Positions 1-64,000 of a DNA stretch of 64,000 nt are shown piece after piece. The stretch is taken from positions 10,672-74,671 of the forward strand of contig CAZAXH010000007.1 in NCBI GenBank assembly GCA_964489065.1. Direction: 5' to 3'. The stretch's first letter is position 1. The number at the start of each line of letters is the position of its first letter. Position numbers and translations under genes: made by a program. Below the pieces are notes generated by a model. The model did not search any database, had not been told where the DNA came from, and worked only from the letters and a program-made list of their open reading frames with translations. Source of the stretch: an uncultured Planctomycetales bacterium. Lineage in GTDB: Bacteria > Omnitrophota > Gorgyraeia > Zapsychrales > JANLHA01.

Positions 1-1045
1 ACCGCACCAAATTCCACCCACCCGTCCGCACTGATCGTCTGCCCGGACGCCGCTCCGCCATTCCCCCATCCGGTCCCCGCGCTCTTACTGATCGTGTTAC
101 CGTCTGCCGTCACGCCCACCAGGTCCACCCACGTCACCTCAACACTCGTGTCCACCTGGGGCGTGGCGGTCGCACTATTGGACACCGCCGATTCACCATA
201 CCCATTGCTCGAAATCACCCGGAACTGGTATTCCGTCCCGTTCGTTAACCCGCTTACCACGGCCCCTGCCACCGCGTCATCGCTGTAAATATTGTCAAAC
301 AAACCACTGCTCACGGTACCGTATTGAACCTCATACCCTGCTATAGACGACCCGTTATCAAACGGCGCGCTCCAATTTAACGTTACTTCCCCGTCCCCGG
401 CTACGGCCGTTAAATCATCCACCGCGTTAGGCGGGCCGAACGTAACCCCGTTCATCTTTGCGTCAGCCACCGTCCCGCCAACCGTGTAAACCGCCGCGTC
501 AGCCATCACTGTCCCGCTGCTGGCCACCGTGCTCGTATAAAATACAACCCCGTTCTTCTTATACACCACCGTGCTTCCCGTCCGTTCCACCCGGAACCGG
601 TCCCCGCTCTGATACGCCCCGAACGATCCTCTGTTCGTCCCGTTCTCAAACGCGTAGACCGCCCCGTTATATAGGTAAACCGCGTAGTCAATGCTCGTGT
701 AATGCGCATCCGGGTTACTGTCGGACAGCCCGCACATCCGGTATGTATTCGTTTCCACCGCACCAAATTCCACCCACCCGTCCCCGCTGATAGTCTGCCC
801 GGACGCCGCGCCGCCATTACCCCATCCGGTCCCCGCGCTCTTACTGATCGTATTGCCATCCACCGTCACCCCGACCAGGTCCACCCACGTCACCCCAACT
901 TCCTGCGCATATATTGCCTTAGTAAACCAAAAGACAATCGAACTATTTATTATTAAAAACAAAAAAAGGATGGGAATCTTGGTTTGAAAAATCTTTTTTA
1001 AATTAGGTTTCTGAAAAACAGATAAAGGCTGGAAAATTTTTTTCA
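1..1045 (-). CDS. Secreted repetitive surface protein with fibronectin type III domain(s), 3' end beyond window (partial)
   Basis: Minus-strand ATG at 1045 with an N-terminal hydrophobic signal-like segment. Translation is open to the window edge. An FN3-like block is present (LNWSAPFDNGSSIAGYEVQYG...TNGTEYQFRV). A large protein repeat (VTWVDLVGVT.DGNTISKSAGTGWGNGGAASGQTIS) appears twice, matching a DNA repeat at 1-140 and 760-900. It is absent from the ORF track because no stop lies in the window. Confidence 0.6.
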
Positions 1046-1526
1046 TGATTTTTAAATTATGGGTGGTGTAGGATTAAAATTAAATTTATATAAATCGACT
1101 TTCTGCACCGGGCAGACAGAAGGTCGCTTTATATAGGAATTATTTGGTGGGCTCATATACCTTTAAAATTTTCGCACAATTGTTCTACTTGATATCTAGG
1201 CTGCGAACACAGCAAGGGCGCGCAAAATTTTTATAGAAATCCCTGACGTTTTCAAAATTACAATTTTGAAGTTTAAAACTAGGGTATGTTTGGAGTCTTC
1301 TCATAACTCCTTTGGGGAAATTGGGGAACTACAATTTTTATACTAATCTCCCTTTTTTCTTTTGTCAAGCAGGAAAAATAATTCGCAATTTCAAAATACT
1401 ATTTTCCCCCATAAAACCCTTGCTTTAAGGCGGCGGGGGATTTATCATACAACCGGCGGTCGGTTATCTGACAAGCGCCCGCGGCATGGGCGCCCGCCGG
1501 AACATGAAAATCCCATAAGCCTGAAC
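1046..1526. promoter_or_regulatory. AT-rich divergent intergenic region (about 480 nt) between the surface-protein gene and the B12-radical SAM gene; presumed divergent promoters
   Basis: Strong AT enrichment relative to flanks. No convincing ORF. Divergently oriented flanking genes. Confidence 0.35.
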
Positions 1527-2978
1527 ATGAAAATCGCCATATTCAATCCGTCATTCGGGAAAAATTTCGTCCGAGTGGCCCGCTGGGCCGCCAAGTCCCG
1601 GGGCCGCGTCCAGCGCCACCCGGAATACCTGCTCATCGCCGCCCAGGTCCTGATCGACGCCGGCCATGACGTGCGGTTCATTGAAGCCGCGGCCCGCAAT
1701 TTCACTCCGGAAGAATCTTATGCCATCCTCCGGAAGTTCAAGCCGGACCTTCTGGTTATCCACGCCACCACCCCGTCGATCTATAACGATATCGAACAGG
1801 CCCGGGCCGTTAAGGAACAGACCGGCTGCCGCACGGCTTTCGTCGGCCAGCACGTCACCGCCGAGCCGGACAACACCTTTGAAATCGGCGCCGGCGCAGT
1901 GGATTATATTTTAAAAGGCGAATACGATGAGACGCTGCGCGACCTGGCCGCCGGGATACCCGTTGCCGATATCGCCGGGCTGACCTGGCAACAGGCCGGG
2001 CGGGCCGTCCATAATCCGGACCGGCGGCCCCTGGACGTCAACGCCCTCCCTTTCCCGGCCTGGCAGCTCATTAAACCGGAATGGTACCCGGACGCCGGGA
2101 AAAAATTCCCGTTCCTCACGCTCATAAGCGGCCGGGGCTGTAACAACGCCTGCACCTTCTGCCGCGACCCGCAGCTCATGTACGGCTACCGCCTGCGCAT
2201 GCGCTCCGCGGAAAAAGTGGTGGACGAGATGGAATACGACCTATCCGTCCACCCGCAGATCCGGGAAATCATGTTTGAAACCGACACCTTCGCCGCCAGC
2301 CGCGAGCACGCCGAGGAGGTCTGCCGCGAAATCCTCCGGCGGGGACTGCATAAAAAAATATGCTGGTCCTGCAACATGCGCATCAACACGCCGCTGGACC
2401 TCCTGCCGCTCATGAAATCCGCGGGCTGCCGCATGCTGATGGTGGGGTTTGAATTCGGGTATGACGAGGCGTTCCGCGCGGTCAGGAAAGGCGGGGTGAA
2501 CGTGGCCATGGCCCGGCAGTTCGCCCAACGGGCCCATGAGCTGGGCTTCATTATCCACGGCTGTTTCATGATCGGCGCGCCCGGCGAAACCCGCTCCTCC
2601 GCCCAGGAAACCCTTGACATGGCCAAGTCCCTGCCCCTGGACACGGTCCAGATCACTGGCATCGCGACGTATCCGGGCACCGCCATGTATCAATGGGCCA
2701 AAGAAAACGGCTACCTGATCGCCCAAGACTGGCGCGAGTGGCTGACCGCGGAAAACGAACAGCGCACCCTTGTATCTTATCCCCAGCTTTCCAACAAAGA
2801 CATCGACGCGTTTATCGATAAAGGCTTAAAACAGTTCTACCTCCGCCCTGGCCAGATATGGCGCATGCTCATCTCCATCCGCAGCGCCGGCGACCTCTGG
2901 CGGAAGCTTTACGGTTTCGGGGCCTTCCTCAATTACTTCTTTAATAAAATTCGTTCCCGCCCGTCCGGCGCGCGCTGA
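1527..2978 (+). CDS. B12-binding domain / radical SAM protein
   Basis: N-terminal cobalamin-binding-like Rossmann segment (MKIAIFNPS...LLVIHATTPS). Radical SAM CxxxCxxC motif (GCNNACTFC). The start was moved from the track ORF (1362) to the internal ATG at 1527, which fits the conserved N-terminus. Confidence 0.8.
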   Translation: MKIAIFNPSFGKNFVRVARWAAKSRGRVQRHPEYLLIAAQVLIDAGHDVRFIEAAARNFTPEESYAILRKFKPDLLVIHATTPSIYNDIEQARAVKEQTGCRTAFVGQHVTAEPDNTFEIGAGAVDYILKGEYDETLRDLAAGIPVADIAGLTWQQAGRAVHNPDRRPLDVNALPFPAWQLIKPEWYPDAGKKFPFLTLISGRGCNNACTFCRDPQLMYGYRLRMRSAEKVVDEMEYDLSVHPQIREIMFETDTFAASREHAEEVCREILRRGLHKKICWSCNMRINTPLDLLPLMKSAGCRMLMVGFEFGYDEAFRAVRKGGVNVAMARQFAQRAHELGFIIHGCFMIGAPGETRSSAQETLDMAKSLPLDTVQITGIATYPGTAMYQWAKENGYLIAQDWREWLTAENEQRTLVSYPQLSNKDIDAFIDKGLKQFYLRPGQIWRMLISIRSAGDLWRKLYGFGAFLNYFFNKIRSRPSGAR

Positions 2979-3079
2979 ATCTCCCCCCGAATCCGCAATA
3001 TTCATTTGACAGCGCCCGGTCTATCTGTTAAATTTAGGCAGGTCAAAATTTTTTCATCATTATTTCAGGAGGGTTTCTC

Positions 3080-3358
3080 ATGCCACATGTTGTCTGTGAA
3101 CCGTGTATTAAATGCAAATACACGCAATGCGTCGCGGTCTGCCCGGTGGAGAGTTTCAGGGAAGACGAAGAGATGGTCGTGATTGATCCGGACGTCTGCA
3201 TCGACTGCGGCGCCTGCATGCCGGAATGCCCGGTGCAAGCCATTTATCCCGCGGAAGAGGTGCCGAAAAAGTGGCAAAGTTTTATTCAGCTCAACGCTGA
3301 TAAAGCACCCAACCTGCCGCCCATTAACGAGCATAAAACGCCTCTCGCCGAACAATAA
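3080..3358 (+). CDS. fdxA: 7Fe ferredoxin (Azotobacter FdxA type)
   Basis: Two cysteine clusters (CIKCKYTQCVAVCP and CIDCGACMPECP) with near-identity of spacing and flanks to classical 7Fe ferredoxins. An AGGAGG ribosome-binding site lies 6 nt upstream. Confidence 0.85.
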   Translation: MPHVVCEPCIKCKYTQCVAVCPVESFREDEEMVVIDPDVCIDCGACMPECPVQAIYPAEEVPKKWQSFIQLNADKAPNLPPINEHKTPLAEQ

Positions 3359-3385
3359 GCCGCGTCCGGCCCGATCAGCCTTTTA

Positions 3386-3422
3386 TCCCCCGATTCCCTT
3401 AAAGGGAACGGGGGATTTTTTT
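3386..3422 (+). terminator. Rho-independent terminator downstream of fdxA (possibly bidirectional)
   Basis: GC-rich hairpin CCCCCGATTCCC-TTAAA-GGGAACGGGGG followed by TTTTTTT. Confidence 0.6.
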
Positions 3423-3825
3423 AACGCGGCTTCCCGCCGTTAAAAACCCATTCATAATTAAAATTCTTAAGCGGCCGGTATTGTTCCGCACGCACCACCT
3501 TCCCGGTTTTTTTGTCAATAACGACAAGATAGCGCCAGAAATGGTCATCAAAGGCGACCGGATAAAAGGACACAAAAAAATAGTCCGGATACGGCTCCAC
3601 CAGGCGGTCACTTAAAATGCCGGCTTTATTAATGTGAAACCGCTTCGGGCTCTTGGAGTTTAAAAGCGCGTGGCGGGCAATCGCACCGGCTTCCTTTTCA
3701 TCAACGCCGTCCGTCCTGTTCACTCCCGCATAGTCTTTATTCACTTTGGCGGCTACGGAACACCCCGTTAAAAACACGGCGGCCGCTATCAGACAGGATA
3801 CTGTTTTTAAAGACCTCATGGACAA
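3421..3825 (-). CDS. Lipoprotein, function unknown
   Basis: Signal peptide with lipobox (FLTGC). No recognisable catalytic motif. Confidence 0.5.
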   Translation of the reverse strand: MSMRSLKTVSCLIAAAVFLTGCSVAAKVNKDYAGVNRTDGVDEKEAGAIARHALLNSKSPKRFHINKAGILSDRLVEPYPDYFFVSFYPVAFDDHFWRYLVVIDKKTGKVVRAEQYRPLKNFNYEWVFNGGKPR

Positions 3826-3982
3826 ATTCCTTTCTTACCGGGTTCAACCGTCTTATGCCGCGCGACTGTTTCTTCATTCTACACGTTGATCCGGGGCGTG
3901 TCCAAATGTCTCGACAAAAAAACCGGCCGCTCTAAAAAACCGTCCTGGGAAGGGCCGCCGGATAATACCCATGAAAAAAAAT

Positions 3983-4834
3983 CTACCGATGACTGAGCTG
4001 TTTGCGGGCGCGGGCCTTATCAACGCGCTGGATAATCGTCTCCACCACTCGGCCGGCCCGGCCGTTTTCTTTTTCCGCGATGTCCTTGAGGGCGGCCAGA
4101 ATCTCCTCATCACCGGCGGCATTTAAAGTCAGACTAAACAAGGATTCCCGAGCGGTCAACCCGCTGACCCATTCATCATATTCCCGGCTACCGGCTGTCG
4201 GGTGCTGCTGGGCTAAAAGCTGCAGCCTCTCTTTGTAATCATCATCCATGGCCTTAAAATACTTCAGCGCCTTGGTAATTTTGCGGATATACACCCTGTC
4301 ACCGGTCGCGAAAAAACTCGCCCAAAGCACATCTAACGTGTGCCAGTGCTCCGCCTCCATATCCGGATACGGGTAACTCTGCATGGCGTCATATTCATCC
4401 AGGTCGGACGGGGAAAGGCCAAAGACGTCGGCGATAAGCTTCAGGGCTTCCCTTCTGTTTTTGGTGGCGCCGTAGGCGATCGCTTCCGTGCCGAAAGCGG
4501 CCTGGAGTCCGCGGCTCTCCAAAGCCAGGCGCCTGGCGAACGGGAACACTTCGTCCGGGGAGTCATGCAAGATATGAACATAAAAGGCCATTAAGACCGC
4601 GCGGGCGTGGGGCCGGGCACTCTCCTCGGCCAGGCGTTCAAAGCGGCTGAGGTCAACCCGGAAAAAGAAATCCAGCGCTCCTTTCGGGTCTGGATTATTA
4701 TGGTAATTCTGAATGTAGTGGCTTAACGAGGGATCAAACGGAAACAGCTGAAATTGTTCCGCGACAGCCGGTGCCGCCTGAAGGGACACCCACACAATCA
4801 TAAAACAGCATATACGTATGACTTTCTTTTTCAT
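3983..4834 (-). CDS. Secreted hypothetical protein
   Basis: N-terminal signal peptide (MKKKVIRICCFMIVWVSLQAAPAVA). Coding-like composition. Possible hairpin plus T-run terminator at about 3917-3962 on the minus strand. Confidence 0.5.
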   Translation of the reverse strand: MKKKVIRICCFMIVWVSLQAAPAVAEQFQLFPFDPSLSHYIQNYHNNPDPKGALDFFFRVDLSRFERLAEESARPHARAVLMAFYVHILHDSPDEVFPFARRLALESRGLQAAFGTEAIAYGATKNRREALKLIADVFGLSPSDLDEYDAMQSYPYPDMEAEHWHTLDVLWASFFATGDRVYIRKITKALKYFKAMDDDYKERLQLLAQQHPTAGSREYDEWVSGLTARESLFSLTLNAAGDEEILAALKDIAEKENGRAGRVVETIIQRVDKARARKQLSHR

Positions 4835-4975
4835 GCCGGGGAGCTCATCGTCTAATCATGATACCTGACCGCCAAAAATATATTTACGGTACCTCTATTA
4901 TAAGCCTCATCCGGCTGATGGGCAATAAATATATATTGAAGCCTCCGGCGCAATGGAGCCGGATAATCTTTAGAA

Positions 4976-7399
4976 TCAATACCCCGAATCCAGGACCGCG
5001 GCCTTCTCGACCAGGCGGATAAATTCCTGCCGGTACCCCCAGGCATCCGCTTCTAACGAGGCTTTAGCGCGCTGAAGCACGTCCAGATAAGAGGACTGCC
5101 CTTTAAAAGCGGAATCCTTAAGCAGCAGGCCAAACTCGACCACAGCGGCCCCGAAACGGAAATTGTCCGACACCTCTTCCGGCTCCCCGGCCTGTGAGGC
5201 CGGCACCGCCCGGGTGATCAGCCGGCTTGTGTCGTGCTGAAGTTCCTTATACCGCAATTTAACCGTCATCAGATCTCCGCTGTCCCGCACAACGGTTTCC
5301 ATGTACCGCAGGGGATCGGTTTTGCGGTGATCTTCCGGAGAGCCGGCCGGGACGATTTCATAAAACGCGGTCACGGTGTGGCCCGCGCCCAGTTCGCCGG
5401 CGTCCTTGGTGTCGTCATTAAAATCCTCCTTGGCCAGCGCGCGGTTCTCATATCCGATCAGGCGGTACGCCTGGACCGTCGAAGGGTTGAACTCCACCTG
5501 GATTTTCACGTCTTTGGCAACGGGAAACAACACCGATCCCAGTTCCGAAACCAGCACTTTCCGGGCCTCCTGAAGCGTATCGATGTAATAATAATTGCCG
5601 TTGCCTTTATCGGCGAGCTTCTCCATTTTGGAATCCTTGTAATTCCCGGTGCCAAAGCCCAGCACGGTCAGGAATATCCCTTCCCCGCGCTTCTCTTCAA
5701 TGAGACGGGTCAGATCGCCGTCGCTGCTGACCCCAACGTTAAAATCGCCGTCCGTCGCCAAGATCACCCGGTTATTGCCCTGGGGAATAAAGTTCTGCCG
5801 GGCGATGCGGTAGGCCAGATGAATGCCCTGTTCCCCGGCCGTGGACCCACCGGCTTCCAGCCGGTCAATCGCCTGGAGAATCCGTTCTTTTTCATACCCC
5901 GGCGTGGAATCGAGCATCAGCCCGGCGTGGCCCGCGTACGTCACGATGGAAATGCGTTCCTCCGGCCGCAGGCGCTCCACCATCATCTGAAGGGCGGACT
6001 TCAAAAGCGGAAGTTTTTCCGGCCGGTTCATCGACCCGGAAACATCAACCAGAAACACCAGGTTGCTCGCCGGCATCTCCTCTCCCGACAGCTCCCTGGC
6101 CTTCATCCCGATCAGCGCCAGTTGATGCGCGGGGTTCCAAGGGCAGGGCGCGGCTTCCGTGACAAGGGAAAACGGTTCGTCCCCGTCCGGCTGCGGGTAA
6201 TCATACACGAAATAGTTCACCATCTCTTCAACGCGCACCGCATCTTTCGGCGGCATCTGCCCGGCGTTCAGGTAACGGCGCACGTTCGCGTAAGAAGCGG
6301 TATCCACGTCAATGGAAAACGTGGAAAGAGGATTGTCCAGCACCGCCAGAAACTCGTTTTCATACATGCGGTCATACTCCTCGGTGTTCTCCTCCTCAAT
6401 CCTGCCGTAATAAGGATAACCCGCTTCCGTGTCCTTGGGCGGCTCAACAATCATAAACCCCGGACGCATGGGTACCAGCCCCTTGTCCGTATAGTTATAA
6501 ATCTCTCCGGCCCGCCCGTTGGCAGTGTCCCACCGTAAGGCAGGTGTCACGGACATGGACGCCGCCGGGGAAGTCATGGTGAGCGCCCCCGTTTCCACAG
6601 TCCTCTTCCCGAGACTGCCGTACGCCTTCCCCTCCACCCCGTACAGGGCAGAGGATTCCGTCTTGGAGGCCAAGCCCCCATAAAATACCGGACGAGACTT
6701 CTGGTCGCCGAGTTCACTGTTTTTCCTGACCGGGACCTCATTCCGCGTAATGCTCTCAGAAGAAATGTCCTCCCGCGCGGGCTGGCCTTTAAATAAAAAC
6801 CCATCGCCAGACACCTCTCCTCCCAAAACAGGGCCAGACACGGCATCCATCACCGCTTTCCGCTTTTCACCCGGCTCAAGAGGTGCGGAAGCTAACCGGT
6901 TCTGGCTGGATGGAACTTCCAAAAGGGGCACGGCCAACTTCGCCTTTTCCCGCAGGGCAGAGCCCTCCTCCATTTTTCCGCGTGCGGCATTCACGGGCGG
7001 CATAGCAACCCGAGGGACACTCTCCTCGTGGGCGTCCCGCAGAGCCGTCTGCACGTTCCGCTTCATGTACACCCGCAGGAAAACTGTAAGAACCAGCATA
7101 CAAATAATCAGCGTACTCATCGCACTGTAAGGGAAATAATGTTCAAATCTACGCATACCTTGCCCCTCCCGGCTTTTGACAGCCTTGATCTGGTTGACAA
7201 TATTCTGTTCTTGATCAGGAGAGAAAGGTTCGGAATTTAAATTTTTGAGCGATGAGGAAATCTTGCGGATGTCCCGGTAAAAACGCTGGCATTCTTCGCA
7301 ATCCACCAGGTGATCTTCAACGGTCCGGCGTTCGGTTTCCGGTAATTCCTCATCGACGTAAGCGGAAATCAGCACGCGCATATTTTCATGGTCAGTCAT
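4976..7399 (-). CDS. Anti-sigma factor (zinc-finger ZAS N-domain, one TM helix) with periplasmic von Willebrand factor A domain
   Basis: N-terminal HxxxCxxC anti-sigma motif (EDHLVDCEECQRF). A TM segment. C-terminal vWA with a MIDAS-like DxSxS (FLVDVSGSM...ATDGDFN). It overlaps the upstream ECF sigma gene by 8 nt. Confidence 0.7.
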   Translation of the reverse strand: MTDHENMRVLISAYVDEELPETERRTVEDHLVDCEECQRFYRDIRKISSSLKNLNSEPFSPDQEQNIVNQIKAVKSREGQGMRRFEHYFPYSAMSTLIICMLVLTVFLRVYMKRNVQTALRDAHEESVPRVAMPPVNAARGKMEEGSALREKAKLAVPLLEVPSSQNRLASAPLEPGEKRKAVMDAVSGPVLGGEVSGDGFLFKGQPAREDISSESITRNEVPVRKNSELGDQKSRPVFYGGLASKTESSALYGVEGKAYGSLGKRTVETGALTMTSPAASMSVTPALRWDTANGRAGEIYNYTDKGLVPMRPGFMIVEPPKDTEAGYPYYGRIEEENTEEYDRMYENEFLAVLDNPLSTFSIDVDTASYANVRRYLNAGQMPPKDAVRVEEMVNYFVYDYPQPDGDEPFSLVTEAAPCPWNPAHQLALIGMKARELSGEEMPASNLVFLVDVSGSMNRPEKLPLLKSALQMMVERLRPEERISIVTYAGHAGLMLDSTPGYEKERILQAIDRLEAGGSTAGEQGIHLAYRIARQNFIPQGNNRVILATDGDFNVGVSSDGDLTRLIEEKRGEGIFLTVLGFGTGNYKDSKMEKLADKGNGNYYYIDTLQEARKVLVSELGSVLFPVAKDVKIQVEFNPSTVQAYRLIGYENRALAKEDFNDDTKDAGELGAGHTVTAFYEIVPAGSPEDHRKTDPLRYMETVVRDSGDLMTVKLRYKELQHDTSRLITRAVPASQAGEPEEVSDNFRFGAAVVEFGLLLKDSAFKGQSSYLDVLQRAKASLEADAWGYRQEFIRLVEKAAVLDSGY

Positions 7400-7973
7400 C
7401 TTGCCCCTCCATTAATATGGATGGTAAATCTTGTCGCAGCCGCACCCTCGCCCGGTAAATGAGTATTTTCACATTCTCCAGCGAGCAGCCCATAATCGCG
7501 GCGATATCGTCATATTTAAAACTATGATATTCCCGAAGGATCAGGGCCTCTTTCTGGTCGTCCGGCAATTTTTCAACCGCCTCCTGCAGCACAACCGCGG
7601 TTTCCCGGCCTATCAAATGCTCCGGCGGCAGCGGGCCGGAATCAGGCACGGGAATTTCTTCATAACCGTCACTCTGATCATGGGACACCCATAGAGAGGA
7701 AAACCGGTTACGGACGCGGGCCCGGGAAATGCTAGTATTGCGGGCGATGGTGAAAAGCCAGGTCGAGAATCTGGCCCGGGGCTTGTAGCTGTGCTTATGG
7801 GTGTATAATTTCATAAAGACTTCCGCCACAACATCCTCCGCATCCGCCCGGTTACGCAGCAGGCGCATGACAAAATTAAACACCGGGGTCTTATACTTTC
7901 GAAACAGCTCTTCAAAAGCGTCCTCATGACCGTTTTGAAATTCCAAAATCAGTTCTTCGTCAACGCGCTTCAT
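7392..7973 (-). CDS. ECF (sigma-70 family) RNA polymerase sigma factor
   Basis: Region 2 (FEELFRKYKTPVFNFVMRLL...AEDVVAEVFMKLY) and region 4 HTH (DDIAAIMGCSLENVKILIYRARVRLRQ). Translationally coupled to the anti-sigma gene. Confidence 0.85.
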   Translation of the reverse strand: MKRVDEELILEFQNGHEDAFEELFRKYKTPVFNFVMRLLRNRADAEDVVAEVFMKLYTHKHSYKPRARFSTWLFTIARNTSISRARVRNRFSSLWVSHDQSDGYEEIPVPDSGPLPPEHLIGRETAVVLQEAVEKLPDDQKEALILREYHSFKYDDIAAIMGCSLENVKILIYRARVRLRQDLPSILMEGQDD

Positions 7974-8461
7974 ATCCTCTTGTCCGCTCTCTCCTATTGG
8001 TTAAACCCCGGCCTTATGAAAAAGTTACACAAAATTTTTCCCGCGCGAAAACAGCGCAACCCCTTTACCGGGCACGGTACAATCGTTTCGGCCTGAAGGA
8101 CGGTGGGTATCATTGATTTTAAAATAGGGTTAATCTTGAGGACAATAAAAACAGGAATTTCCCCATCAGAAATGGAAGAATCCGCTGAAAAGCACAATGT
8201 AAGAGAAAAGATTTCTAAAGCCGCCCGCGTGAACAATCCCCAAGCAGACGGCAAAGACTTAACGGCTGCCCATATAAACCCAGAACCCAGCCAGCAACAA
8301 AACGGCTATGCCTCCGAAAATAAGGGCTTTCTTTAAAAGTGGAGTCGCATCCTTCATAAAAATCCTTTGGGGTAAAATTTAATTCTTTTATTGAATATAA
8401 CAATTTCCCCGTCATTAATCTACCTTTAAAATAAATTTCTGCGCCCCGCAGACAGACCCGG

Positions 8462-8989
8462 TTAAGGCCGGCTGCGGCTAAACAGTCCCATGAGTTCTGC
8501 CTCCGCCAGAACATGCCCTTTCATGGCCTTTACGACGTCGGCCTTGGCCCATTTTGACGACGGGGTTAAAGACGTGTCTAGGGCGTACACTTTAAAAAAA
8601 TACCGGTGCGTTCCGATGGGCGGGCACGGGCCGCCGTAATCAATTTTCCCGAAACTATTCAAGGCCTGCTGTCCGGGAACGGAATTTTCCCCGACGATCT
8701 CAACCGGAGGAATATTATAGACCACCCAATGGACCCACGTCCCCATGGGCGCATCCGGGTCATCCATGATCAAAACCAGGGTTTTGGTCCCTTCCGGGAT
8801 CCCCCGGATCGACAAAGGCGGATTGATATCCTCTCCGGAACACGTATACTTGACGGGAATTTTTCCGTTGAGAGAAAACGCCGGGCTCGTCACCTGAAAT
8901 ACAGAAGCGGTTATCCCGGGTTTAACGTTTATCCCCAGCCCCCACAGCATGAAAATACCGGTCCACACAAACGCCTGATTTATTCTCAT
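8462..8989 (-). CDS. PEBP (YbhB/YbcL, Raf kinase inhibitor-like) family protein
   Basis: Conserved DPDAP...HW and GxHRY motifs (IMDDPDAPMGTWVHWVV, PIGTHRYFF). The start was set at the internal ATG with an AGGAGG ribosome-binding site (MRINQ...). Confidence 0.75.
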   Translation of the reverse strand: MRINQAFVWTGIFMLWGLGINVKPGITASVFQVTSPAFSLNGKIPVKYTCSGEDINPPLSIRGIPEGTKTLVLIMDDPDAPMGTWVHWVVYNIPPVEIVGENSVPGQQALNSFGKIDYGGPCPPIGTHRYFFKVYALDTSLTPSSKWAKADVVKAMKGHVLAEAELMGLFSRSRP

Positions 8990-9062
8990 AAGATCCTCCT
9001 GTGTTATTATCACCCAATGACTCCTGCCCCTCCCGGCGGCCGTTCCAAAAGCAGAGAAAGGG

Positions 9063-9827
9063 TCAGAGACTCAAAACAATGCCCACCGGGCAATGGTCAG
9101 AGCCCAAAACGTCCTTCAGGATAAAGGCGTCTTGCAGGCGCGGGAGCAGATCAGGCGTCATAAAAAAATAATCGATCCGCCAGCCCACATCCCGTTCCCT
9201 GGCTTTTGTTTTATAATCCCACCAGGAATAATGGCCCGGGCCTTTATGAAAATGCCGGAACGTATCAATATACCCCAGGTCCAGAAAACGCGTGAGCCAG
9301 GCGCGTTCCTCAGGCAGGAACCCGGTGTTTTTTTCGTTCTCCTTGGGCCGGGCCAGGTCGATTTCAGTGTGGGCAGTATTAATGTCCCCGCAGACAACAA
9401 CCGGTTTCCCGGCTCTCCGGAGCTTCTCCAGTTTCTTCAGCAGACAATCATAAAAGGCCATTTTAAAAGGCACCCGTTTATTACCGCTGCCGCCGTTAGG
9501 TACATACAGGTTAAACAGGATAAATTCGCTGAACGTGCAAATCAGCACCCGGCCTTCCGCGTCAAATTCATCGACTCCCAGTCCTTCCTCAACCTTCAAA
9601 GGCCGGGTTTGGGCGTACACCGCCACCCCGCTGTACCCTTTCCGCTCTGCCGACGACCAAAAAGAATGGTATCCTTCCGGCGCCGTAATCGCCGAAGACA
9701 GCTGATCCGGCTGCGCCTTGGTTTCCTGCAGGCACAAAACATCCGGAGAGGCCTGCTGCAGCCAATCCAAAAACCCTTTTTTCTCAAACGCCCTGATCCC
9801 GTTGACGTTCCAGCTGAGCAATTTCAT
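9063..9827 (-). CDS. xthA: Exodeoxyribonuclease III (AP endonuclease)
   Basis: MKLLSWNVNGIRA...LCLQETK N-terminus and a C-terminal SDHCPV motif typical of the ExoIII/APE1 family. Confidence 0.9.
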   Translation of the reverse strand: MKLLSWNVNGIRAFEKKGFLDWLQQASPDVLCLQETKAQPDQLSSAITAPEGYHSFWSSAERKGYSGVAVYAQTRPLKVEEGLGVDEFDAEGRVLICTFSEFILFNLYVPNGGSGNKRVPFKMAFYDCLLKKLEKLRRAGKPVVVCGDINTAHTEIDLARPKENEKNTGFLPEERAWLTRFLDLGYIDTFRHFHKGPGHYSWWDYKTKARERDVGWRIDYFFMTPDLLPRLQDAFILKDVLGSDHCPVGIVLSL

Positions 9828-10888
9828 AAAACACCCCCTGATCCGGCGCCCGTTTCAACAGGAAAAACCCCGGCACACTCCGCACCGCAAAACGCGCACC
9901 GGTTGCCCTGTATCAAATGATACGCGCCGATTTTGTATCCCGCCCGTTCGATCAGGCATTTCCCGCAGGCATGGCAATATGTGCTGCTCCCTTCCGGATC
10001 GATAATATTTCCCGTGTAAACATGCCGCACGCCCTGGGATCGGGCAATACGCCTGGAACACTGTAAAATGTCCGCCGGGGTGACAGGGGCGTCCACAAGC
10101 CGGTAGGCGGGATGAAACGCGGTCAGATGCAGCGGCACGTCCGGCCCCAGGTTGGAGACAATCCACTCTGCCATTTTGGAAACCTCTTCTTTGGAATCAT
10201 TCCGTCCCGGAATCAGCAGGGTGGTAATTTCAACCCAGACAGACGTTTCATTCTTAAGATACAGCAGGGTCTCGAGGACAGGCCGCAGGGACCCCTGGCA
10301 GTATTCCCGGTAAAACTCTTCGGAAAAGGACTTAAGGTCAACATTGGCGGCATCCATGGCTTGAAAGAAATCCCGGCGCGCCTCACCGGTGATATAACCG
10401 GCGGTCACCGCCACGGTTTTGACCCCCTCTTCATGACAGGCGTCCGCGGTGTCAATCGCGTATTCGGCAAAAATAACCGGTTCGTTATAAGTAAAGGCCA
10501 CGCTGCGGCAGCCCATCTCACGGGCCCGGCGGGCGATGGCCTCAGGCGGCGCATGAACCGCCAGCCGGTCCTCTCCCCGGGAACGGCTTAAATCCCAATT
10601 CTGGCAAAAACGGCAGCCCAGGTTGCAACCGATGGTTCCTAAAGACAAGACACTGGAGCCGGGGAGAAAATGGTTCAACGGTTTTTTTTCAATCGGGTCA
10701 ATGCACAATCCGCTGGTCTGGCCGTAGGCAGTCAGGACAAGACTCTGCCCTATGTTCTGGCGGATAAAACAAAATCCCCTCTGGCCTTCGGCGAGGCGGC
10801 AGGCCCGCGGACAGAGATGGCAGACAATATGGCCTGAATCGGCCTTGTCCCAATATCGGGCGGTAAAAGGCTCTTGATACGAATTCAT
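9824..10888 (-). CDS. Radical SAM protein, AmmeMemoRadiSam-system AmrS-like (PFL-activase family)
   Basis: N-terminal W..(x)VxCxLCPRxCxLxxGQRGFC signature. Radical SAM CxxxCxxC (GCNLGCRFC). Cys-rich C-terminus. No AMMECR1 or MEMO1 partners are in the window. Confidence 0.6.
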   Translation of the reverse strand: MNSYQEPFTARYWDKADSGHIVCHLCPRACRLAEGQRGFCFIRQNIGQSLVLTAYGQTSGLCIDPIEKKPLNHFLPGSSVLSLGTIGCNLGCRFCQNWDLSRSRGEDRLAVHAPPEAIARRAREMGCRSVAFTYNEPVIFAEYAIDTADACHEEGVKTVAVTAGYITGEARRDFFQAMDAANVDLKSFSEEFYREYCQGSLRPVLETLLYLKNETSVWVEITTLLIPGRNDSKEEVSKMAEWIVSNLGPDVPLHLTAFHPAYRLVDAPVTPADILQCSRRIARSQGVRHVYTGNIIDPEGSSTYCHACGKCLIERAGYKIGAYHLIQGNRCAFCGAECAGVFPVETGAGSGGVL

Positions 10889-10930
10889 GGATCGTCCCTA
10901 GTAGGTGACCACAAACCGGCGCTGTATGTA

Positions 10931-11506
10931 TCAGCGCACGATTCCGGCAAATCCCATAAACGCCAGGGAAAGCAGCCCAGCAATGACAAGCGTAATCGGG
11001 ATCCCCCGCATCCCCTGCGGGATATCGGCAAGATCCAGCTGTTCGCGGATACTGGAAAAAAGAATCAAAGCCAGGGAAAATCCGACGGCGTTGGCAATGG
11101 CAAACACCACGCTTTCCAGGAGATTATATTCCTTCTGAATGACCAGGATCGCCACCCCGAGGACGGTGCAATTGGTCGTGATCAGGGGCAGGAAAACGCC
11201 CAGAGCCTGGTAAAGCGGGCGGCTGACCTTCTTTAAAATAATTTCGACCATCTGAACCAGCGCGGCGATGACCAGGATATAGGCCACGGTCTGCAAATAA
11301 CCGATCTGAAAAGGAGCGAGGATGTATGTGTTGACCAGGTACGTCACAATCGTGGCGAGGGTCATGACAAAAATGACCGCCCCGCACATGCCGACAGCGT
11401 TGGAAAAACGGTTGGAAACCCCCAGGCAGGGGCACAGGCCCAGGAAACGGGTCAGGACGATATTGTTCACGAGGACAGCGGAGATAATAATTAAAACATA
11501 TTCCAT
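10931..11506 (-). CDS. rnfA: Rnf complex subunit A
   Basis: RnfA/NqrE family polytopic protein (LGLCPCLGVSNRFSNAVGMG...). Confidence 0.9.
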   Translation of the reverse strand: MEYVLIIISAVLVNNIVLTRFLGLCPCLGVSNRFSNAVGMCGAVIFVMTLATIVTYLVNTYILAPFQIGYLQTVAYILVIAALVQMVEIILKKVSRPLYQALGVFLPLITTNCTVLGVAILVIQKEYNLLESVVFAIANAVGFSLALILFSSIREQLDLADIPQGMRGIPITLVIAGLLSLAFMGFAGIVR

Positions 11507-11510
11507 ACCT

Positions 11511-12140
11511 TTAATCCCTTTTATTGAATAATCGAACCAGGGCGATCATGTACCCCAAAACAATGAAAGCGCCGGGAGCCAGGACAAACACCAATATTCC
11601 GTCGCCGGCGATAAACTTGTGGCCGAAAACCGCACCGCTGCCTAAAAGTTCCCGGACAGTGCCCAAAAGCGTCAGGGCAAAGGTGAACCCCAGGCCCATA
11701 CTTAAACCGTCGATGCCCGAAAGCCAGACGGGATTCTTAGACGCGTACGCTTCCGCTCTCCCCAAAATAATACAGTTAACGACGATCAGGGGCAGAAACA
11801 GCCCCAGCTGCGCGTGCAAAGCCGGGATATACGCCGCCATCACCAGGTCCACGATCGTCACGAAAGAAGCGATCACCACGATAAAACAGGGGATCCGCAC
11901 ATCGTCCGGAACCAGGGATTTGATCAAAGACACCACCATATTGGACATCACCAGCACAAAAGTCGCGGCCAGTCCCATCCCCAAACCGTTGGCCGCGGAC
12001 GTCGTGACCCCAAGGGTGGGGCAGACTCCAAGGACCAGGACAAAAACAGGGTTTTCGCGGAGAAAACCTTTAGTGAAATTCTTCCAGATACTAATGGTCC
12101 GTCTCCTTTCTATAGGTGTCGTACGCCCGCTGAACCGCAT
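11511..12140 (-). CDS. rnfE: Rnf complex subunit E
   Basis: RnfE/NqrD motifs (WKNF...NPVFVLVLGVCPTLGVTTS). The track start at 12140 overlaps rnfG by about 50 nt. The true start is uncertain because there is no canonical start next to the conserved N-terminus. Confidence 0.8.
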   Translation of the reverse strand: MRFSGRTTPIERRRTISIWKNFTKGFLRENPVFVLVLGVCPTLGVTTSAANGLGMGLAATFVLVMSNMVVSLIKSLVPDDVRIPCFIVVIASFVTIVDLVMAAYIPALHAQLGLFLPLIVVNCIILGRAEAYASKNPVWLSGIDGLSMGLGFTFALTLLGTVRELLGSGAVFGHKFIAGDGILVFVLAPGAFIVLGYMIALVRLFNKRD

Positions 12141-12681
12141 CGCAAAAAGCCCGGGAGCTTATGGTCGCGGCCGTGATCGCGTCCACATCCCCCCCGTCTT
12201 TCTTCACCGTCAGTTTGAACACGGCCGGATTTTTATCTTTAAACTGGCGGCTGAAATCCGACTTCTTCCGGTCGATTTTATCCCCCAGTCCCGGGGTCTC
12301 TTTATGGTCGATGACCGCCACATCATAAATCGTCCCGTCCGGGAGAAATCCCACCATGAGCTTGATTTCCCCCCCAAAACCCTGCTGCGTCCAGGACTCG
12401 ACAGCAGTGCCGACCAGTTCCCCGGATTTTCTCACGGGATATAATGTGATACAACGGTCGTTCTGACACCGCTCAATTTTATCGTCAAAAGGCGAGCTGT
12501 CGAATTCCGGCACAACGTTCCTGATCGCCTCGGTCTTTTTATTCAATTCCGCCTGGGCCTTAGGGCCTTTTGTGACTTCATAAACAACCCCTAAAGCGGC
12601 GGAAGAAACAAATGTCGCCACGAAAAGAGTCACCACCAAATTGGCGAATGTCGCTTCCCTTTTCTTCATTCTATTCCCCAA
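12091..12681 (-). CDS. rnfG: Rnf complex subunit G (FMN-binding)
   Basis: RnfG/NqrC FMN-binding domain (ETPGLGDKI...AITAATISSRA). Apparent TTG start. Confidence 0.85.
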   Translation of the reverse strand: MGNRMKKREATFANLVVTLFVATFVSSAALGVVYEVTKGPKAQAELNKKTEAIRNVVPEFDSSPFDDKIERCQNDRCITLYPVRKSGELVGTAVESWTQQGFGGEIKLMVGFLPDGTIYDVAVIDHKETPGLGDKIDRKKSDFSRQFKDKNPAVFKLTVKKDGGDVDAITAATISSRAFCDAVQRAYDTYRKETDH

Positions 12682-13660
12682 ACCGTTTCGGTTTACAATA
12701 CCGGTTGATCAGCGGGACAAACGCGTTCATAATAAGAATCGCGAAAGACACCCCTTCCGGATAGGCGCCAAAAACCCGGATGGTGATGGACAGGATCCCG
12801 ATCCCGCAGCCGTAAATAAACATCCCCCGGGGGACCATGGGGGAGGTCACATAGTCCGTGGCCATAAAAATAGCGCCCAGGACAATTCCTCCGCTTAAAA
12901 CATGAAAAACCGGATCCATATATTGGGACGGGTTCATCAGCCACAAGCAACCGGAAAAAACAGCGGCGCTTCCTATCACGGCAACCGGGATATGCCAGGT
13001 AATGATTTTCCGGTACAGCAGATACGCGCCGCCCGCCAAAAGCGCCAGGGCGGACACTTCCCCCATAGACCCGGCTATCTTCCCCAACAGCATATCCGAA
13101 TAACGCGGCAATTCACCCATCAACTGCTGCGGCGTCATTCCGCTTTTTAAGCCTTCCTTAATAATCGCCAGCGGGGTGGCGGTGGTCACGCCGTCCACGG
13201 CCACCATCGCGCCGCTGAATGGCCTGGGCCACGTTGTCATGGCCGCCGGGAAAGACACCAGAAGGAAAACCCGGCCGACCAGCGCCGGATTAAACGGATT
13301 GTTCCCCAAACCGCCGAAAGACATTTTGGCCACCGCGATCGCAATGAAACTGCCCAGCACCACCATCCACCCGGGAAGCGTGGCCGGCAGGTTAAACGCC
13401 AGCAAAAGGCCCGTGACCGCCGCCGATCCGTCCGCGACCGACGGGTCTTTCTTAAATATATATTTCTGAATGATATATTCAAAAAACACAGCGGAGATAA
13501 CGGCCAAAGCCGAAACTTTCAGGGCCGCCCAGCCGAAGACGATAACCGACACAACCCAGGCGGGCATTAAAGCGATCAGGACCCAGGTCATAATCCTGCG
13601 GACCGACTCCCCGCCGTGGGTATGCGGCGACAAAGAAACCGTTAAAAGTGATGAATTCAT
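12671..13660 (-). CDS. rnfD: Rnf complex subunit D
   Basis: RnfD/NqrB family. The start was set at the ATG giving MNSSLLTVSLSPHTH, the conserved RnfD N-terminus with a ribosome-binding site. The track ORF was over-extended to 13765. Confidence 0.9.
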   Translation of the reverse strand: MNSSLLTVSLSPHTHGGESVRRIMTWVLIALMPAWVVSVIVFGWAALKVSALAVISAVFFEYIIQKYIFKKDPSVADGSAAVTGLLLAFNLPATLPGWMVVLGSFIAIAVAKMSFGGLGNNPFNPALVGRVFLLVSFPAAMTTWPRPFSGAMVAVDGVTTATPLAIIKEGLKSGMTPQQLMGELPRYSDMLLGKIAGSMGEVSALALLAGGAYLLYRKIITWHIPVAVIGSAAVFSGCLWLMNPSQYMDPVFHVLSGGIVLGAIFMATDYVTSPMVPRGMFIYGCGIGILSITIRVFGAYPEGVSFAILIMNAFVPLINRYCKPKRFGE

Positions 13661-15018
13661 TTTTGTTTTTGTTCCTTTAATCTTTTTAATACTTTTGCCT
13701 TTCCAATCCGGATATAATCCAAAAGCGGCCGGTGAGCCGGGCAGGCAAAACTGCAGCAGGCGCACTCACAACAGCTCAACAACCTTTCCTCAAAAGCGCG
13801 GTCCAGCCAATGCCGCTCAACAAGCGCCATCAAGAGATACGGTTCCAGCCCCAGCGGGCAGGCCGACACGCATTTCGCGCAGCGGATACAATTCTGCACG
13901 GGGCCGCGCCTGGCCTGGTCTTCCGGCAAGAGAAGAATCCCGGACATCCCTTTGGTGACCGGGATATCGGCCGAGTCCACGGCCCGGCCCATCATCGGGC
14001 CGCCGGCAATGATCTTGCCGGTCTTATCCGGAAGCCCCCCGGCCGCCTCAATAAGCTCCTGCACCGAAGTCCCGATCCTGACCCAAAAATTGGACGGATT
14101 TTTAAGCGCCGGCCCGGTCACGGTGACGGCGCGTTCCATCAACGGTTTGCTTTTTTGAACAGCTTCATAGACAGCGAAAACCGTCCCGACATTACACACC
14201 ACGCAGCCGACATCGCTGGGAAGCCCCCGGGGCGGAGGCGGGACCTCCCGGCCGGTCAACGCTTTAATAAGCTGCCGTTCCCCGCCCTGGGGATAGCAGA
14301 CTTTAAGCGATTCAACCCGGATACCGGAATCACATCGGGCGGCGGCTGTCATGATGTCCATCGCGTCCGGCTTATTTTCCTCGATACCGATACACGCATG
14401 ACCAATGCCCAAAGCTTTCAAAAGAATCCGGACGCCGGTCATAATCTCTTCACTTTTTTCAAGCATTAAACGGTGATCGGCGGTGAGATACGGCTCGCAT
14501 TCGACTCCGTTAATCAGCAGGAACTCAATGGTTTTATCTTTCGGGGGAGACAGTTTGACATGCGCCGGGAACGTCGCCCCGCCCAAGCCAACGATACCCG
14601 CTGCCGCGATCCTGGCGATAATGTCCTCCCGCTGCTCTGGGATTTCTTTCTTTACCCCCGGAGTCCTGTCAACACCGTCCTCCCAGACGTCCTGCTGAAC
14701 TTCAATAATCACAGCCGGAACCTTGTACCCGGTCACGTCTTTCACAAAATCAATCTTCTTCACCTTCCCGCTCACGGAGGAATGGATGTTCGCGGAAACA
14801 AATCCCCCGGCCCGGGCGATAAGCTGCCCGGTCTTCACAAAATCCCCCGCCTGAACCACAGCCGCGGCCGGAGCGCCGATATGCTGTGCAAGAGGAATGA
14901 CAACGGTTTTCGGCAATGGGAAAACAGATAAAGGTTTGTCCGCCGAAAGCTTGCTGTCGGGAGGATGAACGCCTCCCTGAGGAAAAGTTTTAGATGGACC
15001 GTTCTTCATAATAGTCAA
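13657..15018 (-). CDS. rnfC: Rnf complex subunit C (NADH-binding, 2x[4Fe-4S])
   Basis: RnfC-type domains. Two CxxCxxCxxxCP ferredoxin motifs near the C-terminus. ATGA overlap with rnfD. Confidence 0.9.
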   Translation of the reverse strand: MTIMKNGPSKTFPQGGVHPPDSKLSADKPLSVFPLPKTVVIPLAQHIGAPAAAVVQAGDFVKTGQLIARAGGFVSANIHSSVSGKVKKIDFVKDVTGYKVPAVIIEVQQDVWEDGVDRTPGVKKEIPEQREDIIARIAAAGIVGLGGATFPAHVKLSPPKDKTIEFLLINGVECEPYLTADHRLMLEKSEEIMTGVRILLKALGIGHACIGIEENKPDAMDIMTAAARCDSGIRVESLKVCYPQGGERQLIKALTGREVPPPPRGLPSDVGCVVCNVGTVFAVYEAVQKSKPLMERAVTVTGPALKNPSNFWVRIGTSVQELIEAAGGLPDKTGKIIAGGPMMGRAVDSADIPVTKGMSGILLLPEDQARRGPVQNCIRCAKCVSACPLGLEPYLLMALVERHWLDRAFEERLLSCCECACCSFACPAHRPLLDYIRIGKAKVLKRLKEQKQK

Positions 15019-15067
15019 ATTTTTATTTCAACAGCCGGGATTCGTCTTACTCCAGCCCGTCCCATTC

Positions 15068-15919
15068 TTACACGTTCACCTGCGCCGGCTCAAGTTTGGC
15101 TTTAATTTCCGGAAAATTGATTTCAAGAATCGCGTGCGTTGGACACACCGGCACGCATTTACGGCAAAGCCGGCATTTCCCGGGATCAATATACGCAAAA
15201 TTATTATTTAATGTAATGGCCTCAAAAGGACAGGCTTTCACGCACAACCCGCAGCCGATACAGGCCACCGTGCAGGCCTTTTTGGCGGCCGGCCCTTTGT
15301 CCTGATTCATACAGCCCACGAAAATACGCCGGTTCTTCGGCCCGCGTTTGCGCAACTCAATAAGAGACCGTGGACAAGCCTGGGCACAGGCCCCGCAGGC
15401 CGTGCATTTATCCTCGATGACAACCGGAAGCCCGGTGTCCGAATTCATATAAATCGCCTCAAATTTACATACCTGCACGCAATCGCCCATTCCGAGGCAG
15501 CCGTAAGCGCAGGCCGTGTCGCCGCCGTAAAGGGAAGCCGCGACAGCACAAACCGGGGCGCTGTCGTAAACGCTGGTCTTAGCGCGGTAAGCGTGTGTCC
15601 CCTGACAACGGACCACCGCGATTAAGGGGTCCTTTAGGGACACCTTCTTCCCCAGAATATCAGCCACCGCTTCCATACAGGCCTGGCCGCCGACCGGGCA
15701 ATATAAATCACTTAAATCCCCGGCCGCCACACAGGCCTCGGCAAAATTCCGGCAGCCCGGATATCCGCACCCCCCGCAATTAGCCAGCGGCAATGCCGCT
15801 TCGACTTGATCGACACGGGGGTCTCCCTGCACTTTAAACTTCTGGGCCACGACATATAGGATGACAGCGGACAGAATACCCAGGATACTTAATGTTGCGA
15901 CTGTAAAAATAATCGTCAT
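15068..15919 (-). CDS. rnfB: Rnf complex subunit B (polyferredoxin)
   Basis: N-terminal TM helix. CGGCGYPGC motif. Multiple 4Fe-4S CxxCxxCxxxCP motifs. Confidence 0.85.
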   Translation of the reverse strand: MTIIFTVATLSILGILSAVILYVVAQKFKVQGDPRVDQVEAALPLANCGGCGYPGCRNFAEACVAAGDLSDLYCPVGGQACMEAVADILGKKVSLKDPLIAVVRCQGTHAYRAKTSVYDSAPVCAVAASLYGGDTACAYGCLGMGDCVQVCKFEAIYMNSDTGLPVVIEDKCTACGACAQACPRSLIELRKRGPKNRRIFVGCMNQDKGPAAKKACTVACIGCGLCVKACPFEAITLNNNFAYIDPGKCRLCRKCVPVCPTHAILEINFPEIKAKLEPAQVNV

Positions 15920-16353
15920 GTTTTGAGATGATATTTTTTATAAAGTTTCATCTGGAAAGATCCCTGCAACCGGGGACTTAGTACGTGCAGAAGTATATAA
16001 TAAGGAACCAACATCAGCAACGCTCCGCCTCCGGCCAGGTACTCCCGGGTTGTTATCCCCGAAAAGACAAGGAGTGAAAAAACAACAAGGCCCAGCGGCA
16101 ATACATACGCAAAAAACAGCGCTTTAAAACCTTCTGATGCTTCCAGGATAATGTTGACTTCTTCCCCTATCGTGAAATCTTCCGGTTGGTCATGGAAGAT
16201 GAGGGTTTGATATTGTTTTTCTGCCAGTTCGCAATGTTGCCGGGACTCACATGAGCCGCAGGCCGATGTTCTTAAAAGCTCCACAAAAACATCACGGCCG
16301 CGGATTTCTTTAACGACACCCGGATGCTCAACATTCCGACTGGTATGAGTCAT
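15916..16353 (-). CDS. RseC/MucC-like (SoxR-reducing system) membrane protein preceding the rnf operon
   Basis: N-terminal Cys cluster (CGSCESRQHC) followed by two TM helices. It sits first in the rnf operon, as in many genomes. Confidence 0.6.
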   Translation of the reverse strand: MTHTSRNVEHPGVVKEIRGRDVFVELLRTSACGSCESRQHCELAEKQYQTLIFHDQPEDFTIGEEVNIILEASEGFKALFFAYVLPLGLVVFSLLVFSGITTREYLAGGGALLMLVPYYILLHVLSPRLQGSFQMKLYKKYHLKT

Positions 16354-16526
16354 GTTTTCATCTGCCGGATCGCTTAAATGTTTTTACTATATCTTTGCGC
16401 CTACGTCTTGTCAAGCGGCATTTAGCCCTTCTGAAGGGCGACCGGGCAGACTCCTTGTTCCCGGGGCTATCCCCCGCGCAAGAATCAAGAAACCCCGTCT
16501 CTCCTCTTGACACGTGTTGTCTCTAT

Positions 16527-16919
16527 TTATCTTCTGGAATGGGTACGCCTGGAAGATGATACCGCCGCGCCGGCTGTCCGTGACGGCTTGTTGCGGAGGG
16601 TCTTTTTATAATCAACAAATTTAATAGCAATCAGGAAAAACACGCCAGCAGCCTTTTTCTCCACCCGGACCACTTGGCCGTATCCTTTAAAAATATCAAG
16701 GATCCCGGACATCACCACGTTAACTTCAATGATGTCATCGACGTGCAAAGGGATATCGGAAAAGAACGCCAGCCCCAGGAAGCTCATATCATGCGTCGTG
16801 GATAAATGCCAGCGTTTATCCGCTTTCCGAATCCGTGTTTTTACGACCCGGAACTGGATGCTCAGAATACGTTTTGCGCGTAAAGCCTGCCTCATTTCGC
16901 CAATAGGCTGTTTAACCAT
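16527..16919 (-). CDS. PilZ domain protein (putative c-di-GMP receptor)
   Basis: RxxxR (LRAKR) and DxSxxG-like (DMSFLG) motifs at the appropriate spacing. About 130 aa. Confidence 0.5.
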   Translation of the reverse strand: MVKQPIGEMRQALRAKRILSIQFRVVKTRIRKADKRWHLSTTHDMSFLGLAFFSDIPLHVDDIIEVNVVMSGILDIFKGYGQVVRVEKKAAGVFFLIAIKFVDYKKTLRNKPSRTAGAAVSSSRRTHSRR

Positions 16920-17004
16920 AATTCCCTCTTTTATAATACAAGTCCTTTAATAAGGATAATCTTTAAATCCTTATTCGTCAAGAGGTTGCTCAGTAAGTTT
17001 AGCG

Positions 17005-17078
17005 GGGCTCTTGGTTTAATAAGCCGTAGCCTTGCTGCGGTTCATTGAGTTCAGAGCTTGCTCTAGGGTTTATAGCGT
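17005..17078 (-). repeat. Partial (5'-half) copy of the ~175-nt structured intergenic repeat, reverse orientation
   Basis: CTTGCTGCGGTTCATTGAGTTCAGAGCTTGCTCTAGGGTTTATA matches the reverse complement of the 5' half of the copies at 31388, 31700 and 39413. Confidence 0.55.
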
Positions 17079-17091
17079 TGATTTCCCGGGG

Positions 17092-19053
17092 CTAAAAGGT
17101 GTTCCGTTTAAAAAACAACCGGATATCCCCAGAGGGTTTCTGGTCTGTCAAAGAAAAAATATAGACCCTCTTCTCTTCTATCGGCTGACCAGGCTGGTCT
17201 TGGATGCCATACGTCAAGGAAACCTCCGCGTAAAGCGTATCAACGGGGAAAATGGTGTAAACATGGAAAGTGGCTGTTTCGTCATAGATGGCATAGAGGC
17301 GCTGAAAATCCCGGGAAGCGGTAAATAACCTGACGTAGGGATTCCTGTCATAAAGAATCCTGGCTCCCCGGGGCAATTTCAGGGAAAACGTTAAGTCCTG
17401 AATATCATTGGAAAAAGTTTTACGGATCTTCTGCGTAGGTCCCTTAAAATCCTCTATCCCGGGCTGCGCGGCCAGGAAGGTCTCGATATTCCCCTTGAGA
17501 GGCAGGGTTCCCACCCGTTTATTTTCCAAGTCCAGAATACGGATGCTGTGATTGTTCGTATCAGCGATAAACACACGGTTATTCATATAGCTTACCCCGC
17601 CGGGCCCATTGAACAGGGCCCGGTGAAAAGGGCCGTCTCTAAAGCCTCTGCGAGCGTCACCGCTTAAAGTAGTCAAAGTGTTGTCGGACAGGGAAAACAC
17701 CCGGATTTTATTATTGTAGGTATCGGCGATCAGCAAGGATTCCGGAGTCCGGCATAACCCCAACGGATGCTGCAAGCGCGCCTGCTCCGGGCCCCCCTCC
17801 TCATCGCCATACGTATGCAAACCTTTCCCCGCCATTGTCTCCACCTGCGCACCCAAAAACAGCCCGACACGCCGTATAGCGCTGACCTCGCTGTCAAGGA
17901 CGTAAACGGCATTCTCGGACGGAACGATCCCGGCCGGCTGCGCAAAGGCGCTCTTGAGAAGGGGACCATCAAGCAAATTTTCAATCCCTGACCCGGCATA
18001 CACCTTGATATTTCCATCCTGAAGATCCAGGGTCCAGATCTGGTGCGCGCCGGTCATGGCGATATATAACTGTTCCCCGACCCGTGTCAAATCCGTCGGG
18101 TAATTTAAATCAACCGCAGTCCCGGCCCCTTGGGGAAAACGAGACAGACTTCTACGCCCTGTCCCGGCGATGGTAACCACCTTTCTGGCTTTCAGGTCGG
18201 CCCTCCGGACCGCGTGATTCCCGGCATCGGCGATATAAAGGCTATCCCCCTGCCTCGCCATCCCCTGAGGATCGGTGAACCGGGTGGTCTCAAACGCCCC
18301 GTCTTCAAGCCCGGGAACCCCAGAGCCGATCGTATCCTGAATACGCCCCTGCCCATCGGTTATAAGGATCCGGTTATGGCCGGAGTCGGCGATGAACAAC
18401 CGTTCATCGTCTGTGGCCAGGACCTTCCCCGGGAACAACAGGCTCGTCAACGGCTCTTTATGCCTTTCCAGCCGCAAGGACACCGGGGTGGTCCGGATAA
18501 AATAACCGCCATGGCTGATGCGGGTCCGGAGTTCTTTATCCACGGCCGGATAAATATTTTCCCCGATCTGCTTATGAACGATTTTACCTTCCGGGTCAAT
18601 CAAAATAACCGTGGGCCAGGTGTGAATATCGTAATCCCGCCATATTCTCAACGAGGCGTCATTCACCACCGGATAATCCAGGCTGTAACGGATCACCGCT
18701 TCCTTGACATTATCCGTATAACGCTGAACAGGATATTTGGGAGAATGGATTCCTACAATGACAAGCTCACGGGGATATTTTTCTTGCAAGGCCTTTAATT
18801 CAGGGAAAACATTGACGCAGTTAACGCTGGAATATGTCCAGAAATTCAGCAGGACAAACTTGCCCTTCAGGTCCGCCAAAGTCAACGGAGCTTCGGTGTT
18901 CAACCAGTCCAGTCCGGGCCGAAGCGTCGGCGCCTGTTTATGCGGAAGATACTCCACGAGACCGGCACCCGCCGGAAGTCCGGCGGGATTAAAAAACCAC
19001 AAGACCGCCAGGAAAAGGTAAAAAAAACGCGGTATTGATTTCATGATTTCCAT
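17092..19053 (-). CDS. Thioredoxin-like (redoxin/AhpC-TSA fold) domain protein fused to NHL-repeat beta-propeller
   Basis: Signal peptide. A redoxin-like segment (FVLLNFWTYSSVNC...WPTVILIDPEGKI). Repeated NHL-type blocks follow (LFIADSGHNRI, LYIADAGNHAVRR, VYVLDSE, LLIADTYNNKIRVF, VFIADTNNHSIRIL). Confidence 0.75.
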   Translation of the reverse strand: MEIMKSIPRFFYLFLAVLWFFNPAGLPAGAGLVEYLPHKQAPTLRPGLDWLNTEAPLTLADLKGKFVLLNFWTYSSVNCVNVFPELKALQEKYPRELVIVGIHSPKYPVQRYTDNVKEAVIRYSLDYPVVNDASLRIWRDYDIHTWPTVILIDPEGKIVHKQIGENIYPAVDKELRTRISHGGYFIRTTPVSLRLERHKEPLTSLLFPGKVLATDDERLFIADSGHNRILITDGQGRIQDTIGSGVPGLEDGAFETTRFTDPQGMARQGDSLYIADAGNHAVRRADLKARKVVTIAGTGRRSLSRFPQGAGTAVDLNYPTDLTRVGEQLYIAMTGAHQIWTLDLQDGNIKVYAGSGIENLLDGPLLKSAFAQPAGIVPSENAVYVLDSEVSAIRRVGLFLGAQVETMAGKGLHTYGDEEGGPEQARLQHPLGLCRTPESLLIADTYNNKIRVFSLSDNTLTTLSGDARRGFRDGPFHRALFNGPGGVSYMNNRVFIADTNNHSIRILDLENKRVGTLPLKGNIETFLAAQPGIEDFKGPTQKIRKTFSNDIQDLTFSLKLPRGARILYDRNPYVRLFTASRDFQRLYAIYDETATFHVYTIFPVDTLYAEVSLTYGIQDQPGQPIEEKRVYIFSLTDQKPSGDIRLFFKRNTF

Positions 19054-19089
19054 GCCGTATCCGTCAGCAGACCCGCTTCATAGAATCTA

Positions 19090-20490
19090 TCACGCCCCCG
19101 GCTCAACAGGGTGTGTCATATCTTCCGGACGGATAAGGGTGTCAAATTCGGCTTCGGTGAGATACCCTGATTCGGCCGCTGCGGCACGCAATGTTTTATT
19201 CTCTTCGAAAGCCTTCCGGGCGATCCGGGCCGCCTTGTCATAACCGATATGCGGGGTCAAGGCGGTAACCAGCATGAGCGACTGCTCCACATGACGCTGT
19301 ATTCTCTCGGCATGAATCGAGAGGCCTTCCACGCAATACCGGGTGAAATGCCGGACCGCGTCAGAGAGCAATTGGATGGACTGCAACACGTTAAAAATAA
19401 TAACCGGTTTGCAAACGTTAAGCTGAAAATTCCCGCTGGCTCCGGCGAAGGCCACGGTGGTGTCGTTGCCCACGACCTGCATGCAGACCATCAGCAGGGC
19501 CTCGGCCTGCGTGGGATTGACTTTCCCCGGCATAATGGAACTTCCCGGCTCATTGGCCGGCAGCCGGAGCTCGCCGATGCCACACCGCGGTCCGGAACCA
19601 AGCCACCGGATATCGTTGGCGATTTTGATCAGGGAAACCGCGATAATTTTCAGGACCCCGCTTAATTCAACCAAAGCATCGTGAGCCGCGATCGCCTCAA
19701 ATTTATTACGGGCGCTCACAAAAGGATATCCGGTCAGTTCTGCCAGCCTGGCCACCGCCTTCTCCGCGAACCCGGCCGGTGTGTTGAGTCCCGTCCCGAC
19801 CGCGGTCGCCCCCAGAGCCACTTCATACAGCCGGGGGAGCACGGCCTGAATCCTCTCCAGTCCGTTGGTGATCTGCTGAAAGAAACCGCTGAATTCCTGT
19901 CCCAGGGTTAAAGGCGTCGCGTCCATAAGGTGCGTTCGCCCGATTTTCACCACGTCCTTCCATTCTCCGGCCTTCTGCGCCAACGGCTCCTCCAGTCCCT
20001 TAAGGGCAGGAATCAGCCCCTCCTGGAGGGCGGTCACCGCGGCAATATGCATAGCCGTCGGGAAGACATCGTTGGAGGACTGGGACATATTCACATGATC
20101 ATTGGGGTGAACGGGGTGTTTGCTGCCGATGACCCCTCCGGCCAGTTCTATCGCCCGGTTGGCAATGACTTCATTCACGTTCATATTGGAGTGCGTGCCG
20201 CTCCCGGTCTGCCAAATTCTTAAAGGGAAATGATCTAACAGAAACCCATCGATCACTTCCTCGGCCGCCTGGACAATATATTCGCAAATTTTTGCATCCA
20301 GCCTGCCGCAATCAGCATTGGTCAGCGCGCAGGCTTTTTTAATAATCGCCAGGGACCGGATCATCCCCAACGGCATCACTTCGCTGCCGATGTCGAAATG
20401 GGTGGCCGAACGCGCGGTCTGCGCTCCATAATAAACATGCGCCGGCACCGGAATTTCACCCAGGCTGTCTGATTCCATTCTGTAATCCAT
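19090..20490 (-). CDS. fumC: Fumarate hydratase class II
   Basis: Fumarate lyase signature [16 protein letters not shown] and the overall FumC N-terminus. Confidence 0.9.
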
Positions 20491-20499
20491 AAAAAACCT

Positions 20500-21243
20500 T
20501 TACTCTTTCTGCAGGAACATTGATTTAATCAGGTCGATCGGGATCGGGAATAACGTTGTTGTATTTTTATCGCTGCCGATCTCCACCAGTGTCTGAAGAT
20601 ACCGCAACTGCAACGCCATGGGGCTCCTCTGCATCCGCTCGGCGGCCTGGCAGAGCTTTTCCGCTGCCTGAAACTCGCCTTCCGCCGAAATAATCTTCGC
20701 CCGGCGTTCCCGTTCCGCTTCCGCCTGGCGCGCCATAGCCCGCCTCAATTCCTCGGAAATATCCACATGCTTGACTTCCACATTGGTCACCTTGATCCCC
20801 CAAGGATCGGTCTGTTTATCCAGAATCGTCTGCAGGCTGTCGTTAATTTTTTCCCTTTGGGCCAGGATTTCGTCTAGATCCATTTCCCCGACCACGCTCC
20901 GAAGTGTGGTCTGCGCCATCTGGGATGTCGCGTATTGATAATTTTGAACCTCAATGATCGCCTTGATCGGGTCCATGACCCGGAAATACACCACCGCGTT
21001 CACTTTAACCGAAACATTATCCTTGGTGATCACATCCTGGGGCGGGACGTCCAGGGTCACCAAACGCAGGCTCAGCACAACACCGGTTTCAATAGGAAAA
21101 AAGATAAAAACCAAACCCGGGCCGCGGGGCGCGTCCACGATTTTTCCAAGACGGAATATAACAACGCGTTCGTATTCCTTAATGATCTTCACGCTGTTCA
21201 TCAACCACCAGGCCAGAATAACCAGAGAGCCTATAAACCACAT
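20500..21243 (-). CDS. SPFH/band-7 (stomatin/prohibitin-like) membrane protein
   Basis: N-terminal TM helix, SPFH domain, C-terminal coiled-coil ([20 protein letters not shown]). Confidence 0.85.
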
Positions 21244-21277
21244 ATCCCGCTCCTTTCATAAAGCTGCTTATTTTCTA

Positions 21278-22807
21278 TTAACCTTTAAGGGATTTTTTGA
21301 CCTTGAGCGTCAGTCCATTGATCGCCACAACGGTGATTTTATCCCCGCAAGAGAGCGTCTCGTCAGTCACCGCGTTCCAGAGTTCCCCGTGGACAAAAAC
21401 TTTTCCGTCCATGCCTGGGCCAAAATCTTTTTTTGCCACTCCCGGGAGACCCACCATCCCCTCCGGCCCGGACACCGGTTTCTGCCTTAAAGACTTGATC
21501 GCCAGTCTTAACAGAAATGACGTTATCAACGCAGTCGTGCCGAGGATAGAAATGATAATAGGTATGGAAATACGCATAATCGGGTCGGATCTGTCAAATA
21601 AAAGCAACGACCCCAGGAACAGACACACACACCCGCCTATCGTCATAACCCCGAATCCCGGTACAAAGCTTTCCGCGACCAGGAACCCGAGCCCTACAAA
21701 AATTAATGCCAGCCCGGCGTAATTCGTAGGGAGCATCTGCATGCTAAAAAAGGACAAAATCAGAAAGATTGCGCCCAGAATACCCGGAACCCCAAAGCCG
21801 GGACTCGTGATCTCGTAAAGAAGGCTGAGAAAACCAAAAATGAGAAGAAGATAGGCGATATTGGGATTAGCAAGGATATTATAAAACCGCTGACGAACGC
21901 TCATGTCCACGCCGACAACCTCGGCCCGGGCCGTCTTCAGGGTGACGTCCACCCCCCGCACTTGAACCGTCTTCCCATCGATCTGTCTTAATAAATCCCC
22001 AACATCCTGGGCCACGATGTTCACGACATTCTTTTGCAGGGCTTCTGTTTCCGTGATGGACAGGCTTTTGGTCACACTCTTGACCGCCCATTCTTCACTC
22101 CGGTGGCGGAGATGGGAGAGCGCCCGGATAAACGCCACGGTATCCTGGAGGATTTTGGTGTTAAGCGCGTCGTTATCCGGGGCATATTCGAGGTCAGGAG
22201 CCCCGGCAGCAGGCGTCTGCCCCCCTGCTTCGTCGGCTCCATCGGTCAAAGGAAAACTTTTCTCCGCGCCGTCCTCCGTCCCGGAGGGATCAGGATCACC
22301 CGCCTGTTTTTCGGAATCCGAAGACAGTTTCTCTTCAATATCTTTCAGCAGGTCCCTGATCTCTTGCCAGGAACCGCCTTTCTGCCCGCCCATCTGAATA
22401 GGATGCGCGGCCCCAATATTGGTGGAAGGAGCCATGGCCGCGATATGCGCGGCGTAAGTGATAAAGACCCCAGCAGAGCCCGCGCGGGACCCTCCGGGGG
22501 AAATATACACCACCACCGGGACCTCGGCGGAAAGTATGTGCTTGACAATCTGCCGGGTCGAGGACAGCAAGCCCCCCGGCGTATCAAGTTCAATGATCAA
22601 ACACTGGGCGTTCTTTTCCGCAGCCAGATCAATGCTTTTTAATATATATTCCGCGGTGATCGGGTTAATCGCATCATCATTAAGCCGGATGCGGTACACG
22701 CGTTCCCCCGCGGCTTCGGCCTGTCCGGGAGGCAGCAACGGCATTCCGCCGGAAAGGCCGGCCAGCAAAACTGCAATCGCAAATAAGCGCACTAATAACG
22801 ATTTCAT
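21278..22807 (-). CDS. NfeD-like membrane-bound ClpP-class serine protease (stomatin operon partner)
   Basis: ClpP-like fold with catalytic-serine context (GGSRAGSAG). C-terminal TM helices plus an OB-fold. It lies directly upstream of the SPFH gene. It contains an acidic, low-complexity insertion (SDSEKQAGDPDPSGTEDGAE...). Confidence 0.8.
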   Translation of the reverse strand: MKSLLVRLFAIAVLLAGLSGGMPLLPPGQAEAAGERVYRIRLNDDAINPITAEYILKSIDLAAEKNAQCLIIELDTPGGLLSSTRQIVKHILSAEVPVVVYISPGGSRAGSAGVFITYAAHIAAMAPSTNIGAAHPIQMGGQKGGSWQEIRDLLKDIEEKLSSDSEKQAGDPDPSGTEDGAEKSFPLTDGADEAGGQTPAAGAPDLEYAPDNDALNTKILQDTVAFIRALSHLRHRSEEWAVKSVTKSLSITETEALQKNVVNIVAQDVGDLLRQIDGKTVQVRGVDVTLKTARAEVVGVDMSVRQRFYNILANPNIAYLLLIFGFLSLLYEITSPGFGVPGILGAIFLILSFFSMQMLPTNYAGLALIFVGLGFLVAESFVPGFGVMTIGGCVCLFLGSLLLFDRSDPIMRISIPIIISILGTTALITSFLLRLAIKSLRQKPVSGPEGMVGLPGVAKKDFGPGMDGKVFVHGELWNAVTDETLSCGDKITVVAINGLTLKVKKSLKG

Positions 22808-24262
22808 TTAATTCCTCTTCAAAAATTCGGTTAAAAGGCGCACCCCCGCTCCCGTAGCGCCGGGCGCGTAGTACAAACGGCCTTTCCCTTCCCGAAAAGC
22901 CGTGCCGGCAATATCAATATGCGCCCAAGGCGTGTCTTCGGTGAACTGGCGCAAAAATTCCGCAGCCGTCATAGTTCCGGCCGCGCCTTTTGAAAAACCC
23001 AGATTCTTAAGATCCGCGACCTGCGACTCAACCGCGTCTTTAATCTCGGGATAATTGGGCAGCCGCCATAACCGGTCATCCGTGATTTCCGAAGCGGCAA
23101 GCAATTTGGCGGCCAGGGTTTCATTATTCGAAACCAGCCCGCTGTAATCATAACCCAAAGCAACCACGCAGGCGCCCGTAAGCGTGGCGATATCAATCAG
23201 GCGATGGGGTTTATAATTCCTGATCACATATGAAATCGCGTCGGCAAGGACCAAACGGCCTTCGGCGTCCGTGTTAGCGACCTCCACGGTTTTCCCGCTG
23301 TAGCTCTTAAAAACATCTCCTGGTTTGCATGAAGACGGGCCGATCGCGTTCTCGGCCAGCCCAAAAGCGAAAATAATGTTTTTCTTTAAACCCAAACTGA
23401 TAACATTTTTAAGGATGCCCAAAAGGGCCGCCGCGCCGCTCATATCACAACGCATGGTTTCCATATGGCCGGACGGTTTAAGGTTCAGCCCGCCGGTATC
23501 AAACGTGATCCCTTTCCCGACCAAAGCCGTGGTTCTGGCATCCCGCGAGGCCCCCCGGTATTTCACAATGATTAATTTAGGCGGATACAGACTGCCTTTA
23601 TTGACCGCCAGGTGCAGGTTGAGTCCTTTTTCTTTCAGTTCCTCTTCATTCAGGATCTTGATACTGGCTTGTTTACACCCCCGGCTCACGGAGAAAACCG
23701 CTTCCTCAAAAGTTTCTGATTGAACCACGTCAGCGTTATCATTAACCAAGTCCCTCGCCAAGGTTACGCCTTCACAGACCATGACCGCTTCGGCAAAGGA
23801 TTTTTTCTCCTTCACCACCAGGAACACCTTCCTGTCTCTCGGCGGGCACTCGCCGTTCTTAACGCTTCGGTATTTATCCCATGTATATGTCCCGATTAAA
23901 ACACCTTCAATAACCGCAATGATTTCCGCGTCTTCCGCGAAAAACGCCGCTAGTTCTACCTCCCGGACCGTTTTGATAAATTCAGATGCCAGGGCCTGGC
24001 GGACCGCCACCCGCAAGGTCGTGAGAAAGCCGGGGGCTTTAGCCCCTAAACCGACAAACAGGACGATCCGGTTCTTCTGGACAACCGGAAAAAGTTCCCC
24101 TTTCTCCGCTTTAAAGACCTGGCCCTGGGTTAAGGAAGCAAGCGCGGACTTCAATTCGCCGGGCAGTTGGCTCAGCCAGGTTTTCTGTTCGATTTGATCT
24201 TTGCCGACCAAAACCAGAAGGGCCGGCTTATCCATTAATAATTTAGAACAAAATTCAATCAT
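22808..24262 (-). CDS. pepA: Leucyl aminopeptidase (M17)
   Basis: M17 signature NTDAEGRLVLADA and surrounding conserved blocks. Confidence 0.85.
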   Translation of the reverse strand: MIEFCSKLLMDKPALLVLVGKDQIEQKTWLSQLPGELKSALASLTQGQVFKAEKGELFPVVQKNRIVLFVGLGAKAPGFLTTLRVAVRQALASEFIKTVREVELAAFFAEDAEIIAVIEGVLIGTYTWDKYRSVKNGECPPRDRKVFLVVKEKKSFAEAVMVCEGVTLARDLVNDNADVVQSETFEEAVFSVSRGCKQASIKILNEEELKEKGLNLHLAVNKGSLYPPKLIIVKYRGASRDARTTALVGKGITFDTGGLNLKPSGHMETMRCDMSGAAALLGILKNVISLGLKKNIIFAFGLAENAIGPSSCKPGDVFKSYSGKTVEVANTDAEGRLVLADAISYVIRNYKPHRLIDIATLTGACVVALGYDYSGLVSNNETLAAKLLAASEITDDRLWRLPNYPEIKDAVESQVADLKNLGFSKGAAGTMTAAEFLRQFTEDTPWAHIDIAGTAFREGKGRLYYAPGATGAGVRLLTEFLKRN

Positions 24263-24295
24263 AAAAAATAATCCTTTCCGATGGCGATTCCGTTA

Positions 24296-25585
24296 TTAAC
24301 GCTGGTCGATGGGAATATATTCCCTCTTATTCGCTCCGACATAGATCTGCCTAGGCCTGGCAATACGCGTTTCGGGATTCTCAACCATTTCTTTCCAGTG
24401 GGCGATCCATCCCGGCAGACGGCCAATGGCAAACATCACCGGGAACATCGGCGTTGGAATACCGATGGCTTTATAAATCAGGCCGCTGTAAAAATCAACG
24501 TTGGGATAAAGTTTTCTTTCCGCAAAATAATCATCTTTCAACGCCTTCTCTTCAAGCCTTACAGCCAAATCCAGCAAAGGGTCATGCCGCTCTAAAGTGT
24601 TCAGCAAGGCATGGGTCTCCGTCTTAATAATCTTGGCCCGGGGGTCATAATTTTTATAAACCCGATGGCCGAATCCCATAAGCCGGAACTTACTGTTGGG
24701 GTCCTTGGCCTTCGCGATATATTTGTCCACATCCCCGCCGTCAGCGGAGATCATTTCCAGCATCTCAACCACTTTCTGGTTGGCGCCGCCATGCAGAGGC
24801 CCCCAAAGCGCAGAGACACCGGCAGAAACCGAAGCGAACAGGTTGGCCCCGGAACTGCCGACCATCCGTACCGTCGAAGTGCTGCAATTCTGCTCATGGT
24901 CGGCATGAAGCAGGAAAAGCATCTTCAGGGTGTTCACAACGGTTTGATTAATTTTGTATTCATGGGTCGGCGTGGAAAACATCATATGTAAAAAATTTGC
25001 CACATATTCCAACTCTTCCTTGGCGTACATAAACGGCTCGCCCACTGTTTTCTTGTACGTGCAAGCCACAATCGTCCGAACCTTGGCCATCAGTTCAATG
25101 GCGCTCAATTCAATGTCTTCCGGCCTAGGATCCGGCTTAATCAATTCCGGGTAATAGACAGACAGCGCGCAAATCATCGCCGAAAGCATGGCCATAGGGT
25201 GGCCTGTTGCCGGATAGCCGCCAAAAAATTTCTTCATGTCCTCATGAAGATTGGCATTTTTGGTAAAAGCCTGGGAATAACGGCTCAGCTCGGCCCGGGA
25301 TGGCAGCTCCCCGTTAATAAGGAGATACGCGGTTTCCACAAAGGAAGCCTTCTCGGCCAGTTGTTCGATCGGATAACCCCGGTAGCGCAAGATGCCTTTA
25401 TCCCCGTCTATATAAGTAATCGCGCTTCGGCAGGAACCCGTGCTGGCGAACCCGGGATCAACGGTAATATAACCGGTTTCCTGGCGCAATTTGGAAATCA
25501 CAAAACCATGCTCGCCTTCCGTGCCAACCACCACCGGGAGTTCAATCGTCTTATCATCAATCACAAGTTTAACTTTTTCTGACAT
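24296..25585 (-). CDS. gltA: Citrate synthase
   Basis: GFGHRVYKNYDPRA signature and full-length similarity of conserved blocks. Confidence 0.9.
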   Translation of the reverse strand: MSEKVKLVIDDKTIELPVVVGTEGEHGFVISKLRQETGYITVDPGFASTGSCRSAITYIDGDKGILRYRGYPIEQLAEKASFVETAYLLINGELPSRAELSRYSQAFTKNANLHEDMKKFFGGYPATGHPMAMLSAMICALSVYYPELIKPDPRPEDIELSAIELMAKVRTIVACTYKKTVGEPFMYAKEELEYVANFLHMMFSTPTHEYKINQTVVNTLKMLFLLHADHEQNCSTSTVRMVGSSGANLFASVSAGVSALWGPLHGGANQKVVEMLEMISADGGDVDKYIAKAKDPNSKFRLMGFGHRVYKNYDPRAKIIKTETHALLNTLERHDPLLDLAVRLEEKALKDDYFAERKLYPNVDFYSGLIYKAIGIPTPMFPVMFAIGRLPGWIAHWKEMVENPETRIARPRQIYVGANKREYIPIDQR

Positions 25586-25698
25586 GGCAAGCCCCCTCTT
25601 CTTTTTGAAATAAATTATTGCAAGATATTATATTATAATCACTTTGCATTTGCAACTCTCTAAAGGGGATAGAAGGAAAAGGATAAGCAGGAAGAAAA

Positions 25699-26100
25699 TT
25701 AATCCTGATCGGATTTTTCCAGGACAGACGCCAATTTCGTCAATAAAACATTAGCATCTATGGGTTTAAGGATATAATCATCACAGCCTTTCTCATAGGC
25801 TTCCAGGAAACGTTTTTCATAAGCCGTGACAATAATGATAGGAATCCCGTCCCCCAAGGCAATTCCGGCATTTTTTTCACTTTCTCGGATTTTTTCAAGA
25901 ATTTCCAGCCCGTTAATCTCCGGGAGTTCGATATCCAACAGAATAAGGCTGTATTGGTCCCCTCGCTGCAGGGATAAATTATACGCGTCAATGGCTTCCT
26001 TCCCGCTGGCCGCGAAATCACATTCCGCAACTTCTCTTAAAATTTCGGCCAGCAATTGCCTGTTTTCAAAATTATCGTCCACAATGAGGATTTTATGCAT
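25699..26100 (-). CDS. Response regulator, receiver domain only (CheY-like)
   Basis: ILIVDD...LILLDIELP...KP receiver motifs. 133 aa. Confidence 0.85.
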   Translation of the reverse strand: MHKILIVDDNFENRQLLAEILREVAECDFAASGKEAIDAYNLSLQRGDQYSLILLDIELPEINGLEILEKIRESEKNAGIALGDGIPIIIVTAYEKRFLEAYEKGCDDYILKPIDANVLLTKLASVLEKSDQD

Positions 26101-26134
26101 TATGATCTCCCGGACACGTTATTATACCAACATC

Positions 26135-26506
26135 CTAAGGCGTTTTATTGATATATTCCGAAAATTTCTCGGATTCTCCTTTAAGCAAAACAAGATATTC
26201 AGCCAGCTTCACGGGGTCGGCCAGCCCCTTGACTTCAACGTGCATCAAGTTTTCCGCTTCATTAATACTGACCAGCCTTAAATTACTGGCGGTCCCCTTG
26301 ATCTCGTGCAGGATCCTTCGCATGGTTTCCTTATCCATGACCTGCAACGCGGCCTCCAAGTCCGCTATTTTTTCCTTAAGCGTCCCGGAAAAACTCTTGA
26401 CGATACGCAGATAAATATCCGGACGGATCTTTAAATCCGCGCTGATGCGTTCCGCATCAAGCTGAAATGGCTCATTCATGATGTCTCTATTCTCATTCAA
26501 CGGCAT
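26135..26506 (-). CDS. Hpt (histidine phosphotransfer) domain protein
   Basis: LHEIKGTASNL motif typical of the Hpt phospho-accepting His helix. About 120 aa, all-helical composition. Confidence 0.6.
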   Translation of the reverse strand: MPLNENRDIMNEPFQLDAERISADLKIRPDIYLRIVKSFSGTLKEKIADLEAALQVMDKETMRRILHEIKGTASNLRLVSINEAENLMHVEVKGLADPVKLAEYLVLLKGESEKFSEYINKTP

Positions 26507-26853
26507 TCCGGGCCGGCATTTTCACAAAACTGCTTCAGTTCTTTAAAAACCCCTGACAACACCGTGAATAATCCTGATAGTTCCGCCTGATTAATATTGC
26601 CTGATTTCACCATAACATTCATGGTACGCGCGACGGACGAAAGATCCGTGATGCGCATGTTGTCATAATCGCCTTTTAACCGGTGGGAGAGTTTCTGGAC
26701 CGTATCCCAGTCTTCCCCGTTCAGCGCCTTTCCCAAGGCGGCGATATCCGTGGTCGTCTGGACCACGGCCTTATTTAAAATCCGCAAATAAATATCCCGC
26801 CCGATTTTCAGCTGTTCACAATTTTTGTCCACATTGATCACTAGCCCCATCAC
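26497..26853 (-). CDS. Hpt domain protein (second, divergent)
   Basis: SHRLKGDYDNM motif. Similar size to the adjacent Hpt protein and overlaps its gene. Confidence 0.5.
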   Translation of the reverse strand: MMGLVINVDKNCEQLKIGRDIYLRILNKAVVQTTTDIAALGKALNGEDWDTVQKLSHRLKGDYDNMRITDLSSVARTMNVMVKSGNINQAELSGLFTVLSGVFKELKQFCENAGPECR

Positions 26854-26873
26854 GTCCTCCAGAAAAACATTGT

Positions 26874-27461
26874 TTATTTCAGCCGGGGTACCGCGCCCAT
26901 CGTCATATCCATGACCAGCCTTTTAACATTTTCTATTTCAAAAACAAGTTCCACCATGTCGAATTCATTATAACAAAAATCCACTCCGGCAAACGCGGAA
27001 TTGCGGTAATTCGTAAAATGGGACATTTCAAGCTCAATATAACCGGCGGACGAAATCTCGGATTTGAACCGGCCGGATATAATATTGCAAAGCGTTCCGC
27101 AGGAATCCTGCATAGCAGTCTCACTTTCATCGTCAATCGGAGGATACTTCAAAAGCTTCATCATCTTGGCAATATAATCCTGCTGGACATAAATGATCAA
27201 CGCGCCCAGCGTCTTTTTTTGAGCCATGTCTTTCTCGCTGGCATAAAAGTTAACGGCGGAAACATAGGTCGGCTCGTTGTCATATTTTTCCATCCCATCC
27301 GCCCGCATTCTCCCTTCGGACTCAATAATCTTTCTCCGGGTCTTCACCGGCTCTTTGGAAAAATGCACGTCGCCCCGCTCGTTAAACAAAGCCACAGTCC
27401 CCTGCTCCAGGAGGTCGGCAAATTTATCCAACTCTTTATTCTTTTTTCCAAGGAAGAACAA
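26874..27461 (-). CDS. Hypothetical protein, possibly CheX/CheC-like phosphatase fold
   Basis: Coding-like and in-operon with the phosphorelay genes. Weak resemblance (DSCGTLCNIISG) to CheX-family motifs only. Confidence 0.3.
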   Translation of the reverse strand: MFFLGKKNKELDKFADLLEQGTVALFNERGDVHFSKEPVKTRRKIIESEGRMRADGMEKYDNEPTYVSAVNFYASEKDMAQKKTLGALIIYVQQDYIAKMMKLLKYPPIDDESETAMQDSCGTLCNIISGRFKSEISSAGYIELEMSHFTNYRNSAFAGVDFCYNEFDMVELVFEIENVKRLVMDMTMGAVPRLK

Positions 27462-27482
27462 AACTCACATCCTTTCAAGAAA

Positions 27483-27893
27483 TCAACCCGTCGTTTTTAA
27501 CTGCACGAATGGATAAATAACATCAAGCAAAGATTCCGGGGTGTACGGCTTCACAACATAACCGACGAGGTTCGGATTAACCGCCCAGGCCTTTTTTTTA
27601 TTCTCATCCGTCCCGGAAGCAGTCACCATGATGATCGCTTTATTAGCCACCTGCGGCACTTTAACCACCGCCTCCATAAATTCCATCCCCGACATGCGGG
27701 GCATCTGCCAATCCAAGAGAATCAGCCCCACTTCTTTATAGTGCGTCCCCAAAATCTCGATCGCCTCTTCTCCTGTCCTGGCCTGCAGAAAATTATTCTG
27801 GACCCCGGCTCCCTTAAGGACCTCAATTAACAATTCCCTCTCCAGGTCAGAATCATCCACCACTAAAATTTTGCCATGATTTAATTCTTCCAC
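27483..27893 (-). CDS. Response regulator, receiver domain only
   Basis: ILVVDDS...LILLDWQMP...VVKP receiver motifs. Confidence 0.85.
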   Translation of the reverse strand: MEELNHGKILVVDDSDLERELLIEVLKGAGVQNNFLQARTGEEAIEILGTHYKEVGLILLDWQMPRMSGMEFMEAVVKVPQVANKAIIMVTASGTDENKKKAWAVNPNLVGYVVKPYTPESLLDVIYPFVQLKTTG

Positions 27894-27926
27894 AAGAATA
27901 GTCCTTTGGTTTAAAAATATCCCGCG

Positions 27927-30230
27927 TCACATTTTGGTATTGCGAATAATTTTTTCCTTCAATTCATCCACCCCAAACGGTTTGGGAAGATAATCCGTCA
28001 TCCCGGCTTCCAGGCAACGTTCTTTTTCGTCTTCAAGCTCCGCCGCTGTCAGGGCGACAATGGGCAACTTTCTTTTCAACTCGTTCCGTATAATTTTTGT
28101 CGCTTCGACGCCCCCCATCACCGGCATCTGCAAATCCATAAAACAGATGCTGTAATCATTCTGCCGCAAGAAATCAATCGCTTCTTGGCCGTTCGTCGCG
28201 TAATCACAGGTACACCCCAGCATCTCAAAATGGATTTTTAACAACTCCATATTCGGGACGCTGTCTTCCGCGACCAGAACTTTGATCCCGGAGCAGGAAA
28301 TTTTCTGGATCATCTCATCCGACAAAACACGCGTGGTGTCAACTTTTTCGCCCAGGACACGCTGAAGCACATCCCATAACTCCTCCGGGATAATCGGCTT
28401 CGGCAAAAAGCTGTCAAAGCCGGCATGGGTAAACTCCGCAGACGTTTCCGACTTCACATCCGATGACACCCCAATCAGTTTAATGTTTTTATAGTGTTCC
28501 TGCTGCTTCAGCTTATACGCCAGCATATACGCCTGCTTTTCCGGGAGAAGCAAATCGACAAAAATCAAAACCGGTAACGTCTGTTGCTCTTTTTCCCGCG
28601 ACAACAGCAATTCAGAGGCCTGTTTGGCTGACTGACAGACTGCCAGGACGCTCAGCCGCGCGGCCTCGAACTGGGGAAGATACTGGCGCAAAGACGTTTC
28701 GTGCATGTCAACAATCAAGACTTCGGCTCCGGCATTTTCTTTCAGCACCACCACATCCTCTTTCGGAGGCTGGTCTGCGGCCTCATCGAAATGAATCGTA
28801 AAAAGGAAACGGCTCCCTTCCCCCAGTTTTGATTCCACCCATATCGCCCCGCCCATGGTTTCCACAAAGGTTTTACAAAGCGCCAACCCCAGGCCGGAAC
28901 CGCCGTAAAGGCGTGTTGTCGAGTCGCTGGCCTGCGTGAACGTCTCAAAGACAGCATCCTGGCGGTCGTCCGGAATCCCTATCCCGGTATCCCGGACGAC
29001 AAATTTAATCGCCTGCCCGGGCACCGCAAACCCATTCTGACTGGCAAGGCTGACCTCCAAGCCGATTTCCCCGTGTTCAGTGAACTTAATCGCGTTATCG
29101 ATCAAATTAATAAAAATCTGTTTCAGGCGGGTAGGGTCCCCCAGAAGGAACCGCGGGACATCCGGAGCGACATTAAAATACAGGTTAATGGGTTTGCTGG
29201 CCAGGCGGGTACGGATAATTTTAAACACCTCTTCGATAACATAATCAAGATGAAACGGAATCTTTTCCAACTTGAGCTTACCGGATTCCACTTTCGAAAA
29301 ATCAAGGATGTCATTCACGATCTCAAGCAACATGCGCCCGCTGACAATAATCGTATTGAGATGCTCATTCTGTTTGCTGTTGAGGCCGCTTTCCTTCAGA
29401 AGATCCGTGAAGCCCATAATGGCGTTGATCAACGTCCGGATTTCATGCGACATATTCGCCAAATATTCACTTTTAGCCCGGGCTTCTTCCTGGGCCTGCT
29501 GAGTCAACTTAATGGCCAGTTCCCGCTCCTTGATAAGTTCCCGTTGCCGCTCATGCAACTTACTCTGTGCCACTTTCAGTTCACGTCCGGTTTCTTCATA
29601 ATCCTGCAAAAGTTTGGAAAGCACGCTCACCTCACACTCGATGCGATCCTGGGCCTGCTCGAGCTGTTGCTTTAATAAAGCGCAGGCTGTCATGTCCGGC
29701 TCAAAGTTAATTTTGGGGATATTCCGGACCACCGGTTTAACCGGGCGGGCGGCCAGGTGGCTTTTACGGATCGTATCCTCAATAGCGGTAATAATACTTC
29801 TCACGTCAAAATATTCGCTTTTCAGTTCCCCGCCGTTGGCGATCTGCTCATCCAGAAGTTCCAACAATTTCTGCAGGGCTTCAATGGCCTGCGTGATCAG
29901 CAGGATCATCTCATTGTCCAGCGGCAAGAGATTCTTGCGGAACTTATCCAACAAGGTTTCCGAAGAGGCGGTGAGCGCGAAAATGTCGTGCAACTCCAAA
30001 AAATCCGCAAGGCCTTTAATGGTATGAAACGTTTTAAATACGTCTTCCACCGCTTCCCGGTCAGACGGGACGGTTTCAAGGATCAACAAGGCGTTCCTCG
30101 CGGCAATGAGATGACGTTGGGCTTCCCGGGAGAAGTCCGTGAGCATCTCTGTCCCTTCCGAGAGGTCCAATTGGGGAACCTGAGGCAGAAATTCTTTTTT
30201 TTCTGCGGTCATGCTAACCGAACTCCACAA
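27927..30230 (-). CDS. Hybrid sensor histidine kinase with N-terminal Hpt domain, coiled coil, HisKA/HATPase core and two C-terminal receiver domains
   Basis: Hpt motif FHTIKGLADFLEL. H-box MSHEIRTLINAIMGF. N, G1 and G2 boxes (DNAIKFT..DTGIGI..GGSGLGL). Receiver motifs (VLVAEDSVPN...CFMDLQMP). No TM segments, so likely cytoplasmic. Confidence 0.85.
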   Translation of the reverse strand: MWSSVSMTAEKKEFLPQVPQLDLSEGTEMLTDFSREAQRHLIAARNALLILETVPSDREAVEDVFKTFHTIKGLADFLELHDIFALTASSETLLDKFRKNLLPLDNEMILLITQAIEALQKLLELLDEQIANGGELKSEYFDVRSIITAIEDTIRKSHLAARPVKPVVRNIPKINFEPDMTACALLKQQLEQAQDRIECEVSVLSKLLQDYEETGRELKVAQSKLHERQRELIKERELAIKLTQQAQEEARAKSEYLANMSHEIRTLINAIMGFTDLLKESGLNSKQNEHLNTIIVSGRMLLEIVNDILDFSKVESGKLKLEKIPFHLDYVIEEVFKIIRTRLASKPINLYFNVAPDVPRFLLGDPTRLKQIFINLIDNAIKFTEHGEIGLEVSLASQNGFAVPGQAIKFVVRDTGIGIPDDRQDAVFETFTQASDSTTRLYGGSGLGLALCKTFVETMGGAIWVESKLGEGSRFLFTIHFDEAADQPPKEDVVVLKENAGAEVLIVDMHETSLRQYLPQFEAARLSVLAVCQSAKQASELLLSREKEQQTLPVLIFVDLLLPEKQAYMLAYKLKQQEHYKNIKLIGVSSDVKSETSAEFTHAGFDSFLPKPIIPEELWDVLQRVLGEKVDTTRVLSDEMIQKISCSGIKVLVAEDSVPNMELLKIHFEMLGCTCDYATNGQEAIDFLRQNDYSICFMDLQMPVMGGVEATKIIRNELKRKLPIVALTAAELEDEKERCLEAGMTDYLPKPFGVDELKEKIIRNTKM

Positions 30231-30311
30231 TGTGTAAATGAAAGAAACTCAAAAATCAATATAGCATCAACTCCTGATAAAAAAAAGCATTGATCATAAT
30301 ATTTACGGATA

Positions 30312-31370
30312 TTAGCTGATACACCGGTTTCGTATGTCCTCGATGAGCGGCAGAATCTCCAGGAAGCGGTCCACAATAATGGGAGAAAAATGGGTTTCTT
30401 TCATATGCCGAATCTCCTCCACCGCCGCGTCAACCGGCCAGGCCTGCTTATACGGCCGGTCCGAGGTTAACGCGTCAAAAACATCACAAATACTGCAGAT
30501 CTGGCCGACCGTAGGGATTTCCTCACCCCGGAGCTGTTTGGGGTATCCGGTCCCGTCCCATTTTTCATGATGCGTAATGCAAATGATCTGCGCCATTTTC
30601 ATAACCGGAGAACTGCTGCCGGCCAAGAGCTTGGCGCCGATGACGGTATGAGTTTTCATGATTTCATATTCTTCCTGCGTCAAGCGGCCCGGTTTCAGCA
30701 GAATGGCGTCAGGAATACCGAGCTTGCCGATATCATGAAGCGGGCTGGCGTGTAACAAAAGGTCGCACTCCGGCAGACTCATCCCCATCGCCACCCCGAA
30801 TTTCTGGCAATACTGGCTCATCCGGATGATGTGCAACCCTGTATCGCTATCGCGAAATTCCGCAGCCTGGGCAAGTCGCCGGATGATGTCCAACTGAGTT
30901 TCCCGCAGTTCTTTCGTCCGCTCCTGGACTCTGCTTTCTAGGATCTTGTTCTGATTTTTGACTTCCATATGCAAACACCGCATTTCAATCATGTTGTGGA
31001 TGCGGAAAATGATTTCCATATTTTCATAAGGCTTATTAAGGAAATCCGTCGCACCGGACTGCAACGCCCGCAAACGGACATCAGAACTTTTCTCCGAAGA
31101 CAGGGCCAGGATGGGAAGATAATGTTCCTTACGGAATTCCGCCAGTTGTTCCATGACCTGAAACCCGTCAAGGTGCGGCATAAATATGTCCAGGACGATG
31201 ATCTCCGGCTGAAAATCCCGGACCAACCCAAGGACTTTCAGGGAATCATTGGTATATTCCACGTTCTTAAATCCTTCTTCAGCGAGGATTTTTTTTAAAT
31301 AGAGCCCGTGAAGTTTCTGGTCATCCACAATCAGGATTCGGGAATGAGCCATTTGTTCTTTTGTGTACAT
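30312..31370 (-). CDS. Response regulator with HD-GYP domain (c-di-GMP phosphodiesterase, RpfG family)
   Basis: N-terminal receiver (ILIVDDQ...VLDIFMP). HD motif (HDIGKLGIPD). HHEKWDGTGYP signature. Confidence 0.85.
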   Translation of the reverse strand: MYTKEQMAHSRILIVDDQKLHGLYLKKILAEEGFKNVEYTNDSLKVLGLVRDFQPEIIVLDIFMPHLDGFQVMEQLAEFRKEHYLPILALSSEKSSDVRLRALQSGATDFLNKPYENMEIIFRIHNMIEMRCLHMEVKNQNKILESRVQERTKELRETQLDIIRRLAQAAEFRDSDTGLHIIRMSQYCQKFGVAMGMSLPECDLLLHASPLHDIGKLGIPDAILLKPGRLTQEEYEIMKTHTVIGAKLLAGSSSPVMKMAQIICITHHEKWDGTGYPKQLRGEEIPTVGQICSICDVFDALTSDRPYKQAWPVDAAVEEIRHMKETHFSPIIVDRFLEILPLIEDIRNRCIS

Positions 31371-31387
31371 AACGTTAATCTCTTAAA

Positions 31388-31560
31388 TCAGAGGTATAAA
31401 CCCCAGAGCAAGCTCTGGACTCAATTAACCGCAGCAAGCTGCGGGGTATTAAACCAACATCCTTCAACTCGTTCGCTTGAGCTCTTTCGCCTGAAGGATC
31501 AATTCGCATTTTTAGTTTACACTCCCTTAGGTCGTGTAAACTAAATGCTCATTGAATCAA
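31388..31560 (+). repeat. Structured intergenic repeat, copy 1 (~175 nt)
   Basis: Near-identical to the copies at 31700 and 39413. Contains tandem hairpins CCAGAG-CAAG-CTCTGG and CCGCAG-CAAG-CTGCGG, an ATCCTTC...GAAGGAT stem, and a long 3' hairpin GCATTT..AGTTTACAC-loop-GTGTAAACT.AAATGC. Confidence 0.75.
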
Positions 31561-31699
31561 CCCCATACCAGAACACGAGCATATTTCTTCCATGTCCGGA
31601 GCAGACAAAAAGCAATAAATAGTCTTATTTTAGTGTGCGCGTAGCCGGAATGTAAGGAAAATTACGGTTTTTTTGAATCCCGTTAAAGATTTTTAAAAT

Positions 31700-31870
31700 C
31701 AAAGGTATAAACTCCAACGCAGGCTCTGGACTCAATGAACCGCAGCAAGCCGCAGGGTATGAACCCGACATCCTTCGGCTCGTTCGCTTGAGCTCTTTCG
31801 CCTGAAGGATCAATTCGCATTTCTAGTTTACACTCCCTTGGGTCGTGTAAACTAAATGCTCATTGAATCA
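31700..31870 (+). repeat. Structured intergenic repeat, copy 2 (more degenerate 5' hairpins)
   Basis: About 88% identical to copy 1. It lies 140 nt downstream of copy 1 in the same orientation and overlaps the last ~20 nt of surE. Confidence 0.75.
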
Positions 31871-32619
31871 AAATTCCACCCCCGCATATTCTCTAAGGTC
31901 CGGTCATCCGTTAAATCACACTGCACCGGGCAAATCGTGATGTATTTCTCTTTTAAGGCGCTGGTATCAACGTCCAGGGCCCTGTCCGTGCGGGGCGCCC
32001 TCCCGCTCATCCAATAATATGTTCGTCCCGAAGGATCCTGCCGTTTCCGGAAGGTCCCGTCAATAGGCAGGAGGCATTGCCGGGTCACGCGGACTCCTTT
32101 GATCTTCCCGGCGGGGAGAGCGGGAACGTTAATATTCAAGAATGTCCCCGGCGGGAGCCCCCTTTTGAGCACGTCTCTGGCAATACCCCGGGCGACCTTC
32201 GCCGCTGTCCGGAAATCAGGCTTGACAAAGGTATCCAACGAAACCGCCAAAGAAGGGATTCCGCTGAAGGCGCCTTCCCTGGCCCCTGCGACCGTCCCGG
32301 AGTAAAACACGCTACAACCATCGTTGCCGCCGAGGTTGATCCCGGACACAACCAAATCCGGTTTTTTCTTTAAAATCACCTTCATGGCAAACTTAACGCA
32401 GTCCGCCGGCGTTCCGCTGATCCCGTAACCGAAAAACGTTTCTTTCCGCTGGACGGTTTTATACCAAATCGGGTGCGACAGCGTAATCCCATGCCCGACG
32501 GAACTCCGTTCGCTGTCCGGGGCAACGACAACGATGTCCCCCACCTTTTTCATTTCCGCGGCAAGCGCATAAATCCCTTCCGCATAAATACCGTCGTCAT
32601 TTGTGATCAATATGGTCAT
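31852..32619 (-). CDS. surE: 5'/3'-nucleotidase SurE
   Basis: MTILITNDDGI...GINLGGN motifs. The start was reset to the internal ATG with an AGGAGG ribosome-binding site. The track ORF was over-extended to 32697. Confidence 0.85.
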   Translation of the reverse strand: MTILITNDDGIYAEGIYALAAEMKKVGDIVVVAPDSERSSVGHGITLSHPIWYKTVQRKETFFGYGISGTPADCVKFAMKVILKKKPDLVVSGINLGGNDGCSVFYSGTVAGAREGAFSGIPSLAVSLDTFVKPDFRTAAKVARGIARDVLKRGLPPGTFLNINVPALPAGKIKGVRVTRQCLLPIDGTFRKRQDPSGRTYYWMSGRAPRTDRALDVDTSALKEKYITICPVQCDLTDDRTLENMRGWNFDSMSI

Positions 32620-32677
32620 ACCCTTCCTCCTGAAAATGTTCCTGTTTCTCCCGTCCTGCAACCATACCAGCGCCCCG

Positions 32678-33736
32678 TCAAAGGGCGTGCAGGGCACAAA
32701 GTTTCTCGACTATTTTTACACTGCCGGATGGCATCGCAAAATCCGCGAACTCACGCAAGCTCACCCAGCGGTGGGCAGAGTCGCCTCGGGGCAACGGGCG
32801 CGTAGTACAAAGCCATACGGATAAGTGCACCCGGAACCGGGTATAAAAATGCCGCACATGCATCAACGGCACGGCCGTTTGAATCACAACCCCCAGTTCT
32901 TCTTTGATCTCCCGTTCCATAGCCTGACGGCTCGTTTCCCCGGCTTTAATCCGGCCGCCGGGGAACTCCCATAATCCCGCCAACAATCCGGTCGGTGGCC
33001 GCTGTTGAATCAAAAATCGTCCCTTATACTTAATCACGGCAACCGCCGCACGGACGTCTTCCCATCGTTTTGCTTTCGGCTCAGGAATAATCTCCTGCAC
33101 TCCTTTATGATAGGCCAAGCATGTCCCCCGCACCGGACATTGGGAACACAAAGGAAGCTGACGGCGGCAAAGGATGGCCCCCAACTCCATTAAGGCCTGG
33201 TTGAAATCCCCGGGAAGCCTAACCGGCAAAAGACGCTTTAATTCTTCGGCAATCACGCCGTCATGCCGGCCCTCTGCCGTTCCTTTCAAAAGAAGAAGAC
33301 GCATAAAGACCCGGCGGATATTCGCATCAATAATCGTCTCCGCCTTTTGAAAAGCGATGCTTAAAACCGCCCCTGTCGTGTAAGCCCCAAAACCAGGAAG
33401 GCTCCTTAAGGTGTCTTTATCCGCAGGCAATACCCCGCCGTGCCTTTCACAGATAATCTGTGCCGCCTTATGAATATTCCGGGCCCGCTGGTAATAGCCG
33501 AGTCCTTGCCAGGCCTTTAAAACCTCGGCCGATGAAGACCGGGCCACGCTCGCAATATCCGGGAACTTCGCAAGCCATCTTTCATAAAAAGGGATAACGA
33601 CGGAAACTGTTGTTTGCTGCAACATAATTTCAGAAATCCATATTTTATACGGATTACACGTTCTCCGCCAGGGAAGATCCCGGGCATGACGCCGGTACCA
33701 AGAACGCAAACTCCGCCTAAAAGCGTTTCTATCCAT
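32678..33736 (-). CDS. mutY: A/G-specific adenine DNA glycosylase
   Basis: HhH-GPD motifs (LPGFGAYTTGAV). [4Fe-4S] Cys cluster (CxxxxxxCxxCPxxxxC). C-terminal NUDIX-like domain. Confidence 0.85.
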   Translation of the reverse strand: MDRNAFRRSLRSWYRRHARDLPWRRTCNPYKIWISEIMLQQTTVSVVIPFYERWLAKFPDIASVARSSSAEVLKAWQGLGYYQRARNIHKAAQIICERHGGVLPADKDTLRSLPGFGAYTTGAVLSIAFQKAETIIDANIRRVFMRLLLLKGTAEGRHDGVIAEELKRLLPVRLPGDFNQALMELGAILCRRQLPLCSQCPVRGTCLAYHKGVQEIIPEPKAKRWEDVRAAVAVIKYKGRFLIQQRPPTGLLAGLWEFPGGRIKAGETSRQAMEREIKEELGVVIQTAVPLMHVRHFYTRFRVHLSVWLCTTRPLPRGDSAHRWVSLREFADFAMPSGSVKIVEKLCALHAL

Positions 33737-33781
33737 AACATATACTCATTAAGAAACAGCCCCAACCCTTCAAACCCGGGA

Positions 33782-34645
33782 TCACCCGGCGACAAAACGA
33801 AGCGCCTGGGAGCAAGCCCGGACCCGAAGCCGCTCCCCGAAACGAAACAAACGCTTCTCATGAGACCCGTCAATAAAAACCACGCCGTCTTTCATTAATG
33901 ACGTTAAATAGATAGACGCCGGCGGTTCAACCACCCCGGCCAGAAGCCGGCCGCCGGAACCCCGGCCCCGGTACAATTCCCTCACCCGGTACTGCAATGT
34001 CCGGCTTGTTAAAGCCAACCGTCTTCCGCCCGCGGAACGCATCGCTCCCGTTGACCCGGCGGCGGTTGCTATCCACAGCCCCGAGCTGCTCTGATCCTCT
34101 TCGTCTCTCCCGATCCGCAGGTTATACCGGCTCATCGCCGCCGGATTGGAATGACAGGCCAGGATATCATTCAAAGCGAAAATCTTTTCTCCGGTCGACC
34201 CCAACATGACCTGCATCCGGTTTAGCAGAAGCGTTTTCACACGGCCCTCATGAATCCTCTCCAGCACGGAGGCGAATCGGGCCGCGGTCACAGGGCAAAA
34301 ACGCCCCACGCTCCATTGCGGGTCCGAATTCACTCCCAAGATATATTGCCGGGTCACGAAGCGGGCCCCTTCCAGGAATGTCCCGTCTCCGCCCACCGTA
34401 ATGACCCAATCGTAACGGCAATAATCGGCGGATTGCCCCCGCGGGATCATGTCGAAAACAATGCCACGGGACCTCAAGGCGCACGCAACAATATCCAGAT
34501 TTTTATAATGAACGTCATGGGTCCGCTTAAAGCGGGAAACAAAAACCCGTTCGGTAGGGCTCAAGGGCGAGGTTAAACGGTGTTTCTGAAAATGATGTTT
34601 GTACGTGCTTTTTTTATATAAAAGTAACGCTTTTTTAATATTCAT
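33782..34645 (-). CDS. nadK: NAD+ kinase
   Basis: GGDGT motif (VITVGGDGTFL) and NAD kinase architecture. Confidence 0.8.
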   Translation of the reverse strand: MNIKKALLLYKKSTYKHHFQKHRLTSPLSPTERVFVSRFKRTHDVHYKNLDIVACALRSRGIVFDMIPRGQSADYCRYDWVITVGGDGTFLEGARFVTRQYILGVNSDPQWSVGRFCPVTAARFASVLERIHEGRVKTLLLNRMQVMLGSTGEKIFALNDILACHSNPAAMSRYNLRIGRDEEDQSSSGLWIATAAGSTGAMRSAGGRRLALTSRTLQYRVRELYRGRGSGGRLLAGVVEPPASIYLTSLMKDGVVFIDGSHEKRLFRFGERLRVRACSQALRFVAG

Positions 34646-35343
34646 TTCCGATGAGGCCTCTTCTGAATGGCAGGCAGGTTATTCCGGAAAAAGACCTTTT
34701 CCCGCATATCTTGGAAAGAAGCAAATATCCTGTCCGCATGTTTAAGATAACACGGAGGCAAGGAGGTGGCGATGGCAAAGCATGTTACCCCAGCGGCCTT
34801 CGCCGCCTGGACTCCAAAGGGGGCATTCTCAATCACCAGGGCCCGGGAAGCGTTGACATGAAGCAGCTTCAGGGCTTTCAAATACGGCTCCGGATCGGGC
34901 TTGCCGCGCCGGACATCATTCCCGGTCACGGTAACCGGGAAATGTTTTAAAACCTTATCGGGAAGGATCCGATGCATTTCGTGCCGGGACGTCCCGGTCA
35001 CCAAGGCCAGGAGCATCCCGCGGCGCTGCATGTCACGAAGGAATGTCCGGGCACCGGCGATAAAACGTTGCTTGACAATTTTCTTAAATAACGCTTCTTT
35101 GGCCAAAAGAAGCCGCCTGCTTTTCGCCAGGGTATATTTCCCATGATACAGCGATAAGAGTTCCCGGACGCTGACGCTGCCTTTCTGTCCTTCCCTGCGA
35201 TAAATCTCTTCACGGGGCACCGCGATCCCTTCCTCCTGAAGCAGAACCTGATGCCAGGCCCGGTAATGATCCGGCATGGTGTTGGTGATGACCCCATCCA
35301 TATCAAACAAAACAGCCTGCACGTCTACGCAAAATGATTTCAT
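34642..35343 (-). CDS. HAD-superfamily hydrolase (beta-phosphoglucomutase/phosphatase-like)
   Basis: HAD motif I (VLFDMDGVITNT). Motif III and IV equivalents are present. The start was reset to the internal ATG (MKSFC...) with a ribosome-binding site. ATGA overlap with nadK. Confidence 0.75.
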   Translation of the reverse strand: MKSFCVDVQAVLFDMDGVITNTMPDHYRAWHQVLLQEEGIAVPREEIYRREGQKGSVSVRELLSLYHGKYTLAKSRRLLLAKEALFKKIVKQRFIAGARTFLRDMQRRGMLLALVTGTSRHEMHRILPDKVLKHFPVTVTGNDVRRGKPDPEPYLKALKLLHVNASRALVIENAPFGVQAAKAAGVTCFAIATSLPPCYLKHADRIFASFQDMREKVFFRNNLPAIQKRPHRK

Positions 35344-35403
35344 CTCAACAGCTTTCCTTGGGTAAAATCGCTGTGCTGGGATCAACTCCCGGTTTATCTT
35401 CAT

Positions 35404-35672
35404 AAAAGGATCGACACTGTGATGATATGTGTCTGACAGGGCCCTGTCCCGAGGGGAATTTCAAGCAAATCCGCCACTGCGGCTTATAAATTTATTCTGT
35501 TCTTTCCATCCCACCCTCAAGCGCAAAACAAGGGTCTCTTGAATTCACGGAGAAGGGTTACCCTGGAGCCCTTATACCCGGGGGGTCTCCATGAGCCACT
35601 CGCTTCACGGAATGAGTTGACGTCTTAACATGGGCCGGACATCTCCCGGGGAGAAAAGCTTGTTAACCCCGC
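35404..35672 (-). other. Unusually long (about 270 nt) GC-rich intergenic region with perfect palindromes (GACAGGGCCCTGTC, AGGGTTACCCT); candidate operator sites or a small structured RNA
   Basis: No ORF with coding character. A 14-nt perfect palindrome lies about 110 nt upstream of the HAD/nadK operon start. A GGAGA...TCTCC enclosing stem is also present. Confidence 0.3.
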
Positions 35673-36098
35673 TCATTCATCTCCAGGCATGCCCGTGGTC
35701 GTCTGCGAAGGCGGATAAAAATTCGGGTCAAATTGTTTGCGGCACTTCACTTCGCAGACAAAAGGGTTGATTTCAGCTTTATTCAATTCACAATCCTGAA
35801 CACAACTTTTGCATCGCATAAAAATATCATTGCTGACAAAACGGCACTCCCCTTCAACCAGGCGGCATTCCGCAAACTGGCGGCAAAAATCCCCGAGTTG
35901 ATACATCGCCGTGCAGGCCATGGGCTGACTCAATCCGCATTGTATCTCCAGCCCGTGACAATTCTGGATCCGGCATTCTTCTTCCGGCTTTCCCTGCGGC
36001 CTGGTCAGGGTCTCACGCCTTTCGCTGCTGCCCAGCAACACGAACGCGCAAGCCACAAAAATGCAAGCAAAAATCCATTTCTTAAAAATCATAAACAA
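35673..36098 (-). CDS. Small secreted cysteine-rich protein (16 Cys in about 115 mature residues)
   Basis: Signal peptide (MFMIFKKWIFACIFVACAFVLLGSS). Regularly spaced Cys pairs (CRIQNC, CTAMYQLGDFC, CKSCVQDC, CEVKC). Confidence 0.5.
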   Translation of the reverse strand: MFMIFKKWIFACIFVACAFVLLGSSERRETLTRPQGKPEEECRIQNCHGLEIQCGLSQPMACTAMYQLGDFCRQFAECRLVEGECRFVSNDIFMRCKSCVQDCELNKAEINPFVCEVKCRKQFDPNFYPPSQTTTGMPGDE

Positions 36099-36224
36099 CC
36101 TCTTCCGGCCCTAGCCTTGAATGACAACGCCAAACAACCCCCAGACCCCATAGCCCCGTCATCTTCTTAGAAATAAAATATTGTATCATGGCGAATCGGC
36201 CTGATGCAAACAGAATGAAACATA

Positions 36225-37850
36225 TCATTGGTTTAAAAGCAACGGAGATCCCCGCCGCATCTTTTTCTGATTCATCCGGATAATCCTGGGCGTCCCATCA
36301 TGACGGGCCGACACGAAAACAAACATCGGATTCTCATTGTCAAAATAGTTCAAATAAATCATTTCCGCGAAACTGTAGCGTTTGGCGATCGGGTCCTGTT
36401 CGCGGAGACGATAGGGGTACATAAAATTCCCCGGGAAATCGTAATCGATGTAAAACGAAAACCCGGGCTGATCGCCCTCCCGCATGATCATCGACTCTAC
36501 GGCTTTGACGAGCTCGCGGCTCGGCGCGTACCACTGGGAGATGCGCCTATTCATGGAGTATACAAGACGACCATTGTGCAGCATCTGCCCCACAATCAAA
36601 ATGATAAAGGCGCACTTTATCGCCCGGGTCAAACGGTCGCTTGGCAGAGCCTCGAAGTTGACGGCCGAATACATAAAAACAACAAGGAAACACCAGATGA
36701 TGTAATGATAGATCACGGTCCCTCCGAGGGCAAAAGCCACTCCCCGCTCCTGCACCCGCGCGGATGAAATAACCGCGCCCCAGCATAAGGCCATACCTCC
36801 CAGTAAAGCCAGGAAGCCCAGCCGTTTTTTAAAGAATTCCCAGGTCCCGCTTCGTACGGCCAAAAATCCCCAACATAAAACAAATAAAGTCCCGAGCCAT
36901 AATTGCCACTCCGAAAAACCCATAACCGGGAAGATATCCTGCCGGTTGGCTAATTCCGCCCGGCCCAGGACATGGATAATTTCATATTTCCCGGGAAAAA
37001 GCGCCGAATAGATCCACCACCCCATGGCGAGAAAGGTGTTCTTGACGATTTGGACAAAATCCGGCAGGCCCGCCCCTTTAACCGGGTGCAGGCGATGGAA
37101 TCCCAGCGCCACATAGTTATATGCGCTGGCAACCATAAAAATGGCCGGGGGGATCAACAACCACAAAGACCGCCAGCGCCCGTGTTCCTTCCAAGAAACA
37201 GTCAAAAACAAATAAACAAAAAATAAAACAGAAAGAACCACACTGATTTCATAAGTCAAGGCGGCCACGGTCATTCCAGCGGACGCGATCATCAAACGGT
37301 GTGTTTGCCGACGTTTTCCTTCCTGATACAGCCATATCTGATTCAGGCTCATCAGGGTCATCATCACCGCCAAAAGAATACTGTTGACCGCGTGCCAGAC
37401 AACCGTTTCCATATTCATAAAAAGAAAAGAAAAATAGCCCGCCATCATAATGGCGAATAAACTGGAGCCGATATTGAGTAAAAGTCTTAATAACATTCCA
37501 ACGATGATCAGGTGCATAACAAGTCCGGTCACCTGCCACAGCACGAAATTATACCCAAAAAAAAACTTCTCTGATCCCATAAGAAAATACGCGCCGGGCC
37601 TGAAGATCAAATAATCCCCCGGGGCAAAAGTCCGGGAGCGCGACCAGTCAAAAGATTGGATAGCCAGGGGAACCCAATCCTGTTTATAAGCCATGTCAGC
37701 CAGATAAAACAGATGATCCGCCCGAGGCATATGGGAAAACGACGGGAAATATATAAGAATATTGCCCGCGACGATCATCAAAAACAGAAAAAAAATCCAT
37801 GTCCGGTTTGCGGTGATTTTCATAAACATCTTGCCCGGGACAGCCCCCAC
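36225..37850 (-). CDS. Polytopic integral membrane protein (at least 12 predicted TM helices), possible GT-C-type glycosyltransferase
   Basis: Long series of hydrophobic helices with short loops. No soluble catalytic motif recognised. The start is ambiguous (MFMKIT or MKIT). Confidence 0.55.
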   Translation of the reverse strand: MGAVPGKMFMKITANRTWIFFLFLMIVAGNILIYFPSFSHMPRADHLFYLADMAYKQDWVPLAIQSFDWSRSRTFAPGDYLIFRPGAYFLMGSEKFFFGYNFVLWQVTGLVMHLIIVGMLLRLLLNIGSSLFAIMMAGYFSFLFMNMETVVWHAVNSILLAVMMTLMSLNQIWLYQEGKRRQTHRLMIASAGMTVAALTYEISVVLSVLFFVYLFLTVSWKEHGRWRSLWLLIPPAIFMVASAYNYVALGFHRLHPVKGAGLPDFVQIVKNTFLAMGWWIYSALFPGKYEIIHVLGRAELANRQDIFPVMGFSEWQLWLGTLFVLCWGFLAVRSGTWEFFKKRLGFLALLGGMALCWGAVISSARVQERGVAFALGGTVIYHYIIWCFLVVFMYSAVNFEALPSDRLTRAIKCAFIILIVGQMLHNGRLVYSMNRRISQWYAPSRELVKAVESMIMREGDQPGFSFYIDYDFPGNFMYPYRLREQDPIAKRYSFAEMIYLNYFDNENPMFVFVSARHDGTPRIIRMNQKKMRRGSPLLLNQ

Positions 37851-37878
37851 TCTACTCCCAAGAGGAGCCTTCTCTCTC

Positions 37879-39303
37879 CTATCGGGATATAGGCCGCTGT
37901 CCTCCTTTTGTTTTTAAGCCGACCAAAGCGTCGTACCCCAATATCATGAGCCGTTTTATAATCAGCACCGGATTATACCCCAGCATCATCTGGATGACAT
38001 GAACAGGATGACGGAAAAAAGTATAAAGATACATGCGAAACGCGAAGCGCGCAAAATTAAAATTCTCTAACCCCTTGCTCACATACACCCGGCGGCCTGA
38101 GGTCGTGCCGGGAAGGAGAGTGTCCTGGATCTCCCCCTTTTTAACCAGTTCATCGTACACAGGAGTTCCGGGCATAGGCTGAAAATACTGTATCCCCAAG
38201 TGATCAAAGTCGCATTTTTTCATCAGCGCTTCGGTCTGGCGGATATCTTTCGTGGTCTCGCCCGGATACCCAATCAAAAATAATCCGATCGACACCAGCC
38301 CCGCGCTCCGGATTTCCCGGGCCTTAGCCGGCCACATATCCGGGTCCAAATCTTTTTTCATGAGTTTCAGCACCCGCCGGGAACCGCTCTCCGGGGCGAC
38401 AACCGCGGTCTTCCATCCGGCGCGCTTCATAAGTTTCAAAGTCTCAAAATCCACCCGCTGCGCACGAATCCCATTGGCCGTGTACATCGTCAATCCCTGA
38501 AAATTCTTTTTGATCAAAGCCTCACAAAAGCTCTTGGTATAATCCGCCTGAAAGGCAAAATTATCATCGATAATATTAACGTGACGCACCTTATATTTAT
38601 AATAAAGCATCGATATCCATTCAATCCCGTAATCCACGGAATGCCGGCGGATCTTATGTCCGTTAATCTGCGGGGCGGTGCAGAATTTACAGCTGTACGG
38701 ACAGCCCCGCGTCATCCAGATCGGCGCGCTGCGACGTGTCCCTGAAAAATAGCGGTACCCTTTACGGTAATATCGTTCCAGTTCAATAGCGTCATAATCT
38801 GGATAAGCGATCGTATCCAAATCCTGCGTGAAGGCCAAAGGATTCGTCATGAACCGGTCGTCTAAACGGTACACCAGGCCAGGGACGCGCAGGAGTTTTT
38901 CTTTATCACGCAGATTCTTTACGAATTCCTGGAAAGTGAACTCCGCTTCACCGGCCAGAATATAATCCGCCTGGCTGTCGCTTAAAGTCTTGGCCGCATA
39001 GGCCGTAGGATGTATTCCGCCCAGGACCGACACGGCTTCCGGAAGATCGTTCTTAACAACCGCCACGATTTTACGGGCTTCCTGATATGTCTTAGACCAG
39101 CAAGAAACCCCCACGACATCCGGGGCGTAATCCTTCAGGAATCGCCGGAAAGAATCTGAATGGGACGGCGCATTATTCAACGTACCGTCAAATATCTTAT
39201 ATTCCACTCCCGGGGCCCGGCAGTTAGATATAATATACCCCAAGCCAAGCGGAATGGAATAAGTGAAATCATTGCCATGCGGCCAAACGAGCGCAACCCT
39301 CAT
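37879..39303 (-). CDS. B12-binding domain / radical SAM protein
   Basis: N-terminal B12-binding-like domain (MRVALVWPHG...VVGVSCWS...VLGGIHPT). Radical SAM CxxxCxxC (GCPYSCKFC). Confidence 0.8.
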   Translation of the reverse strand: MRVALVWPHGNDFTYSIPLGLGYIISNCRAPGVEYKIFDGTLNNAPSHSDSFRRFLKDYAPDVVGVSCWSKTYQEARKIVAVVKNDLPEAVSVLGGIHPTAYAAKTLSDSQADYILAGEAEFTFQEFVKNLRDKEKLLRVPGLVYRLDDRFMTNPLAFTQDLDTIAYPDYDAIELERYYRKGYRYFSGTRRSAPIWMTRGCPYSCKFCTAPQINGHKIRRHSVDYGIEWISMLYYKYKVRHVNIIDDNFAFQADYTKSFCEALIKKNFQGLTMYTANGIRAQRVDFETLKLMKRAGWKTAVVAPESGSRRVLKLMKKDLDPDMWPAKAREIRSAGLVSIGLFLIGYPGETTKDIRQTEALMKKCDFDHLGIQYFQPMPGTPVYDELVKKGEIQDTLLPGTTSGRRVYVSKGLENFNFARFAFRMYLYTFFRHPVHVIQMMLGYNPVLIIKRLMILGYDALVGLKTKGGQRPISR

Positions 39304-39412
39304 GGCTTAACCTTTCGTTAAAATCCGGGTAGGTAATAAGAATGTAAGTAGTAGCGTTGGAATCCATATCGCTATACGAGCCTTGAACTGCATGAATATC
39401 CTATGACAAATC

Positions 39413-39584
39413 AAAGGTATAAACCCCAGAGCAAGCTCTGGACTCAATGAACCGCAGAACGCGCTGCGGGGTATTCAACCAGCATCCTTCGGCTCGTTCG
39501 CTTTAGCTCTCTCGCGCTGAAGGATCAATTCGCATTTCTAATTTACACCCCCTTGGGTCGTGTAAACTAAATGCTCATTGAACG
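39413..39584 (+). repeat. Structured intergenic repeat, copy 3
   Basis: About 90% identical to copy 1. The second hairpin loop is changed (CCGCAG-AACGCG-CTGCGG) while the stem is preserved. Confidence 0.75.
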
Positions 39585-39845
39585 TGTCATTATACCGAAT
39601 AGTCTCGGGGTAAGAAACAAAAAGTTTCAAAAAGGGTGGATATTGATCCGCCTTCGTAGAAGACCACGGCATACCCATAAATGCGAGGGGGGAACAAGGT
39701 CTTCTGCTTCGGAGGTTCGCACATATATTAATTAAGAAGCCCGGGATCCCGTGAAACGAACTGTCCCTAGGCCCCCCCGCCCATAGGCGTGAGCCATCGC
39801 ACGAGCAGTGAATTTCAGAAACAGCGGAGAAATTGGAGAAAGGGA

Positions 39846-41282
39846 TTAAAAACTGTACGGGAAACGGAGTTCAAACGTCATATCGGGAGCATCCGTTGTC
39901 AGCCCAACACTAACGGCAAAATCCATGGAAGCCCGTTCACTGAGCGTCCAGTTAAAACCGGTCTTAAAATTAGCCGCGTTTTGAAAAGACCCAGGGACAT
40001 CACGCCCTTCCCGGTTCATTTTGCCGGTCACCGTGTGATCAAAAGAAAAGTTAATCGCTGTCTGATAACTCAAAGCGATGGCCGTGCCCAGGCTGTAGCC
40101 TATGGAATCCCCGGGGTCTACCTCTCCAAAATTCTCGATATCACCGCGCGGAATGTTGTAGGTATAATTAAGGCTCCCAAAAACAACCGCCGGGTCACTA
40201 GCTTTAGCCGCAACCAAGGCGCCACTCACCGCCCAGTGCCCGGTTCCCAAAGCAATATCTGTATTATAGGGTTCATCGCCTGTATTGGATTTGACGGACA
40301 GGCTCGCCACGAGATCAGGCATCATCCCGTGTTCCCACCCGATTTGACGGCTGATGGAAACCTGGATGTCCCCCAGCCCGCCTTTTGAATCAGTCTGATC
40401 ATAGGTCGTGCTGTCCGTGTTGGTAATGCGGTTATATTCAAAGCGGCCCGGGATGCGGACTTCGGTCTGCAGATTATGGAAAAGCCCGTATTTAAACGCC
40501 CAGGTATGGATAAATACGTCTCGTTTGACTTTCTCCGTATTTATGTCTCCCACGACCAGAATAGGAAGGATACTAAAACCATTAATATTAATCCGATTGG
40601 AAGAAAAATGCGCATAAGTTAAGCTCGGTTCAAACTGCAATTTACCTTTCGGAAGAAGGATACCCCCTTTTTGGACAAGCGTCCTCTCAATCGAATCGAC
40701 CCGTTCCTGAGATCCCGCAGCTTCGGTTTCTCCGGGTAAGTCTTCCTGTTTCTTAGAACTTTTCTCTGCAGCAATCGCCGAAGCCAAAAGCATAACATCC
40801 TGGGAAGGAACCGTCATCTTCCCCCCGCCCGGCCACGGAACATCCGATTCGATACCCTTCCCGACAACGACACGATCCAACTCCTCGTCGGTTAAACCAG
40901 TATTATGTTGGTCAACCGCTTCCCGGATTGTCCGACGGACAGCTTCGCGGATTAAGTCCTCATTCAAGGAAACGGCTTCACTCTGTTGAGAAAGCCCCAT
41001 TTCTGAGCTGGCCCCTTCCACCGCCGGGTTCGCTTTCTGAGCCCAAAAAGACTCCACTTCCTTCCGCACGGCTTCCCTGATAAAAGGTTCCATTTGGGCC
41101 AACACTTCGGCGCGCACGGCCCCCTGCATGTCACGGCGGATTTTAGCCGATAGGATGTCGATATCTATCTCGGACCGGGAGGAACGAAAATGAGCAACCA
41201 ACAAGACCGCGACGACCACCACAGCCGCAAATGCCATTATATAAAAGGGATTCTTTCTAAATATCATAATATTCTTTACCAC
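39846..41282 (-). CDS. N-terminally anchored outer-membrane beta-barrel protein with periplasmic helical domain (FapF-like transporter candidate)
   Basis: N-terminal hydrophobic anchor or signal. A helical segment (AEVLAQMEPFIREAVRKEVESFWAQ). A C-terminal beta-rich region with alternating aromatics that ends in ...FELRFPYSF, an OMP-type terminal Phe. Confidence 0.5.
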   Translation of the reverse strand: MVKNIMIFRKNPFYIMAFAAVVVVAVLLVAHFRSSRSEIDIDILSAKIRRDMQGAVRAEVLAQMEPFIREAVRKEVESFWAQKANPAVEGASSEMGLSQQSEAVSLNEDLIREAVRRTIREAVDQHNTGLTDEELDRVVVGKGIESDVPWPGGGKMTVPSQDVMLLASAIAAEKSSKKQEDLPGETEAAGSQERVDSIERTLVQKGGILLPKGKLQFEPSLTYAHFSSNRININGFSILPILVVGDINTEKVKRDVFIHTWAFKYGLFHNLQTEVRIPGRFEYNRITNTDSTTYDQTDSKGGLGDIQVSISRQIGWEHGMMPDLVASLSVKSNTGDEPYNTDIALGTGHWAVSGALVAAKASDPAVVFGSLNYTYNIPRGDIENFGEVDPGDSIGYSLGTAIALSYQTAINFSFDHTVTGKMNREGRDVPGSFQNAANFKTGFNWTLSERASMDFAVSVGLTTDAPDMTFELRFPYSF

Positions 41283-41959
41283 TCATTAGTAAAAATCGTG
41301 GTCCTGAGCTGAAACGGGTTGAAGAAACGTTTAATCGCCCGATAGTCTGTCATACGGATATCGTCCTGGTCTACTTTTAAAGCATAGTCCCCTTTAATTT
41401 CTTGGCCGGGACGCTCAACCACGAACCCGATTCCATTCGTCCACATCGACATAAATTTCTCTTTTTTCATGGTCATGTTTCCGACCGCCGGGTCCGCGAT
41501 GAATACCCTGTCGCCGAAAACGCCCTTAACAACAACAAAATGCCGGTAATTCTTAAATTTAATTGGCACCAGGACCGGTTTCCCCAGGGATTTTAAATAC
41601 TCGAAATCCATCCGGTATCCGGTCACAAGATATCCCCTGGACTGTGCGAATTTTTTTAAATCAAACAATGAAAATCCCTGCCGGGCAATCACCTTGTCCA
41701 AAGGGATAGTATTGAGCATGGAATTAATTATTTCAACTTCAGGGATAGGATCATTCAAGTAGTAATGAAACAGGGTGGCTAAACCGGCCGCGCCGCAGCT
41801 GTAATCCAGGCTTTGTGTTACGACATTTTCCTGCCGGATTTCTTTCAAGCACCGGACTTTCTTGTTAAACCCCATGCCCCCGGCAGAAAAATTGGCCGCA
41901 TGCGCGGCCACCGTAAGGTTCGAGAGGACACACAGACTGAAAAATATTTTCTTTATCAT
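41276..41959 (-). CDS. Standalone periplasmic C39-family cysteine peptidase-like protein (FapD-like)
   Basis: Signal peptide. Catalytic-Cys context typical of C39 peptidase domains (SLDYSCGAAGLATL). Later His and Asp are present (YRHFVVV...DPA). About 227 aa with no ABC-transporter fusion. Confidence 0.65.
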   Translation of the reverse strand: MIKKIFFSLCVLSNLTVAAHAANFSAGGMGFNKKVRCLKEIRQENVVTQSLDYSCGAAGLATLFHYYLNDPIPEVEIINSMLNTIPLDKVIARQGFSLFDLKKFAQSRGYLVTGYRMDFEYLKSLGKPVLVPIKFKNYRHFVVVKGVFGDRVFIADPAVGNMTMKKEKFMSMWTNGIGFVVERPGQEIKGDYALKVDQDDIRMTDYRAIKRFFNPFQLRTTIFTNEW

Positions 41960-42015
41960 TTTTATATTTTAGACAAAATAACGGCGGGATGCAAATGATT
42001 AATACAAGAAAGGGG

Positions 42016-42471
42016 TTAAGGTGCAATCACAAGATTATTGTTGCTGATCACATTACCGGCGATCGTTGAATTGATGATAACATTCAGGTTCAACCCGACC
42101 AAAACATTGCTGCCTGCCGCATTGACATTCACGAGGCTATTGGCGAACTGTTGGGCATAATCCTGCAAATTAATGTAATTAATATCTCCGGACCCCGTAC
42201 TAAAAATAGGGCTAGCCCCTGTGTCCCCGCTAAAAAACAGCGTCGCATCCCCACTTGCGTCCAAGCTGAAATTAAGTTCCGGCGGCATGAATATTTTATC
42301 AAAACTCCCCAAAAAATCATTAAATCCGCTAAAATTAAAACCATGCGCGTAAATTTGATCGAGTTCCTCATCTGACAGGACCACAGCCGTTCCCGCCGCA
42401 AACAGCGAAGAAACGACAGTCATGGAGAAAATAACCGCTGCCATAATCATGAACACATGCTTTCGCACCAT
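42016..42471 (-). CDS. Small secreted protein, paralogue of the giant repetitive protein (FapB-like nucleator candidate)
   Basis: Signal peptide followed by VVLSDEELDQIYA, which matches IALSDSEMDEIAA in the giant protein. N/V/G/S-rich C-terminal strands (NVNAAGSNVLVGLNLNVIINSTIAGNVISNNNLVIAP). GAGGGAGG ribosome-binding site. Confidence 0.5.
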   Translation of the reverse strand: MVRKHVFMIMAAVIFSMTVVSSLFAAGTAVVLSDEELDQIYAHGFNFSGFNDFLGSFDKIFMPPELNFSLDASGDATLFFSGDTGASPIFSTGSGDINYINLQDYAQQFANSLVNVNAAGSNVLVGLNLNVIINSTIAGNVISNNNLVIAP

Positions 42472-42569
42472 ACCGCAGGGCCTCCCTCTTTCCCTAAAAC
42501 ATTTATATACAGTATTCTGTGGGGGAAAAGAAATTCCCTTCCCCCACAGAATATCTGTCCTACTTCTTT

Positions 42570-45038
42570 TTAAAGACCATTCGTCACGTTCGCAACGTTG
42601 GATTGGTTAATCGCACCATTCAAACTACCCGTCGCACTCATAATGTTCGTTTGAACAGACACGCCAGATCCAACAGCGTTTACAGTACTCAACGCGGTGA
42701 TGCCGGCCTGTGAAGATCCGGATAAAATCAACACGTTTTTCTCGCTCTTATTTTGACGATTTGTGTTCGTAACTTCCGCTACGTTTGTGATTGTCTGACT
42801 TGCATCGTTGGTTGTCGCTTCGATGTCTTTTGTTTCAACCGCATTCTCGGTTTTCTCATACTGATCTTTGAACTCATCGTTGTTACGTGCTTGCGCACTT
42901 TCGGAAGCCTGCTCTTCTTCATGGTTAAACGTCGTTGATAAGGCTCCTTCAGCTTCGAAATTGCTCGTGGTTGACAGACTATTTTCATCAGAATGATCCG
43001 TCGTGTCAATCGAGTCGGTCGAAGCGGCAATATCACGAGATGCTGATGTGGATACGGCGTCAGAATCCGTGTACCCGATCGTCAACCCGGATGAAGAGTC
43101 AGATGAATCCGCTTCAGATGCAGAAGCAGAAGCCGCATCATCATACGCCACGTTTAAAGAACCCGAAGCTGTGGTGTCTGTAGAAGAAGCGGATGACGCT
43201 GAATCATTATAAGCAGCATCTACGGAATTAGACGCTGTCGCTTCTGAAGAAGAAGCAGATGACGCAGAGTCATCATAGGCTGCGTTTAAAGAACCGGAAG
43301 CTGTGGTGTCAGCAGAAGAAGCAGCCGACGCAGAATCATTGTACGCAGCATCTACGGAATCAGACGCTGTCGCCTCTGAAGAAGAAGCGGCTGACGCGGA
43401 ATCATTATAAGTTCCATTTAAAGAACCCGATGCTGTTGTTTCTTCCGAAGCAGCGGCAGATTGCTGAGCTTCGTTAGAAGCAGCCGCATTGGCAGAATTA
43501 GACGCAGAATCATTATAAGTCGCGTTCAGATTCCCAGCTTCATTACTGTTAGAGTCTGCAGAACTGGAGCTCGCGGCAGAATCATTGTAAGTCGCAGAAA
43601 GCGCGCCGGAGGCATCCGTACCCTCGGAGCTGGCCGCTGATGTTGACGCTGTGTTGTCTTTGCTGTCATACGTGTCGCTGCTGGAAGCAACGCCTTCAAC
43701 CGTGGTGGTTGAGGTCGCGCAATCTTCGCAGGTGTCCGTGCTCTGGCTATAAGTCCCGTCAAGCGCCTGCGCACTTGTCGTGGTTTCCCCATCCGTGGCC
43801 GATGAACTGGTCGAAGATTCCGATGCCGCGTTGTCAGAATACTGGGCATTGGCATCTAAAGTAGCGGATGTGGCTTCTTCAGCAGCAGCTTCTTGAGAAG
43901 CACTATCCGACGCGGAATAGTCAGCTTCCAGAGAAGCGGCCGTCGCATTATCAGCCTGTGAACTGCTTTGGGATTGAGCGGCTTCACTGGCGCTGGATTC
44001 AGAAGCTGCGCTATCAGAATAGTCAACAGCTACGTCTAAGGACGCATCCGTTGCTTCCTGCGACTGCGAAGCAGCACTATTAGAGGAAGCCGAATCCGCT
44101 GCAAAGGTCGCGGAGGTCGCTTCTTCTGACTGGGCGGCTTCACTGTCAGAATAGTCAACAGCCACGTCTAAGGACGCACTGGTGGCTTCTTGGGATTGCG
44201 AAGCAGCACTATTAGAGGAAGCTGAATCCGCTGCAAAGGTCGCGGAGGTCGCCTCTTCTGCCTGAGCGGCCGCACTGTCAGAATACTGGGCTTCGGCATC
44301 TAACGACGCGGACGTCGACTCGGCCGATTCAGATTCAGCCGTGTGAGCGGCTGACTGTTGAGCCTGTTGATCGTAATCAAACGTCGTGTCATGGGAAGCG
44401 TTGAACTGCGCGTCAGCGCTGTCTGTGGCTGCGGCGTGATCTTCGTTCAAAGTTGAATCAGTGACTTTAGACGCTGCATCAGAAGTAGCAGAGCTTGATC
44501 CAGAAGCGGACGCGTCTAATGTAGCCGATGTAGATTCGGAAGAACTGCTGGCTGCTGAAGACTGCTCGTTGTCATATATTTGGGTATTGTCTTCTTTTTC
44601 CCACAGGTCAGACGTCTTCACTGTGGTTTCTTTTGACCAAGCATTAACCTGATCCTGTTCCACGATATTCGTGGATTTGGTGGTCACGGAATAATCTTCA
44701 GAAGGATTCATGTTAACCACCGCCGCAGTGTTGCTCTGGACCGCCTCCACGTCAGCCTGATCTTCAGAATTACCGACGTTGGTCTGCACGGCAACCGCGC
44801 TGTCCACCGTATTAACAACACTCAATCCTGTTAAATTTTCCTGCGCGCCACTTTCGGATTTGAGTTGATTTTCGCTGAAATAAACATCCTCCACCACATC
44901 GCCTTCAGCGACCACGATCCATTCACCAGCCGCGATTTCGTCCATTTCGGAATCAGAAAGCGCAATGCCTTCTGCGTAACCGGCCACCGGATAGGCGGCG
45001 AACGCCACGGCCAAAATCCAAATTAATAATTTTTTCAT
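42570..45038 (-). CDS. Giant secreted S/A/D/T-rich repetitive protein with conserved N- and C-terminal N/Q/V/G-rich modules (FapC-like amyloid subunit candidate)
   Basis: Start set at MKKLLIWILAVAFAAYPVAGYA with a ribosome-binding site; the track start at 45107 is over-extended. A roughly 650-aa low-complexity core carries 44-aa tandem repeats. The termini resemble the small paralogue (…VNAVGSGVSVQTNIMSATGSLNGAINQSNVANVTNGL). Confidence 0.5.
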   Translation of the reverse strand: MKKLLIWILAVAFAAYPVAGYAEGIALSDSEMDEIAAGEWIVVAEGDVVEDVYFSENQLKSESGAQENLTGLSVVNTVDSAVAVQTNVGNSEDQADVEAVQSNTAAVVNMNPSEDYSVTTKSTNIVEQDQVNAWSKETTVKTSDLWEKEDNTQIYDNEQSSAASSSSESTSATLDASASGSSSATSDAASKVTDSTLNEDHAAATDSADAQFNASHDTTFDYDQQAQQSAAHTAESESAESTSASLDAEAQYSDSAAAQAEEATSATFAADSASSNSAASQSQEATSASLDVAVDYSDSEAAQSEEATSATFAADSASSNSAASQSQEATDASLDVAVDYSDSAASESSASEAAQSQSSSQADNATAASLEADYSASDSASQEAAAEEATSATLDANAQYSDNAASESSTSSSATDGETTTSAQALDGTYSQSTDTCEDCATSTTTVEGVASSSDTYDSKDNTASTSAASSEGTDASGALSATYNDSAASSSSADSNSNEAGNLNATYNDSASNSANAAASNEAQQSAAASEETTASGSLNGTYNDSASAASSSEATASDSVDAAYNDSASAASSADTTASGSLNAAYDDSASSASSSEATASNSVDAAYNDSASSASSTDTTASGSLNVAYDDAASASASEADSSDSSSGLTIGYTDSDAVSTSASRDIAASTDSIDTTDHSDENSLSTTSNFEAEGALSTTFNHEEEQASESAQARNNDEFKDQYEKTENAVETKDIEATTNDASQTITNVAEVTNTNRQNKSEKNVLILSGSSQAGITALSTVNAVGSGVSVQTNIMSATGSLNGAINQSNVANVTNGL
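43151..43480 (-). repeat. In-frame 132-nt tandem repeats (about 2.5 units) inside the giant protein gene
   Basis: The unit beginning CGTTTAAAGAACC(C/G)GAAGCTGTGGTGTC recurs at 43151, 43284 and 43416. It encodes repeats of the type ...ASGSLNAAYDDSASSASSSEATASNSVDAAYNDSAS... Confidence 0.7.
43985..44300 (-). repeat. Second family of in-frame 132-nt tandem repeats (about 2.4 units) inside the giant protein gene
   Basis: The unit containing TCAGAATAGTCAACAGC(T/C)ACGTCTAAGGACGCA recurs at 44014, 44146 and 44278. It encodes ...ATSATFAADSASSNSAASQSQEATSASLDVAVDYSDSEAAQSEE... Confidence 0.7.
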
Positions 45039-45421
45039 TGTTATCCTCTCTTTGACTGCAAGGGCGAAAAGCCAGCTTCGCTTTCCATTAACCCTCTGCT
45101 CACTCACTTATTTTTATTCGCCAAATTCACGTGCCTCGTCCTTCCTAACTATATCCGCGCTCACCTCCTTTCAAATCCTTCACAATAAAAAGACCGGAAC
45201 GAACCAAACCTACTTGGCTCTTTTCCGGGATGACTTTTTTACAAGTTGTCTTTTTCATCAATTTAAGGACCCTGACATGCGACATAAAAAATCGCCCCTA
45301 TTTTAGCAACAAACCAGTTATAAACAATGGCCGCATTTGTTCATCTATTGGAATTTTTTGTCTTGGGCACCCCATAAAAAGGCAGGCCATTTTTTAACAA
45401 AGCAATACTTTTTAGGGGATA

Positions 45422-46288
45422 TTAAAGGCCGGACTCAACCGGCGCAAGTCTGGGATGGATCTTCGGCAAAGTTAAGCGGCGGGACGTTTGACAAACCCGG
45501 TAAAAACCCGGAGTCTGCCCATACGCTTTCTTAAACAATTTACAAAAATACCCTGGATCTTCATAACCGCAGGCATAAGCGATTTCCGTGACAGAGAGGC
45601 TTTTGTTCTGTAAAAGCCGGGAAGCGACTTGCAGGCGAATCCGGTTAAGATATTGGGTAAAACTCGTTTTCAAAACCTTCTTGATTAACCGGCTCAAATA
45701 ATGATAACTCAATCCAGTTTCTTCACAAAGGCTCCGGAGCGAAAGATCCGGGCGATGATAGTTCGCATTAATATAATACGCCACTTTCTCAACAATTTTT
45801 TGCTGGTAACTCATGGCGTTCTCTTTAACGTTGGCGAACTGATTCAGTTCTTGACTTATGTCTGACAAAAAATTTTCCAAAAGGTTAATAATCGCTCTGA
45901 TTTGTTGTTGGCTGAGACGAAAATGAGGAGGCTCCGAAACGAGCAAATAACCAACGATCTGCTGACGGATCTCAATGGGAAGTAAAATTTTGGTAAACCC
46001 GGCCCGGCATTTGTTAATCTGCATTTTCCCGGAACTGGTCGCCTTCTCTATAATAACTGAAATCAAAGAATCACAACCCTCAGTCCGATACTGGCAATCC
46101 GCGTGGGAATCCTGGGCCTCCCCGTACCGGGGTTTATGAGAAGCGGGGGAATAATTGCATTTAAAAATCCGGCCGTCTAATGACCGGATTTCCAAAGTGG
46201 CACCGCATAAGATACAAATAATTTCCTGGATGTGTTTGAACGCCTGAGCTTCTTCAAAATACTCTAAAAGAGTATTAAAGTTCATCAA
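45422..46288 (-). CDS. AraC-family transcriptional regulator with N-terminal Cys-containing sensor domain
   Basis: C-terminal AraC-type HTH (LSVTEIAYACGYEDPGYFCKLFKKAYGQTPGFYR). It lies immediately upstream of, and co-oriented with, the giant repetitive protein gene. Confidence 0.8.
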   Translation of the reverse strand: MMNFNTLLEYFEEAQAFKHIQEIICILCGATLEIRSLDGRIFKCNYSPASHKPRYGEAQDSHADCQYRTEGCDSLISVIIEKATSSGKMQINKCRAGFTKILLPIEIRQQIVGYLLVSEPPHFRLSQQQIRAIINLLENFLSDISQELNQFANVKENAMSYQQKIVEKVAYYINANYHRPDLSLRSLCEETGLSYHYLSRLIKKVLKTSFTQYLNRIRLQVASRLLQNKSLSVTEIAYACGYEDPGYFCKLFKKAYGQTPGFYRVCQTSRRLTLPKIHPRLAPVESGL

Positions 46289-46426
46289 ACCCTCCTCTGC
46301 AAATTATATTAGGCACCTGACTCTTCCCCTTTTTAATGGAATTCTAAAAATTTGTCAACATGACACAAATGGACAACCCCAGACAGGGACACACTGGGAA
46401 ACACCCTGACACGAAAGCAGCCCGCG

Positions 46427-47323
46427 TTAATATTGAAAATATATTTTCACTTCTTTAAGATGATGGGTTCCGGATTTCGAGGAAAGGCCCGGAGACAAAA
46501 GAGACTTTTTATTGAGGCAATCCTGGGCGTTCTGGAAATTCTGGCGAAGGCATGCGAGTTGCTGTTCGTGTCCCAGGGCAAAGAGGCCGTTAATAAGTTC
46601 TAAATATTGCATAAAATACTTGGTGGCGGCAAAATAATTCAATTCCACACCCACGGCCGAAGGTCCCGGCGCGAATGTCAGCGTTTTGCGTCCCTGAATG
46701 ATATATTCTTTATCGCCGAGGATCGTGGGGTGAGCAAACCGCGAACATTGCCGGAACATCGCTTCGTATTCCTGGTGGAGTTCGCGGCTGACAAGGCGGG
46801 CCATGTCTTTAACCGTCTTGCCGGACCAGGTCACCAGAGCGCGGTCTGAAACGACATGATATTTTTTCCTGAAATTATCCACATGCTCCAAAACCAAGGC
46901 TTTCTTTTCGGAGAACTCCTGCTGAGCTTCCCGGGACGCGCTTCGCACGGACAATTCTTCTTCGGCCATGGAACGCTTAAAAATAATCCATTTATATTCC
47001 ACAAACCGTCTGGCTTTTTCATCCGCGTTCCGGAGATCATAAATGATATACCGCACCGTGATCAGGTTCTCCAGCAGGCTCCGGATCAGGGAGGAGACAT
47101 CCTGCCCGTACCCGCGTTTGCATAACACCTCAATAGCCGCGAAAGTTTTGACCGCCCGGGTCATAATAAAGAGAAAAATTCGCTTATGCGCCGGAAGATC
47201 AAAAAGTTTAATATTGCGCCTGTTGATATCCTGGAAAAGCGTTCTCCCCAGGTCATGAGCGGCCTTCCCTGCCTGGGTCAGATCAAGACAAGAAATATAA
47301 TTATGATCTTTATTTTTAGTCAT
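46427..47323 (-). CDS. Hypothetical cytoplasmic protein
   Basis: Coding-like composition over about 900 nt. No recognisable motif. Confidence 0.4.
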   Translation of the reverse strand: MTKNKDHNYISCLDLTQAGKAAHDLGRTLFQDINRRNIKLFDLPAHKRIFLFIMTRAVKTFAAIEVLCKRGYGQDVSSLIRSLLENLITVRYIIYDLRNADEKARRFVEYKWIIFKRSMAEEELSVRSASREAQQEFSEKKALVLEHVDNFRKKYHVVSDRALVTWSGKTVKDMARLVSRELHQEYEAMFRQCSRFAHPTILGDKEYIIQGRKTLTFAPGPSAVGVELNYFAATKYFMQYLELINGLFALGHEQQLACLRQNFQNAQDCLNKKSLLSPGLSSKSGTHHLKEVKIYFQY

Positions 47324-48702
47324 AGTCTTGAAGAAAATACGGCCCGGTCAAGATGCCGCTCCAACGGCAAGCCTTCCCACGCCTCTGGTTGTTCCATGCA
47401 TAAATAAACAGGAACGCGGCTGTCATGTTCCCGGATAAAGCTCACCATGCTTTTATATATCTTTTTTCTTACACCCAACTGATACCGCAGTTTTCCGTCA
47501 TAACCCGGCACAAGTTCGCCGAACAGAAGGCGGGACGCCGGGAAACGGGTTTCTATCGCCTGCTGCAGACGCGGCATCATCCGCAAACACCCCAGACTGA
47601 TCCAGACCACCCTTTCTGGAGGAACAAAACTAAACAAACGCCGGATCACATCCCGGTAAGATTCCGCCCACCCCTCGTCATACACGATCGGGTCAAAATG
47701 GAACGACACGCGCCAGCCCCAAGCAGCGCATTTTTGCGCCGCCGCCAGCCGGGCCTCCAAAGGCGCCGTTCCTTGCTCATCACAGGCGGCAATCCGCGCA
47801 GGATTCAGGGACCAACCGACACAAACATTCGGTACGGGCTCTTCTTCCAACAATAAACCTATATTATCACTTTTGGTCTTAAATTCAAAAAACCACTCCG
47901 GGTGCCGCCGCATGAAAGAAACAATGCCCCGGGAATATTGCGTAAAATGATCCAATGCCAAAGAATCGCTGAACTGCCCGCTCCCGATCCGCCAGGGGCC
48001 TCCGTGAGCCTCAAGCCTTTCAAAAAAATCATTAACATTCGCCGGGAGAACGATTCCCGGAGAATTCAGATACCCTTGCATAAAACAATACGTGCAATCA
48101 AACGGGCAGCCCTGTCCTAAATTCAGGACAGCGTACCCGCAGGAAACCGATCCTGGGGAACAGGGGCACGGCTGCCAAAATTGATGCTGTTCCTGAACGA
48201 CAAAAAAGGTTTCCGCCCGCCGGTTATAATCGTCAACGGAATAGGCCTGTTGACGGCAATAATGCTTATACGAAAAAATCGGCTCAATGGCGGCGTCGGG
48301 GGCTAGCCGCCGAAGTCGCCGGACAAGCGGGTCGGTCATTAGCGGTTCTTCCACGAACACCTTTTTCGGCTCCCACCGGCAGGCAACAGGCCCCGACACC
48401 TGCATCCGGCAGGGCTCCGGGATCTTCAGAAAACGCTGCAGGCTTTTTCTTTGAGCCGCGGTCATATTTGGATAACGCCGTTTCGTCAAAAACGCCTTGA
48501 CCTGCCGGAAGGAATCACTGCGTTTGATGGCTTCCGGCAAGACACTCTGGAGATGACAGCCGTCCCTTCTGACAATCTCAAACAAAAGGCGGGAAATTTC
48601 CTGTTTCTTATTCACCCCGAAAGCAGGAAAAACGTCCTCTGTATAACGTTGAATCGTCTGAATCGAAATGCCTCCATCCATTATGAACCCCCTCGCATTC
48701 AT
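47320..48702 (-). CDS. Radical SAM protein, spore-photoproduct-lyase (SplB)-like DNA repair family, with about 190-aa N-terminal extension
   Basis: CxxxCxxC (GCPFDCTYC) in an SPL-like context. ATGA overlap with the upstream aldo-keto reductase gene. Confidence 0.65.
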   Translation of the reverse strand: MNARGFIMDGGISIQTIQRYTEDVFPAFGVNKKQEISRLLFEIVRRDGCHLQSVLPEAIKRSDSFRQVKAFLTKRRYPNMTAAQRKSLQRFLKIPEPCRMQVSGPVACRWEPKKVFVEEPLMTDPLVRRLRRLAPDAAIEPIFSYKHYCRQQAYSVDDYNRRAETFFVVQEQHQFWQPCPCSPGSVSCGYAVLNLGQGCPFDCTYCFMQGYLNSPGIVLPANVNDFFERLEAHGGPWRIGSGQFSDSLALDHFTQYSRGIVSFMRRHPEWFFEFKTKSDNIGLLLEEEPVPNVCVGWSLNPARIAACDEQGTAPLEARLAAAQKCAAWGWRVSFHFDPIVYDEGWAESYRDVIRRLFSFVPPERVVWISLGCLRMMPRLQQAIETRFPASRLLFGELVPGYDGKLRYQLGVRKKIYKSMVSFIREHDSRVPVYLCMEQPEAWEGLPLERHLDRAVFSSRL

Positions 48703-49646
48703 CCCCGGGCATGCCCGTGGTTTTCTGTGAAGGCGGATAAAGCGGCGATCGTTTCCATGTCCTCTTTTGATAAATCCCAGTCGGCCGCGCCCATATTATC
48801 GGCCACCTGCCGGGCGCTCCGGCACCCGACGATAACACTGGAAACACCCGGCTGCTGGCGCACCCAGTTGACCGCGATCTGCTGAGGCGGCCGGCTGATT
48901 TTCCTAAAAGCTTCAAGCGCCGACTGCGCTTTCCGGAATGGTTCTCCGCTATAAAACTTATAAAAAAAACTCCGGGCGTCGGCCTTATCCAAAGCCGGCG
49001 GCACCGCATATTTCCCTGTCAAAATGCCGCCCCCCAAAGCGCCATAGGCGAAAACCGCCACTCCTTGACTCCGGCAAAAAGGGAGGATATCTCCGGCTAT
49101 ATCCCGGGTCAGGACGGAAAACTGGTTCTGGACCGAAAAAATCTCGGCATACTCCATGGCTTCTTTTAATTGTGCCAAAGAAAAATTGCAAACACCGATA
49201 TCCCGAATTTTCCCTTCTTCCTGAAGTTTGCGCATGGCGCTCATGGTTTCTTCCAAAGGGGTTTTCGGATCAGGCCAATGACACTGATACACATCAATAT
49301 AGTCCGTCCCCAGGCGGCGCAAAGACTGTTCCGCCTCGGAGCGGATGCTCGCGGCCTTGAGGCTGATCAGGATGCGGCGGCCCTCTGTGACCAACCCGCA
49401 TTTTGTCGCGATAATAACCCGGTCCCGGCGGCCTTGAATAGCCCGGCCGACCAAAGTTTCAGCCAACCCCCGCCCGTAAATCGGAGCCGTGTCAACACAT
49501 GTTACCCCCGAATCCAAAGCTGCCTGTATGGCTTGCAGACTGTCCTTCTCGTCGCTTCCTCCCCAGCTTTCCCCCCCATGCACCCAGGTCCCTAAAGTCA
49601 AAGCCGAAAGCTTCAGCCCGGAACGCATCTCCTTAATATATTTCAT
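48699..49646 (-). CDS. Aldo/keto reductase
   Basis: AKR family blocks (LGTWVHGG...DTAPIYG...IGVCNFS). Confidence 0.85.
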   Translation of the reverse strand: MKYIKEMRSGLKLSALTLGTWVHGGESWGGSDEKDSLQAIQAALDSGVTCVDTAPIYGRGLAETLVGRAIQGRRDRVIIATKCGLVTEGRRILISLKAASIRSEAEQSLRRLGTDYIDVYQCHWPDPKTPLEETMSAMRKLQEEGKIRDIGVCNFSLAQLKEAMEYAEIFSVQNQFSVLTRDIAGDILPFCRSQGVAVFAYGALGGGILTGKYAVPPALDKADARSFFYKFYSGEPFRKAQSALEAFRKISRPPQQIAVNWVRQQPGVSSVIVGCRSARQVADNMGAADWDLSKEDMETIAALSAFTENHGHARG

Positions 49647-49745
49647 TCTTCATCCTTTCCATCCGTCCCATGATATCCTGCCTGTGATATAATGATACAT
49701 TCTAACATATTTCATTAAAAATCAAAATCGCCGGGTCAAAAAACC

Positions 49746-50465
49746 ATGTTCAGACAGATCTTCGGAGAGGACCAAGACGCCATTAAACCTTTTTGCCTTC
49801 TGGCGCCATTTTATAATGCCGATCTTCTCCAGGCCTTTAAAATACCCAAGCTGAAACAAGGCCGGCTCTACGCCTGCGGGCATAACACGGAATTGACTTT
49901 CATTCATACCCGCATGGGTCCGACTTATCTGGGGGACGCAGTCCTGCACCTCGAGAAAACACCGGGTCTGAATCTTGTTCTACTCGGCGCCTGCGGAGCC
50001 GTTTCCCTAAAACCGGGCATAGAACTAGGGACAATCATAATCCCGTCCGGAAGTTACGCTATGGATTCTTTTTCCTCCCTTCTGGCCCGAGATATGTCCC
50101 GCGTTTCTTTTCACAAAAGTGACGAAGGGCTGACCGAAACCTTATGGGGTCAAAACAGGGGCACGGGACAGCGGGTTGCGGCAGCCGCCAGCTTCGCTTC
50201 TTTTTATTTAGAAACACACTATCAGGATTATCTACTCCAGCAAGGAATCGACATTATCGATATGGAAACAGCCGCATTATTCCAGGCAGCGGCGCTAACC
50301 CGGAAAAAAGCGGCGGCCATTCTTTATGTCTCGGATATCCTCTCGGTGTCCCACCCCTTCCGTCCGTGGTCCAGGGAAGAAGCGCAGGTTATAAAAACAG
50401 CATCCCTTAAGGCGGCGGAAACCATCATGCGGGCGGCCCGCCAGATAAACGTATCCAAAAGTTAA
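49746..50465 (+). CDS. Nucleoside phosphorylase family-1 protein (MTA/SAH nucleosidase or futalosine hydrolase-like)
   Basis: PNP_UDP_1-type motifs (LVLLGACGA, IDMETAALFQAA). Confidence 0.65.
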   Translation: MFRQIFGEDQDAIKPFCLLAPFYNADLLQAFKIPKLKQGRLYACGHNTELTFIHTRMGPTYLGDAVLHLEKTPGLNLVLLGACGAVSLKPGIELGTIIIPSGSYAMDSFSSLLARDMSRVSFHKSDEGLTETLWGQNRGTGQRVAAAASFASFYLETHYQDYLLQQGIDIIDMETAALFQAAALTRKKAAAILYVSDILSVSHPFRPWSREEAQVIKTASLKAAETIMRAARQINVSKS

Positions 50466-50555
50466 ACGTCAAGACATTTTCACTAAAAACGCTTCCTTTA
50501 AAAATATCCTTCCCGTCCGGTGGGCAAGCCAGCCAGGTATATGTTATACTTAAGT

Positions 50556-50672
50556 TGACAATTAGAAAGGTAAACTATTCGAAAGAATAGGGCGCAAAGC
50601 CGTGAGCCTAAAGCTTCCTTCTGATAAATAGGGGAATGACATGGTTGTCTGGCTACCGTAACCATCCGGTTC
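50556..50672 (+). promoter_or_regulatory. c-di-GMP-I (GEMM) riboswitch aptamer
   Basis: GGTAAACTATTCGAAAGAATAGGGCGCAAAGCCGTGAGCCTAAAGC aligns to the Vibrio cholerae Vc2 aptamer GGCAAACCAUUCGAAAGAGUGGGACGCAAAGCCUCCGGCCUAAACC. The P1b GAAA tetraloop hairpin, the GCAAAGC motif and CCUAAA are all present. A TTGACA -35-like hexamer lies at 50555. Confidence 0.7.
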
Positions 50673-50685
50673 CGTGAAAACATGA

Positions 50686-50716
50686 GCCCTTCGAATCTTT
50701 CGAAGGGCTTTTTTCT
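50686..50716 (+). terminator. Intrinsic terminator forming the riboswitch expression platform
   Basis: GCCCTTCGAA-TCTT-TCGAAGGGC followed by TTTTTT. It lies 14 nt before the downstream ribosome-binding site. Confidence 0.65.
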
Positions 50717-50729
50717 TAAGGAGTGGGGC

Positions 50730-50993
50730 ATGAAAAACGTCTTATGGATACTGCTGGCCGTGACGATCGTGGCCGCCTGCGGCCTAAAAGCTTTCGCCGC
50801 GACGCCAACATCTTCACAGGAATTTAAAATTTCCGTTTATATCCCGGCCATCCCTGGGGTCAACGCCCCCCTGAATCAAATGACGGATGAAACGAGCAAC
50901 GACACAAAAACCGGGGCATCCTTTTACACCATCACGGAAAAACTCCAGGAGAACGGGCAAACGGTGATCCGGGAAACGATCGTGGCCCGATAG
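50730..50993 (+). CDS. Small secreted protein or lipoprotein (87 aa) under riboswitch control
   Basis: AAGGAGTGGGG ribosome-binding site. Signal peptide with possible lipobox (VAACG). The track ORF starts earlier at 50682, inside the terminator. Confidence 0.5.
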   Translation: MKNVLWILLAVTIVAACGLKAFAATPTSSQEFKISVYIPAIPGVNAPLNQMTDETSNDTKTGASFYTITEKLQENGQTVIRETIVAR

Positions 50994-51017
50994 CCGAGAG
51001 CCAGCCCACGGTCTCTG

Positions 51018-53774
51018 TTATTTTTCTTTAAGCGGGATATTAAACACATACGTGATCCCTTCCCCGACTTTAATTTCATTCCTGATTTTAACAAGCGGAA
51101 TATATTTTATCGGGAGCGAATTGACATCCAGCTCCAAAACATGCGACCCCGGCGTAATATTGTCAAAGCTGTACGTCCCCTCAAAATCACTGTAGGTGAC
51201 GTCCTTCCCGTCCAGGATAATCCTGGCCTTGGAAATAAATTCATCGTCTCTATCTAAAATATTATTTTGATTGACGTCAACGAACACAACGCCATAAACA
51301 CCGGACTGGCTGGTTAAGCCGAAATTATTCACGTGCACTTTTTGGTGGTCCACCAGGACATCTTTCATAAACCCGTCGGAATTGATATACCCGGGCGGCA
51401 AGGTTGAAATGTCCAGGGCGACCCTCACTTTTTGCGCCTTGACGACCGCGTAATAACGGCCCTGGTCATTGGTTTTCACAAGCTTATCGCCGACTTTAAC
51501 CCCGATACCGGGAAGCCCTGCTTCGCCCGGATCAGGCACCGTGTTGCCGTTAGCGTCATTGAAAACCCGGCCCGTAAACCTCCCCGTGGGATTCCAGCGG
51601 AAAAATGTGTCCCAATTGGTCCGCACCCCTAACCGGACATCGGCGTCATTATAAGCCGCATTATCCGGAGCTTCCCTCCAAACGCTGCGGACATTCCCAT
51701 CCATATAGACTTCAAAATCAGCGTTGGGACGATAAACAAACCCCAGAGAGCCGCGGATGGAATCTTCCCCGGACAGAAAGCTAAACTGGCCTGTCGTGTT
51801 CTCTTCGTCCCGGTAGCGCAAGCTCATTCTGCCGGACAGAGGGTCGGTCATCCTCCAGGAATAATCAACTCCTGTGCTAAAAACATGCGGATAGCTCCAA
51901 CGGTCTTCCAGAAGATTCCGGACAAACGAATATTCATAATTCACATAAAACCCTATATTAAAAAACAGCGGCATCCGCAGGCCCGCGGACAAAGAATTGC
52001 GGTCAAATTCGGAAGCTGGAGATTTATCATAACGGTTCTGCTGATAGGTCTGACCGAGCGACAAAGTCATCGCCCGGCCCCATAAAAACGGAAAGCGCTG
52101 GTTAAACATGTTCGAAAGGGTTTTGCTTTCGTGCGGAGAAATAAGCTGGGGGGTATACGACACAAAAGCCCCGCTGGTCCAATTCGAGGCGGAGGACAAA
52201 GGATAATTCAAGGAGCCGTTCCAATCAAAGTTCAGCGCGTCTTCTTTGTCAGGGTTGGATAAAAACCGGTCGCGATAAAAGTCAAGATTCGAATTGACCC
52301 GGGCTTTCTCTCCCCGAAACGCGTAGCGGATATTTCCTCCGACTTCTCCCCTGTCTGAAGGGCGCCCGACCAAAGTCACGTAATCTTTATGGATATCGCG
52401 GAAATTCATATTAAAACTGTAGGCCTTTTTCTTAATCTCCGTCCTCACGATGTCGCTGTAGACATCCTCATCTGACGCTAATTCCCCGTATATTTTAAAA
52501 TCCCGGAATTTGTGTTCGGTCTCCGCGGAAAAAACCTTGTCTTTTAAAAAATTATCCCTCGAGTCGCCATACCCTCTCCCGGCGTTGACCGTGTACGTGT
52601 GATCTCCTTGCGGGAATAACGTCACGCTCGCCCCTTCAATATGGGTTTTTTTGACGCTCATGATCCCGGGGCTCAAAAAGAGAAATTGAGCGCGGTCCTG
52701 CCCCTGAAAGACCGTGTAATGAAGGTTATGATTAAACGCATAACTTTCCAATTTGACGCCCCGAAAACTCCGGCCCGGGATTGATAAATCGGACAAAAAG
52801 ACTTCCGTATCAAACCCCCGGATAATGAAATCCCGGAATGGGCCGATATGCCCGTCGGCCAATCCCATCCGTTCGCCAATCCGCTCCGTGGATTCGGCAT
52901 ACTTATAGAAATTCATAGAGGCGTCAAAATCGCCATACGGCGTCTTCCCGTACGTCCCGACCCACTGGGAAAAATTAAGGCTGGTCCGGGCCATATCCGG
53001 AATACGGTCCCCCAAATAAATTCCACTCCAATTATTTGAATACGCGATATTAAAGGGCGGGGCGTCGGCCTTCCCTGTCAATTCAAATTTTTCCAGCGCT
53101 AAATTCTGCTGAATAACCGGGAGCTGACCCTTCACGTTAAAAGTCCAGCGGCCCCGGTCATCCCAAACATGAAAAAAGGTGGCCCCCCGGACTTTAGTCA
53201 TAAAACTGATGCGGTCCTTGTCCAGCCGGTCCACCTCCAGGACGCCTTCATTGACGGCTAAAAACTGTTTAATATTCCGGCCCTGCAGAACATACGCCTT
53301 ATTGGTTTCTATTTCTAACTCCGTATTGGGCTGCATGGCCCAAAGGACATCATCCAGCTTAAGGATAGCCGCATCCCTAGGTTTAAGCGCCATTTCTCTG
53401 GCCTGCATTATGGCTGACGAAGGGGAAAACTGCTGCGCGATGGTTGTCCGGGCGTCCTTCTCCGATTCCCCGGGGGCCACCATCGCTTCTTGAGGAGGGG
53501 CCGCCGTCTGGACCACGGCCGTGCGGCCCTCTTTAAACCGTTTAATGAGATTAATATACTTAAGAGGAGTGTCTCTTGCCGTATTTATAGACTGGGCTCG
53601 CTCGAAATACGCAATGGCTTTCTCATAGAACCCCTTATCAAAAGCCCGTACGCCCAAACTCATGTAATAATGATAATCAGCGTCCGCCCCTGCCCAGGCG
53701 CCTTGGGGGAAGGCAATAAGAAATAACGCAGCAATAAGAATTCCAAGGAAAAATTTGATCATACCTCGCAACAT
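51018..53774 (-). CDS. Large outer-membrane-associated protein: signal peptide, N-terminal TPR-like segment, central beta-rich region, two C-terminal Cna-B/SdrD-B-like domains
   Basis: Signal peptide. TPR-like segment (YHYYMSLGVRAFDKGFYEKAIAYFERA). Long stretch of alternating aromatic beta-strand pattern. C-terminal repeats (GRVFNDANGNTVPDPGEAGLPGIGV...; GVVFVDVNQNNILDRDDEF...). Confidence 0.55.
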   Translation of the reverse strand: MLRGMIKFFLGILIAALFLIAFPQGAWAGADADYHYYMSLGVRAFDKGFYEKAIAYFERAQSINTARDTPLKYINLIKRFKEGRTAVVQTAAPPQEAMVAPGESEKDARTTIAQQFSPSSAIMQAREMALKPRDAAILKLDDVLWAMQPNTELEIETNKAYVLQGRNIKQFLAVNEGVLEVDRLDKDRISFMTKVRGATFFHVWDDRGRWTFNVKGQLPVIQQNLALEKFELTGKADAPPFNIAYSNNWSGIYLGDRIPDMARTSLNFSQWVGTYGKTPYGDFDASMNFYKYAESTERIGERMGLADGHIGPFRDFIIRGFDTEVFLSDLSIPGRSFRGVKLESYAFNHNLHYTVFQGQDRAQFLFLSPGIMSVKKTHIEGASVTLFPQGDHTYTVNAGRGYGDSRDNFLKDKVFSAETEHKFRDFKIYGELASDEDVYSDIVRTEIKKKAYSFNMNFRDIHKDYVTLVGRPSDRGEVGGNIRYAFRGEKARVNSNLDFYRDRFLSNPDKEDALNFDWNGSLNYPLSSASNWTSGAFVSYTPQLISPHESKTLSNMFNQRFPFLWGRAMTLSLGQTYQQNRYDKSPASEFDRNSLSAGLRMPLFFNIGFYVNYEYSFVRNLLEDRWSYPHVFSTGVDYSWRMTDPLSGRMSLRYRDEENTTGQFSFLSGEDSIRGSLGFVYRPNADFEVYMDGNVRSVWREAPDNAAYNDADVRLGVRTNWDTFFRWNPTGRFTGRVFNDANGNTVPDPGEAGLPGIGVKVGDKLVKTNDQGRYYAVVKAQKVRVALDISTLPPGYINSDGFMKDVLVDHQKVHVNNFGLTSQSGVYGVVFVDVNQNNILDRDDEFISKARIILDGKDVTYSDFEGTYSFDNITPGSHVLELDVNSLPIKYIPLVKIRNEIKVGEGITYVFNIPLKEK

Positions 53775-53935
53775 TTCTGCGGTTCCACGGCGTCTTCTAA
53801 AAATTTAACTTACAAAAACCCACCTTATCCGACATTTCCCTATGGTATCTTTGCACAAAATTCAACATGAAACCGAAACACAGAAAAAAAAATCACCACC
53901 TTGCTTAAATATTATTTACCGTCCGGCATGCAGTC

Positions 53936-54748
53936 TTAATTCCGTGTTGCTAACAGCTTCAACGCCCCGTCCGGGGTCTTATTAAAATCAGCTTCAACGA
54001 CAACATTATCCCCCCCGTCCAAATCAAAGGTCAAGACAGCCGTATGCTTCCCCGGCGGGAGTCTTTCAGGAATGCCCAATTTAAAATCCGCTTCCGTCTG
54101 CGGGGGGATATAAAGCTTATTCACTTCTCCCCGGTCCTCCACCAGGCCGTCATCACTAAGGATAAAAAAGACCCCTTTAGGAAAAAGTACGACATTACCC
54201 TGATTATGAAAGACACCCTGCAGGGTACCCTCTTGCAAAAGCAAATCCTTAACCGCCGCGGTTTTGTCTTTCTCTGTGGACTCCAGGAAAAACAAGGTGC
54301 CGATCCGGGTTACAAAATTCATCCCAATTCTGGCCTGCTCAACATTCGTGTTCATCTCAAAAAATAGCACACCATCGCATCCGGACTTAAATGACTCCGG
54401 GACTTTGATTGAATATTTAACTTCTTGTTTACCGAATGGCGGGAGAGTCAGGGTGTTGGGAGCAAAGGTAACCATATCCGAACAGGAATAATCCGATGTC
54501 CCGGACGGCATAAATTCTTTATTCCCCTTATCAAAAGGCGGACGATAAATAAAATCCTGCCAATATAATTTTACTCCCAGGGGCTTACTGGTACTATTTA
54601 TCACCTCCAGAGAATCAGCCACTCCGGATCCCGGGGCAATTTCATGTGTAATGACACTCTTCTGGATAATCAGCTGCGCAGAAACTCTGCCCGGCACACC
54701 GAATAAAACGACAAGCAAAAAAAGGATTATATGGACAAATCGATTCAT
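53936..54748 (-). CDS. Secreted protein, possible Ig-fold periplasmic chaperone-like
   Basis: Start set at MNRFVHIILFLLVVLFGVPGRVSA (signal peptide). N-terminal pattern LIIQKSVI...SLEVINSTSKPLGVKLYW weakly resembles pilus-chaperone N-domains. Confidence 0.4.
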   Translation of the reverse strand: MNRFVHIILFLLVVLFGVPGRVSAQLIIQKSVITHEIAPGSGVADSLEVINSTSKPLGVKLYWQDFIYRPPFDKGNKEFMPSGTSDYSCSDMVTFAPNTLTLPPFGKQEVKYSIKVPESFKSGCDGVLFFEMNTNVEQARIGMNFVTRIGTLFFLESTEKDKTAAVKDLLLQEGTLQGVFHNQGNVVLFPKGVFFILSDDGLVEDRGEVNKLYIPPQTEADFKLGIPERLPPGKHTAVLTFDLDGGDNVVVEADFNKTPDGALKLLATRN

Positions 54749-54812
54749 AAATTTAATAATTTTTACGGGCAGGAGTACCCTGCCCGTAAAAATTTTAAGT
54801 TTTAAAAACAAA

Positions 54813-55472
54813 TTACGGTCCCGGAGCGGCAACCGTCATGGTTAACGTCCCGGTGTAATTACCAGGAGTGTCTCCCGGATTAAACGGGATTGCGCCGGTT
54901 GGTTCATTCTCCAACGGATTACCCGTTGCCAACCCAACATAAAAACGTAAGTATTGCCCGTTGGCCAGAATGTCTGAAGCAAAAATAGTCTGAGCAATAT
55001 TACCCAATATGGCCTTGGTCCCGATCCCTGTTTCAATGTCATCATTGTAATTTGTCGGTGTCCCGTTATTATCATTGGAAACCGGGGTGCCGATAGCGTG
55101 GACACCTAAACCCGTTCCGTCATTAATAACGCCGTTAGGATTACTGTCATCCGTATAAGAAACCCCGACGTTAAGAGCTCCCGCCCCATACGGAAAAACA
55201 TCAATCGCGTAATAAACATCGCCCAGGTAAGCATACGCGGGCGGATCCCCGGGGTCCGAGACCAGGGTAAGATCCGGATTAAAAGCCAAAGTCCCGGTCC
55301 AAGGCGAAAAAACACCGCCGTCAACCTGGTAGATCACGAAGGTCGCTGTGCTGGCATTGTTAATAGCGACACTGATCGGAAACGTTGCCGAGCTGCTTTG
55401 GGCAAAAGCACCCGACGTGCAGCACAACAGTACGCCTGCCACCAACATTGTTAATAAGGTTAATCTTTTCAT
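54813..55472 (-). CDS. Secreted protein of unknown function (G/N/T/P-rich, pilin- or surface-subunit-like)
   Basis: Signal peptide (MKRLTLLTMLVAGVLLCCTSGAFA). Beta-rich, Gly/Asn/Thr-rich mature region. Confidence 0.45.
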   Translation of the reverse strand: MKRLTLLTMLVAGVLLCCTSGAFAQSSSATFPISVAINNASTATFVIYQVDGGVFSPWTGTLAFNPDLTLVSDPGDPPAYAYLGDVYYAIDVFPYGAGALNVGVSYTDDSNPNGVINDGTGLGVHAIGTPVSNDNNGTPTNYNDDIETGIGTKAILGNIAQTIFASDILANGQYLRFYVGLATGNPLENEPTGAIPFNPGDTPGNYTGTLTMTVAAPGP

Positions 55473-55502
55473 CTTCTCCCTTTCCTCCTTTCAAGGATTC
55501 AA

Positions 55503-56885
55503 CTAAATTGCGCCTAACGAATACATGACCTGCACTTTATAATGACCAGCTCGCATGTTCGGGTAAGGCTTCATACGGTAACTCACCTTCAAAACCACTG
55601 ACGACCCCAGGCCGTCTGAAACGTATAAAGGGACCTCACCCTTGCTTACTGGAGAAAAATCATTGTGCTGAACGCTCCCTTCTCCACGCACCAGTTCCTC
55701 TTTAACTGTGAAAAAATCGCTGGAAAACTCCTCCCCCTTTTCATTCGTCATCGGCGTCTGGAGGATTTGATTTACAACATACGGTTTGCCCAAATTTGTC
55801 TTAACCGTCACCGTCACGTCTTTGACTTGAGGGGGATCGGTTTCCAACGTGCCTTCAAAATTCATGCCTTCGGGCGGGAACTCCACCTTCAGTTCAAAGA
55901 CCGGGGGAAGAATGAGTTCCAGGTCAACATCACATACCTGTTCCCCCTGGCTGCTTTCAATAAGATATCTGGCCCTCCCCTCATAACGCCCCGCCTTGTA
56001 ATTTTGTATCAAATCCTGATTCACGCTAAAATTAATCCCGATGGTGTCATGGCTGACTGTCCCTTCATAAAGAAGGATCTGCTCCGGATTAAGATCCCCA
56101 GTCCCCTCCTGAAGGACATCTCCACCCCCTTCTCCGCCAAACGCTGAATATTGAATTAATCCCGCCTCAACCGGCTGCATCAATTCATCCCGGGGGAAAA
56201 TGTCGATATATTGATAAATTTTTATGGGTTTGCCCTCCATATTATTCGTAAAAGAAATAGAAAAAACCGAGTCGGCAAGCGGGTGCTGATCTGTTGATAC
56301 TCTGACCCGAGTCGCCCCGGCATTTCCGGCAGTTTCGACTTTTAAATCGCCGCCCACTTCCAGAGTAACCGTCAGGACAGTTTCATCGATGTTCCCTTCG
56401 CCTATAGGGCGAACCGTAAAAAACATTTGCCCCTGAAAAGAGCCGGAAACGTTCAGGGCTTCAGGATCAACCCTATAAAAAACCACAAAAGAGTCTGACG
56501 TCCCGGCAGGATCAGAGGAATAAATCTGCTGCTCAGAAAAACCCAATGGCTCTGTATCCTGAATATAAAACGTTCCCTGGGCATTGGACCCGATTAAACC
56601 GCCGGTTAATAAAGCGGTATGCTCTAGCATTTCCCCTTTTTCATTAACAAGGGATCCCATCCTTTGAAAAACCTGGTATTGCTGTCCTGAATCGGAAGTA
56701 ACCCGGATACGGACTTCTTTATCTTCTGAGGAAAGGGTCCCGACCCGGCCGAACCGAATACTGTTACCTCCTTCAGACGGGGTCACAGAAAGCGTCACAG
56801 CGGCAAAACTCTGGGTAGAAATTAAACCGAGGAAAAAAGAAATATAAATTATGAATAAAATCTTGTTTATTAAAGATGTTTTCAC
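55503..56885 (-). CDS. Secreted protein with two tandem Ig-like/beta-sandwich-type domains
   Basis: Signal peptide. The N-terminal module (VTLSVTPSEGG...VRIRVTSDSG) and the C-terminal module (ELILPPVFELKVEFPPEG...VTVTVKTNLG) have similar patterning. Confidence 0.45.
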   Translation of the reverse strand: MKTSLINKILFIIYISFFLGLISTQSFAAVTLSVTPSEGGNSIRFGRVGTLSSEDKEVRIRVTSDSGQQYQVFQRMGSLVNEKGEMLEHTALLTGGLIGSNAQGTFYIQDTEPLGFSEQQIYSSDPAGTSDSFVVFYRVDPEALNVSGSFQGQMFFTVRPIGEGNIDETVLTVTLEVGGDLKVETAGNAGATRVRVSTDQHPLADSVFSISFTNNMEGKPIKIYQYIDIFPRDELMQPVEAGLIQYSAFGGEGGGDVLQEGTGDLNPEQILLYEGTVSHDTIGINFSVNQDLIQNYKAGRYEGRARYLIESSQGEQVCDVDLELILPPVFELKVEFPPEGMNFEGTLETDPPQVKDVTVTVKTNLGKPYVVNQILQTPMTNEKGEEFSSDFFTVKEELVRGEGSVQHNDFSPVSKGEVPLYVSDGLGSSVVLKVSYRMKPYPNMRAGHYKVQVMYSLGAI

Positions 56886-57018
56886 ATTCCTATTGTACTA
56901 AAAAAATAGAAAAATGTATATAATAATATTCTATGTAAATATTTATATTTCAAACTCTTATAATTTTAAATAATTATTTTCTAACAATCTCTCTCTTTTT
57001 ACGAAAACTTTTTAAAAC

Positions 57019-58512
57019 TTATTCCTCCTCCCTATCTTTCAACCATCCTTCCACATCCTTAGAATACGGAGCGGGGATATTATTCCGTTCAATGACCTGC
57101 CTTGTAATTTGGTCTATTTCCTTATTTTTTAAAATAAAATGATGTTGCATTCGGGTTTCTATGACCGTAAAAGGAGACGTTGACTTCGCTAACAATGTTA
57201 CAAATTCTTGGAATGATTCAAATTCCTGGCCATTCACCGCATGGATCACTTCATTATTAGCGTCATGATATCCGATATTCACATCATCAGGCAAGACCTG
57301 CAGTAAAACCACCAACTCTTTTTTTCGGGCCAGATTTAAACGTCCCTCCCCCGTTAAATAAGCCATAAAATCCAGTGGGGCCTTCTCCCACCACTGAGGA
57401 CCCCAGGACTGCAACAAGTCCGCGCTGAGAACAGTAAAAACCAAGCCTCCATAAATATAATAAGGTGGTTTCTCAAAAAAATTAGGCTGTGGGATTAAAT
57501 CAGCAGGGGGTTTAAACAAGACATCCTTTTCCTCCACGTTCCCATCCCGGACAACCTTTAAAGGAATCGATTGCCCGATCTGCTGATTATGAATAAGGTA
57601 TGAGAATCCCAATCGTTCATTCTCCCGGAATTCAAACGTGCCATCCATCCCGAGAGGAACTCCATTCACCTCAAGGATGATATCCCCCTCGCGCAATATC
57701 CCGTCGGAAGCGGAGAACGGCAAAACCCGCGTGATGTAAACACCGCCGTCATGGCCGCTGACTTTATAATATTCCCGTAAAGCAGGGCTCTCCGTATTAT
57801 GATACTCCACCCCTAACCCAGGGAACCCATCATACCGTCCGTTATCTTCCAAATCCTGGATAAAATGGTCGATGATCGGAACCGGGATCATATAGCCGAT
57901 ATTCTGGCTGTGCCTCATCGCCTGCATGGCGACACCGACGATCTTGCCGTCCTTAAAAACCGGGCCGCCGCTGTTTCCCGGATTAATCGCGGCGTCAATC
58001 TGCACCGCCAGCAGCCGTTTGGACGTCTGCACATACGGGACAATTTCTATACGGGAAACCACGCCCTCGGTAATCGACAATTTATCTCCCCCCTCGGGGA
58101 ACCCAAGGACGACAACCGTGTCCTGAAGCTGCGGGAGCTCCCCGAAATCTAAAGGGACAACCCCCTCAAAAAACCGGGGATCATCCACCGTGAGGATAGC
58201 CAGATCACAGTCATTCCCGATAGATTCGACTTTAGCGGTATACTTCGTAGGGTCGGACTCTTTCCTGACCTGGATGAACGTGCTGTCGACGACGACATGG
58301 GCATTCGTCAGGATCTTCTGCCCTTTTAAGATGCAGCCTGATCCGGTCGCCGAAAAACTCCCCCGGGACTGCCAGGGCCGATAGAAATCCATCTGGTTGG
58401 ACGTGACAAAAATTTTAACAACCGAATCCCGCAAATTGTCGCAACAACCGTCGACAGGACACAGCCCCAGAGACACGGCCGCCAGGAGGAAATAAAGACA
58501 GGCTCTCTTCAT
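57019..58512 (-). CDS. Trypsin-like serine protease, S1C (HtrA/DegP-related) family, with C-terminal extension
   Basis: Catalytic triad contexts TNAHVV (His), DCDLAIL (Asp) and GNSGGPVF (Ser). Signal peptide. Confidence 0.8.
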   Translation of the reverse strand: MKRACLYFLLAAVSLGLCPVDGCCDNLRDSVVKIFVTSNQMDFYRPWQSRGSFSATGSGCILKGQKILTNAHVVVDSTFIQVRKESDPTKYTAKVESIGNDCDLAILTVDDPRFFEGVVPLDFGELPQLQDTVVVLGFPEGGDKLSITEGVVSRIEIVPYVQTSKRLLAVQIDAAINPGNSGGPVFKDGKIVGVAMQAMRHSQNIGYMIPVPIIDHFIQDLEDNGRYDGFPGLGVEYHNTESPALREYYKVSGHDGGVYITRVLPFSASDGILREGDIILEVNGVPLGMDGTFEFRENERLGFSYLIHNQQIGQSIPLKVVRDGNVEEKDVLFKPPADLIPQPNFFEKPPYYIYGGLVFTVLSADLLQSWGPQWWEKAPLDFMAYLTGEGRLNLARKKELVVLLQVLPDDVNIGYHDANNEVIHAVNGQEFESFQEFVTLLAKSTSPFTVIETRMQHHFILKNKEIDQITRQVIERNNIPAPYSKDVEGWLKDREEE

Positions 58513-58551
58513 AAATAACTCCGTCCTTCATAACTGGTTATCATACTTGGC

Positions 58552-60192
58552 TTAATACTGAATTATTTCGCTGCTTAGAGGTTTTGCATTCATCAAATTC
58601 TCAATACGGTATTTCGTACTTTCAAGAATCGGAAGGGCTGCTTTGCTGTCAATCATGCCTGGAGGAGTGATTAAATCCCGGGTGGCTGGAGGCGGGAGGG
58701 TTTCTTCGGATACCCCTTGTTCTTCCACGACAGAATCATTGGAGAAATCAAGCGAATTTTGATCAAAAAGGCTTTCCAAACCGCGCAACTGCTGTTCAAT
58801 CTCGGAAATATACATATCCCTTTGCTTCAACAGCTCACACGTGTCGTCCAAACGGCCTTTATAAATTTCCAGTATCCCTTTCACCTGGACCAATTCCTGC
58901 TCCTTCTTGGAATGGCTCTGCCGGTAAGAAATAACCTTACGGTCCAGCAGTCCGACCAGTTGATTCAGTTCAGCGATATGAGATTCTTTTTCTTTCAAGA
59001 CATCTTCCAACGTTTGATATTTCACTTTCAAATCATCAAGGTTCTCTTCAGCCGCCACAACAGACCCGCCAGTTCCCAGAGGAAAAAGAAGCGGCCCGGC
59101 CTGATCGCTGGCCGGTTGTTGTATTTCAATTTCTTTCTCAGCCAAACGGGCGGCTTCTGCGGCTTTCAACCGTTCTTCCATCTGGCTCAACTGTGCCTGG
59201 AACCCTGCGATCCGGTCGTCTTTTTCTCCAATAATCCCCTGCATAAGCTGCAACTGGGCCTGTGACTCTCTCACCTGATCGCTTAACTGCCGGATCACCG
59301 CCTCCTTATCCTCCAGCATCTGCTCTTTACCGAACCCATCCAGAGACATTCCCGCAAGCTCTTTTGTTAATTCAGCCAGTTTCCGGTCCGTGTCAGCCAT
59401 TTTACCCTGCAAAGAGCTGAACTCCAGCCGGACCTCCTGCAGTTCCCCGCGCAAAGACTGAATCTGTTGATCCTGGGCTTGTATCCTGGATTCTTTTTCC
59501 GACAGCTGTCGGCGCAAATGATCTAAATCCGTATCAGGTTCTTTAATGGAAACGGACCGCTGTCTGGACATCTCCTTATCAAGAAGCGCCTGCTTGAGGG
59601 AACGCAATTGACTATTAATGCGCTGTTTAGCTTCAAGCATTTGCATGGACTGTTCCTTTTGGTCCAGCATCAACTTGACCGCAAGGCCCAAGGTTTCAAC
59701 ATCATGGGCGTCACGGATCTGCTCCAGTTTTGTCGTTAATGCCGCGATATCCCGTTTGGGCTTGACCATCGTAGCCAGGGTTTCAAAATTCTCCCGGTTT
59801 TTATCCGTGATGAGATTATTTTTTTCTATAAACTCAAAAAGTCGCTCATTCGATTCATCCAGATAGGCAATACGGGAATTCACAAAATCGGTCTGATCCG
59901 CTAAATCCAAAAATTTTTTCAATTTATACTGGTCATACTTATCTTTTAAAAAATCATTTATGGCTGGCTGTAATAAATATTCCCGGGCTTTTTGATGGGC
60001 CGGGTCCAAAAGAGTCACAATGAGAAACTGGTTCATCGCCACGAGATAATCTTCTTTCTCAAGGAACCGCTCCCCTTTTAAGAGGTAAAAATCAACCAGA
60101 GAATATTTTTCATTTGCAAAAACTCGTGCAGGAGAAATCAGGCCTGCTCCGATTAAAGATACGGATAAAATAATGATGAGAAATGTGCGCAT
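58552..60192 (-). CDS. Membrane-anchored or secreted long coiled-coil protein
   Basis: Start set at MRTFLIIILSV (signal or anchor). About 300 aa of heptad-like Q/E/L/K-rich sequence. Confidence 0.5.
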   Translation of the reverse strand: MRTFLIIILSVSLIGAGLISPARVFANEKYSLVDFYLLKGERFLEKEDYLVAMNQFLIVTLLDPAHQKAREYLLQPAINDFLKDKYDQYKLKKFLDLADQTDFVNSRIAYLDESNERLFEFIEKNNLITDKNRENFETLATMVKPKRDIAALTTKLEQIRDAHDVETLGLAVKLMLDQKEQSMQMLEAKQRINSQLRSLKQALLDKEMSRQRSVSIKEPDTDLDHLRRQLSEKESRIQAQDQQIQSLRGELQEVRLEFSSLQGKMADTDRKLAELTKELAGMSLDGFGKEQMLEDKEAVIRQLSDQVRESQAQLQLMQGIIGEKDDRIAGFQAQLSQMEERLKAAEAARLAEKEIEIQQPASDQAGPLLFPLGTGGSVVAAEENLDDLKVKYQTLEDVLKEKESHIAELNQLVGLLDRKVISYRQSHSKKEQELVQVKGILEIYKGRLDDTCELLKQRDMYISEIEQQLRGLESLFDQNSLDFSNDSVVEEQGVSEETLPPPATRDLITPPGMIDSKAALPILESTKYRIENLMNAKPLSSEIIQY

Positions 60193-60297
60193 AGTTCGCT
60201 TGTATCCTAAAATTATAAAATTAAAGTGTGCGGAGATTATAGCACTAAAAAGACAGGTATTCAAGCGCCAGAATTTTTGTTCAAGAAGGAAACCCCT

Positions 60298-61209
60298 TTA
60301 TCTTCTTCGAGATAAAGGGCACAGGGAAGGACGGTCGCAAGGCTTGTGTTCTATCACATTTAACGACAATAGCTTAGATGCGGTCACCTCCTGATGATCC
60401 ATGTTCCAGACTCCGATAACGAGAACTTCATAGGGCCCGGGACTGGCATTAGGTTCAATGCGCAGGGAATATTGACAGGCAATCTCTCTGTCTTCCAGCG
60501 AATACACAGGCGAGAGGATTAACAATTTATCAGGTTTTTTGACATATTCCGCAAATTGAATTTTCAACGGCACGGTCTGCCCCGGGAGAACATGAACATT
60601 ATTTTCAGGAAATACAATCTCAATATCCGAATCCTGCGGAGGCCTGTTTTGATCACTGCCAGGCACAAAACAAATTTGTTCAAAAGGGATCAAAAGTTCA
60701 AATGGGGATTCAATATCCGGATATGCGACATCAACCTTGAGAACCAGGTTATCATGAAATTCGTCCCAGGACTGGAAATAAAGCCTCACACTATCTGATC
60801 CGGCGATAAAAGGCCGGGGGCCATCCGGCGACCCGGGGGACGGAGCGTCCCGGCTCCCCCTCTCTTCATTCAAGAATTTCATACCCCGGCCCTGAGTGTC
60901 TCTCAATTCATACTGAACGCCCGTTTCATCATCAAACCGCCAAGCCTCTCCATTTTTTAAAACGGCCATATTCAGCGAAACAATATAAACCGTGTCAGAA
61001 GGCTGCAACATGTTTTGCGGGAACGGTAAGGTGTCTGTAGCCATAGCAGATTGAATTGGTATCTTCATCACTTCCGCACGGCGGATAAAAAACTCCCATT
61101 CCTTCTCCGTGTGACGGATATCGAGAGACTCTGCGGCCATTTGCCCCCAACCCAACCCGAAAAAGACGCAAATAAAAAAAAGCCGGATTATTTTCAACAT
61201 GATTTTCAC
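60298..61209 (-). CDS. Secreted hypothetical protein
   Basis: Signal peptide (MKIMLKIIRLFFICVFFGLGWGQMAA). Coding-like. No recognisable motif. Confidence 0.45.
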   Translation of the reverse strand: MKIMLKIIRLFFICVFFGLGWGQMAAESLDIRHTEKEWEFFIRRAEVMKIPIQSAMATDTLPFPQNMLQPSDTVYIVSLNMAVLKNGEAWRFDDETGVQYELRDTQGRGMKFLNEERGSRDAPSPGSPDGPRPFIAGSDSVRLYFQSWDEFHDNLVLKVDVAYPDIESPFELLIPFEQICFVPGSDQNRPPQDSDIEIVFPENNVHVLPGQTVPLKIQFAEYVKKPDKLLILSPVYSLEDREIACQYSLRIEPNASPGPYEVLVIGVWNMDHQEVTASKLLSLNVIEHKPCDRPSLCPLSRRR

Positions 61210-61284
61210 CGGCCTTATTATAACAAAAATATATGGTAACTAAATATTTTAAACAATTTTTTGCTCAACAACGATTTGTCGAGA

Positions 61285-61668
61285 TCAGTCCCAGCCATCT
61301 AAATGCTGTTCGATGGCCGCAATTAATTCCTCAACGGAGGAAGGTTTGGCGACAAAAATGTATCCCCCCACCAGCCCACCCCCGGAGGCCGCTTCTTCTT
61401 TTGTGATTGTGGCCGTCAGGAAAATAACCGGGACATCCCGGGATAAAGGATGGTTTTGCAACTGAAACACGACGTCCGGGCCTTCCCGGCACGGCATAAT
61501 AACATCAAGGAGGATAATATCCGGCTGCGTCCGGATAACTGTATCCAGGGCGAACGCAGAATCATTCTCAATAAAAACACGGTACCGTCCGGTCACTTCC
61601 AAATTGAATTTGACCATTTCCGTAAATCCGCGTTCGTCATCAATAATCAGGACCTTAGCTTTCCTCAT
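61285..61668 (-). CDS. Response regulator, receiver domain only
   Basis: VLIIDDE...ILLDVIMP...AKP receiver motifs. Confidence 0.85.
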   Translation of the reverse strand: MRKAKVLIIDDERGFTEMVKFNLEVTGRYRVFIENDSAFALDTVIRTQPDIILLDVIMPCREGPDVVFQLQNHPLSRDVPVIFLTATITKEEAASGGGLVGGYIFVAKPSSVEELIAAIEQHLDGWD

Positions 61669-61692
61669 ATCCTCTGCATATCCTGCGCAAGC

Positions 61693-62886
61693 CTATATTT
61701 TAAAAATCAGACGCGCCCGAACGCCCCCTTCCTCTCTATTCGTGACACTAATTAATCCCTGGTGATTGTGCATAATAGTGCGGGCGATGGCCAGCCCCAG
61801 CCCGACGCCTCCCGCAGCGCGTTTGGTTGTAAAAAACGGGTCAAATATTTTCGTCATATATTCGGGACTGATCCCTCCCCCGGAATCCTGGATATCAACG
61901 ATCACCACGGGATCGCCAAGGTTCATCAAGCATGACGGCGGGCCAGGACAGCCGTCGTCATCACCAGCCAAAGGCTTAACCAAAGTCGTGATCTGCAAGG
62001 TCCCTCCCCGGGGCATAGCCTGAATCGCATTTAATGTTAAATCCAGGACAACCTGTTCGATCCGATTCCGGTCAATATAGATTTCAGGAATATCAGCGGA
62101 ATATTTTTTCTGAACCGTGACGGAAAACTTTTCGCAGTGGTGATGAACCAATGTTAAAGCGTGGTCGATAACCGCATTGATGTCCTCTCGTTGTTTTTGT
62201 AATGATGAGAGGCTGGAAAAATCCAAGAGGTCTTTAATGATCCTGTTCGCTTTAACCGCCGCCTCATAAATGGCCTTGAGCGTAATCTGGATCTGCTCGT
62301 CATCCGTGTCTTCTAATTTTTTGTAAAGAAATTCTATCCCGTATAAAATCGTGGCCAGGGGATTTTTCACTTCATGCGCGACTCCGCTGGCCAGACCTCC
62401 GACGACATGAATCTTTTCCGCCTGAATCAGTTGGGCCTGCGTTTCCCGAAGATGGTTGTAGGCCGCTTTCAGGTCCTGCTCCGCCTTTTTGCGTTCCACC
62501 GCGTAATAGAGGGCTTTAGTCAGGCCATAGGGCAAATATTTCCCTTTAATGAGGTAGTCCTGCGCGCCGCTGGTGATCGCCTTAAGCCCCAGGCTATCTT
62601 CATAGGCGCCGGTATTGATAACGATGGGAAGATGCGGGAACTTACAATGAATCCGTTCCAGGGTATCGAGGCCCCGGCTGTCTTGCAGATTCAAATCAAG
62701 GAGGATCACATCATAAGAATTATTTTCCAAATGCTGGTAAGCGTCTGCCAGGCAGCCGCAGCAATCAAGCTCAAACGACCCGTAAGCCGTCTTTTCCAGC
62801 ATCCCCTTGAGCATCCGGCTGTCCACCTGGTTGTTTTCAACAATCAGGACGGAAAGCTTCCTTTTCATCTCAGGGTTTATCGGCAT
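61693..62886 (-). CDS. Hybrid histidine kinase: N-terminal receiver fused to HisKA/HATPase core
   Basis: Receiver motifs (VLIVENN...ILLDLNLQD). H-box (GVAHEVKNPLATI). N and G boxes (LNAIQAM...DSGGGI...GGVGLGL). Confidence 0.8.
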   Translation of the reverse strand: MPINPEMKRKLSVLIVENNQVDSRMLKGMLEKTAYGSFELDCCGCLADAYQHLENNSYDVILLDLNLQDSRGLDTLERIHCKFPHLPIVINTGAYEDSLGLKAITSGAQDYLIKGKYLPYGLTKALYYAVERKKAEQDLKAAYNHLRETQAQLIQAEKIHVVGGLASGVAHEVKNPLATILYGIEFLYKKLEDTDDEQIQITLKAIYEAAVKANRIIKDLLDFSSLSSLQKQREDINAVIDHALTLVHHHCEKFSVTVQKKYSADIPEIYIDRNRIEQVVLDLTLNAIQAMPRGGTLQITTLVKPLAGDDDGCPGPPSCLMNLGDPVVIVDIQDSGGGISPEYMTKIFDPFFTTKRAAGGVGLGLAIARTIMHNHQGLISVTNREEGGVRARLIFKI

Positions 62887-62946
62887 GCGTCCCCCTTGTT
62901 TTAAAAAGGATATCGGCGGCCCGCCTCGGACATGCTTTGAAACAAA

Positions 62947-64000
62947 TTACCGTGACCCGAGCTGATTATGGGAAAAAAGCGCGGGCACATGCTGTTTAAT
63001 CCAGTCGACTTTCTGGTCCTCGGTCGCAAGCGTCAAATATTTAGAAAAATAAGTGACGGCCGAATCATAATCCCCCAAAGACTGGATGGAGCGGCCGGCG
63101 AAAAAATAAGCATTCGCCTTGTCCGGCTGCAAATCAATGACCCTCCGAAAATGATCATACGCCCTGCGGTAATCGGCCATGTTGAAATACAAATTCCCCA
63201 ACTTGTAATGCACCTCAATATCCCGACCGCGAGATACCAGGGCCTTCTCAAAAAAATCCGCAGCCAAAGAAACATTGCCCTCCGACTCGGCCTGATGTCC
63301 TTTTGCGAGACAGAGGTAAAACTGCGCCTGGCCGTCTTGGTCACTCAACTGCAAAGCCCGGGACAAAGACGCGACAGACGCGTGATAATCTCCCAGCCTC
63401 AGGTAAGCCAACCCCAGATATTCATTCAATTCATAAGAATTGCCTTCCAGTTCCAGAGCCTGCCGACAATAACTGACCGCTTTATCATACTCTTGATACT
63501 TGTTAAGATATATCCAGGCCAGACGTTTCAAAATTCTCTGACGAAGCCCCTGTTCCGGGTTCATATCCAAGGCTATCGAGAGATATTCCACCGCTTTCTG
63601 CGGTTCATCCTGATCCAGGACAAATGACCCGGCGTAATAGAACGTCTTAGGGTCGTCCGGATATAATGTTAAATAAATCTGGGCTTCCTTCTTGTTCAGG
63701 TAGTAATTTTCGAAGATCTTTTCAATCTCTGAATAATGGTCATGGACTGCGCGAATCGTCGGGCCCAATTCCAGGGCTTTCACCGCATTCGGCAAAGCTT
63801 GTTCATGGACCAACTTCATATTGTAATGATCATCAAACAAGACCGCGTCCATCAGCAGAGCCCGGCTCATACCAAGGTAACCGAGAGCGGATTCCGGGTA
63901 CCGGTCGATTAACTGCTGAAAAATTTCTTTGGCTTCAATAATATCCTGACGGTCCCCGCGAAAAGAGGACAGGAATTCCGAGCCCCTCTCATAATAATCC
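62947..64000 (-). CDS. TPR-repeat protein, 5' end beyond window (partial)
   Basis: Multiple 34-aa TPR-like units (AYLRLGDYHASVASLSRALQL, YKLGNLYFNMADYRRAYDHFRRVIDL). The frame stays open upstream of the track start to the window edge. Confidence 0.7.
   Translation of the reverse strand, partial: DYYERGSEFLSSFRGDRQDIIEAKEIFQQLIDRYPESALGYLGMSRALLMDAVLFDDHYNMKLVHEQALPNAVKALELGPTIRAVHDHYSEIEKIFENYYLNKKEAQIYLTLYPDDPKTFYYAGSFVLDQDEPQKAVEYLSIALDMNPEQGLRQRILKRLAWIYLNKYQEYDKAVSYCRQALELEGNSYELNEYLGLAYLRLGDYHASVASLSRALQLSDQDGQAQFYLCLAKGHQAESEGNVSLAADFFEKALVSRGRDIEVHYKLGNLYFNMADYRRAYDHFRRVIDLQPDKANAYFFAGRSIQSLGDYDSAVTYFSKYLTLATEDQKVDWIKQHVPALFSHNQLGSR

Follow-up and report, generated by a model that had tools for sequence, protein, structure and literature searches.

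Related signalling systems

In the RpfC/RpfG system of Xanthomonas, a hybrid HisKA kinase with a receiver and an Hpt domain is paired with a REC-HD-GYP regulator, and the pathway leads to hydrolysis of c-di-GMP instead of DNA binding. RpfC sits in the membrane as a sensor and carries its Hpt domain at the C-terminus. The Rpf system is not known to include further free Hpt proteins, single-domain receivers or a CheX-fold protein. In Caulobacter crescentus, the ShkA-ShpA-TacA pathway starts from a cytosolic hybrid kinase without a sensor domain, arranged as DHp-CA-pseudoreceiver-receiver; a separate Hpt protein acts downstream, and the endpoint is the transcription factor TacA (6qrj; PMC6969517, PMC7010744). 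The Bacillus sporulation phosphorelay, with its Rap and Spo0E phosphatases, runs from kinase to receiver, phosphotransferase and output receiver, and an auxiliary protein acts on a single-domain receiver. In chemotaxis, the CheA-CheY-CheX core brings together a P1-type Hpt domain, a CheY-like receiver and a CheX-fold protein.

Here we describe seven tightly packed genes on the minus strand at positions 25699-31370 of the window, the 64,000-nucleotide stretch of DNA from an uncultured Omnitrophota bacterium analysed here. The overall logic of the cluster is both RpfC/RpfG-like and ShkA-like, with a wiring that we propose below; the likeness to RpfC/RpfG rests on established knowledge, not on sequence comparison. 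Unlike RpfC, the Omnitrophota kinase is predicted to be soluble, lacks a sensor domain and carries a CheA-P1-like Hpt domain at its N-terminus. It shares the domain order of ShkA, and the cluster likewise encodes separate Hpt proteins; however, ShkA lacks an N-terminal Hpt, and the Omnitrophota relay would end in a phosphodiesterase, not in a transcription factor. The cluster follows the same general logic as the Bacillus relay, including an auxiliary protein that would act on a single-domain receiver, and no Spo0B or Rap homologues are present. It also combines a P1-type Hpt domain, a CheY-like receiver and a CheX-fold protein, but its kinase has a class I (HisKA) core and not one of the CheA type, and the ORFs of the window that were scanned with Pfam include no chemotaxis genes, neither CheW nor receptors. 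The parts are familiar, their combination is unusual and the gene set is conserved in the phylum; it is not a new kind of system.

A conserved cluster of seven genes

The genes are ordered REC-HD-GYP, hybrid kinase, REC_a, CheX-fold, HptA, HptB and REC_b, with spacers of 81, 33, 21, 20, -10 and 34 nt. The initial annotation had described seven consecutive reading frames here, and all seven lie at its coordinates on the minus strand (Table 1). Pfam searches found the expected domains, with CheX just below its gathering score. The same gene order was present in 28 of 28 species-level Omnitrophota loci that we fetched, with one or two Hpt genes, and the identity of the CheX-like protein across these loci spans 98% to 54%. 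The HD-GYP gene was found at every locus whose contig extends that far, and surE and citrate synthase flank the cluster wherever contigs extend far enough. In the 19-27 orthologues compared for each protein, the His and Asp residues that accept phosphoryl groups vary little or not at all, and the same is true of the catalytic boxes of the kinase. This arrangement is far beyond chance. Because the gene order is kept and the residues are conserved, the cluster is a real functional unit, and its seven genes probably belong to a single operon-like arrangement that is conserved in Candidatus Omnitrophota. None of the seven proteins contains a hydrophobic 19-mer above a Kyte-Doolittle value of 1.5, which was our criterion for solubility, and all seven are therefore predicted to be soluble. 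None contains a DNA-binding domain in Pfam either, as had been claimed.

Table 1. Features of the cluster and of its c-di-GMP-related surroundings (positions in the window; kinase domains in 761-aa numbering)
Feature	Nucleotides	Residues	Strand	Evidence or remark
REC-HD-GYP response regulator, 352 aa	30312..31370		-	Pfam Response_reg + HD_5
REC domain of REC-HD-GYP	31002-31337	12-123	-	
HD-GYP domain of REC-HD-GYP	30381-30869	168-330	-	
Hybrid histidine kinase	27927..30230		-	Pfam Hpt, HisKA, HATPase_c, 2 Response_reg
Kinase CheA-P1-like Hpt	29838-30152	21-125	-	
Kinase coiled coil + DHp	29286-29630	195-309	-	
Kinase CA	28782-29261	318-477	-	
Kinase pseudo-receiver REC1	28356-28724	497-619	-	
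Kinase REC2	27939-28283	644-758	-	
REC_a stand-alone receiver, 136 aa	27483..27893		-	Pfam Response_reg 70.2 bits
CheX-fold protein, 195 aa	26874..27461		-	Pfam CheX 25.4 bits, AF2, Foldseek
HptA stand-alone Hpt, 117-118 aa	26497..26853		-	Pfam Hpt 29 bits
HptB stand-alone Hpt, 121-123 aa	26135..26506		-	Pfam Hpt 26.6 bits
REC_b stand-alone receiver, 133 aa	25699..26100		-	Pfam Response_reg 77.6 bits
PilZ gene	16527-16919			Canonical RxxxR and DxSxxG motifs
c-di-GMP-I riboswitch	50559-50660			60.4 bits

REC-HD-GYP, the proposed output protein

The REC-HD-GYP protein matches Response_reg with 80.8 bits and HD_5 with 102.9 bits in Pfam. In 17-19 of 19 orthologues, the receiver keeps D16, D17, D61, S91 and K113, and the HD-GYP domain keeps E171, H180, H212, D213, H241, H267, H268, E269, D272, G273, G275, Y276, P277, D296 and D299. 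H268Q, seen in one of the 19 sequences, is the only departure from full conservation of the metal ligands and the HHExxDGxGYP motif. The catalytic domain aligns end to end with that of the active enzyme PmGH from Persephonella marina (PDB 4mcw, 194 bits), and all metal ligands and the HHExWDGTGYP motif are identical between the two, whereas the N-terminal regulatory domains differ, that of the Omnitrophota enzyme being a canonical receiver. These data predict that the Omnitrophota REC-HD-GYP protein is a catalytically intact phosphodiesterase. HD-GYP enzymes can have 3'3'-cGAMP as their preferred substrate. This preference, together with the second-best PDB match of the domain, the cGAMP phosphodiesterase 5z7c (114 bits), can count against c-di-GMP as the predicted substrate.

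The riboswitch and the PilZ protein indicate that c-di-GMP signalling is present in this genome. The initial annotation had placed both near the cluster; both are real, but they lie about 19 kb and 9 kb away, respectively, with unrelated housekeeping genes between. No GGDEF or EAL gene, including any for a diguanylate cyclase, was found in the window. Because of these distances and this absence, the description of the locus as a concentrated second-messenger region was overstated.

A sensor-less hybrid kinase with one competent receiver

The kinase ORF encodes 767 aa, but translation probably begins at M7 (nt 30212); the resulting 761 aa agree with the length in the public gene call on the same sequence. 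Residue conservation is given here in 767-aa numbering. An AF2 model (pLDDT 80) shows Hpt, coiled coil, DHp, CA, REC1 and REC2 in this order, and no sensor domain was detected by Pfam or in the model. H69 of the Hpt domain, H262 of the DHp, N379 and the G1 and G2 boxes are invariant in 20 orthologues. The best PDB matches of the Hpt domain are CheA P1 domains, and the P1-type Glu is retained. REC2 has invariant D656, D699, T728 and K750, and position 655 is E in 19 of 20 and D in one. In contrast, REC1 is a degenerate pseudo-receiver: its acidic pair is absent and is not conserved among orthologues, yet the Asp is retained. Thus, the soluble hybrid kinase with an N-terminal Hpt and two receivers exists as annotated, but REC2 alone is competent.

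A proposed branched phosphorelay

We think it fairly probable that the cluster encodes a cytoplasmic branched His-Asp phosphorelay, one conserved unit with the intact REC-HD-GYP protein as its only enzymatic output. The phospho-accepting His is H57 in HptA, invariant with K60 and G61 in 26 of 26 orthologues, and H67 in HptB, invariant with G71 in 22 of 22 (K70 is K in 21 and R in one); H69 of the kinase is kept in 20 of 20. The initial annotation had named the Hpt His residues and the HD-GYP metal ligands as the points to check, and its reading passes on both. Since both sets of residues are conserved, the best reading is, as first proposed, a soluble relay of several steps that has an HD-GYP output and no transcription factor. 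The analysis establishes which domains are present, how well their residues are conserved, how they are predicted to fold and that their genes are syntenic; we infer the transfer steps and their order, HD-GYP as sole endpoint, the sign of regulation and the nature of the input. The kinase would autophosphorylate at H262, and the phosphoryl group would pass to D699 of REC2, then to H69 of the kinase's own Hpt and/or to free HptA and HptB, and from Hpt domains to the receivers of the HD-GYP enzyme (D61), REC_a and REC_b. Phosphorylation would alter the phosphodiesterase activity and lower c-di-GMP, and this level would be read by the genome's own PilZ proteins and c-di-GMP riboswitches. With three Hpt domains and four receivers that are competent, many wirings are possible, including one in which the CA domain phosphorylates the P1-like Hpt directly, in the manner of CheA.

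REC_a and REC_b may work as a side branch, as a sink for phosphate or in feedback. Both stand-alone receivers claimed initially are clear matches to Response_reg (Table 1). REC_a has D13, D14, D61 and K115 invariant in 27 of 27 orthologues, and position 91 is T in 26 and S in one. In REC_b, D9, D56 and T92 are invariant in 27 of 27, position 8 is D in 22 and E in five, and K112 is K in 26 of 27 with one gap.

The CheX-fold protein

The Pfam match to CheX is just short of the 27-bit gathering score. The AF2 model (pLDDT 92.3) has CheX structures 3hm4, 1squ and 1xko as its top Foldseek matches (probability 1.0), with a target-normalised TM-score of about 0.7; the fold is shared with the CheC/CheX/FliY receiver phosphatases (CheX structures 1xko, 3hm4 and 3hzh). 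As in CheX, a long helix carries a conserved Asn, preceded by an acidic loop (YPPIDDE, and YDDFDDEE in Borrelia CheX), and the gene adjoins that of a CheY-like receiver. The Omnitrophota protein is about 40 residues longer. CheX-like proteins of this kind are a small separate family, with 198 representatives among 1.84 billion proteins. Two natural fusions, CheX-like with Hpt (P0123, at a locus kinase-REC-REC-[CheX-Hpt]-small ORF) and CheX-like with REC (P0134), tie the domain physically to the relay.

The initial annotation had suggested a CheX-like phosphatase. The fold is that of CheX, but the acidic catalytic residue is missing: the protein has TxxN (T123, N126) instead of the catalytic ExxN, as do 119 of 120 close homologues. 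T123 falls at the position of E96 in alignments with Borrelia CheX and with distant family members, among which ExxN is the commonest form. An acidic residue was reported to be necessary for the phosphatase activity of CheZ and CheC/CheX/FliY (PMC3035606), and a role in draining phosphate is therefore doubtful. The protein may still be a phosphatase, either a weak one or one that works with the amide only, or it may be an adaptor for receivers. In the latter case it would dock a CheY-like receiver beside an Hpt, as CheA P2 does for P1, and the cluster would have arisen by grafting a P1/CheY/CheX module from chemotaxis onto a hybrid kinase of class I. The loss of the acidic residue and the CheX-Hpt fusion fit this idea, as do the helix and the YPPxDDE loop, receiver-facing in CheX and the best-conserved parts of the protein. 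The P1-like kinase Hpt and the CheY-like REC_a fit it too; nearly all of the best PDB matches of REC_a are CheY, which is weak evidence because the PDB is CheY-rich. Against it, N126, the catalytic Asn, does not vary, Rap phosphatases need no more than an amide side chain, and CheX of V. vulnificus retains activity with divergent active-site geometry (PMC12887009). We regard the adaptor as a real but minor possibility. In the branched relay that we favour, the CheX-fold protein would bind REC_a or REC_b via its conserved helix face and then drain phosphate or tether the receiver to an Hpt.

Signal entry

In the favoured relay, the signal would not enter via a classical sensor domain; most likely it comes in at the variable pseudo-receiver or the coiled coil of the kinase, or as phosphoryl groups that other kinases deliver through the Hpt proteins. 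In Pseudomonas, several kinases converge on HptB. In a comparable phosphate hub, HptA and HptB would be supplied by other hybrid kinases that have sensors and are encoded elsewhere in the genome; the local kinase would not be the signal source and, with the single-domain receivers, would mainly act as a sink or phosphatase setting the phosphorylation level of REC-HD-GYP. The absence of a sensor domain points this way, as do the two free Hpt paralogues in addition to the fused one and the HExxT motif of the DHp, typical of bifunctional kinase/phosphatases. Furthermore, the more distant homologues include many hybrid kinases of Omnitrophota that do carry a dCache or PAS sensor (e.g., P0376). However, the ATP-binding boxes of the local kinase are all invariant, which argues for genuine kinase activity, and its tight phylum-wide linkage to the Hpt genes suggests a self-contained pathway, so that we consider such a hub unlikely.

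By analogy with ShkA, the second-best PDB match for the whole kinase (206 bits) with the same domain order and lack of a sensor, a REC1 with its acidic pair lost and its Asp retained exactly as in ShkA Rec1 (PMC6969517), and a conserved linker motif upstream of REC2, REC1 might bind c-di-GMP, free REC2 and switch the kinase on to activate HD-GYP in negative feedback, but this is very improbable: the ShkA c-di-GMP contacts Y338, R344, S347 and Q351 correspond to F, I, E and D at positions that vary among orthologues, the ShkA DDR linker motif aligns to DEM, and REC1 is the least conserved stretch of the kinase and is missing in two lineages (L024 and L029).

The paired Hpt genes

Two stand-alone Hpt proteins had been annotated, and both score above the Pfam gathering score of 24.6 bits. 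The initial annotation regarded their duplication as unusual, a view that does not hold: HptA and HptB are 30% identical (E = 2e-12) and fall into clade A and clade B of an Hpt tree, respectively, indicating ancient conserved paralogues, not a recent pair. The reported 10-nt overlap of the two genes is obtained with the first ATG of HptB, but it is 4 nt in the public gene call on the same sequence. In relatives, the Hpt genes are separated by small gaps, with no overlap.

Organization and conservation of the gene cluster

Seven consecutive ORFs, with gaps of 81, 33, 21, 20, -10 and 34 nt, form a cluster at 25699-31370 on the reverse strand. They encode a REC-HD-GYP regulator, a hybrid kinase, two stand-alone receivers (REC_a and REC_b), a CheX-like protein and two stand-alone Hpt proteins (HptA and HptB). 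The initial annotation described seven consecutive genes with these domains and no DNA-binding output, and the Pfam searches agree: every assigned domain was recovered, CheX just below its cutoff, and no DNA-binding domain was found in the seven proteins. The kinase had been called soluble, and indeed it has no hydrophobic membrane stretch. Membrane anchoring of any component was ruled out, since no protein contains a membrane-helix-like hydrophobic segment. In a public gene call on identical DNA, the kinase starts at M7 (761 aa) and the Hpt genes overlap by 4 nt; the 10-nt overlap noted earlier thus holds for the ORFs as read but not for the public call. Kinase residues are numbered below on the 767-aa ORF and its domain ranges on the 761-aa protein.

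Features of the cluster and of its surroundings in the window
Feature	Position	Strand	Evidence or remark
REC-HD-GYP regulator	31370-30312	-	Pfam Response_reg + HD_5/HD
Hybrid kinase	30230-27927	-	Pfam Hpt, HisKA, HATPase_c, two Response_reg
REC_a	27893-27483	-	Pfam Response_reg
CheX-like protein	27461-26874	-	Pfam CheX 25.4 bits, slightly below 27-bit cutoff
HptA	26853-26497	-	Pfam Hpt 29 bits (cutoff 24.6)
HptB	26506-26135	-	Pfam Hpt 26.6 bits (cutoff 24.6)
REC_b	26100-25699	-	Pfam Response_reg
172-nt element copies	31385-31556, 31696-31867, 39408-39582	-	repeat, about 90% identical between copies
172-nt element, partial copy	17011-17084	+	beside PilZ gene
PilZ protein	16527-16919	-	stand-alone, 130 aa
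c-di-GMP-I riboswitch	50559-50660	+	60.4 bits

The flanks are housekeeping genes, namely surE, mutY and NAD kinase upstream, and citrate synthase, leucyl aminopeptidase, NfeD, an SPFH protein and fumarase downstream. When one genome per GTDB species was scanned, 28 loci were found, all in Omnitrophota MAGs, some of which were deposited as "uncultured Planctomycetales". The CheX-like homologues that carry names also come from Candidatus Omnitrophota. The order HD-GYP regulator, kinase, REC_a, CheX-like protein, one or two Hpt proteins and REC_b is kept in all 28 loci, across which identity of the CheX-like protein drops to 54%, and no locus with a contig long enough to include it lacks the HD-GYP gene. 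Such conservation argues strongly for a single functional unit. On contigs that continue beyond the cluster, surE lies before it, and citrate synthase and the aminopeptidase after it. One gene order in 28 loci, beside central-metabolism genes on all contigs that are long enough, suggests that the cluster is probably a core decision circuit for c-di-GMP. In other bacteria, c-di-GMP governs the switch between attachment and motility. The uncultured phylum Omnitrophota consists mostly of ultra-small bacteria, and many are thought to depend on a host or prey (PMC10066038). Our literature searches found no paper on this cluster or on two-component or c-di-GMP signalling in Omnitrophota. In one lineage of the phylum, an otherwise standard cluster carries two tandem REC_a genes (locus L011, 4383-5246).

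Proposed phosphorelay

The evidence best supports a branched His-Asp-His-Asp relay, every step of which we infer. The kinase would autophosphorylate on H262 and pass the phosphoryl group to D699 of its second receiver (REC2). From there it would move to the Hpt domain fused to the kinase, to HptA and HptB, or to both, with REC_a, REC_b and the receiver of the HD-GYP enzyme as its final acceptors. This enzyme would be the sole catalytic output, and the CheX-fold protein is predicted to act on a CheY-like receiver. This logic is shared with RpfC/RpfG, in which a hybrid kinase with an Hpt domain feeds a REC-HD-GYP protein, and with ShkA-ShpA, in which a sensor-less kinase with a pseudo-receiver works with a free Hpt protein.

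The phospho-accepting residues are consistent with such a relay. In orthologue alignments, the His is invariant in the kinase Hpt (H69), the DHp (H262), HptA (H57) and HptB (H67), as is the phospho-Asp of REC_a (D61), REC_b (D56) and REC2 (D699). All three Hpt domains score above the Pfam gathering threshold, a four-helix bundle is modelled for the one in the kinase, and the HxxKG motif of the family is present with invariant His and Gly. Loss of this His, which the initial annotation named as fatal to its proposal, is therefore not seen. The acidic pair, phospho-Asp, Thr/Ser and Lys are all present in REC_a, REC_b, REC2 and the receiver of the HD-GYP protein, where the phospho-Asp D61 is kept in 18 of 19 orthologues. 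The first receiver of the kinase (REC1) lacks the acidic pair.

The HD-GYP output enzyme

The catalytic domain of the output protein appears intact. E171, H180, H212, D213, H241, H267, D296 and D299 are invariant in 19/19 orthologues, and H268 is His in 18/19. These residues provide the metal ligand set of the HD superfamily (E, H, HD, H, HH, D) and align with the ligands of PmGH, the HD-GYP phosphodiesterase of Persephonella marina (4mcw). The HHExxDGxGYP signature reads HHEKWDGTGYP, of which D272, G273, G275, Y276 and P277 are invariant (19/19). A degenerate domain without metal-binding residues had been the other outcome expected to overturn the proposal, and it was not found. The alignment with PmGH, an active enzyme, spans the entire domain (194 bits); the domain is thus closer to this c-di-GMP enzyme than to the cGAMP enzyme 5z7c (114 bits), which is a measure of sequence likeness and not of substrate specificity. 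Membership in the NosR family of REC-HD-GYP proteins (NCBIfam NF053512) was rejected because the score, 135.9 bits, is far below the cutoff of 400.

The CheX-fold protein

The AF2 model of the CheX-like protein (pLDDT 92.3) has the CheX fold: the top 11 Foldseek matches in the PDB are CheX/CheC-like (E = 4e-9 to 4e-7), with CheX structures first (3hm4, 1squ, 1xko), followed by CheC, FliY and FliM. Alignments to Borrelia CheX and to distant family members place T123-x-x-N126 at E96-x-x-N99 of CheX. The active-site motif ExxN is the commonest form among the distant members, and it is TxxN in 119 of the 120 closest homologues. According to the literature, an inserted acidic residue is needed for activity of CheZ and of CheC/CheX/FliY; Rap phosphatases use an amide residue alone (PMC3035606; PMC12887009). 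Since the acidic residue is reportedly required, a phosphatase role is uncertain here. Of the "possible CheX-like phosphatase" proposed earlier, the fold therefore stands, but the catalytic motif is replaced and the Pfam score is sub-threshold.

The family is small, with 198 representatives (E <= 1e-3) among 1.84 billion proteins. Two homologues are fusions: P0123 joins the CheX-like domain to an Hpt, in a locus ordered kinase-REC-REC-[CheX-Hpt]-small ORF, and P0134 joins it to a receiver. These fusions tie the CheX-like domain physically to the relay and render a receiver-docking role plausible. A pure adaptor role, which the altered motif and the fusions would suit, seems rather unlikely to us. 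We also hold it unlikely that the whole cluster is a chemotaxis-derived cassette turned to second-messenger control, in which a CheY-like receiver and a CheX fold are combined with an Hpt of the CheA P1 type and the protein with the fixed Thr would be a non-hydrolytic docking adaptor presenting a receiver to a stand-alone Hpt, like a free-standing CheA P2. If this were true, it would give the CheC/CheX/FliY fold a new function and the largely host-dependent Omnitrophota a phylum-wide core c-di-GMP regulator. A distant member of the family that keeps ExxN occurs in locus L031 (4442-7025), ordered CheX-like, REC, CheX-like, CheX-like (193, 129, 193 and 299 aa); here, paralogous CheX-fold genes form an array around a single receiver.

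Two ancient Hpt genes

HptA and HptB share 30% identity (E = 2e-12), and the Hpt of the kinase resembles neither. A sequence search of the PDB with HptA gave no matches. In a neighbour-joining tree, all Hpt proteins of the clusters split cleanly into clade A and clade B. In 18 loci, an A gene is followed by a B gene. Nine loci have a single Hpt, which belongs to clade A in L009, L019, L020, L022, L023 and L025 and to clade B in L018, L024 and L029; the L021 locus is truncated after its first Hpt. A recent duplication is ruled out by the low identity and the two deep clades. The clade split and the loss pattern indicate that the duplication is ancient and that either copy can be lost. Thus, what had been taken for an unusual duplication is an old pair kept across loci.

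Other kinases might feed these Hpt proteins, which would make them a hub, but we consider this improbable. A second two-component pair lies at 61285-62886 on the reverse strand, in which a 397-aa kinase (REC-HisKA-HATPase_c) precedes a 127-aa stand-alone receiver. This kinase is also sensor-less, and the pair could trade phosphate with the Hpt proteins.

The sensor-less hybrid kinase

In the branched relay, the phosphoryl group would originate from the cluster's own kinase. It is a class I (HisKA) hybrid kinase, with H262, E263, N379, DxGxG and GGxGxG invariant in 20/20 orthologues and a C-terminal receiver. Against the BarA model it scored 399 bits, below the equivalog cutoff. In the AF2 model (44 sequences, pLDDT 80), a disordered linker joins a four-helix Hpt (aa 21-125) to a long coiled coil that continues into DHp; CA, REC1 (aa 497-619) and REC2 (aa 644-758) follow, and the model contains no PAS, GAF or other sensor fold. 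The H box (29430-29450, reverse strand) reads SHEIRTL, with Leu in place of the conserved Pro of the usual HE[IL]RTP. All 20 locus-derived orthologues have this Leu, and the H-E-I-R-T core is shared by all of 44 database homologues. The N-terminal Hpt is nearest to CheA P1 domains in the PDB (2ld6, E = 2e-8; 1tqg; 3kyi), and at least 90% of orthologues retain the Glu that aligns to the one in P1. The likeness to CheA (class II) is confined to this domain: the core is HisKA + HATPase_c, without a CheW domain, so the kinase is not a CheA.

REC1 is the least conserved region of the kinase. Its first acidic position is D, T or S, the second is variable, and K611 is present in only 15/20 orthologues, although D559 is kept. 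Lacking the acidic pair but retaining the Asp, REC1 is a pseudo-receiver. Therefore, the described kinase with an N-terminal Hpt and two receivers is borne out by residues for the Hpt and REC2 but not for REC1. The kinases of L024 and L029 are about 600-630 aa long and have a single receiver that matches REC2; REC1 is absent and thus dispensable there.

The second-best PDB match of the whole kinase is ShkA (6qrj), a cytosolic hybrid kinase of Caulobacter that shares the order DHp-CA-pseudoreceiver-receiver and is activated by c-di-GMP binding to its pseudo-receiver. A similar c-di-GMP feedback loop is highly improbable here despite the matching architecture, because the ligand contacts Y338, R344, S347 and Q351 are F, I, E and D (positions that vary among 44 orthologues, with ShkA R324 outside the alignment), the DDR linker reads DEM, and REC1 is lost in two lineages; the likeness to ShkA is an architectural analogy only.

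Every part of the branched relay belongs to a known family. What is unusual is the combination of parts and its phylum-wide conservation, together with a class I hybrid kinase that has no sensor but a CheA-P1-type Hpt at its N terminus, and a fixed TxxN in a CheX fold outside any chemotaxis context. For two-component specialists, the sensor-less P1-Hpt kinase, the two old and diverged Hpt shuttles, each of them dispensable in some loci, and the altered-motif CheX-fold protein fused to Hpt or REC in relatives are of interest, and none of these three breaks the known framework.

c-di-GMP-related elements in the window

The PilZ protein has canonical c-di-GMP-binding motifs, RxxxR (RQALR) and DxSxxG (DMSFLG), and its gene has a thioredoxin-NHL gene on its upstream side and the RseC/Rnf genes on its downstream side. 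Together with the riboswitch, this protein shows that the organism uses c-di-GMP. Both elements are real, but the PilZ gene is 9 kb and the riboswitch 19 kb away from the cluster, with unrelated genes (TCA cycle, protease and others) in between, and no GGDEF or EAL protein turned up when the remaining large ORFs of the window were scanned with Pfam. A functional link by proximity was therefore rejected, and the description of a concentrated second-messenger region was overstated. An ORF at 50682-50993 (forward strand; 87-103 aa) starts 22-70 nt past the riboswitch with a signal-peptide-like sequence, MKNVLWILLAVTIVAACGLKAFA. The riboswitch is a candidate regulator of a small secreted or surface protein. 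This ORF is convergent with a gene for a 918-aa protein that has a hydrophobic, signal-peptide-like N-terminus and weak SdrD_B-like matches at its C-terminus.

A dispersed repeat and other features

The 481-nt spacer between surE and the HD-GYP gene contains two copies of a 172-nt element, 311 nt apart; at the orthologous loci of other species, this spacer can shrink to about 29-143 nt. Upstream of a B12/radical-SAM gene there is a third copy. The element folds stably (-61.6 kcal/mol, z = -4.7), has no Rfam match, and has no counterpart in any orthologous locus of another species. Metagenome data contain it in 19 stretches, most of which derive from a single activated-sludge assembly; it often sits at a contig end, and in some copies sub-modules are duplicated. 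A conserved leader RNA of the operon was ruled out, because the element is missing from other species' loci and dispersed in one organism. It is a strain-specific dispersed repeat, and thus neither part of the conserved system nor its conserved regulator. REP-like, MITE-like and sRNA families are candidate types.

Elsewhere in the window, a gene for an ECF sigma factor is followed by one for an 807-aa zf-HC2 anti-sigma-like protein with vWA and YfbK_C domains (4976-7973, reverse strand), and an Rnf complex cluster lies at 10931-16353. Large ORFs of 219-845 aa without a Pfam match at E <= 0.001 are located at 36225-37850, 42570-45107, 53936-56885 and 58552-61209 on the reverse strand, and some of them adjoin a C39 peptidase-domain gene (41276-41959) and an outer-membrane MetA-like gene (39846-41282).

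Follow-up and report, generated by a model that had tools for sequence, protein, structure and literature searches.

Interspersed structured repeats are, to our knowledge, well known in a few cultivated bacteria and hardly described in uncultivated phyla such as Omnitrophota. The hallmarks of classical MITE families are terminal inverted repeats and target-site duplications (e.g. TA). REPs are 20–40-nt units with a conserved GTAG-type head and alternating orientation, and are mobilised by RAYT, an HUH enzyme encoded elsewhere. In the BOX elements of pneumococcus, the boxB module is ~45 nt long. BOX as a whole is a boxA-boxB(n)-boxC composite in which the ends pair with each other, the middle folds alone and the number of modules varies between strains; it inserts into or modifies the ends of coding sequences, is co-transcribed with its neighbours and carries terminal inverted repeats resembling those of ISSpn2 (PMC3049150). 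MITEs such as Correia/CREE, RUP and Nezha, together with ERIC, are small, non-coding, base-paired, multi-copy and intergenic, and they are co-transcribed and can alter gene ends and expression (PMC3049150). Elements of the IS200/IS605 group such as ISDra2 have no inverted repeats and show subterminal hairpins, head-to-tail junctions and a strand bias, and ISDra2 inserts 3' of TTGAT with no duplication (PMC2806898).

The ~175-nt repeats described here, found in a 64-kb stretch of Candidatus Omnitrophota DNA (the window), make up a family, not described before, of small non-coding insertion elements rich in hairpins. Their kind is a familiar one, that of the interspersed, structured, non-autonomous bacterial repeat, and they are neither a new RNA gene nor a new category of biology. 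The repeat unit is modular: an A module is followed by one to at least four tandem B modules and then by a C tail, an arrangement mapped by BLAST and nhmmer as A + B × N + C. Module A (~61 nt) consists of AAATCAAAGGTATAAAC and then two 6-bp hairpins. Module B (90–92 nt) holds an ATCCTTC...GAAGGAT stem, the near-invariant motifs CTCGTTCGCTT and GGATCAATTCGCAT and a GTTTACAC/GTGTAAAC hairpin, and the C tail, AACTAAATGCTCATTGAAT, completes a long terminal hairpin. Read on the gene strand, the element runs from its left terminus TCAATGAGC through the long imperfect hairpin, the B module or modules and the A module to its right terminus CCTTTGATT. On this strand each B module shows a 7–10-bp ATCCTTC/GAAGGAT stem with the near-invariant motifs AAGCGAACGAG and ATGCGAATTGATCC, and the two 6-bp hairpins of the A module have CUUG loops.

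Three full copies, each with a single B module (A-B1-C) and located by repeat finding, alignment and BLAST, lie on the minus strand of the window. Copy 1 (31385–31562) comprises, in plus-strand coordinates, module A at ~31385–31445, module B at ~31446–31538 and the C tail at ~31539–31555. Copy 2 (31696–31873) lies within the 3' end of surE, and copy 3 (39408–39584) lies ~105 nt upstream of a B12-binding radical-SAM gene (37879–39303, minus). Alignment and BLAST (E-values 1e-61 to 1e-92) give pairwise identities of 88.5–91.2%, in keeping with the three full copies at 88–90% identity reported in an earlier note on this DNA, and all three have in common a 23-mer for which the chance expectation is 0 matches. 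The reverse-oriented half copy of that note is also real (17011–17084, 86% identity over 74 nt). A covariance model built from the family extends it to 16941–17084 (plus strand, the orientation opposite to the other three; 49.9 bits, E = 2e-11); its A module is clear at 17011–17084, and the remainder is eroded or deleted, with most of the middle gone. This degenerate copy lies between a PilZ gene (16527–16919, minus) and an NHL/redoxin gene (17092–19053, minus). Run on the 64 kb, the covariance model recovers exactly these four loci and no additional copies, and scores copy 1 at 215 bits and copy 2 at 208 bits.

The family appears to be narrowly distributed. An exact scan of 185,579 species genomes with a degenerate A-module 23-mer returned one Omnitrophota MAG, from a sludge digester, with three loci. 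A metagenome scan with a B-module pattern returned 27 loci, nearly all from one activated-sludge assembly at uniform 6–8x coverage and the few others from two JGI samples. With duplicates merged there are about 27 distinct loci, evidently of one sister species of the window organism (Candidatus Omnitrophota), with coding DNA 94–95.5% identical to that of the window. The closest homologs of the window's SurE, at 96%, 81–83% and 69% identity, are likewise all from Candidatus Omnitrophota MAGs. We provisionally describe the distribution as a narrow Candidatus Omnitrophota clade, as seen by exact-pattern searches, which miss diverged relatives. The repeats have no match in an Rfam gathering scan of the whole window and only chance-level matches (E ≥ 0.5) in an Rfam E-value scan of 31300–31950; viral contigs (exact 19-mer) and plasmid and phage collections (blastn) gave no match to the repeat; and nothing relevant was found in the literature on Omnitrophota repeats. 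The sole Rfam gathering match in the window is a c-di-GMP-I riboswitch, away from the repeats, and a tRNA/tmRNA scan of the window found none.

Copies 1 and 2 occupy the region between surE and a signalling operon. The surE gene (5'/3'-nucleotidase; 31852–32697, minus) was assigned by homologs named SurE and by PF01975, and the HD-GYP response-regulator gene (Response_reg + HD_5/HD by Pfam; 30312–31370, minus) is the first gene of a phosphorelay operon. The two copies had been described as standing in tandem, but they do not abut head-to-tail: between them lies a 133-nt spacer of host sequence with a promoter-like site found by consensus scan (CTTACA-18 nt-TAAAAT; 31627–31656, minus). The hexamers CTTACA and TAAAAT are invariant in four genomes and the spacer around them is divergent, and we infer from this conservation that the site is the promoter of the HD-GYP operon. 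As the conserved promoter-like site lies 5' of copy 1, which ends 14 nt upstream of the HD-GYP ATG at 31370, copy 1 would be inside the 5' UTR of the HD-GYP/phosphorelay operon.

Copy 2 contradicts the statement that all copies are intergenic, as it covers the last 20 nt of the surE ORF and its stop codon. On the gene strand, surE ends in the window as TGG AAT TTT GAT|TCA ATG AGC ATT TAG, and at the empty site of related genomes as TGG AAT TTC GAT TGT ATT TTA AAA AAT CTT TAA. The last six ancestral codons (C I L K N L) have thus been replaced and the stop codon (31854–31852) is supplied by the element.

Empty sites were present in related genomes at all five loci compared. The site of copy 2 is empty in the sister species (L016/L032/L033), where contig L016/L033 is collinear with 31.5–39.5 kb of the window and lacks copy 2, and it is empty in L034/L035. 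In the relatives L034–L037, with SurE proteins 81–83% identical, surE and the HD-GYP gene are separated by a 139–151-nt spacer with no element, and covariance model R1 agrees, revealing no hidden copies in the relatives without the element. It follows that the window/sister lineage gained both copy 1 and copy 2. The sites L005a and L005b, which flank a DUF6569/ARPP-1 gene, are occupied in the window and sister species and empty in the relatives L040/L041. The radical-SAM gene beside copy 3 and the next gene are absent from the relatives L034/L035. Between the window and the sister species, occupied loci differ in module number: the ortholog of copy 1 has at least 2 B modules versus 1 in the window, and the ortholog of copy 3, on sister contig JAKQCK010000022.1 (L032), has 2 versus 1. 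Orthologous copies are 87–89% identical, compared with 94–95.5% for coding sequence and 86–95% for intergenic DNA.

The placement of copy 1 in a 5' UTR suggests another explanation, in which the repeat has been selected as a cis-regulatory leader of the gene downstream, an RNA akin to a riboswitch, attenuator or thermometer. Many copies do end 14–65 nt upstream of a start codon in the orientation of the gene, and stems are conserved and unpaired motifs invariant across the family. However, the downstream genes, identified by reading translations and by Pfam, are unrelated (HD-GYP regulator, radical SAM, ClpB-like, dehydrogenase, APRT-like, Rex-like, HU and PilZ), and a regulon was rejected for this reason. 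Equally many copies adjoin the stop or terminator of the upstream gene, and the scatter of distances is much alike on the two sides, to the stop upstream and to the start downstream. Close relatives make do without the element in this operon, neither a terminator nor an anti-SD feature is apparent, and the paralog identity of 84–91% is a signature of recent dispersal and not of independently maintained aptamers. We consider selection as a leader very unlikely, and incidental effects on mRNA stability or translation are plausible by analogy with BOX, ERIC and Correia elements (PMC3049150).

Returning to the family as a set of dispersed insertions, the B modules vary within it as well as between orthologs. 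At loci outside the window the B counts are 2, 3, about 3.6 and at least 3, and TRF gives the arrays periods of 90–91 nt. B units inside one array are 97–98% identical, versus a mean of 84% between copies at different loci; because the units within an array are far more alike than copies between loci, the arrays grow in place. At one locus, two whole elements stand head-to-tail with a single terminal heptamer in common.

Copy 1 is predicted to fold at −52.8 kcal/mol on the plus strand and −61.6 kcal/mol on the minus strand, both far more stable than shuffled sequences (z = −5.1 and −4.6, respectively). With 12 single-B copies as input, RNAalifold returns a consensus of 45 pairs in which 94–95% of cells are paired. 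The consensus includes a long-range helix between TCAATGA, which lies between the two short hairpins, and TCATTGA in the C tail, so that the structure is closed by A with C, and B forms an insert that folds separately. Both this helix and the modular make-up of the unit had been overlooked in the earlier note. A small inner hairpin in the B loop, GCTC/GAGC, was dropped as it is not conserved.

Double compensatory changes are found at five or six pairs as compared to about 2 expected, and values as high as those observed arise in 0–4 of 500 shuffles. Since relatedness among sequences can by itself outdo shuffles even where there is no structure, we take the compensatory excess as moderate support. 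These changes include an A-U to C-G double change in the closing helix of L009 and L021, a U-A to G-C double change in the B stem, and, in the long hairpin, both a G-C to A-U and a U-A to G-C double change. Conservation is 94.6% in paired columns versus 81.3% in unpaired columns. Structural selection had been proposed on the strength of one loop swap, seen in copy 3, where the loop of hairpin 2 has 6 nt (AACGCG); the doubly compensated pairs now back it more broadly. The paired CAAG-loop hairpins ascribed to every full copy are as described in copy 1, but both are mismatched in copy 2, where hairpin 1 (CCAACG/CTCTGG, loop CAGG) is decayed, with two mismatches, and hairpin 2 contains two mismatches of the A.C type.

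A comparison of G.U and A.C counts is near neutral between the strands, with 94.3% versus 94.8% paired. Tetraloops point both ways: CUUG caps the two short hairpins on the gene strand, and CUUG/UUCG occupies the long hairpin's apex on the opposite one. The relevant strand is likely the one opposite to that read in the earlier note.

A very stable fold on either strand, compensatory changes in excess and near-invariant loop motifs are also features that a multi-copy family of independently transcribed, trans-acting small RNA genes could present, and small RNAs were among the identities first suggested for the repeats. A consensus scan, however, finds no promoter- or terminator-like consensus inside the unit on either strand, and Rfam offers no match. 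Copies sit in a 5' UTR, as copy 1 does between a conserved promoter-like site and its gene, and at the end of a coding sequence, which copy 2 overlaps. The number of B modules varies from 1 to at least 4 among orthologous loci, orthologs evolve at least as fast as the neighbouring intergenic DNA, and several copies are truncated or internally deleted. We regard small RNA genes as very improbable. As to other motifs in the unit, TTTACA-15 nt-TAAACT in the long hairpin was rejected as a sigma-70 promoter, its spacer being too short, and sigma-54 and hammerhead-like motifs were absent by eye. The conserved stems and compensatory changes fit best with a constraint on the propagating (master) copies, whose mobilisation as single-stranded DNA would require the fold. 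A host function at the RNA level could be an alternative source of both.

A third explanation places the function in the DNA itself: a REP/BIME-like protein-binding array, recognised by a nucleoid protein, gyrase or a TTCGC-recognising regulator, with the hairpins incidental. Such a role would be compatible with mobility. Each B module has two invariant TTCGC-containing motifs 32 nt apart, repeated every ~91 nt in arrays; the neutral strand test is expected of a double-stranded DNA feature; and REP/BIME elements provide precedents (PMC3049150). On the other hand, compensatory stem changes are not expected for simple duplex binding sites, and the TTCGC motifs are direct and not palindromic. Part of the motif invariance is ascertainment, because the metagenome pattern demanded that one or more B units of each locus carry the motifs, although six copies found without that pattern keep the motifs too. 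Protein binding as the basis of the family is, in our view, unlikely.

The junctions show where these elements insert. Of 23 distinct left flanks, taken in gene orientation, 19 end in T(T/G)AT after a run of T's, directly before TCAATGAG. The element thus stands directly 3' of a host hexamer, TTT(T/G)AT, which is often an intrinsic-terminator U-tract; a terminator hairpin with its U-tract adjoins the element at L001, L005b, L010 and L030. For copy 1 the presumed host target pentamer is ATCAA at 31556–31560, or TTGAT on the gene strand. The left flank of copy 3 is atypical (ACACGT). The hexamer is also seen at empty sites: TTCGAT at the site of copy 2, TTTTAT at L005b, consisting of a terminator plus TTTTTTAT, and TTTTAT at L005a, in GTCTTTTATT. 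When filled and empty sites are compared, five nucleotides (TGTAT) are missing at the right junction of copy 2, L005b has 3–4 additional nucleotides, and the left junction of L005a is deleted.

Inspection of the ends, AAATCAAAGG... and ...CATTGAATAAAA, by eye gave no convincing terminal inverted repeats, with a best inverted match of about 6 of 8 nt. Of the genuine inverted pair TCAATGA/TCATTGA, just one member stands at an end of the element. The left and right subterminal hairpins, ~17–24-bp imperfect and two 6-bp with CUUG loops, respectively, have no sequence similarity. The flanking heptamers are similar in all copies but identical in only 3–4 of ~12, and they differ systematically between the two sides (in gene orientation, TTTTAT on the left and TTTGAT on the right); a target-site duplication would instead match within each copy and vary from copy to copy. 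AATCAAA was rejected as a target-site duplication for the same systematic difference between the two ends. The right end of the element is CCTTTGATT in nearly all copies and resembles the target; because it mimics the target in this way, a short duplication or a core-type site-specific recombination may have taken place instead of a duplication-free insertion. The earlier suggestion of a MITE-like mobile repeat can accordingly be divided: mobility is borne out by the five empty sites, the ~27 dispersed loci and the variable number of B modules, but a classical MITE is not, in that inverted ends and a duplication are not convincing.

Elements are strongly oriented with respect to their surroundings. 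They are co-directional with both flanking genes at 18–19 loci, opposite at 4 and mixed at 4, and orientation by GC skew is 23:4 (binomial p ~0.0003), a figure confounded by the presence of >90% of genes on the leading strand. Because of this gene bias, and because terminator U-tracts are themselves stranded, the orientation bias could stem from replication, transcription or target availability.

Taken together, the repeats are probably a non-autonomous, non-coding mobile element family of a narrow Candidatus Omnitrophota clade, as delimited by exact-pattern searches. The claim that no transposase is associated with them stands for the DNA examined: Pfam found no transposase or integrase in ten window ORFs, all plus-strand ones included, and tblastn with an approximate IS200 TnpA probe over ~0.5 Mb of loci gave nothing better than E = 0.1. 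An enzyme encoded elsewhere would mobilise the element in trans, most likely along a strand-specific route of the IS200/IS605 (HUH/Y1) type that depends on hairpins. The B arrays would expand and contract by slippage or unequal recombination. Copies would be passively co-transcribed within 5' and 3' UTRs, where their stable folds may influence how long the mRNA lasts or how well it is translated, as happens with BOX, ERIC and Correia; at most loci such UTR effects would be a by-product and not a selected function. Bolder readings can be entertained and are, in our estimation, rather unlikely. One would make the family the first case of a BOX-like element that expands by modules and is moved by a single-strand HUH/Y1 (IS200/IS605-type) mechanism homing to terminator U-tracts. 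Another, more speculative, would see in it an orphan RNA scaffold dispersed genome-wide, either an omega-RNA-like guide scaffold with the 3' flank as guide or a platform for a dedicated RNA-binding protein, in which case the compensatory changes would reflect RNA function and not a transposition intermediate.

Under the preferred reading as a mobile element, the family is a clear, datable case of an element rewriting gene ends and UTRs. At one locus, a c-di-GMP-related signalling operon has 0, 1 or 2+ of its 91-nt modules added in the 5' UTR. Several contigs end inside B arrays, which explains assembly breaks there, and the variable number of B modules offers strain-typing markers. The enzyme that moves an element without inverted ends, inserting it beside terminator U-tracts, is a tractable question. 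The family is useful for Omnitrophota genomics and unsurprising in kind.

Each of the described systems matches these repeats in part. Like classical MITEs and ERIC, the family is small, non-coding, highly base-paired, multi-copy, intergenic for the most part and able to alter gene ends, and it is polymorphic for presence and absence; unlike classical MITEs, it has neither inverted termini nor a target duplication. With REP/BIME it shares an intergenic, palindromic and mosaic character and a frequent position after genes, and here a trans-acting HUH mobiliser would be a further likeness. It differs from them in its ~175-nt unit with five helices and in having all modules co-oriented.

The fit to IS200/IS605 derivatives is only partial. 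As in ISDra2, IS608 and PATEs, the element stands 3' of TTT(T/G)AT, with TTGAT at copies 1 and 2; as in IS200/IS605 elements, it lacks terminal inverted repeats and a clean duplication, has hairpins at both ends, forms a head-to-tail junction and shows a strand bias. Unlike them, its left and right hairpins are dissimilar, its filled and empty junctions are 3–5 nt off, and no Y1/HUH transposase or TnpB with the family's ends was found with the approximate probe or among the ten window ORFs. We know of no described PATE with an expandable internal tandem module.

Pneumococcal BOX (Streptococcus pneumoniae, S. suis) is the closest functional analogue, through a likeness of architecture. The family is found in another phylum, making homology unlikely, and it differs from BOX in its 90–92-nt B module, its lack of terminal inverted repeats, its strong orientation bias and its specific T-rich flank. 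As in BOX, nonetheless, the element is built as A-B(n)-C, with A pairing to C, an independent B, a B number that varies by locus and the modification of gene ends.

Many public contigs of this clade's genomes terminate within the ~175-nt element or within arrays of its tandemly repeated B module (loci L003, L006, L011, L015, L016, L019, L024, L031, and L032). Because so many contigs end in this way, assemblies from this Omnitrophota clade are systematically broken by the repeat family.

Element copy 3 lies at the upstream edge of a two-gene indel (36225-39303), and its left flank, ACACGT, is atypical. The indel comprises a B12-binding radical-SAM gene (37879-39303) and, next after it, a gene of ~500 aa (36225-37850) that has no Pfam hits. 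Both genes are found in the window and in the sister species, and both are missing from the syntenic region of two more distant relatives (L034 and L035).

A second small repeat family, unrelated to the ~175-nt element and with a unit of ~55-60 nt (TTWATCCGCCTTCRYAGAMRACCACGGGCATRCCYGGRGATGAATGMGMGGGG), is present in the window as three copies of 80-87% mutual likeness, at 35660-35720 (-), 39640-39700 (+), and 48680-48745 (-). One of these copies is a close neighbour of element copy 3, ~55 nt beyond its end. A search of the 35.7-kb copy against Rfam returned nothing at E ≤ 1.

Repeats also occur within or beside open reading frames. Inside an 845-aa ORF (42570-45107, -), the stretch 43116-44336 holds tandem repeats with units of 66 and 132 nt that keep the reading frame and are 67-89% identical; the ORF has no Pfam match and probably encodes a repetitive surface or coiled-coil protein. 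Separately, a direct repeat of 143 nt (1-143 and 757-899; 91% identical, spacing 756 nt) falls within or adjoins the ORF at 3-1046 (-).

Across the window's whole length and in all loci compared, GC skew is strong and uniform (about -0.11 on the + strand of the window), and one strand carries more than 90% of the coding bases. Taken together, these data indicate an unusually strong gene bias toward the leading strand.

A c-di-GMP-I riboswitch was identified at 50559-50660 (+) by its match to Rfam RF01051 (60.4 bits, E = 2.5e-09), directly upstream of a 103-aa ORF (50682-50993, +) with no Pfam match. As HD-GYP and PilZ proteins are encoded in the window together with this riboswitch, c-di-GMP signalling is prominent there.

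What the first reader, a model, noticed from the sequence alone, without database searches (positions are those of the whole stretch)
39846..46288. Fap-like functional-amyloid secretion locus: AraC regulator, giant and small paralogous substrates, standalone C39 peptidase, N-anchored beta-barrel OMP
Five co-oriented genes reproduce the core logic of the Pseudomonas fap operon (FapB/FapC substrate pair, FapD C39-like periplasmic peptidase, FapF trimeric beta-barrel with an N-terminal coiled coil). The two substrates share a post-signal motif (VVLSDEELDQIYA versus IALSDSEMDEIAA) and N/Q/V/G/S-rich terminal strand repeats (…VNAVGSGVSVQTN…) reminiscent of amyloid repeats. The OMP ends in ...RFPYSF. 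The peptidase has the C39 Cys context but no ABC-transporter fusion. The locus differs from the canonical operon in gene order (large before small), in lacking recognisable FapA and FapE, in having an AraC regulator, and in a roughly 650-aa S/A/D/T-rich expansion of the major subunit. It may be an undescribed variant of a fibre or amyloid export system in a non-pseudomonad lineage.
Basis: partly seen in the sequence, partly recalled or inferred. Interest (0 to 1): 0.85.

Follow-up and report, generated by a model that had tools for sequence, protein, structure and literature searches.

The report
FapD/FapF-type secretion cassette, new cargo
An Omnitrophota bacterium carries an outer-membrane export pair related to the Pseudomonas amyloid exporter, but its two cargo proteins are an unrelated, unannotated family that has a bacteriocin-style cleavable leader right after the normal signal peptide, which suggests what this kind of periplasmic protease recognises.

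Summary
The five co-oriented genes exist as described. The 227-aa protein is a signal-peptide-bearing standalone C39 peptidase with Gln/Cys/His/Asp intact. The 478-aa protein's barrel aligns end to end with the FapF crystal structure (E 8e-32). Both are FapD/FapF homologues but score far below the curated equivalog cut-offs.

The two 'substrates' are not Fap subunits. Profile-profile comparison with FapA/B/C/E from 80 genuine fap loci gives probability <=0.1%, against 96.9% for the FapB-FapC control.

They belong to a large unannotated family (340 clusters at 50% identity) built as Sec signal peptide, then L-[ST]-D-x-E-[LM]-D-x-[IV]-x-A-G, then variable region, then a 60-70-aa repeat module. 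The motif matches the double-glycine (C39) leader register (-12, -8, -7, -4, small -2/-1).

In 82 sources (80 distinct loci and the window) from several phyla the order big cargo, small cargo, C39, FapF-like OMP recurs. All 113 leader hits among 6,860 ORFs lie upstream of the peptidase on its strand. None occurs in 6,635 ORFs of true fap loci.

Best reading: a two-step secretion cassette in which the periplasmic peptidase removes the leader and the barrel exports the cargo. Amyloid is untested. I rate it a new variant of a known kind.

The parts
45422..46288 (-). AraC/PocR-type transcriptional regulator (288 aa), probable dedicated regulator of the cassette in the window's group of loci
   Evidence: Pfam HTH_18 1.4e-24, HTH_AraC 2.2e-19, PocR sensory domain 1.7e-05. 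A homologue is adjacent to the cassette in about 15 Omnitrophota-type loci, either upstream of the big cargo or directly downstream of the OMP.
42570..45038 (-). Big cargo (822 aa from the ATG at 45038; the listed ORF extends to a GTG at 45107): signal peptide, leader, N-terminal module, 640-aa acidic S/A/T/D-rich repeat core, C-terminal module
   Evidence: ORF. Start codon and ribosome-binding site. No Pfam or NCBIfam family. Homologues sit in the same position in related loci.
44925..44960 (-). Double-glycine-type leader of the big cargo, LSDSEMDEIAAG (residues 50-61 of the 845-aa ORF); predicted cleavage after Ala60-Gly61
   Evidence: Leader HMM score 25.8 bits. Consensus and register. Published C39 recognition rules in PMC6363468.
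44712..44852 (-). N-terminal copy of the repeat module in the big cargo (about residues 86-132; ...LTGLSVVNTVDSAVAVQTNV...)
   Evidence: bigC-module HMM hit, 19.6 bits. 38 of 49 big cargo proteins have two copies.
42783..44702 (-). Acidic low-complexity core with 22/44-aa repeats (residues 136-775), probably a disordered spacer
   Evidence: Composition and net charge -104. Tandem repeats of 66 and 132 bp.
42573..42776 (-). C-terminal copy of the repeat module in the big cargo (about residues 778-845; ...AGITALSTVNAVGSGVSVQTNI...NQSNVANVTNGL)
   Evidence: bigC-module HMM hit, 69 bits.
42016..42471 (-). Small cargo (151 aa): signal peptide, leader, short variable region, one C-terminal module
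   Evidence: ORF. Homologues. Profile searches find 711 clusters at 90% identity and 340 at 50% identity. A homologue lies directly upstream of the peptidase in 67 sources.
42343..42378 (-). Leader of the small cargo, LSDEELDQIYAH (residues 32-43), followed by Gly44. The cleavage point is ambiguous: P1 would be His, or Gly if shifted by one residue
   Evidence: Leader HMM score 32.3 bits. Motif invariant in homologues. The AlphaFold model puts a helix at residues 34-42.
42031..42198 (-). C-terminal module of the small cargo (about residues 92-147; ...AQQFANSLVNVNAAGSNVLVGLNLNVIINSTI...)
   Evidence: smallC HMM 61.7 bits and bigC HMM 31.1 bits. hhalign of big against small modules gives probability 98%.
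41276..41959 (-). Standalone periplasmic C39 cysteine peptidase (227 aa) with a Sec signal peptide (...TVAAHA|AN); FapD/FilB homologue
   Evidence: Pfam Peptidase_C39 6.8e-22, 78 bits against a cut-off of 22. NCBIfam FilB 1.3e-39 and FapD 3.2e-34. Gln49, Cys55, His140 and Asp156 are invariant in 20 homologues and align with the catalytic residues of LahT150, 6MPZ.
39846..41282 (-). FapF-like outer-membrane transporter (478 aa): N-terminal hydrophobic segment, helix-rich periplasmic region, barrel at residues ~206-478
   Evidence: NCBIfam FapF 1.5e-43. PDB FapF 5O65/5O67 E 8e-32 over residues 206-478, including the C-terminal FPYxF. Adjacent to the peptidase in 79 of 82 sources.
40860..40895 (-). 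Leader-like motif inside the OMP's periplasmic region, LTDEELDRVVVG (residues 130-141); possible docking or cleavage site for the peptidase
   Evidence: Regex hit at a conserved position in 11 of 79 OMPs, all in Omnitrophota-type loci, and in 0 of 80 FapF. HMM score is weak at 6.5 bits.

Best explanation
This is a two-step (Sec, then outer-membrane) secretion cassette built on a FapD/FapF-type pair, and it exports a cargo family unrelated to Fap amyloid subunits. Shown: the big and small cargo each have an N-terminal signal peptide followed at once by L-[ST]-D-x-E-[LM]-D-x-[IV]-x-A-G. The next gene encodes a signal-peptide-bearing C39 peptidase with an intact catalytic set. The next encodes a FapF-homologous barrel. 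This four-gene order recurs across phyla. Inferred: after Sec export and signal-peptide removal, the remaining ~14-16-residue propeptide forms the short amphipathic helix that C39 peptidases bind, with hydrophobic residues at -4, -7 and -12. The periplasmic peptidase cuts after the small -2/-1 pair (Ala60-Gly61 in the big cargo). The unfolded, leaderless cargo is then threaded out through the FapF-like barrel. More speculative: outside the cell, the 60-70-aa terminal modules associate with one another. The big cargo has one at each end of a long acidic spacer and the small cargo has one, so they could build a surface fibre or matrix, with the small protein acting as primer, cap or anchor. An AraC/PocR-type regulator controls the operon in this group of loci. 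A leader-like motif in the OMP's own periplasmic region may dock the peptidase or be cleaved by it.
For: Peptidase: Pfam C39 6.8e-22; FapD 3.2e-34 and FilB 1.3e-39; Gln49/Cys55/His140/Asp156 invariant and aligned to LahT150. OMP: FapF HMM 1.5e-43; FapF crystal sequences 8e-32 end to end, and these are the only PDB hits. Synteny: in 82 sources fetched by peptidase similarity, the OMP follows the peptidase in 79 and a small-cargo homologue precedes it in 67. Unbiased clustering finds only these four gene families widely conserved. Leader: consensus from 109 unique sequences fits the published Leu-12/Glu-8/Leu-7/Val-4 plus small P2/P1 rule (PMC6363468). 113 hits of 6,860 ORFs are all upstream of the peptidase on its strand, with a median start at residue 30. 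A model trained only on Omnitrophota-type loci finds 17 hits in 15 held-out loci of other phyla, with 0 off-target in 5,314 ORFs. There are 0 hits in 6,635 ORFs of true fap loci. AlphaFold puts a helix on the motif and no confident fold on the mature part. Modules: big and small classes are homologous (98%); two copies in 38 of 49 big cargo proteins; arrays of 11-19 copies in leader-bearing proteins, one of which (P0248) sits in the same kind of cassette.
Against: No cleavage or secretion has been shown; everything after gene content is inference. The window's small cargo has His, and its close relatives Gln, at the predicted P1 position, which should be a small residue. Isolated leader segments match no curated double-glycine leader model, apart from one marginal hit at E 0.028. 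The leader HMM was trained on the same loci; the held-out test keeps its specificity but is far less sensitive. Both structure predictions were low-confidence, so the OMP coiled coil, the trimer and any cargo fold are unverified. In Pseudomonas, the one studied relative, FapD's substrate is still unknown and Fap proteins lack canonical C39 sequences.
Confidence: 0.6

Rival explanations
1. One reading: a divergent but genuine Fap-type functional-amyloid operon, in which the big and small proteins are FapC/FapB analogues that form amyloid fibres.
For: FapD and FapF homologues are present. There is a large and small pair sharing an N/Q/S/G/V-rich module with a VNxNAAGS core that loosely resembles Fap repeats. 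The monomer has no confident globular fold.
Against: No hit to the FapA/B/C/E models, although those models work on a real operon. Module HMMs find nothing in 80 fap loci. hhalign probability is <=0.1%, against 96.9% for FapB against FapC. No PDB match, FapC fibril and curli entries included. The repeat unit is 60-72 aa, not 37 or ~22 aa. Most of the big protein is a highly acidic Ser/Ala/Thr spacer. There are no FapA or FapE counterparts.
Confidence: 0.15
2. The motif is a docking or chaperoning tag and is not a cleaved leader, or the peptidase's real substrate is the OMP itself: cutting the periplasmic region at its internal leader-like motif would activate or gate the channel.
For: Rouse et al. 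raised FapF-linker cleavage by FapD as a possibility, and some C39-like domains bind substrates without cutting. The window OMP carries LTDEELDRVVVG at residues 130-141, conserved in position in 11 OMPs from Omnitrophota-type loci. His or Gln at the predicted P1 of the small cargo fits poorly with cleavage.
Against: The catalytic Gln/Cys/His/Asp are invariant across the family, which argues for an active protease. The OMP motif is absent from 68 of 79 OMPs that still have leader-bearing cargo upstream, and it scores weakly. Cargo leaders are far better conserved.
Confidence: 0.15
3. A bacteriocin or toxin export locus: the double-glycine leader marks antimicrobial peptides processed by a C39 peptidase.
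For: C39 peptidases and double-glycine leaders are classically tied to bacteriocins. One leader segment weakly matches a cyanobacterial bacteriocin family (E 0.028).
Against: The peptidase is not fused to an ABC transporter and is periplasmic. Cargo proteins are 130 to over 1,200 aa, repetitive and carry Sec signals. No immunity-like conserved gene is present.
Confidence: 0.04
4. The OMP is a COG4313/Phenol_MetA_deg-type uptake channel for hydrophobic compounds and is only fortuitously next to the other genes.
For: Pfam Phenol_MetA_deg hit at 6.8e-11, above the gathering score. FapF and COG4313 channels share a fold.
Against: The match to FapF is much stronger (149 against 43 bits), and PDB hits are FapF only. 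The OMP follows the peptidase in 79 of 82 sources across phyla. C39 peptidases have not been reported next to COG4313 uptake channels.
Confidence: 0.03

Closest known systems
Pseudomonas Fap functional-amyloid secretion system (fapABCDEF), specifically the FapD peptidase and FapF transporter pair
   Same: Sec-exported substrates, a periplasmic standalone C39 peptidase and a FapF-homologous outer-membrane barrel encoded together. Co-localised fapD/fapF homologues outside Proteobacteria were already noted in the literature.
   Different: The cargo is unrelated to FapB/FapC/FapE, and there is no FapA or FapE. The gene order is cargo, cargo, D, F. The cargo has an explicit C39-type leader, which Fap proteins lack. 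Peptidase and OMP score at 36% and 21% of the FapD and FapF equivalog cut-offs. An AraC/PocR regulator is attached.
Double-glycine leader peptides processed by C39 domains of AMS/PCAT ABC transporters (e.g. LahT, ComA, PCAT1)
   Same: Same protease family and catalytic residues. Same leader register: Leu-12, Glu-8, Leu/Met-7, Val/Ile-4 and small residues at -2/-1.
   Different: Here the leader follows a Sec signal peptide and would be read in the periplasm, not the cytoplasm. The protease is not fused to an ABC transporter. Export would go through an outer-membrane barrel. The P2/P1 pair is usually Ala-Gly or Ala-Ala, not Gly-Gly. Cargo proteins are large and repetitive, not small peptides.
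Acinetobacter Fil 'putative pilus system' (FilB C39 peptidase, FilC)
   Same: FilB is the best-scoring curated model for the peptidase (1.3e-39), and FilC also matches the OMP (2.2e-16).
   Different: Scores are far below the cut-offs (136 against 475, 60 against 630). The system is mechanistically uncharacterised in the searchable literature. I could not retrieve Fil cargo sequences for comparison.
Curli (CsgA/CsgB with the CsgG channel)
   Same: The general logic of a major subunit plus a minor related subunit exported unfolded across the outer membrane.
   Different: No homology to any curli component. The channel family is different. The repeat unit is 60-72 aa against ~22 aa.

Membership tests
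Fap functional-amyloid system | FapF outer-membrane transporter | tested here: met
   Homology is clear: FapF HMM 1.5e-43, and PDB FapF 8e-32 over the whole barrel. It is not an equivalog, though: 149 bits against a cut-off of 700.
Fap functional-amyloid system | FapD periplasmic C39 peptidase | tested here: met
   FapD HMM 3.2e-34, signal peptide present, catalytic residues present. Below the equivalog cut-off (118 against 330), and FilB scores slightly higher.
Fap functional-amyloid system | FapB/FapC amyloid subunits with Fap repeats | tested here: not met
   No NCBIfam FapB/FapC hit at E<=1, with the positive control working. Module HMMs give 0 hits in 80 fap loci. hhalign probability <=0.1%.
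Fap functional-amyloid system | FapE and FapA accessory proteins | tested here: not met
   No matches. Neighbourhood clustering finds no further conserved component.
Fap functional-amyloid system | Trimeric FapF with an N-terminal periplasmic coiled coil | tested here: inconclusive
   The single-sequence model predicts long helices at residues 12-83 and 98-125, but mean pLDDT is only 36. Relatives in other phyla show a short heptad-like segment. Oligomeric state cannot be tested here.
Fap functional-amyloid system | Product forms amyloid fibres | not testable with these tools
   The monomer model is low-confidence and no amyloid predictor or experiment was available.
Peptidase family C39 | Papain-like fold with Gln oxyanion residue and Cys/His/Asp catalytic residues | tested here: met
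   Pfam 78.2 bits against a cut-off of 22. Gln49, Cys55, His140 and Asp156 are invariant and aligned to LahT150.
Peptidase family C39 | N-terminal fusion to an ABC transporter (the usual context) | tested here: not met
   A 227-aa standalone protein with a Sec signal peptide, as in FapD.
Double-glycine (C39) leader peptides | Leu-12, Glu-8, Leu-7, hydrophobic -4, small residues at -2/-1 | tested here: met
   Big cargo: L50, E54, M55, I58, A60-G61. The family consensus agrees with the published rule. For the small cargo, P1 would be His43, so the rule is only partly met.
Double-glycine (C39) leader peptides | Recognised by curated leader or bacteriocin models | tested here: inconclusive
   Nine leader segments were scanned. 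There was one marginal hit, to the CTB bacteriocin family at E 0.028.
Double-glycine (C39) leader peptides | Leader at the extreme N-terminus of a cytoplasmic precursor | tested here: not met
   The motif starts at about residue 30, after a Sec-type signal peptide.
Acinetobacter Fil putative pilus system | FilB and FilC equivalogs | tested here: not met
   FilB 136 bits against a cut-off of 475, and FilC 60 bits against 630.
COG4313 / Phenol_MetA_deg uptake channels | Barrel of this superfamily acting in uptake of hydrophobic compounds | tested here: inconclusive
   The Pfam domain is matched (43 bits against a cut-off of 22), but FapF is much closer and the gene context is secretion-like. Direction of transport cannot be tested here.

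The most novel reading that the evidence does not exclude
A widespread, undescribed outer-membrane secretion route found in at least six phylum-level lineages, in which a double-glycine-type leader placed behind a Sec signal peptide serves as a periplasmic targeting and activation signal. It would be read and removed by a FapD-type C39 peptidase at a FapF-type translocon. The exported proteins would self-assemble through a new 60-70-aa repeat module into surface fibres. The same logic, seen weakly in FapE's post-signal segment, could explain the long-unknown substrate of Pseudomonas FapD.
Probability: 0.35. Interest if true: 0.75.

Novelty: new variant of a known kind. Interest (0 to 1): 0.62.

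Why it matters
FapD is essential for Fap secretion, yet its substrate and recognition sequence have been unknown since 2017. Co-localised fapD/fapF homologues in other phyla were noted only as a gene pair. In this cassette and its relatives the probable substrates and their recognition motif can be read directly from the sequence. That gives a concrete, easily tested model for how periplasmic C39 peptidases work with FapF-type barrels. It also defines a large unannotated cargo family and a new repeat module found in Omnitrophota, Acidobacteriota, Geobacter/Thermodesulfobacteriota, Verrucomicrobia, Armatimonadota and Pseudomonadota. Finally, it warns against annotating such loci as 'Fap amyloid' operons on the strength of the D/F pair alone.

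Tried and rejected
1. Direct BLAST of the two cargo proteins found only the leader (E 0.056). Family profiles were needed to show the shared module.
2. The word-index search with the small cargo alone gave only 6 homologues. A profile of diverse members was needed.
3. AlphaFold of the small cargo with 67 sequences gave mean pLDDT 56.7, so no fold search was attempted.
4. AlphaFold of the OMP without an alignment gave mean pLDDT 36 and is unusable.
5. Cargo was compared with Fap subunits by NCBIfam, HMM search and hhalign. All were negative.
6. The cargo profile and a multi-module protein found nothing meaningful in the PDB. Pfam on the multi-module proteins gave only a weak DUF4830 signal with no passing stretch.
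7. FapE's post-signal segment (KPIELKDSEMAELRGRY) aligns in register with the leader, but only at hhalign probability 12.8% and a leader-HMM score of 2.5 bits. I kept it as a lead, not a finding.
8. Leader segments scanned against curated models gave one marginal hit.
9. Rfam found nothing in the locus. Promoter and terminator scans were no better than shuffles.
10. The downstream B12-radical-SAM gene and the 541-aa membrane protein were considered as cargo-modifying enzymes. I rejected them as core parts because they are absent downstream in the syntenic relative L001 and in the clustering.
11. Literature searches for the system, COG3271 and FilB found no description.

Full report
**Observation.**
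- AraC-type regulator, 45422-46288
- 845-aa ORF, 42570-45107
- 151-aa ORF, 42016-42471
- 227-aa ORF, 41276-41959
- 478-aa ORF, 39846-41282, ending RFPYSF

The 845-aa ORF most likely starts at the ATG at 45038, which has a GAGAGGA ribosome-binding site. That gives 822 aa, the length found in the closest relative. The quoted motifs and the S/A/D/T-rich expansion are real. Residues 136-775 are 24% Ser, 21% Ala, 11% Thr and 10% Asp, with net charge -104 and 22/44-aa repeats.

**The two machinery genes.** The 227-aa protein has a Sec-type signal peptide.
- It matches Pfam Peptidase_C39 (6.8e-22, above the gathering score), NCBIfam FilB (1.3e-39) and FapD (3.2e-34).
- Gln49, Cys55, His140 and Asp156 are invariant in an alignment of 20 homologues.
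- They align with the catalytic residues of the double-glycine protease LahT150, its closest solved relative.

The 478-aa protein matches the FapF model (1.5e-43).
- Residues 206-478 align end to end with the crystallised FapF barrel (E 8e-32), down to the C-terminal FPYxF. FapF entries are its only PDB hits.
- Both proteins are homologues, not equivalogs: 118 bits against a cut-off of 330, and 149 against 700. A genuine Pseudomonas-type operon scores 420 and 764.

**The cargo is not Fap.** Neither upstream protein hits any Pfam or NCBIfam family.

I fetched 80 genuine fap loci, using the FapF barrel sequence printed. I extracted FapA-F from them. NCBIfam recognises all six above cut-off in one such operon.

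Against these:
- HMMs of the cargo modules find nothing in 6,635 ORFs.
- hhalign probabilities against FapA/B/C/E are <=0.1%, while the FapB-FapC control gives 96.9%.
- A cargo profile finds no PDB relative.

So the defining subunits of a Fap system are absent. There is also no FapA or FapE counterpart.

**What the cargo is.** The peptidase family is large. An alignment of it recovered 400 loci from the species-genome collection, of which 80 were kept. The nearest loci are Candidatus Omnitrophota MAGs, so the window is from that phylum. Others are Acidobacteriota (Edaphobacter, Granulicella, Tunturiibacter), Geobacter/Thermodesulfobacteriota, Verrucomicrobia, Armatimonadota and Pseudomonadota.
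- In 79 of 82 sources the FapF-like OMP follows the peptidase.
- In 67 sources a homologue of the small cargo lies directly upstream.
- Unbiased clustering of neighbouring ORFs finds only four widely conserved families: OMP, peptidase, small cargo and big cargo.

Cargo proteins share one architecture:
1. A signal peptide.
2. The motif P-L-[SNT]-D-x-[AEQ]-[LM]-D-x-[VI]-x-A-[GA] (consensus of 109 unique sequences).
3. A variable region.
4. A conserved module of the type AQQxLxxLVNVNAAGSxVxVxxN...

Big-class proteins usually carry the module twice, once just after the leader and once at the C-terminus (38 of 49). The big and small modules are homologous (hhalign 98%, E 2.9e-13).

An exhaustive profile search finds 340 clusters at 50% identity (220 at E<=1e-10). 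Where a source gives a name it is 'hypothetical protein', and none has a Pfam domain.

Some members carry the same leader followed by 11-19 copies of the module spaced 60-72 aa apart. One of them, P0248, lies in another Omnitrophota genome upstream of a C39 peptidase and a Phenol_MetA_deg-family OMP gene. Between them sit a 1000-aa gene and a 130-aa ORF that I did not test.

**The motif as a C39 leader.** Suppose cleavage follows the A-[GA] pair. The conserved residues then fall at -12 (Leu), -11 (Ser), -8 (often Glu), -7 (Leu/Met), -4 (Val/Ile) and -2/-1 (small).

[quoted passage not shown] The cut site is Gly-Gly, Gly-Ala or Gly-Ser, and 13 leader residues are sufficient (PMC6363468).

The window's big cargo fits exactly: L50, S51, E54, M55, I58, A60-G61|E62. 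After signal-peptidase cleavage, about 16 residues of propeptide would remain.

The AlphaFold model of the small cargo is otherwise low-confidence. It places a helix on residues 34-42, which is where the leader helix should be.

Specificity is high:
- 113 HMM hits at iE<0.01 among 6,860 six-frame ORFs. All lie on the peptidase strand and upstream of it, starting at a median of residue 30.
- No hit at that threshold in 6,635 ORFs of true fap loci.
- A model trained only on Omnitrophota-type loci finds 17 hits in 15 held-out loci of other phyla, with no off-target hit in 5,314 ORFs.

Caveats:
- The window's small cargo has His at the predicted P1, and its close relatives have Gln. Its cut site may be shifted by one residue, or it may be bound without being cut.
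- Curated leader models do not recognise the segments, apart from one marginal hit.

**Mechanism.** Shown: the gene content, the homologies, the conserved order, and the position and register of the motif.

Inferred:
1. Sec export.
2. Leader recognition and removal by the periplasmic C39 peptidase.
3. Export of the unfolded cargo through the FapF-like barrel.

This parallels the model for Fap. There FapD's catalytic Cys is required for secretion, but its target is unknown and Fap proteins lack canonical C39 sequences.

More speculative is the fate of the cargo. The module forms arrays within single chains, and the big cargo has one copy at each end of a long acidic spacer. That suggests module-module association and head-to-tail assembly into a surface fibre or matrix. 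The one-module small protein could then act as primer, cap or anchor.

Nothing here tests amyloid. The 60-72-aa unit is unlike the 37-aa Fap repeats or the ~22-aa curli repeats.

**Regulation and extras.** An AraC/PocR-type regulator stays next to the cassette in about 15 Omnitrophota-type loci. It lies upstream of the big cargo in most and directly downstream of the OMP in four, which supports a dedicated role.

The window's OMP carries a leader-like LTDEELDRVVVG at residues 130-141 of its periplasmic region. The motif is conserved in position in 11 OMPs from Omnitrophota-type loci and absent from all 80 FapF proteins. Its HMM scores are weak. It recalls the published speculation that FapD may cut FapF's linker.

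**Comparison and novelty.** The locus works like the FapD/FapF part of the Fap system and is homologous to it. It fails the Fap membership test on the subunits and accessory proteins. Its leader follows the rules of AMS/PCAT substrates, but in a new setting: behind a Sec signal, read in the periplasm, and coupled to an outer-membrane barrel.

The literature available to me notes fapD/fapF pairs in five further phyla without describing cargo. I found no paper describing this cargo family or leader. That library lacks most papers from subscription journals, so a published description cannot be ruled out.

I rate it a new variant of a known kind, of moderate to high interest, mainly because it turns an open question about FapD-type peptidases into a simple experiment.

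Noticed in passing
window 50559-50660 (+), ORF 50682-50993 (+): A c-di-GMP-I riboswitch (60.4 bits, E 2.5e-09) lies just upstream of a small ORF. From an internal Met, that ORF encodes a signal-peptide-bearing protein of about 86 aa with no known family. A similar small gene lies at the matching position in the syntenic relative L001.
   Followed up: partly
window 51018-53774 (-): A 918-aa signal-peptide-bearing protein with weak SdrD_B and CarboxypepD_reg-like domains at its C-terminus lies convergent with the riboswitch-controlled ORF. It may be another surface or outer-membrane protein.
   Followed up: partly
L083 6851-7600 and the other fap loci L082-L161: In genuine Pseudomonas-type FapE, the segment right after the signal peptide (KPIELKDSEMAELRGRYVMPG) aligns in register with the cargo leader: Leu-12, Asp-10, Glu-8, Met-7, Leu-4, Gly-2. 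Support is weak (hhalign probability 12.8%, leader HMM 2.5 bits). FapE is the Fap protein reported to lose its N-terminus, so this may mark the FapD site.
   Followed up: partly
window 40860-40895 (-), OMP residues 130-141: A leader-like motif, LTDEELDRVVVG, lies inside the periplasmic region of the FapF-like OMP. It is conserved in position in 11 OMPs from Omnitrophota-type loci and absent from 80 FapF proteins. It could be a docking or self-processing site for the peptidase.
   Followed up: partly
window 36225-39303 (-): Immediately downstream of the OMP are a B12-binding radical SAM enzyme (474 aa) and a 541-aa multi-pass membrane protein with no Pfam family. They are not found downstream in the syntenic relative L001, so they are probably unrelated to the cassette, but a cargo-modifying role was not excluded.
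   Followed up: partly
window 46427-48702 (-): An SPL-family (spore photoproduct lyase-like) radical SAM gene overlaps the start of a DUF5677 gene, just upstream of the AraC regulator. A DUF5677 homologue keeps this upstream position in 15 loci, which is unexplained.
   Followed up: no
L163 1-4795: In the Omnitrophota genome that carries the multi-module cargo, a gene whose product is 4,154 aa with no Pfam hit runs into the locus just upstream of the cassette.
   Followed up: no
L162 699-1861: The multi-module cargo P0318 is preceded by a PilZ-domain gene (weak hit) and a response regulator of the GerE type. This hints at c-di-GMP or two-component control of these cassettes in other lineages.
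   Followed up: no
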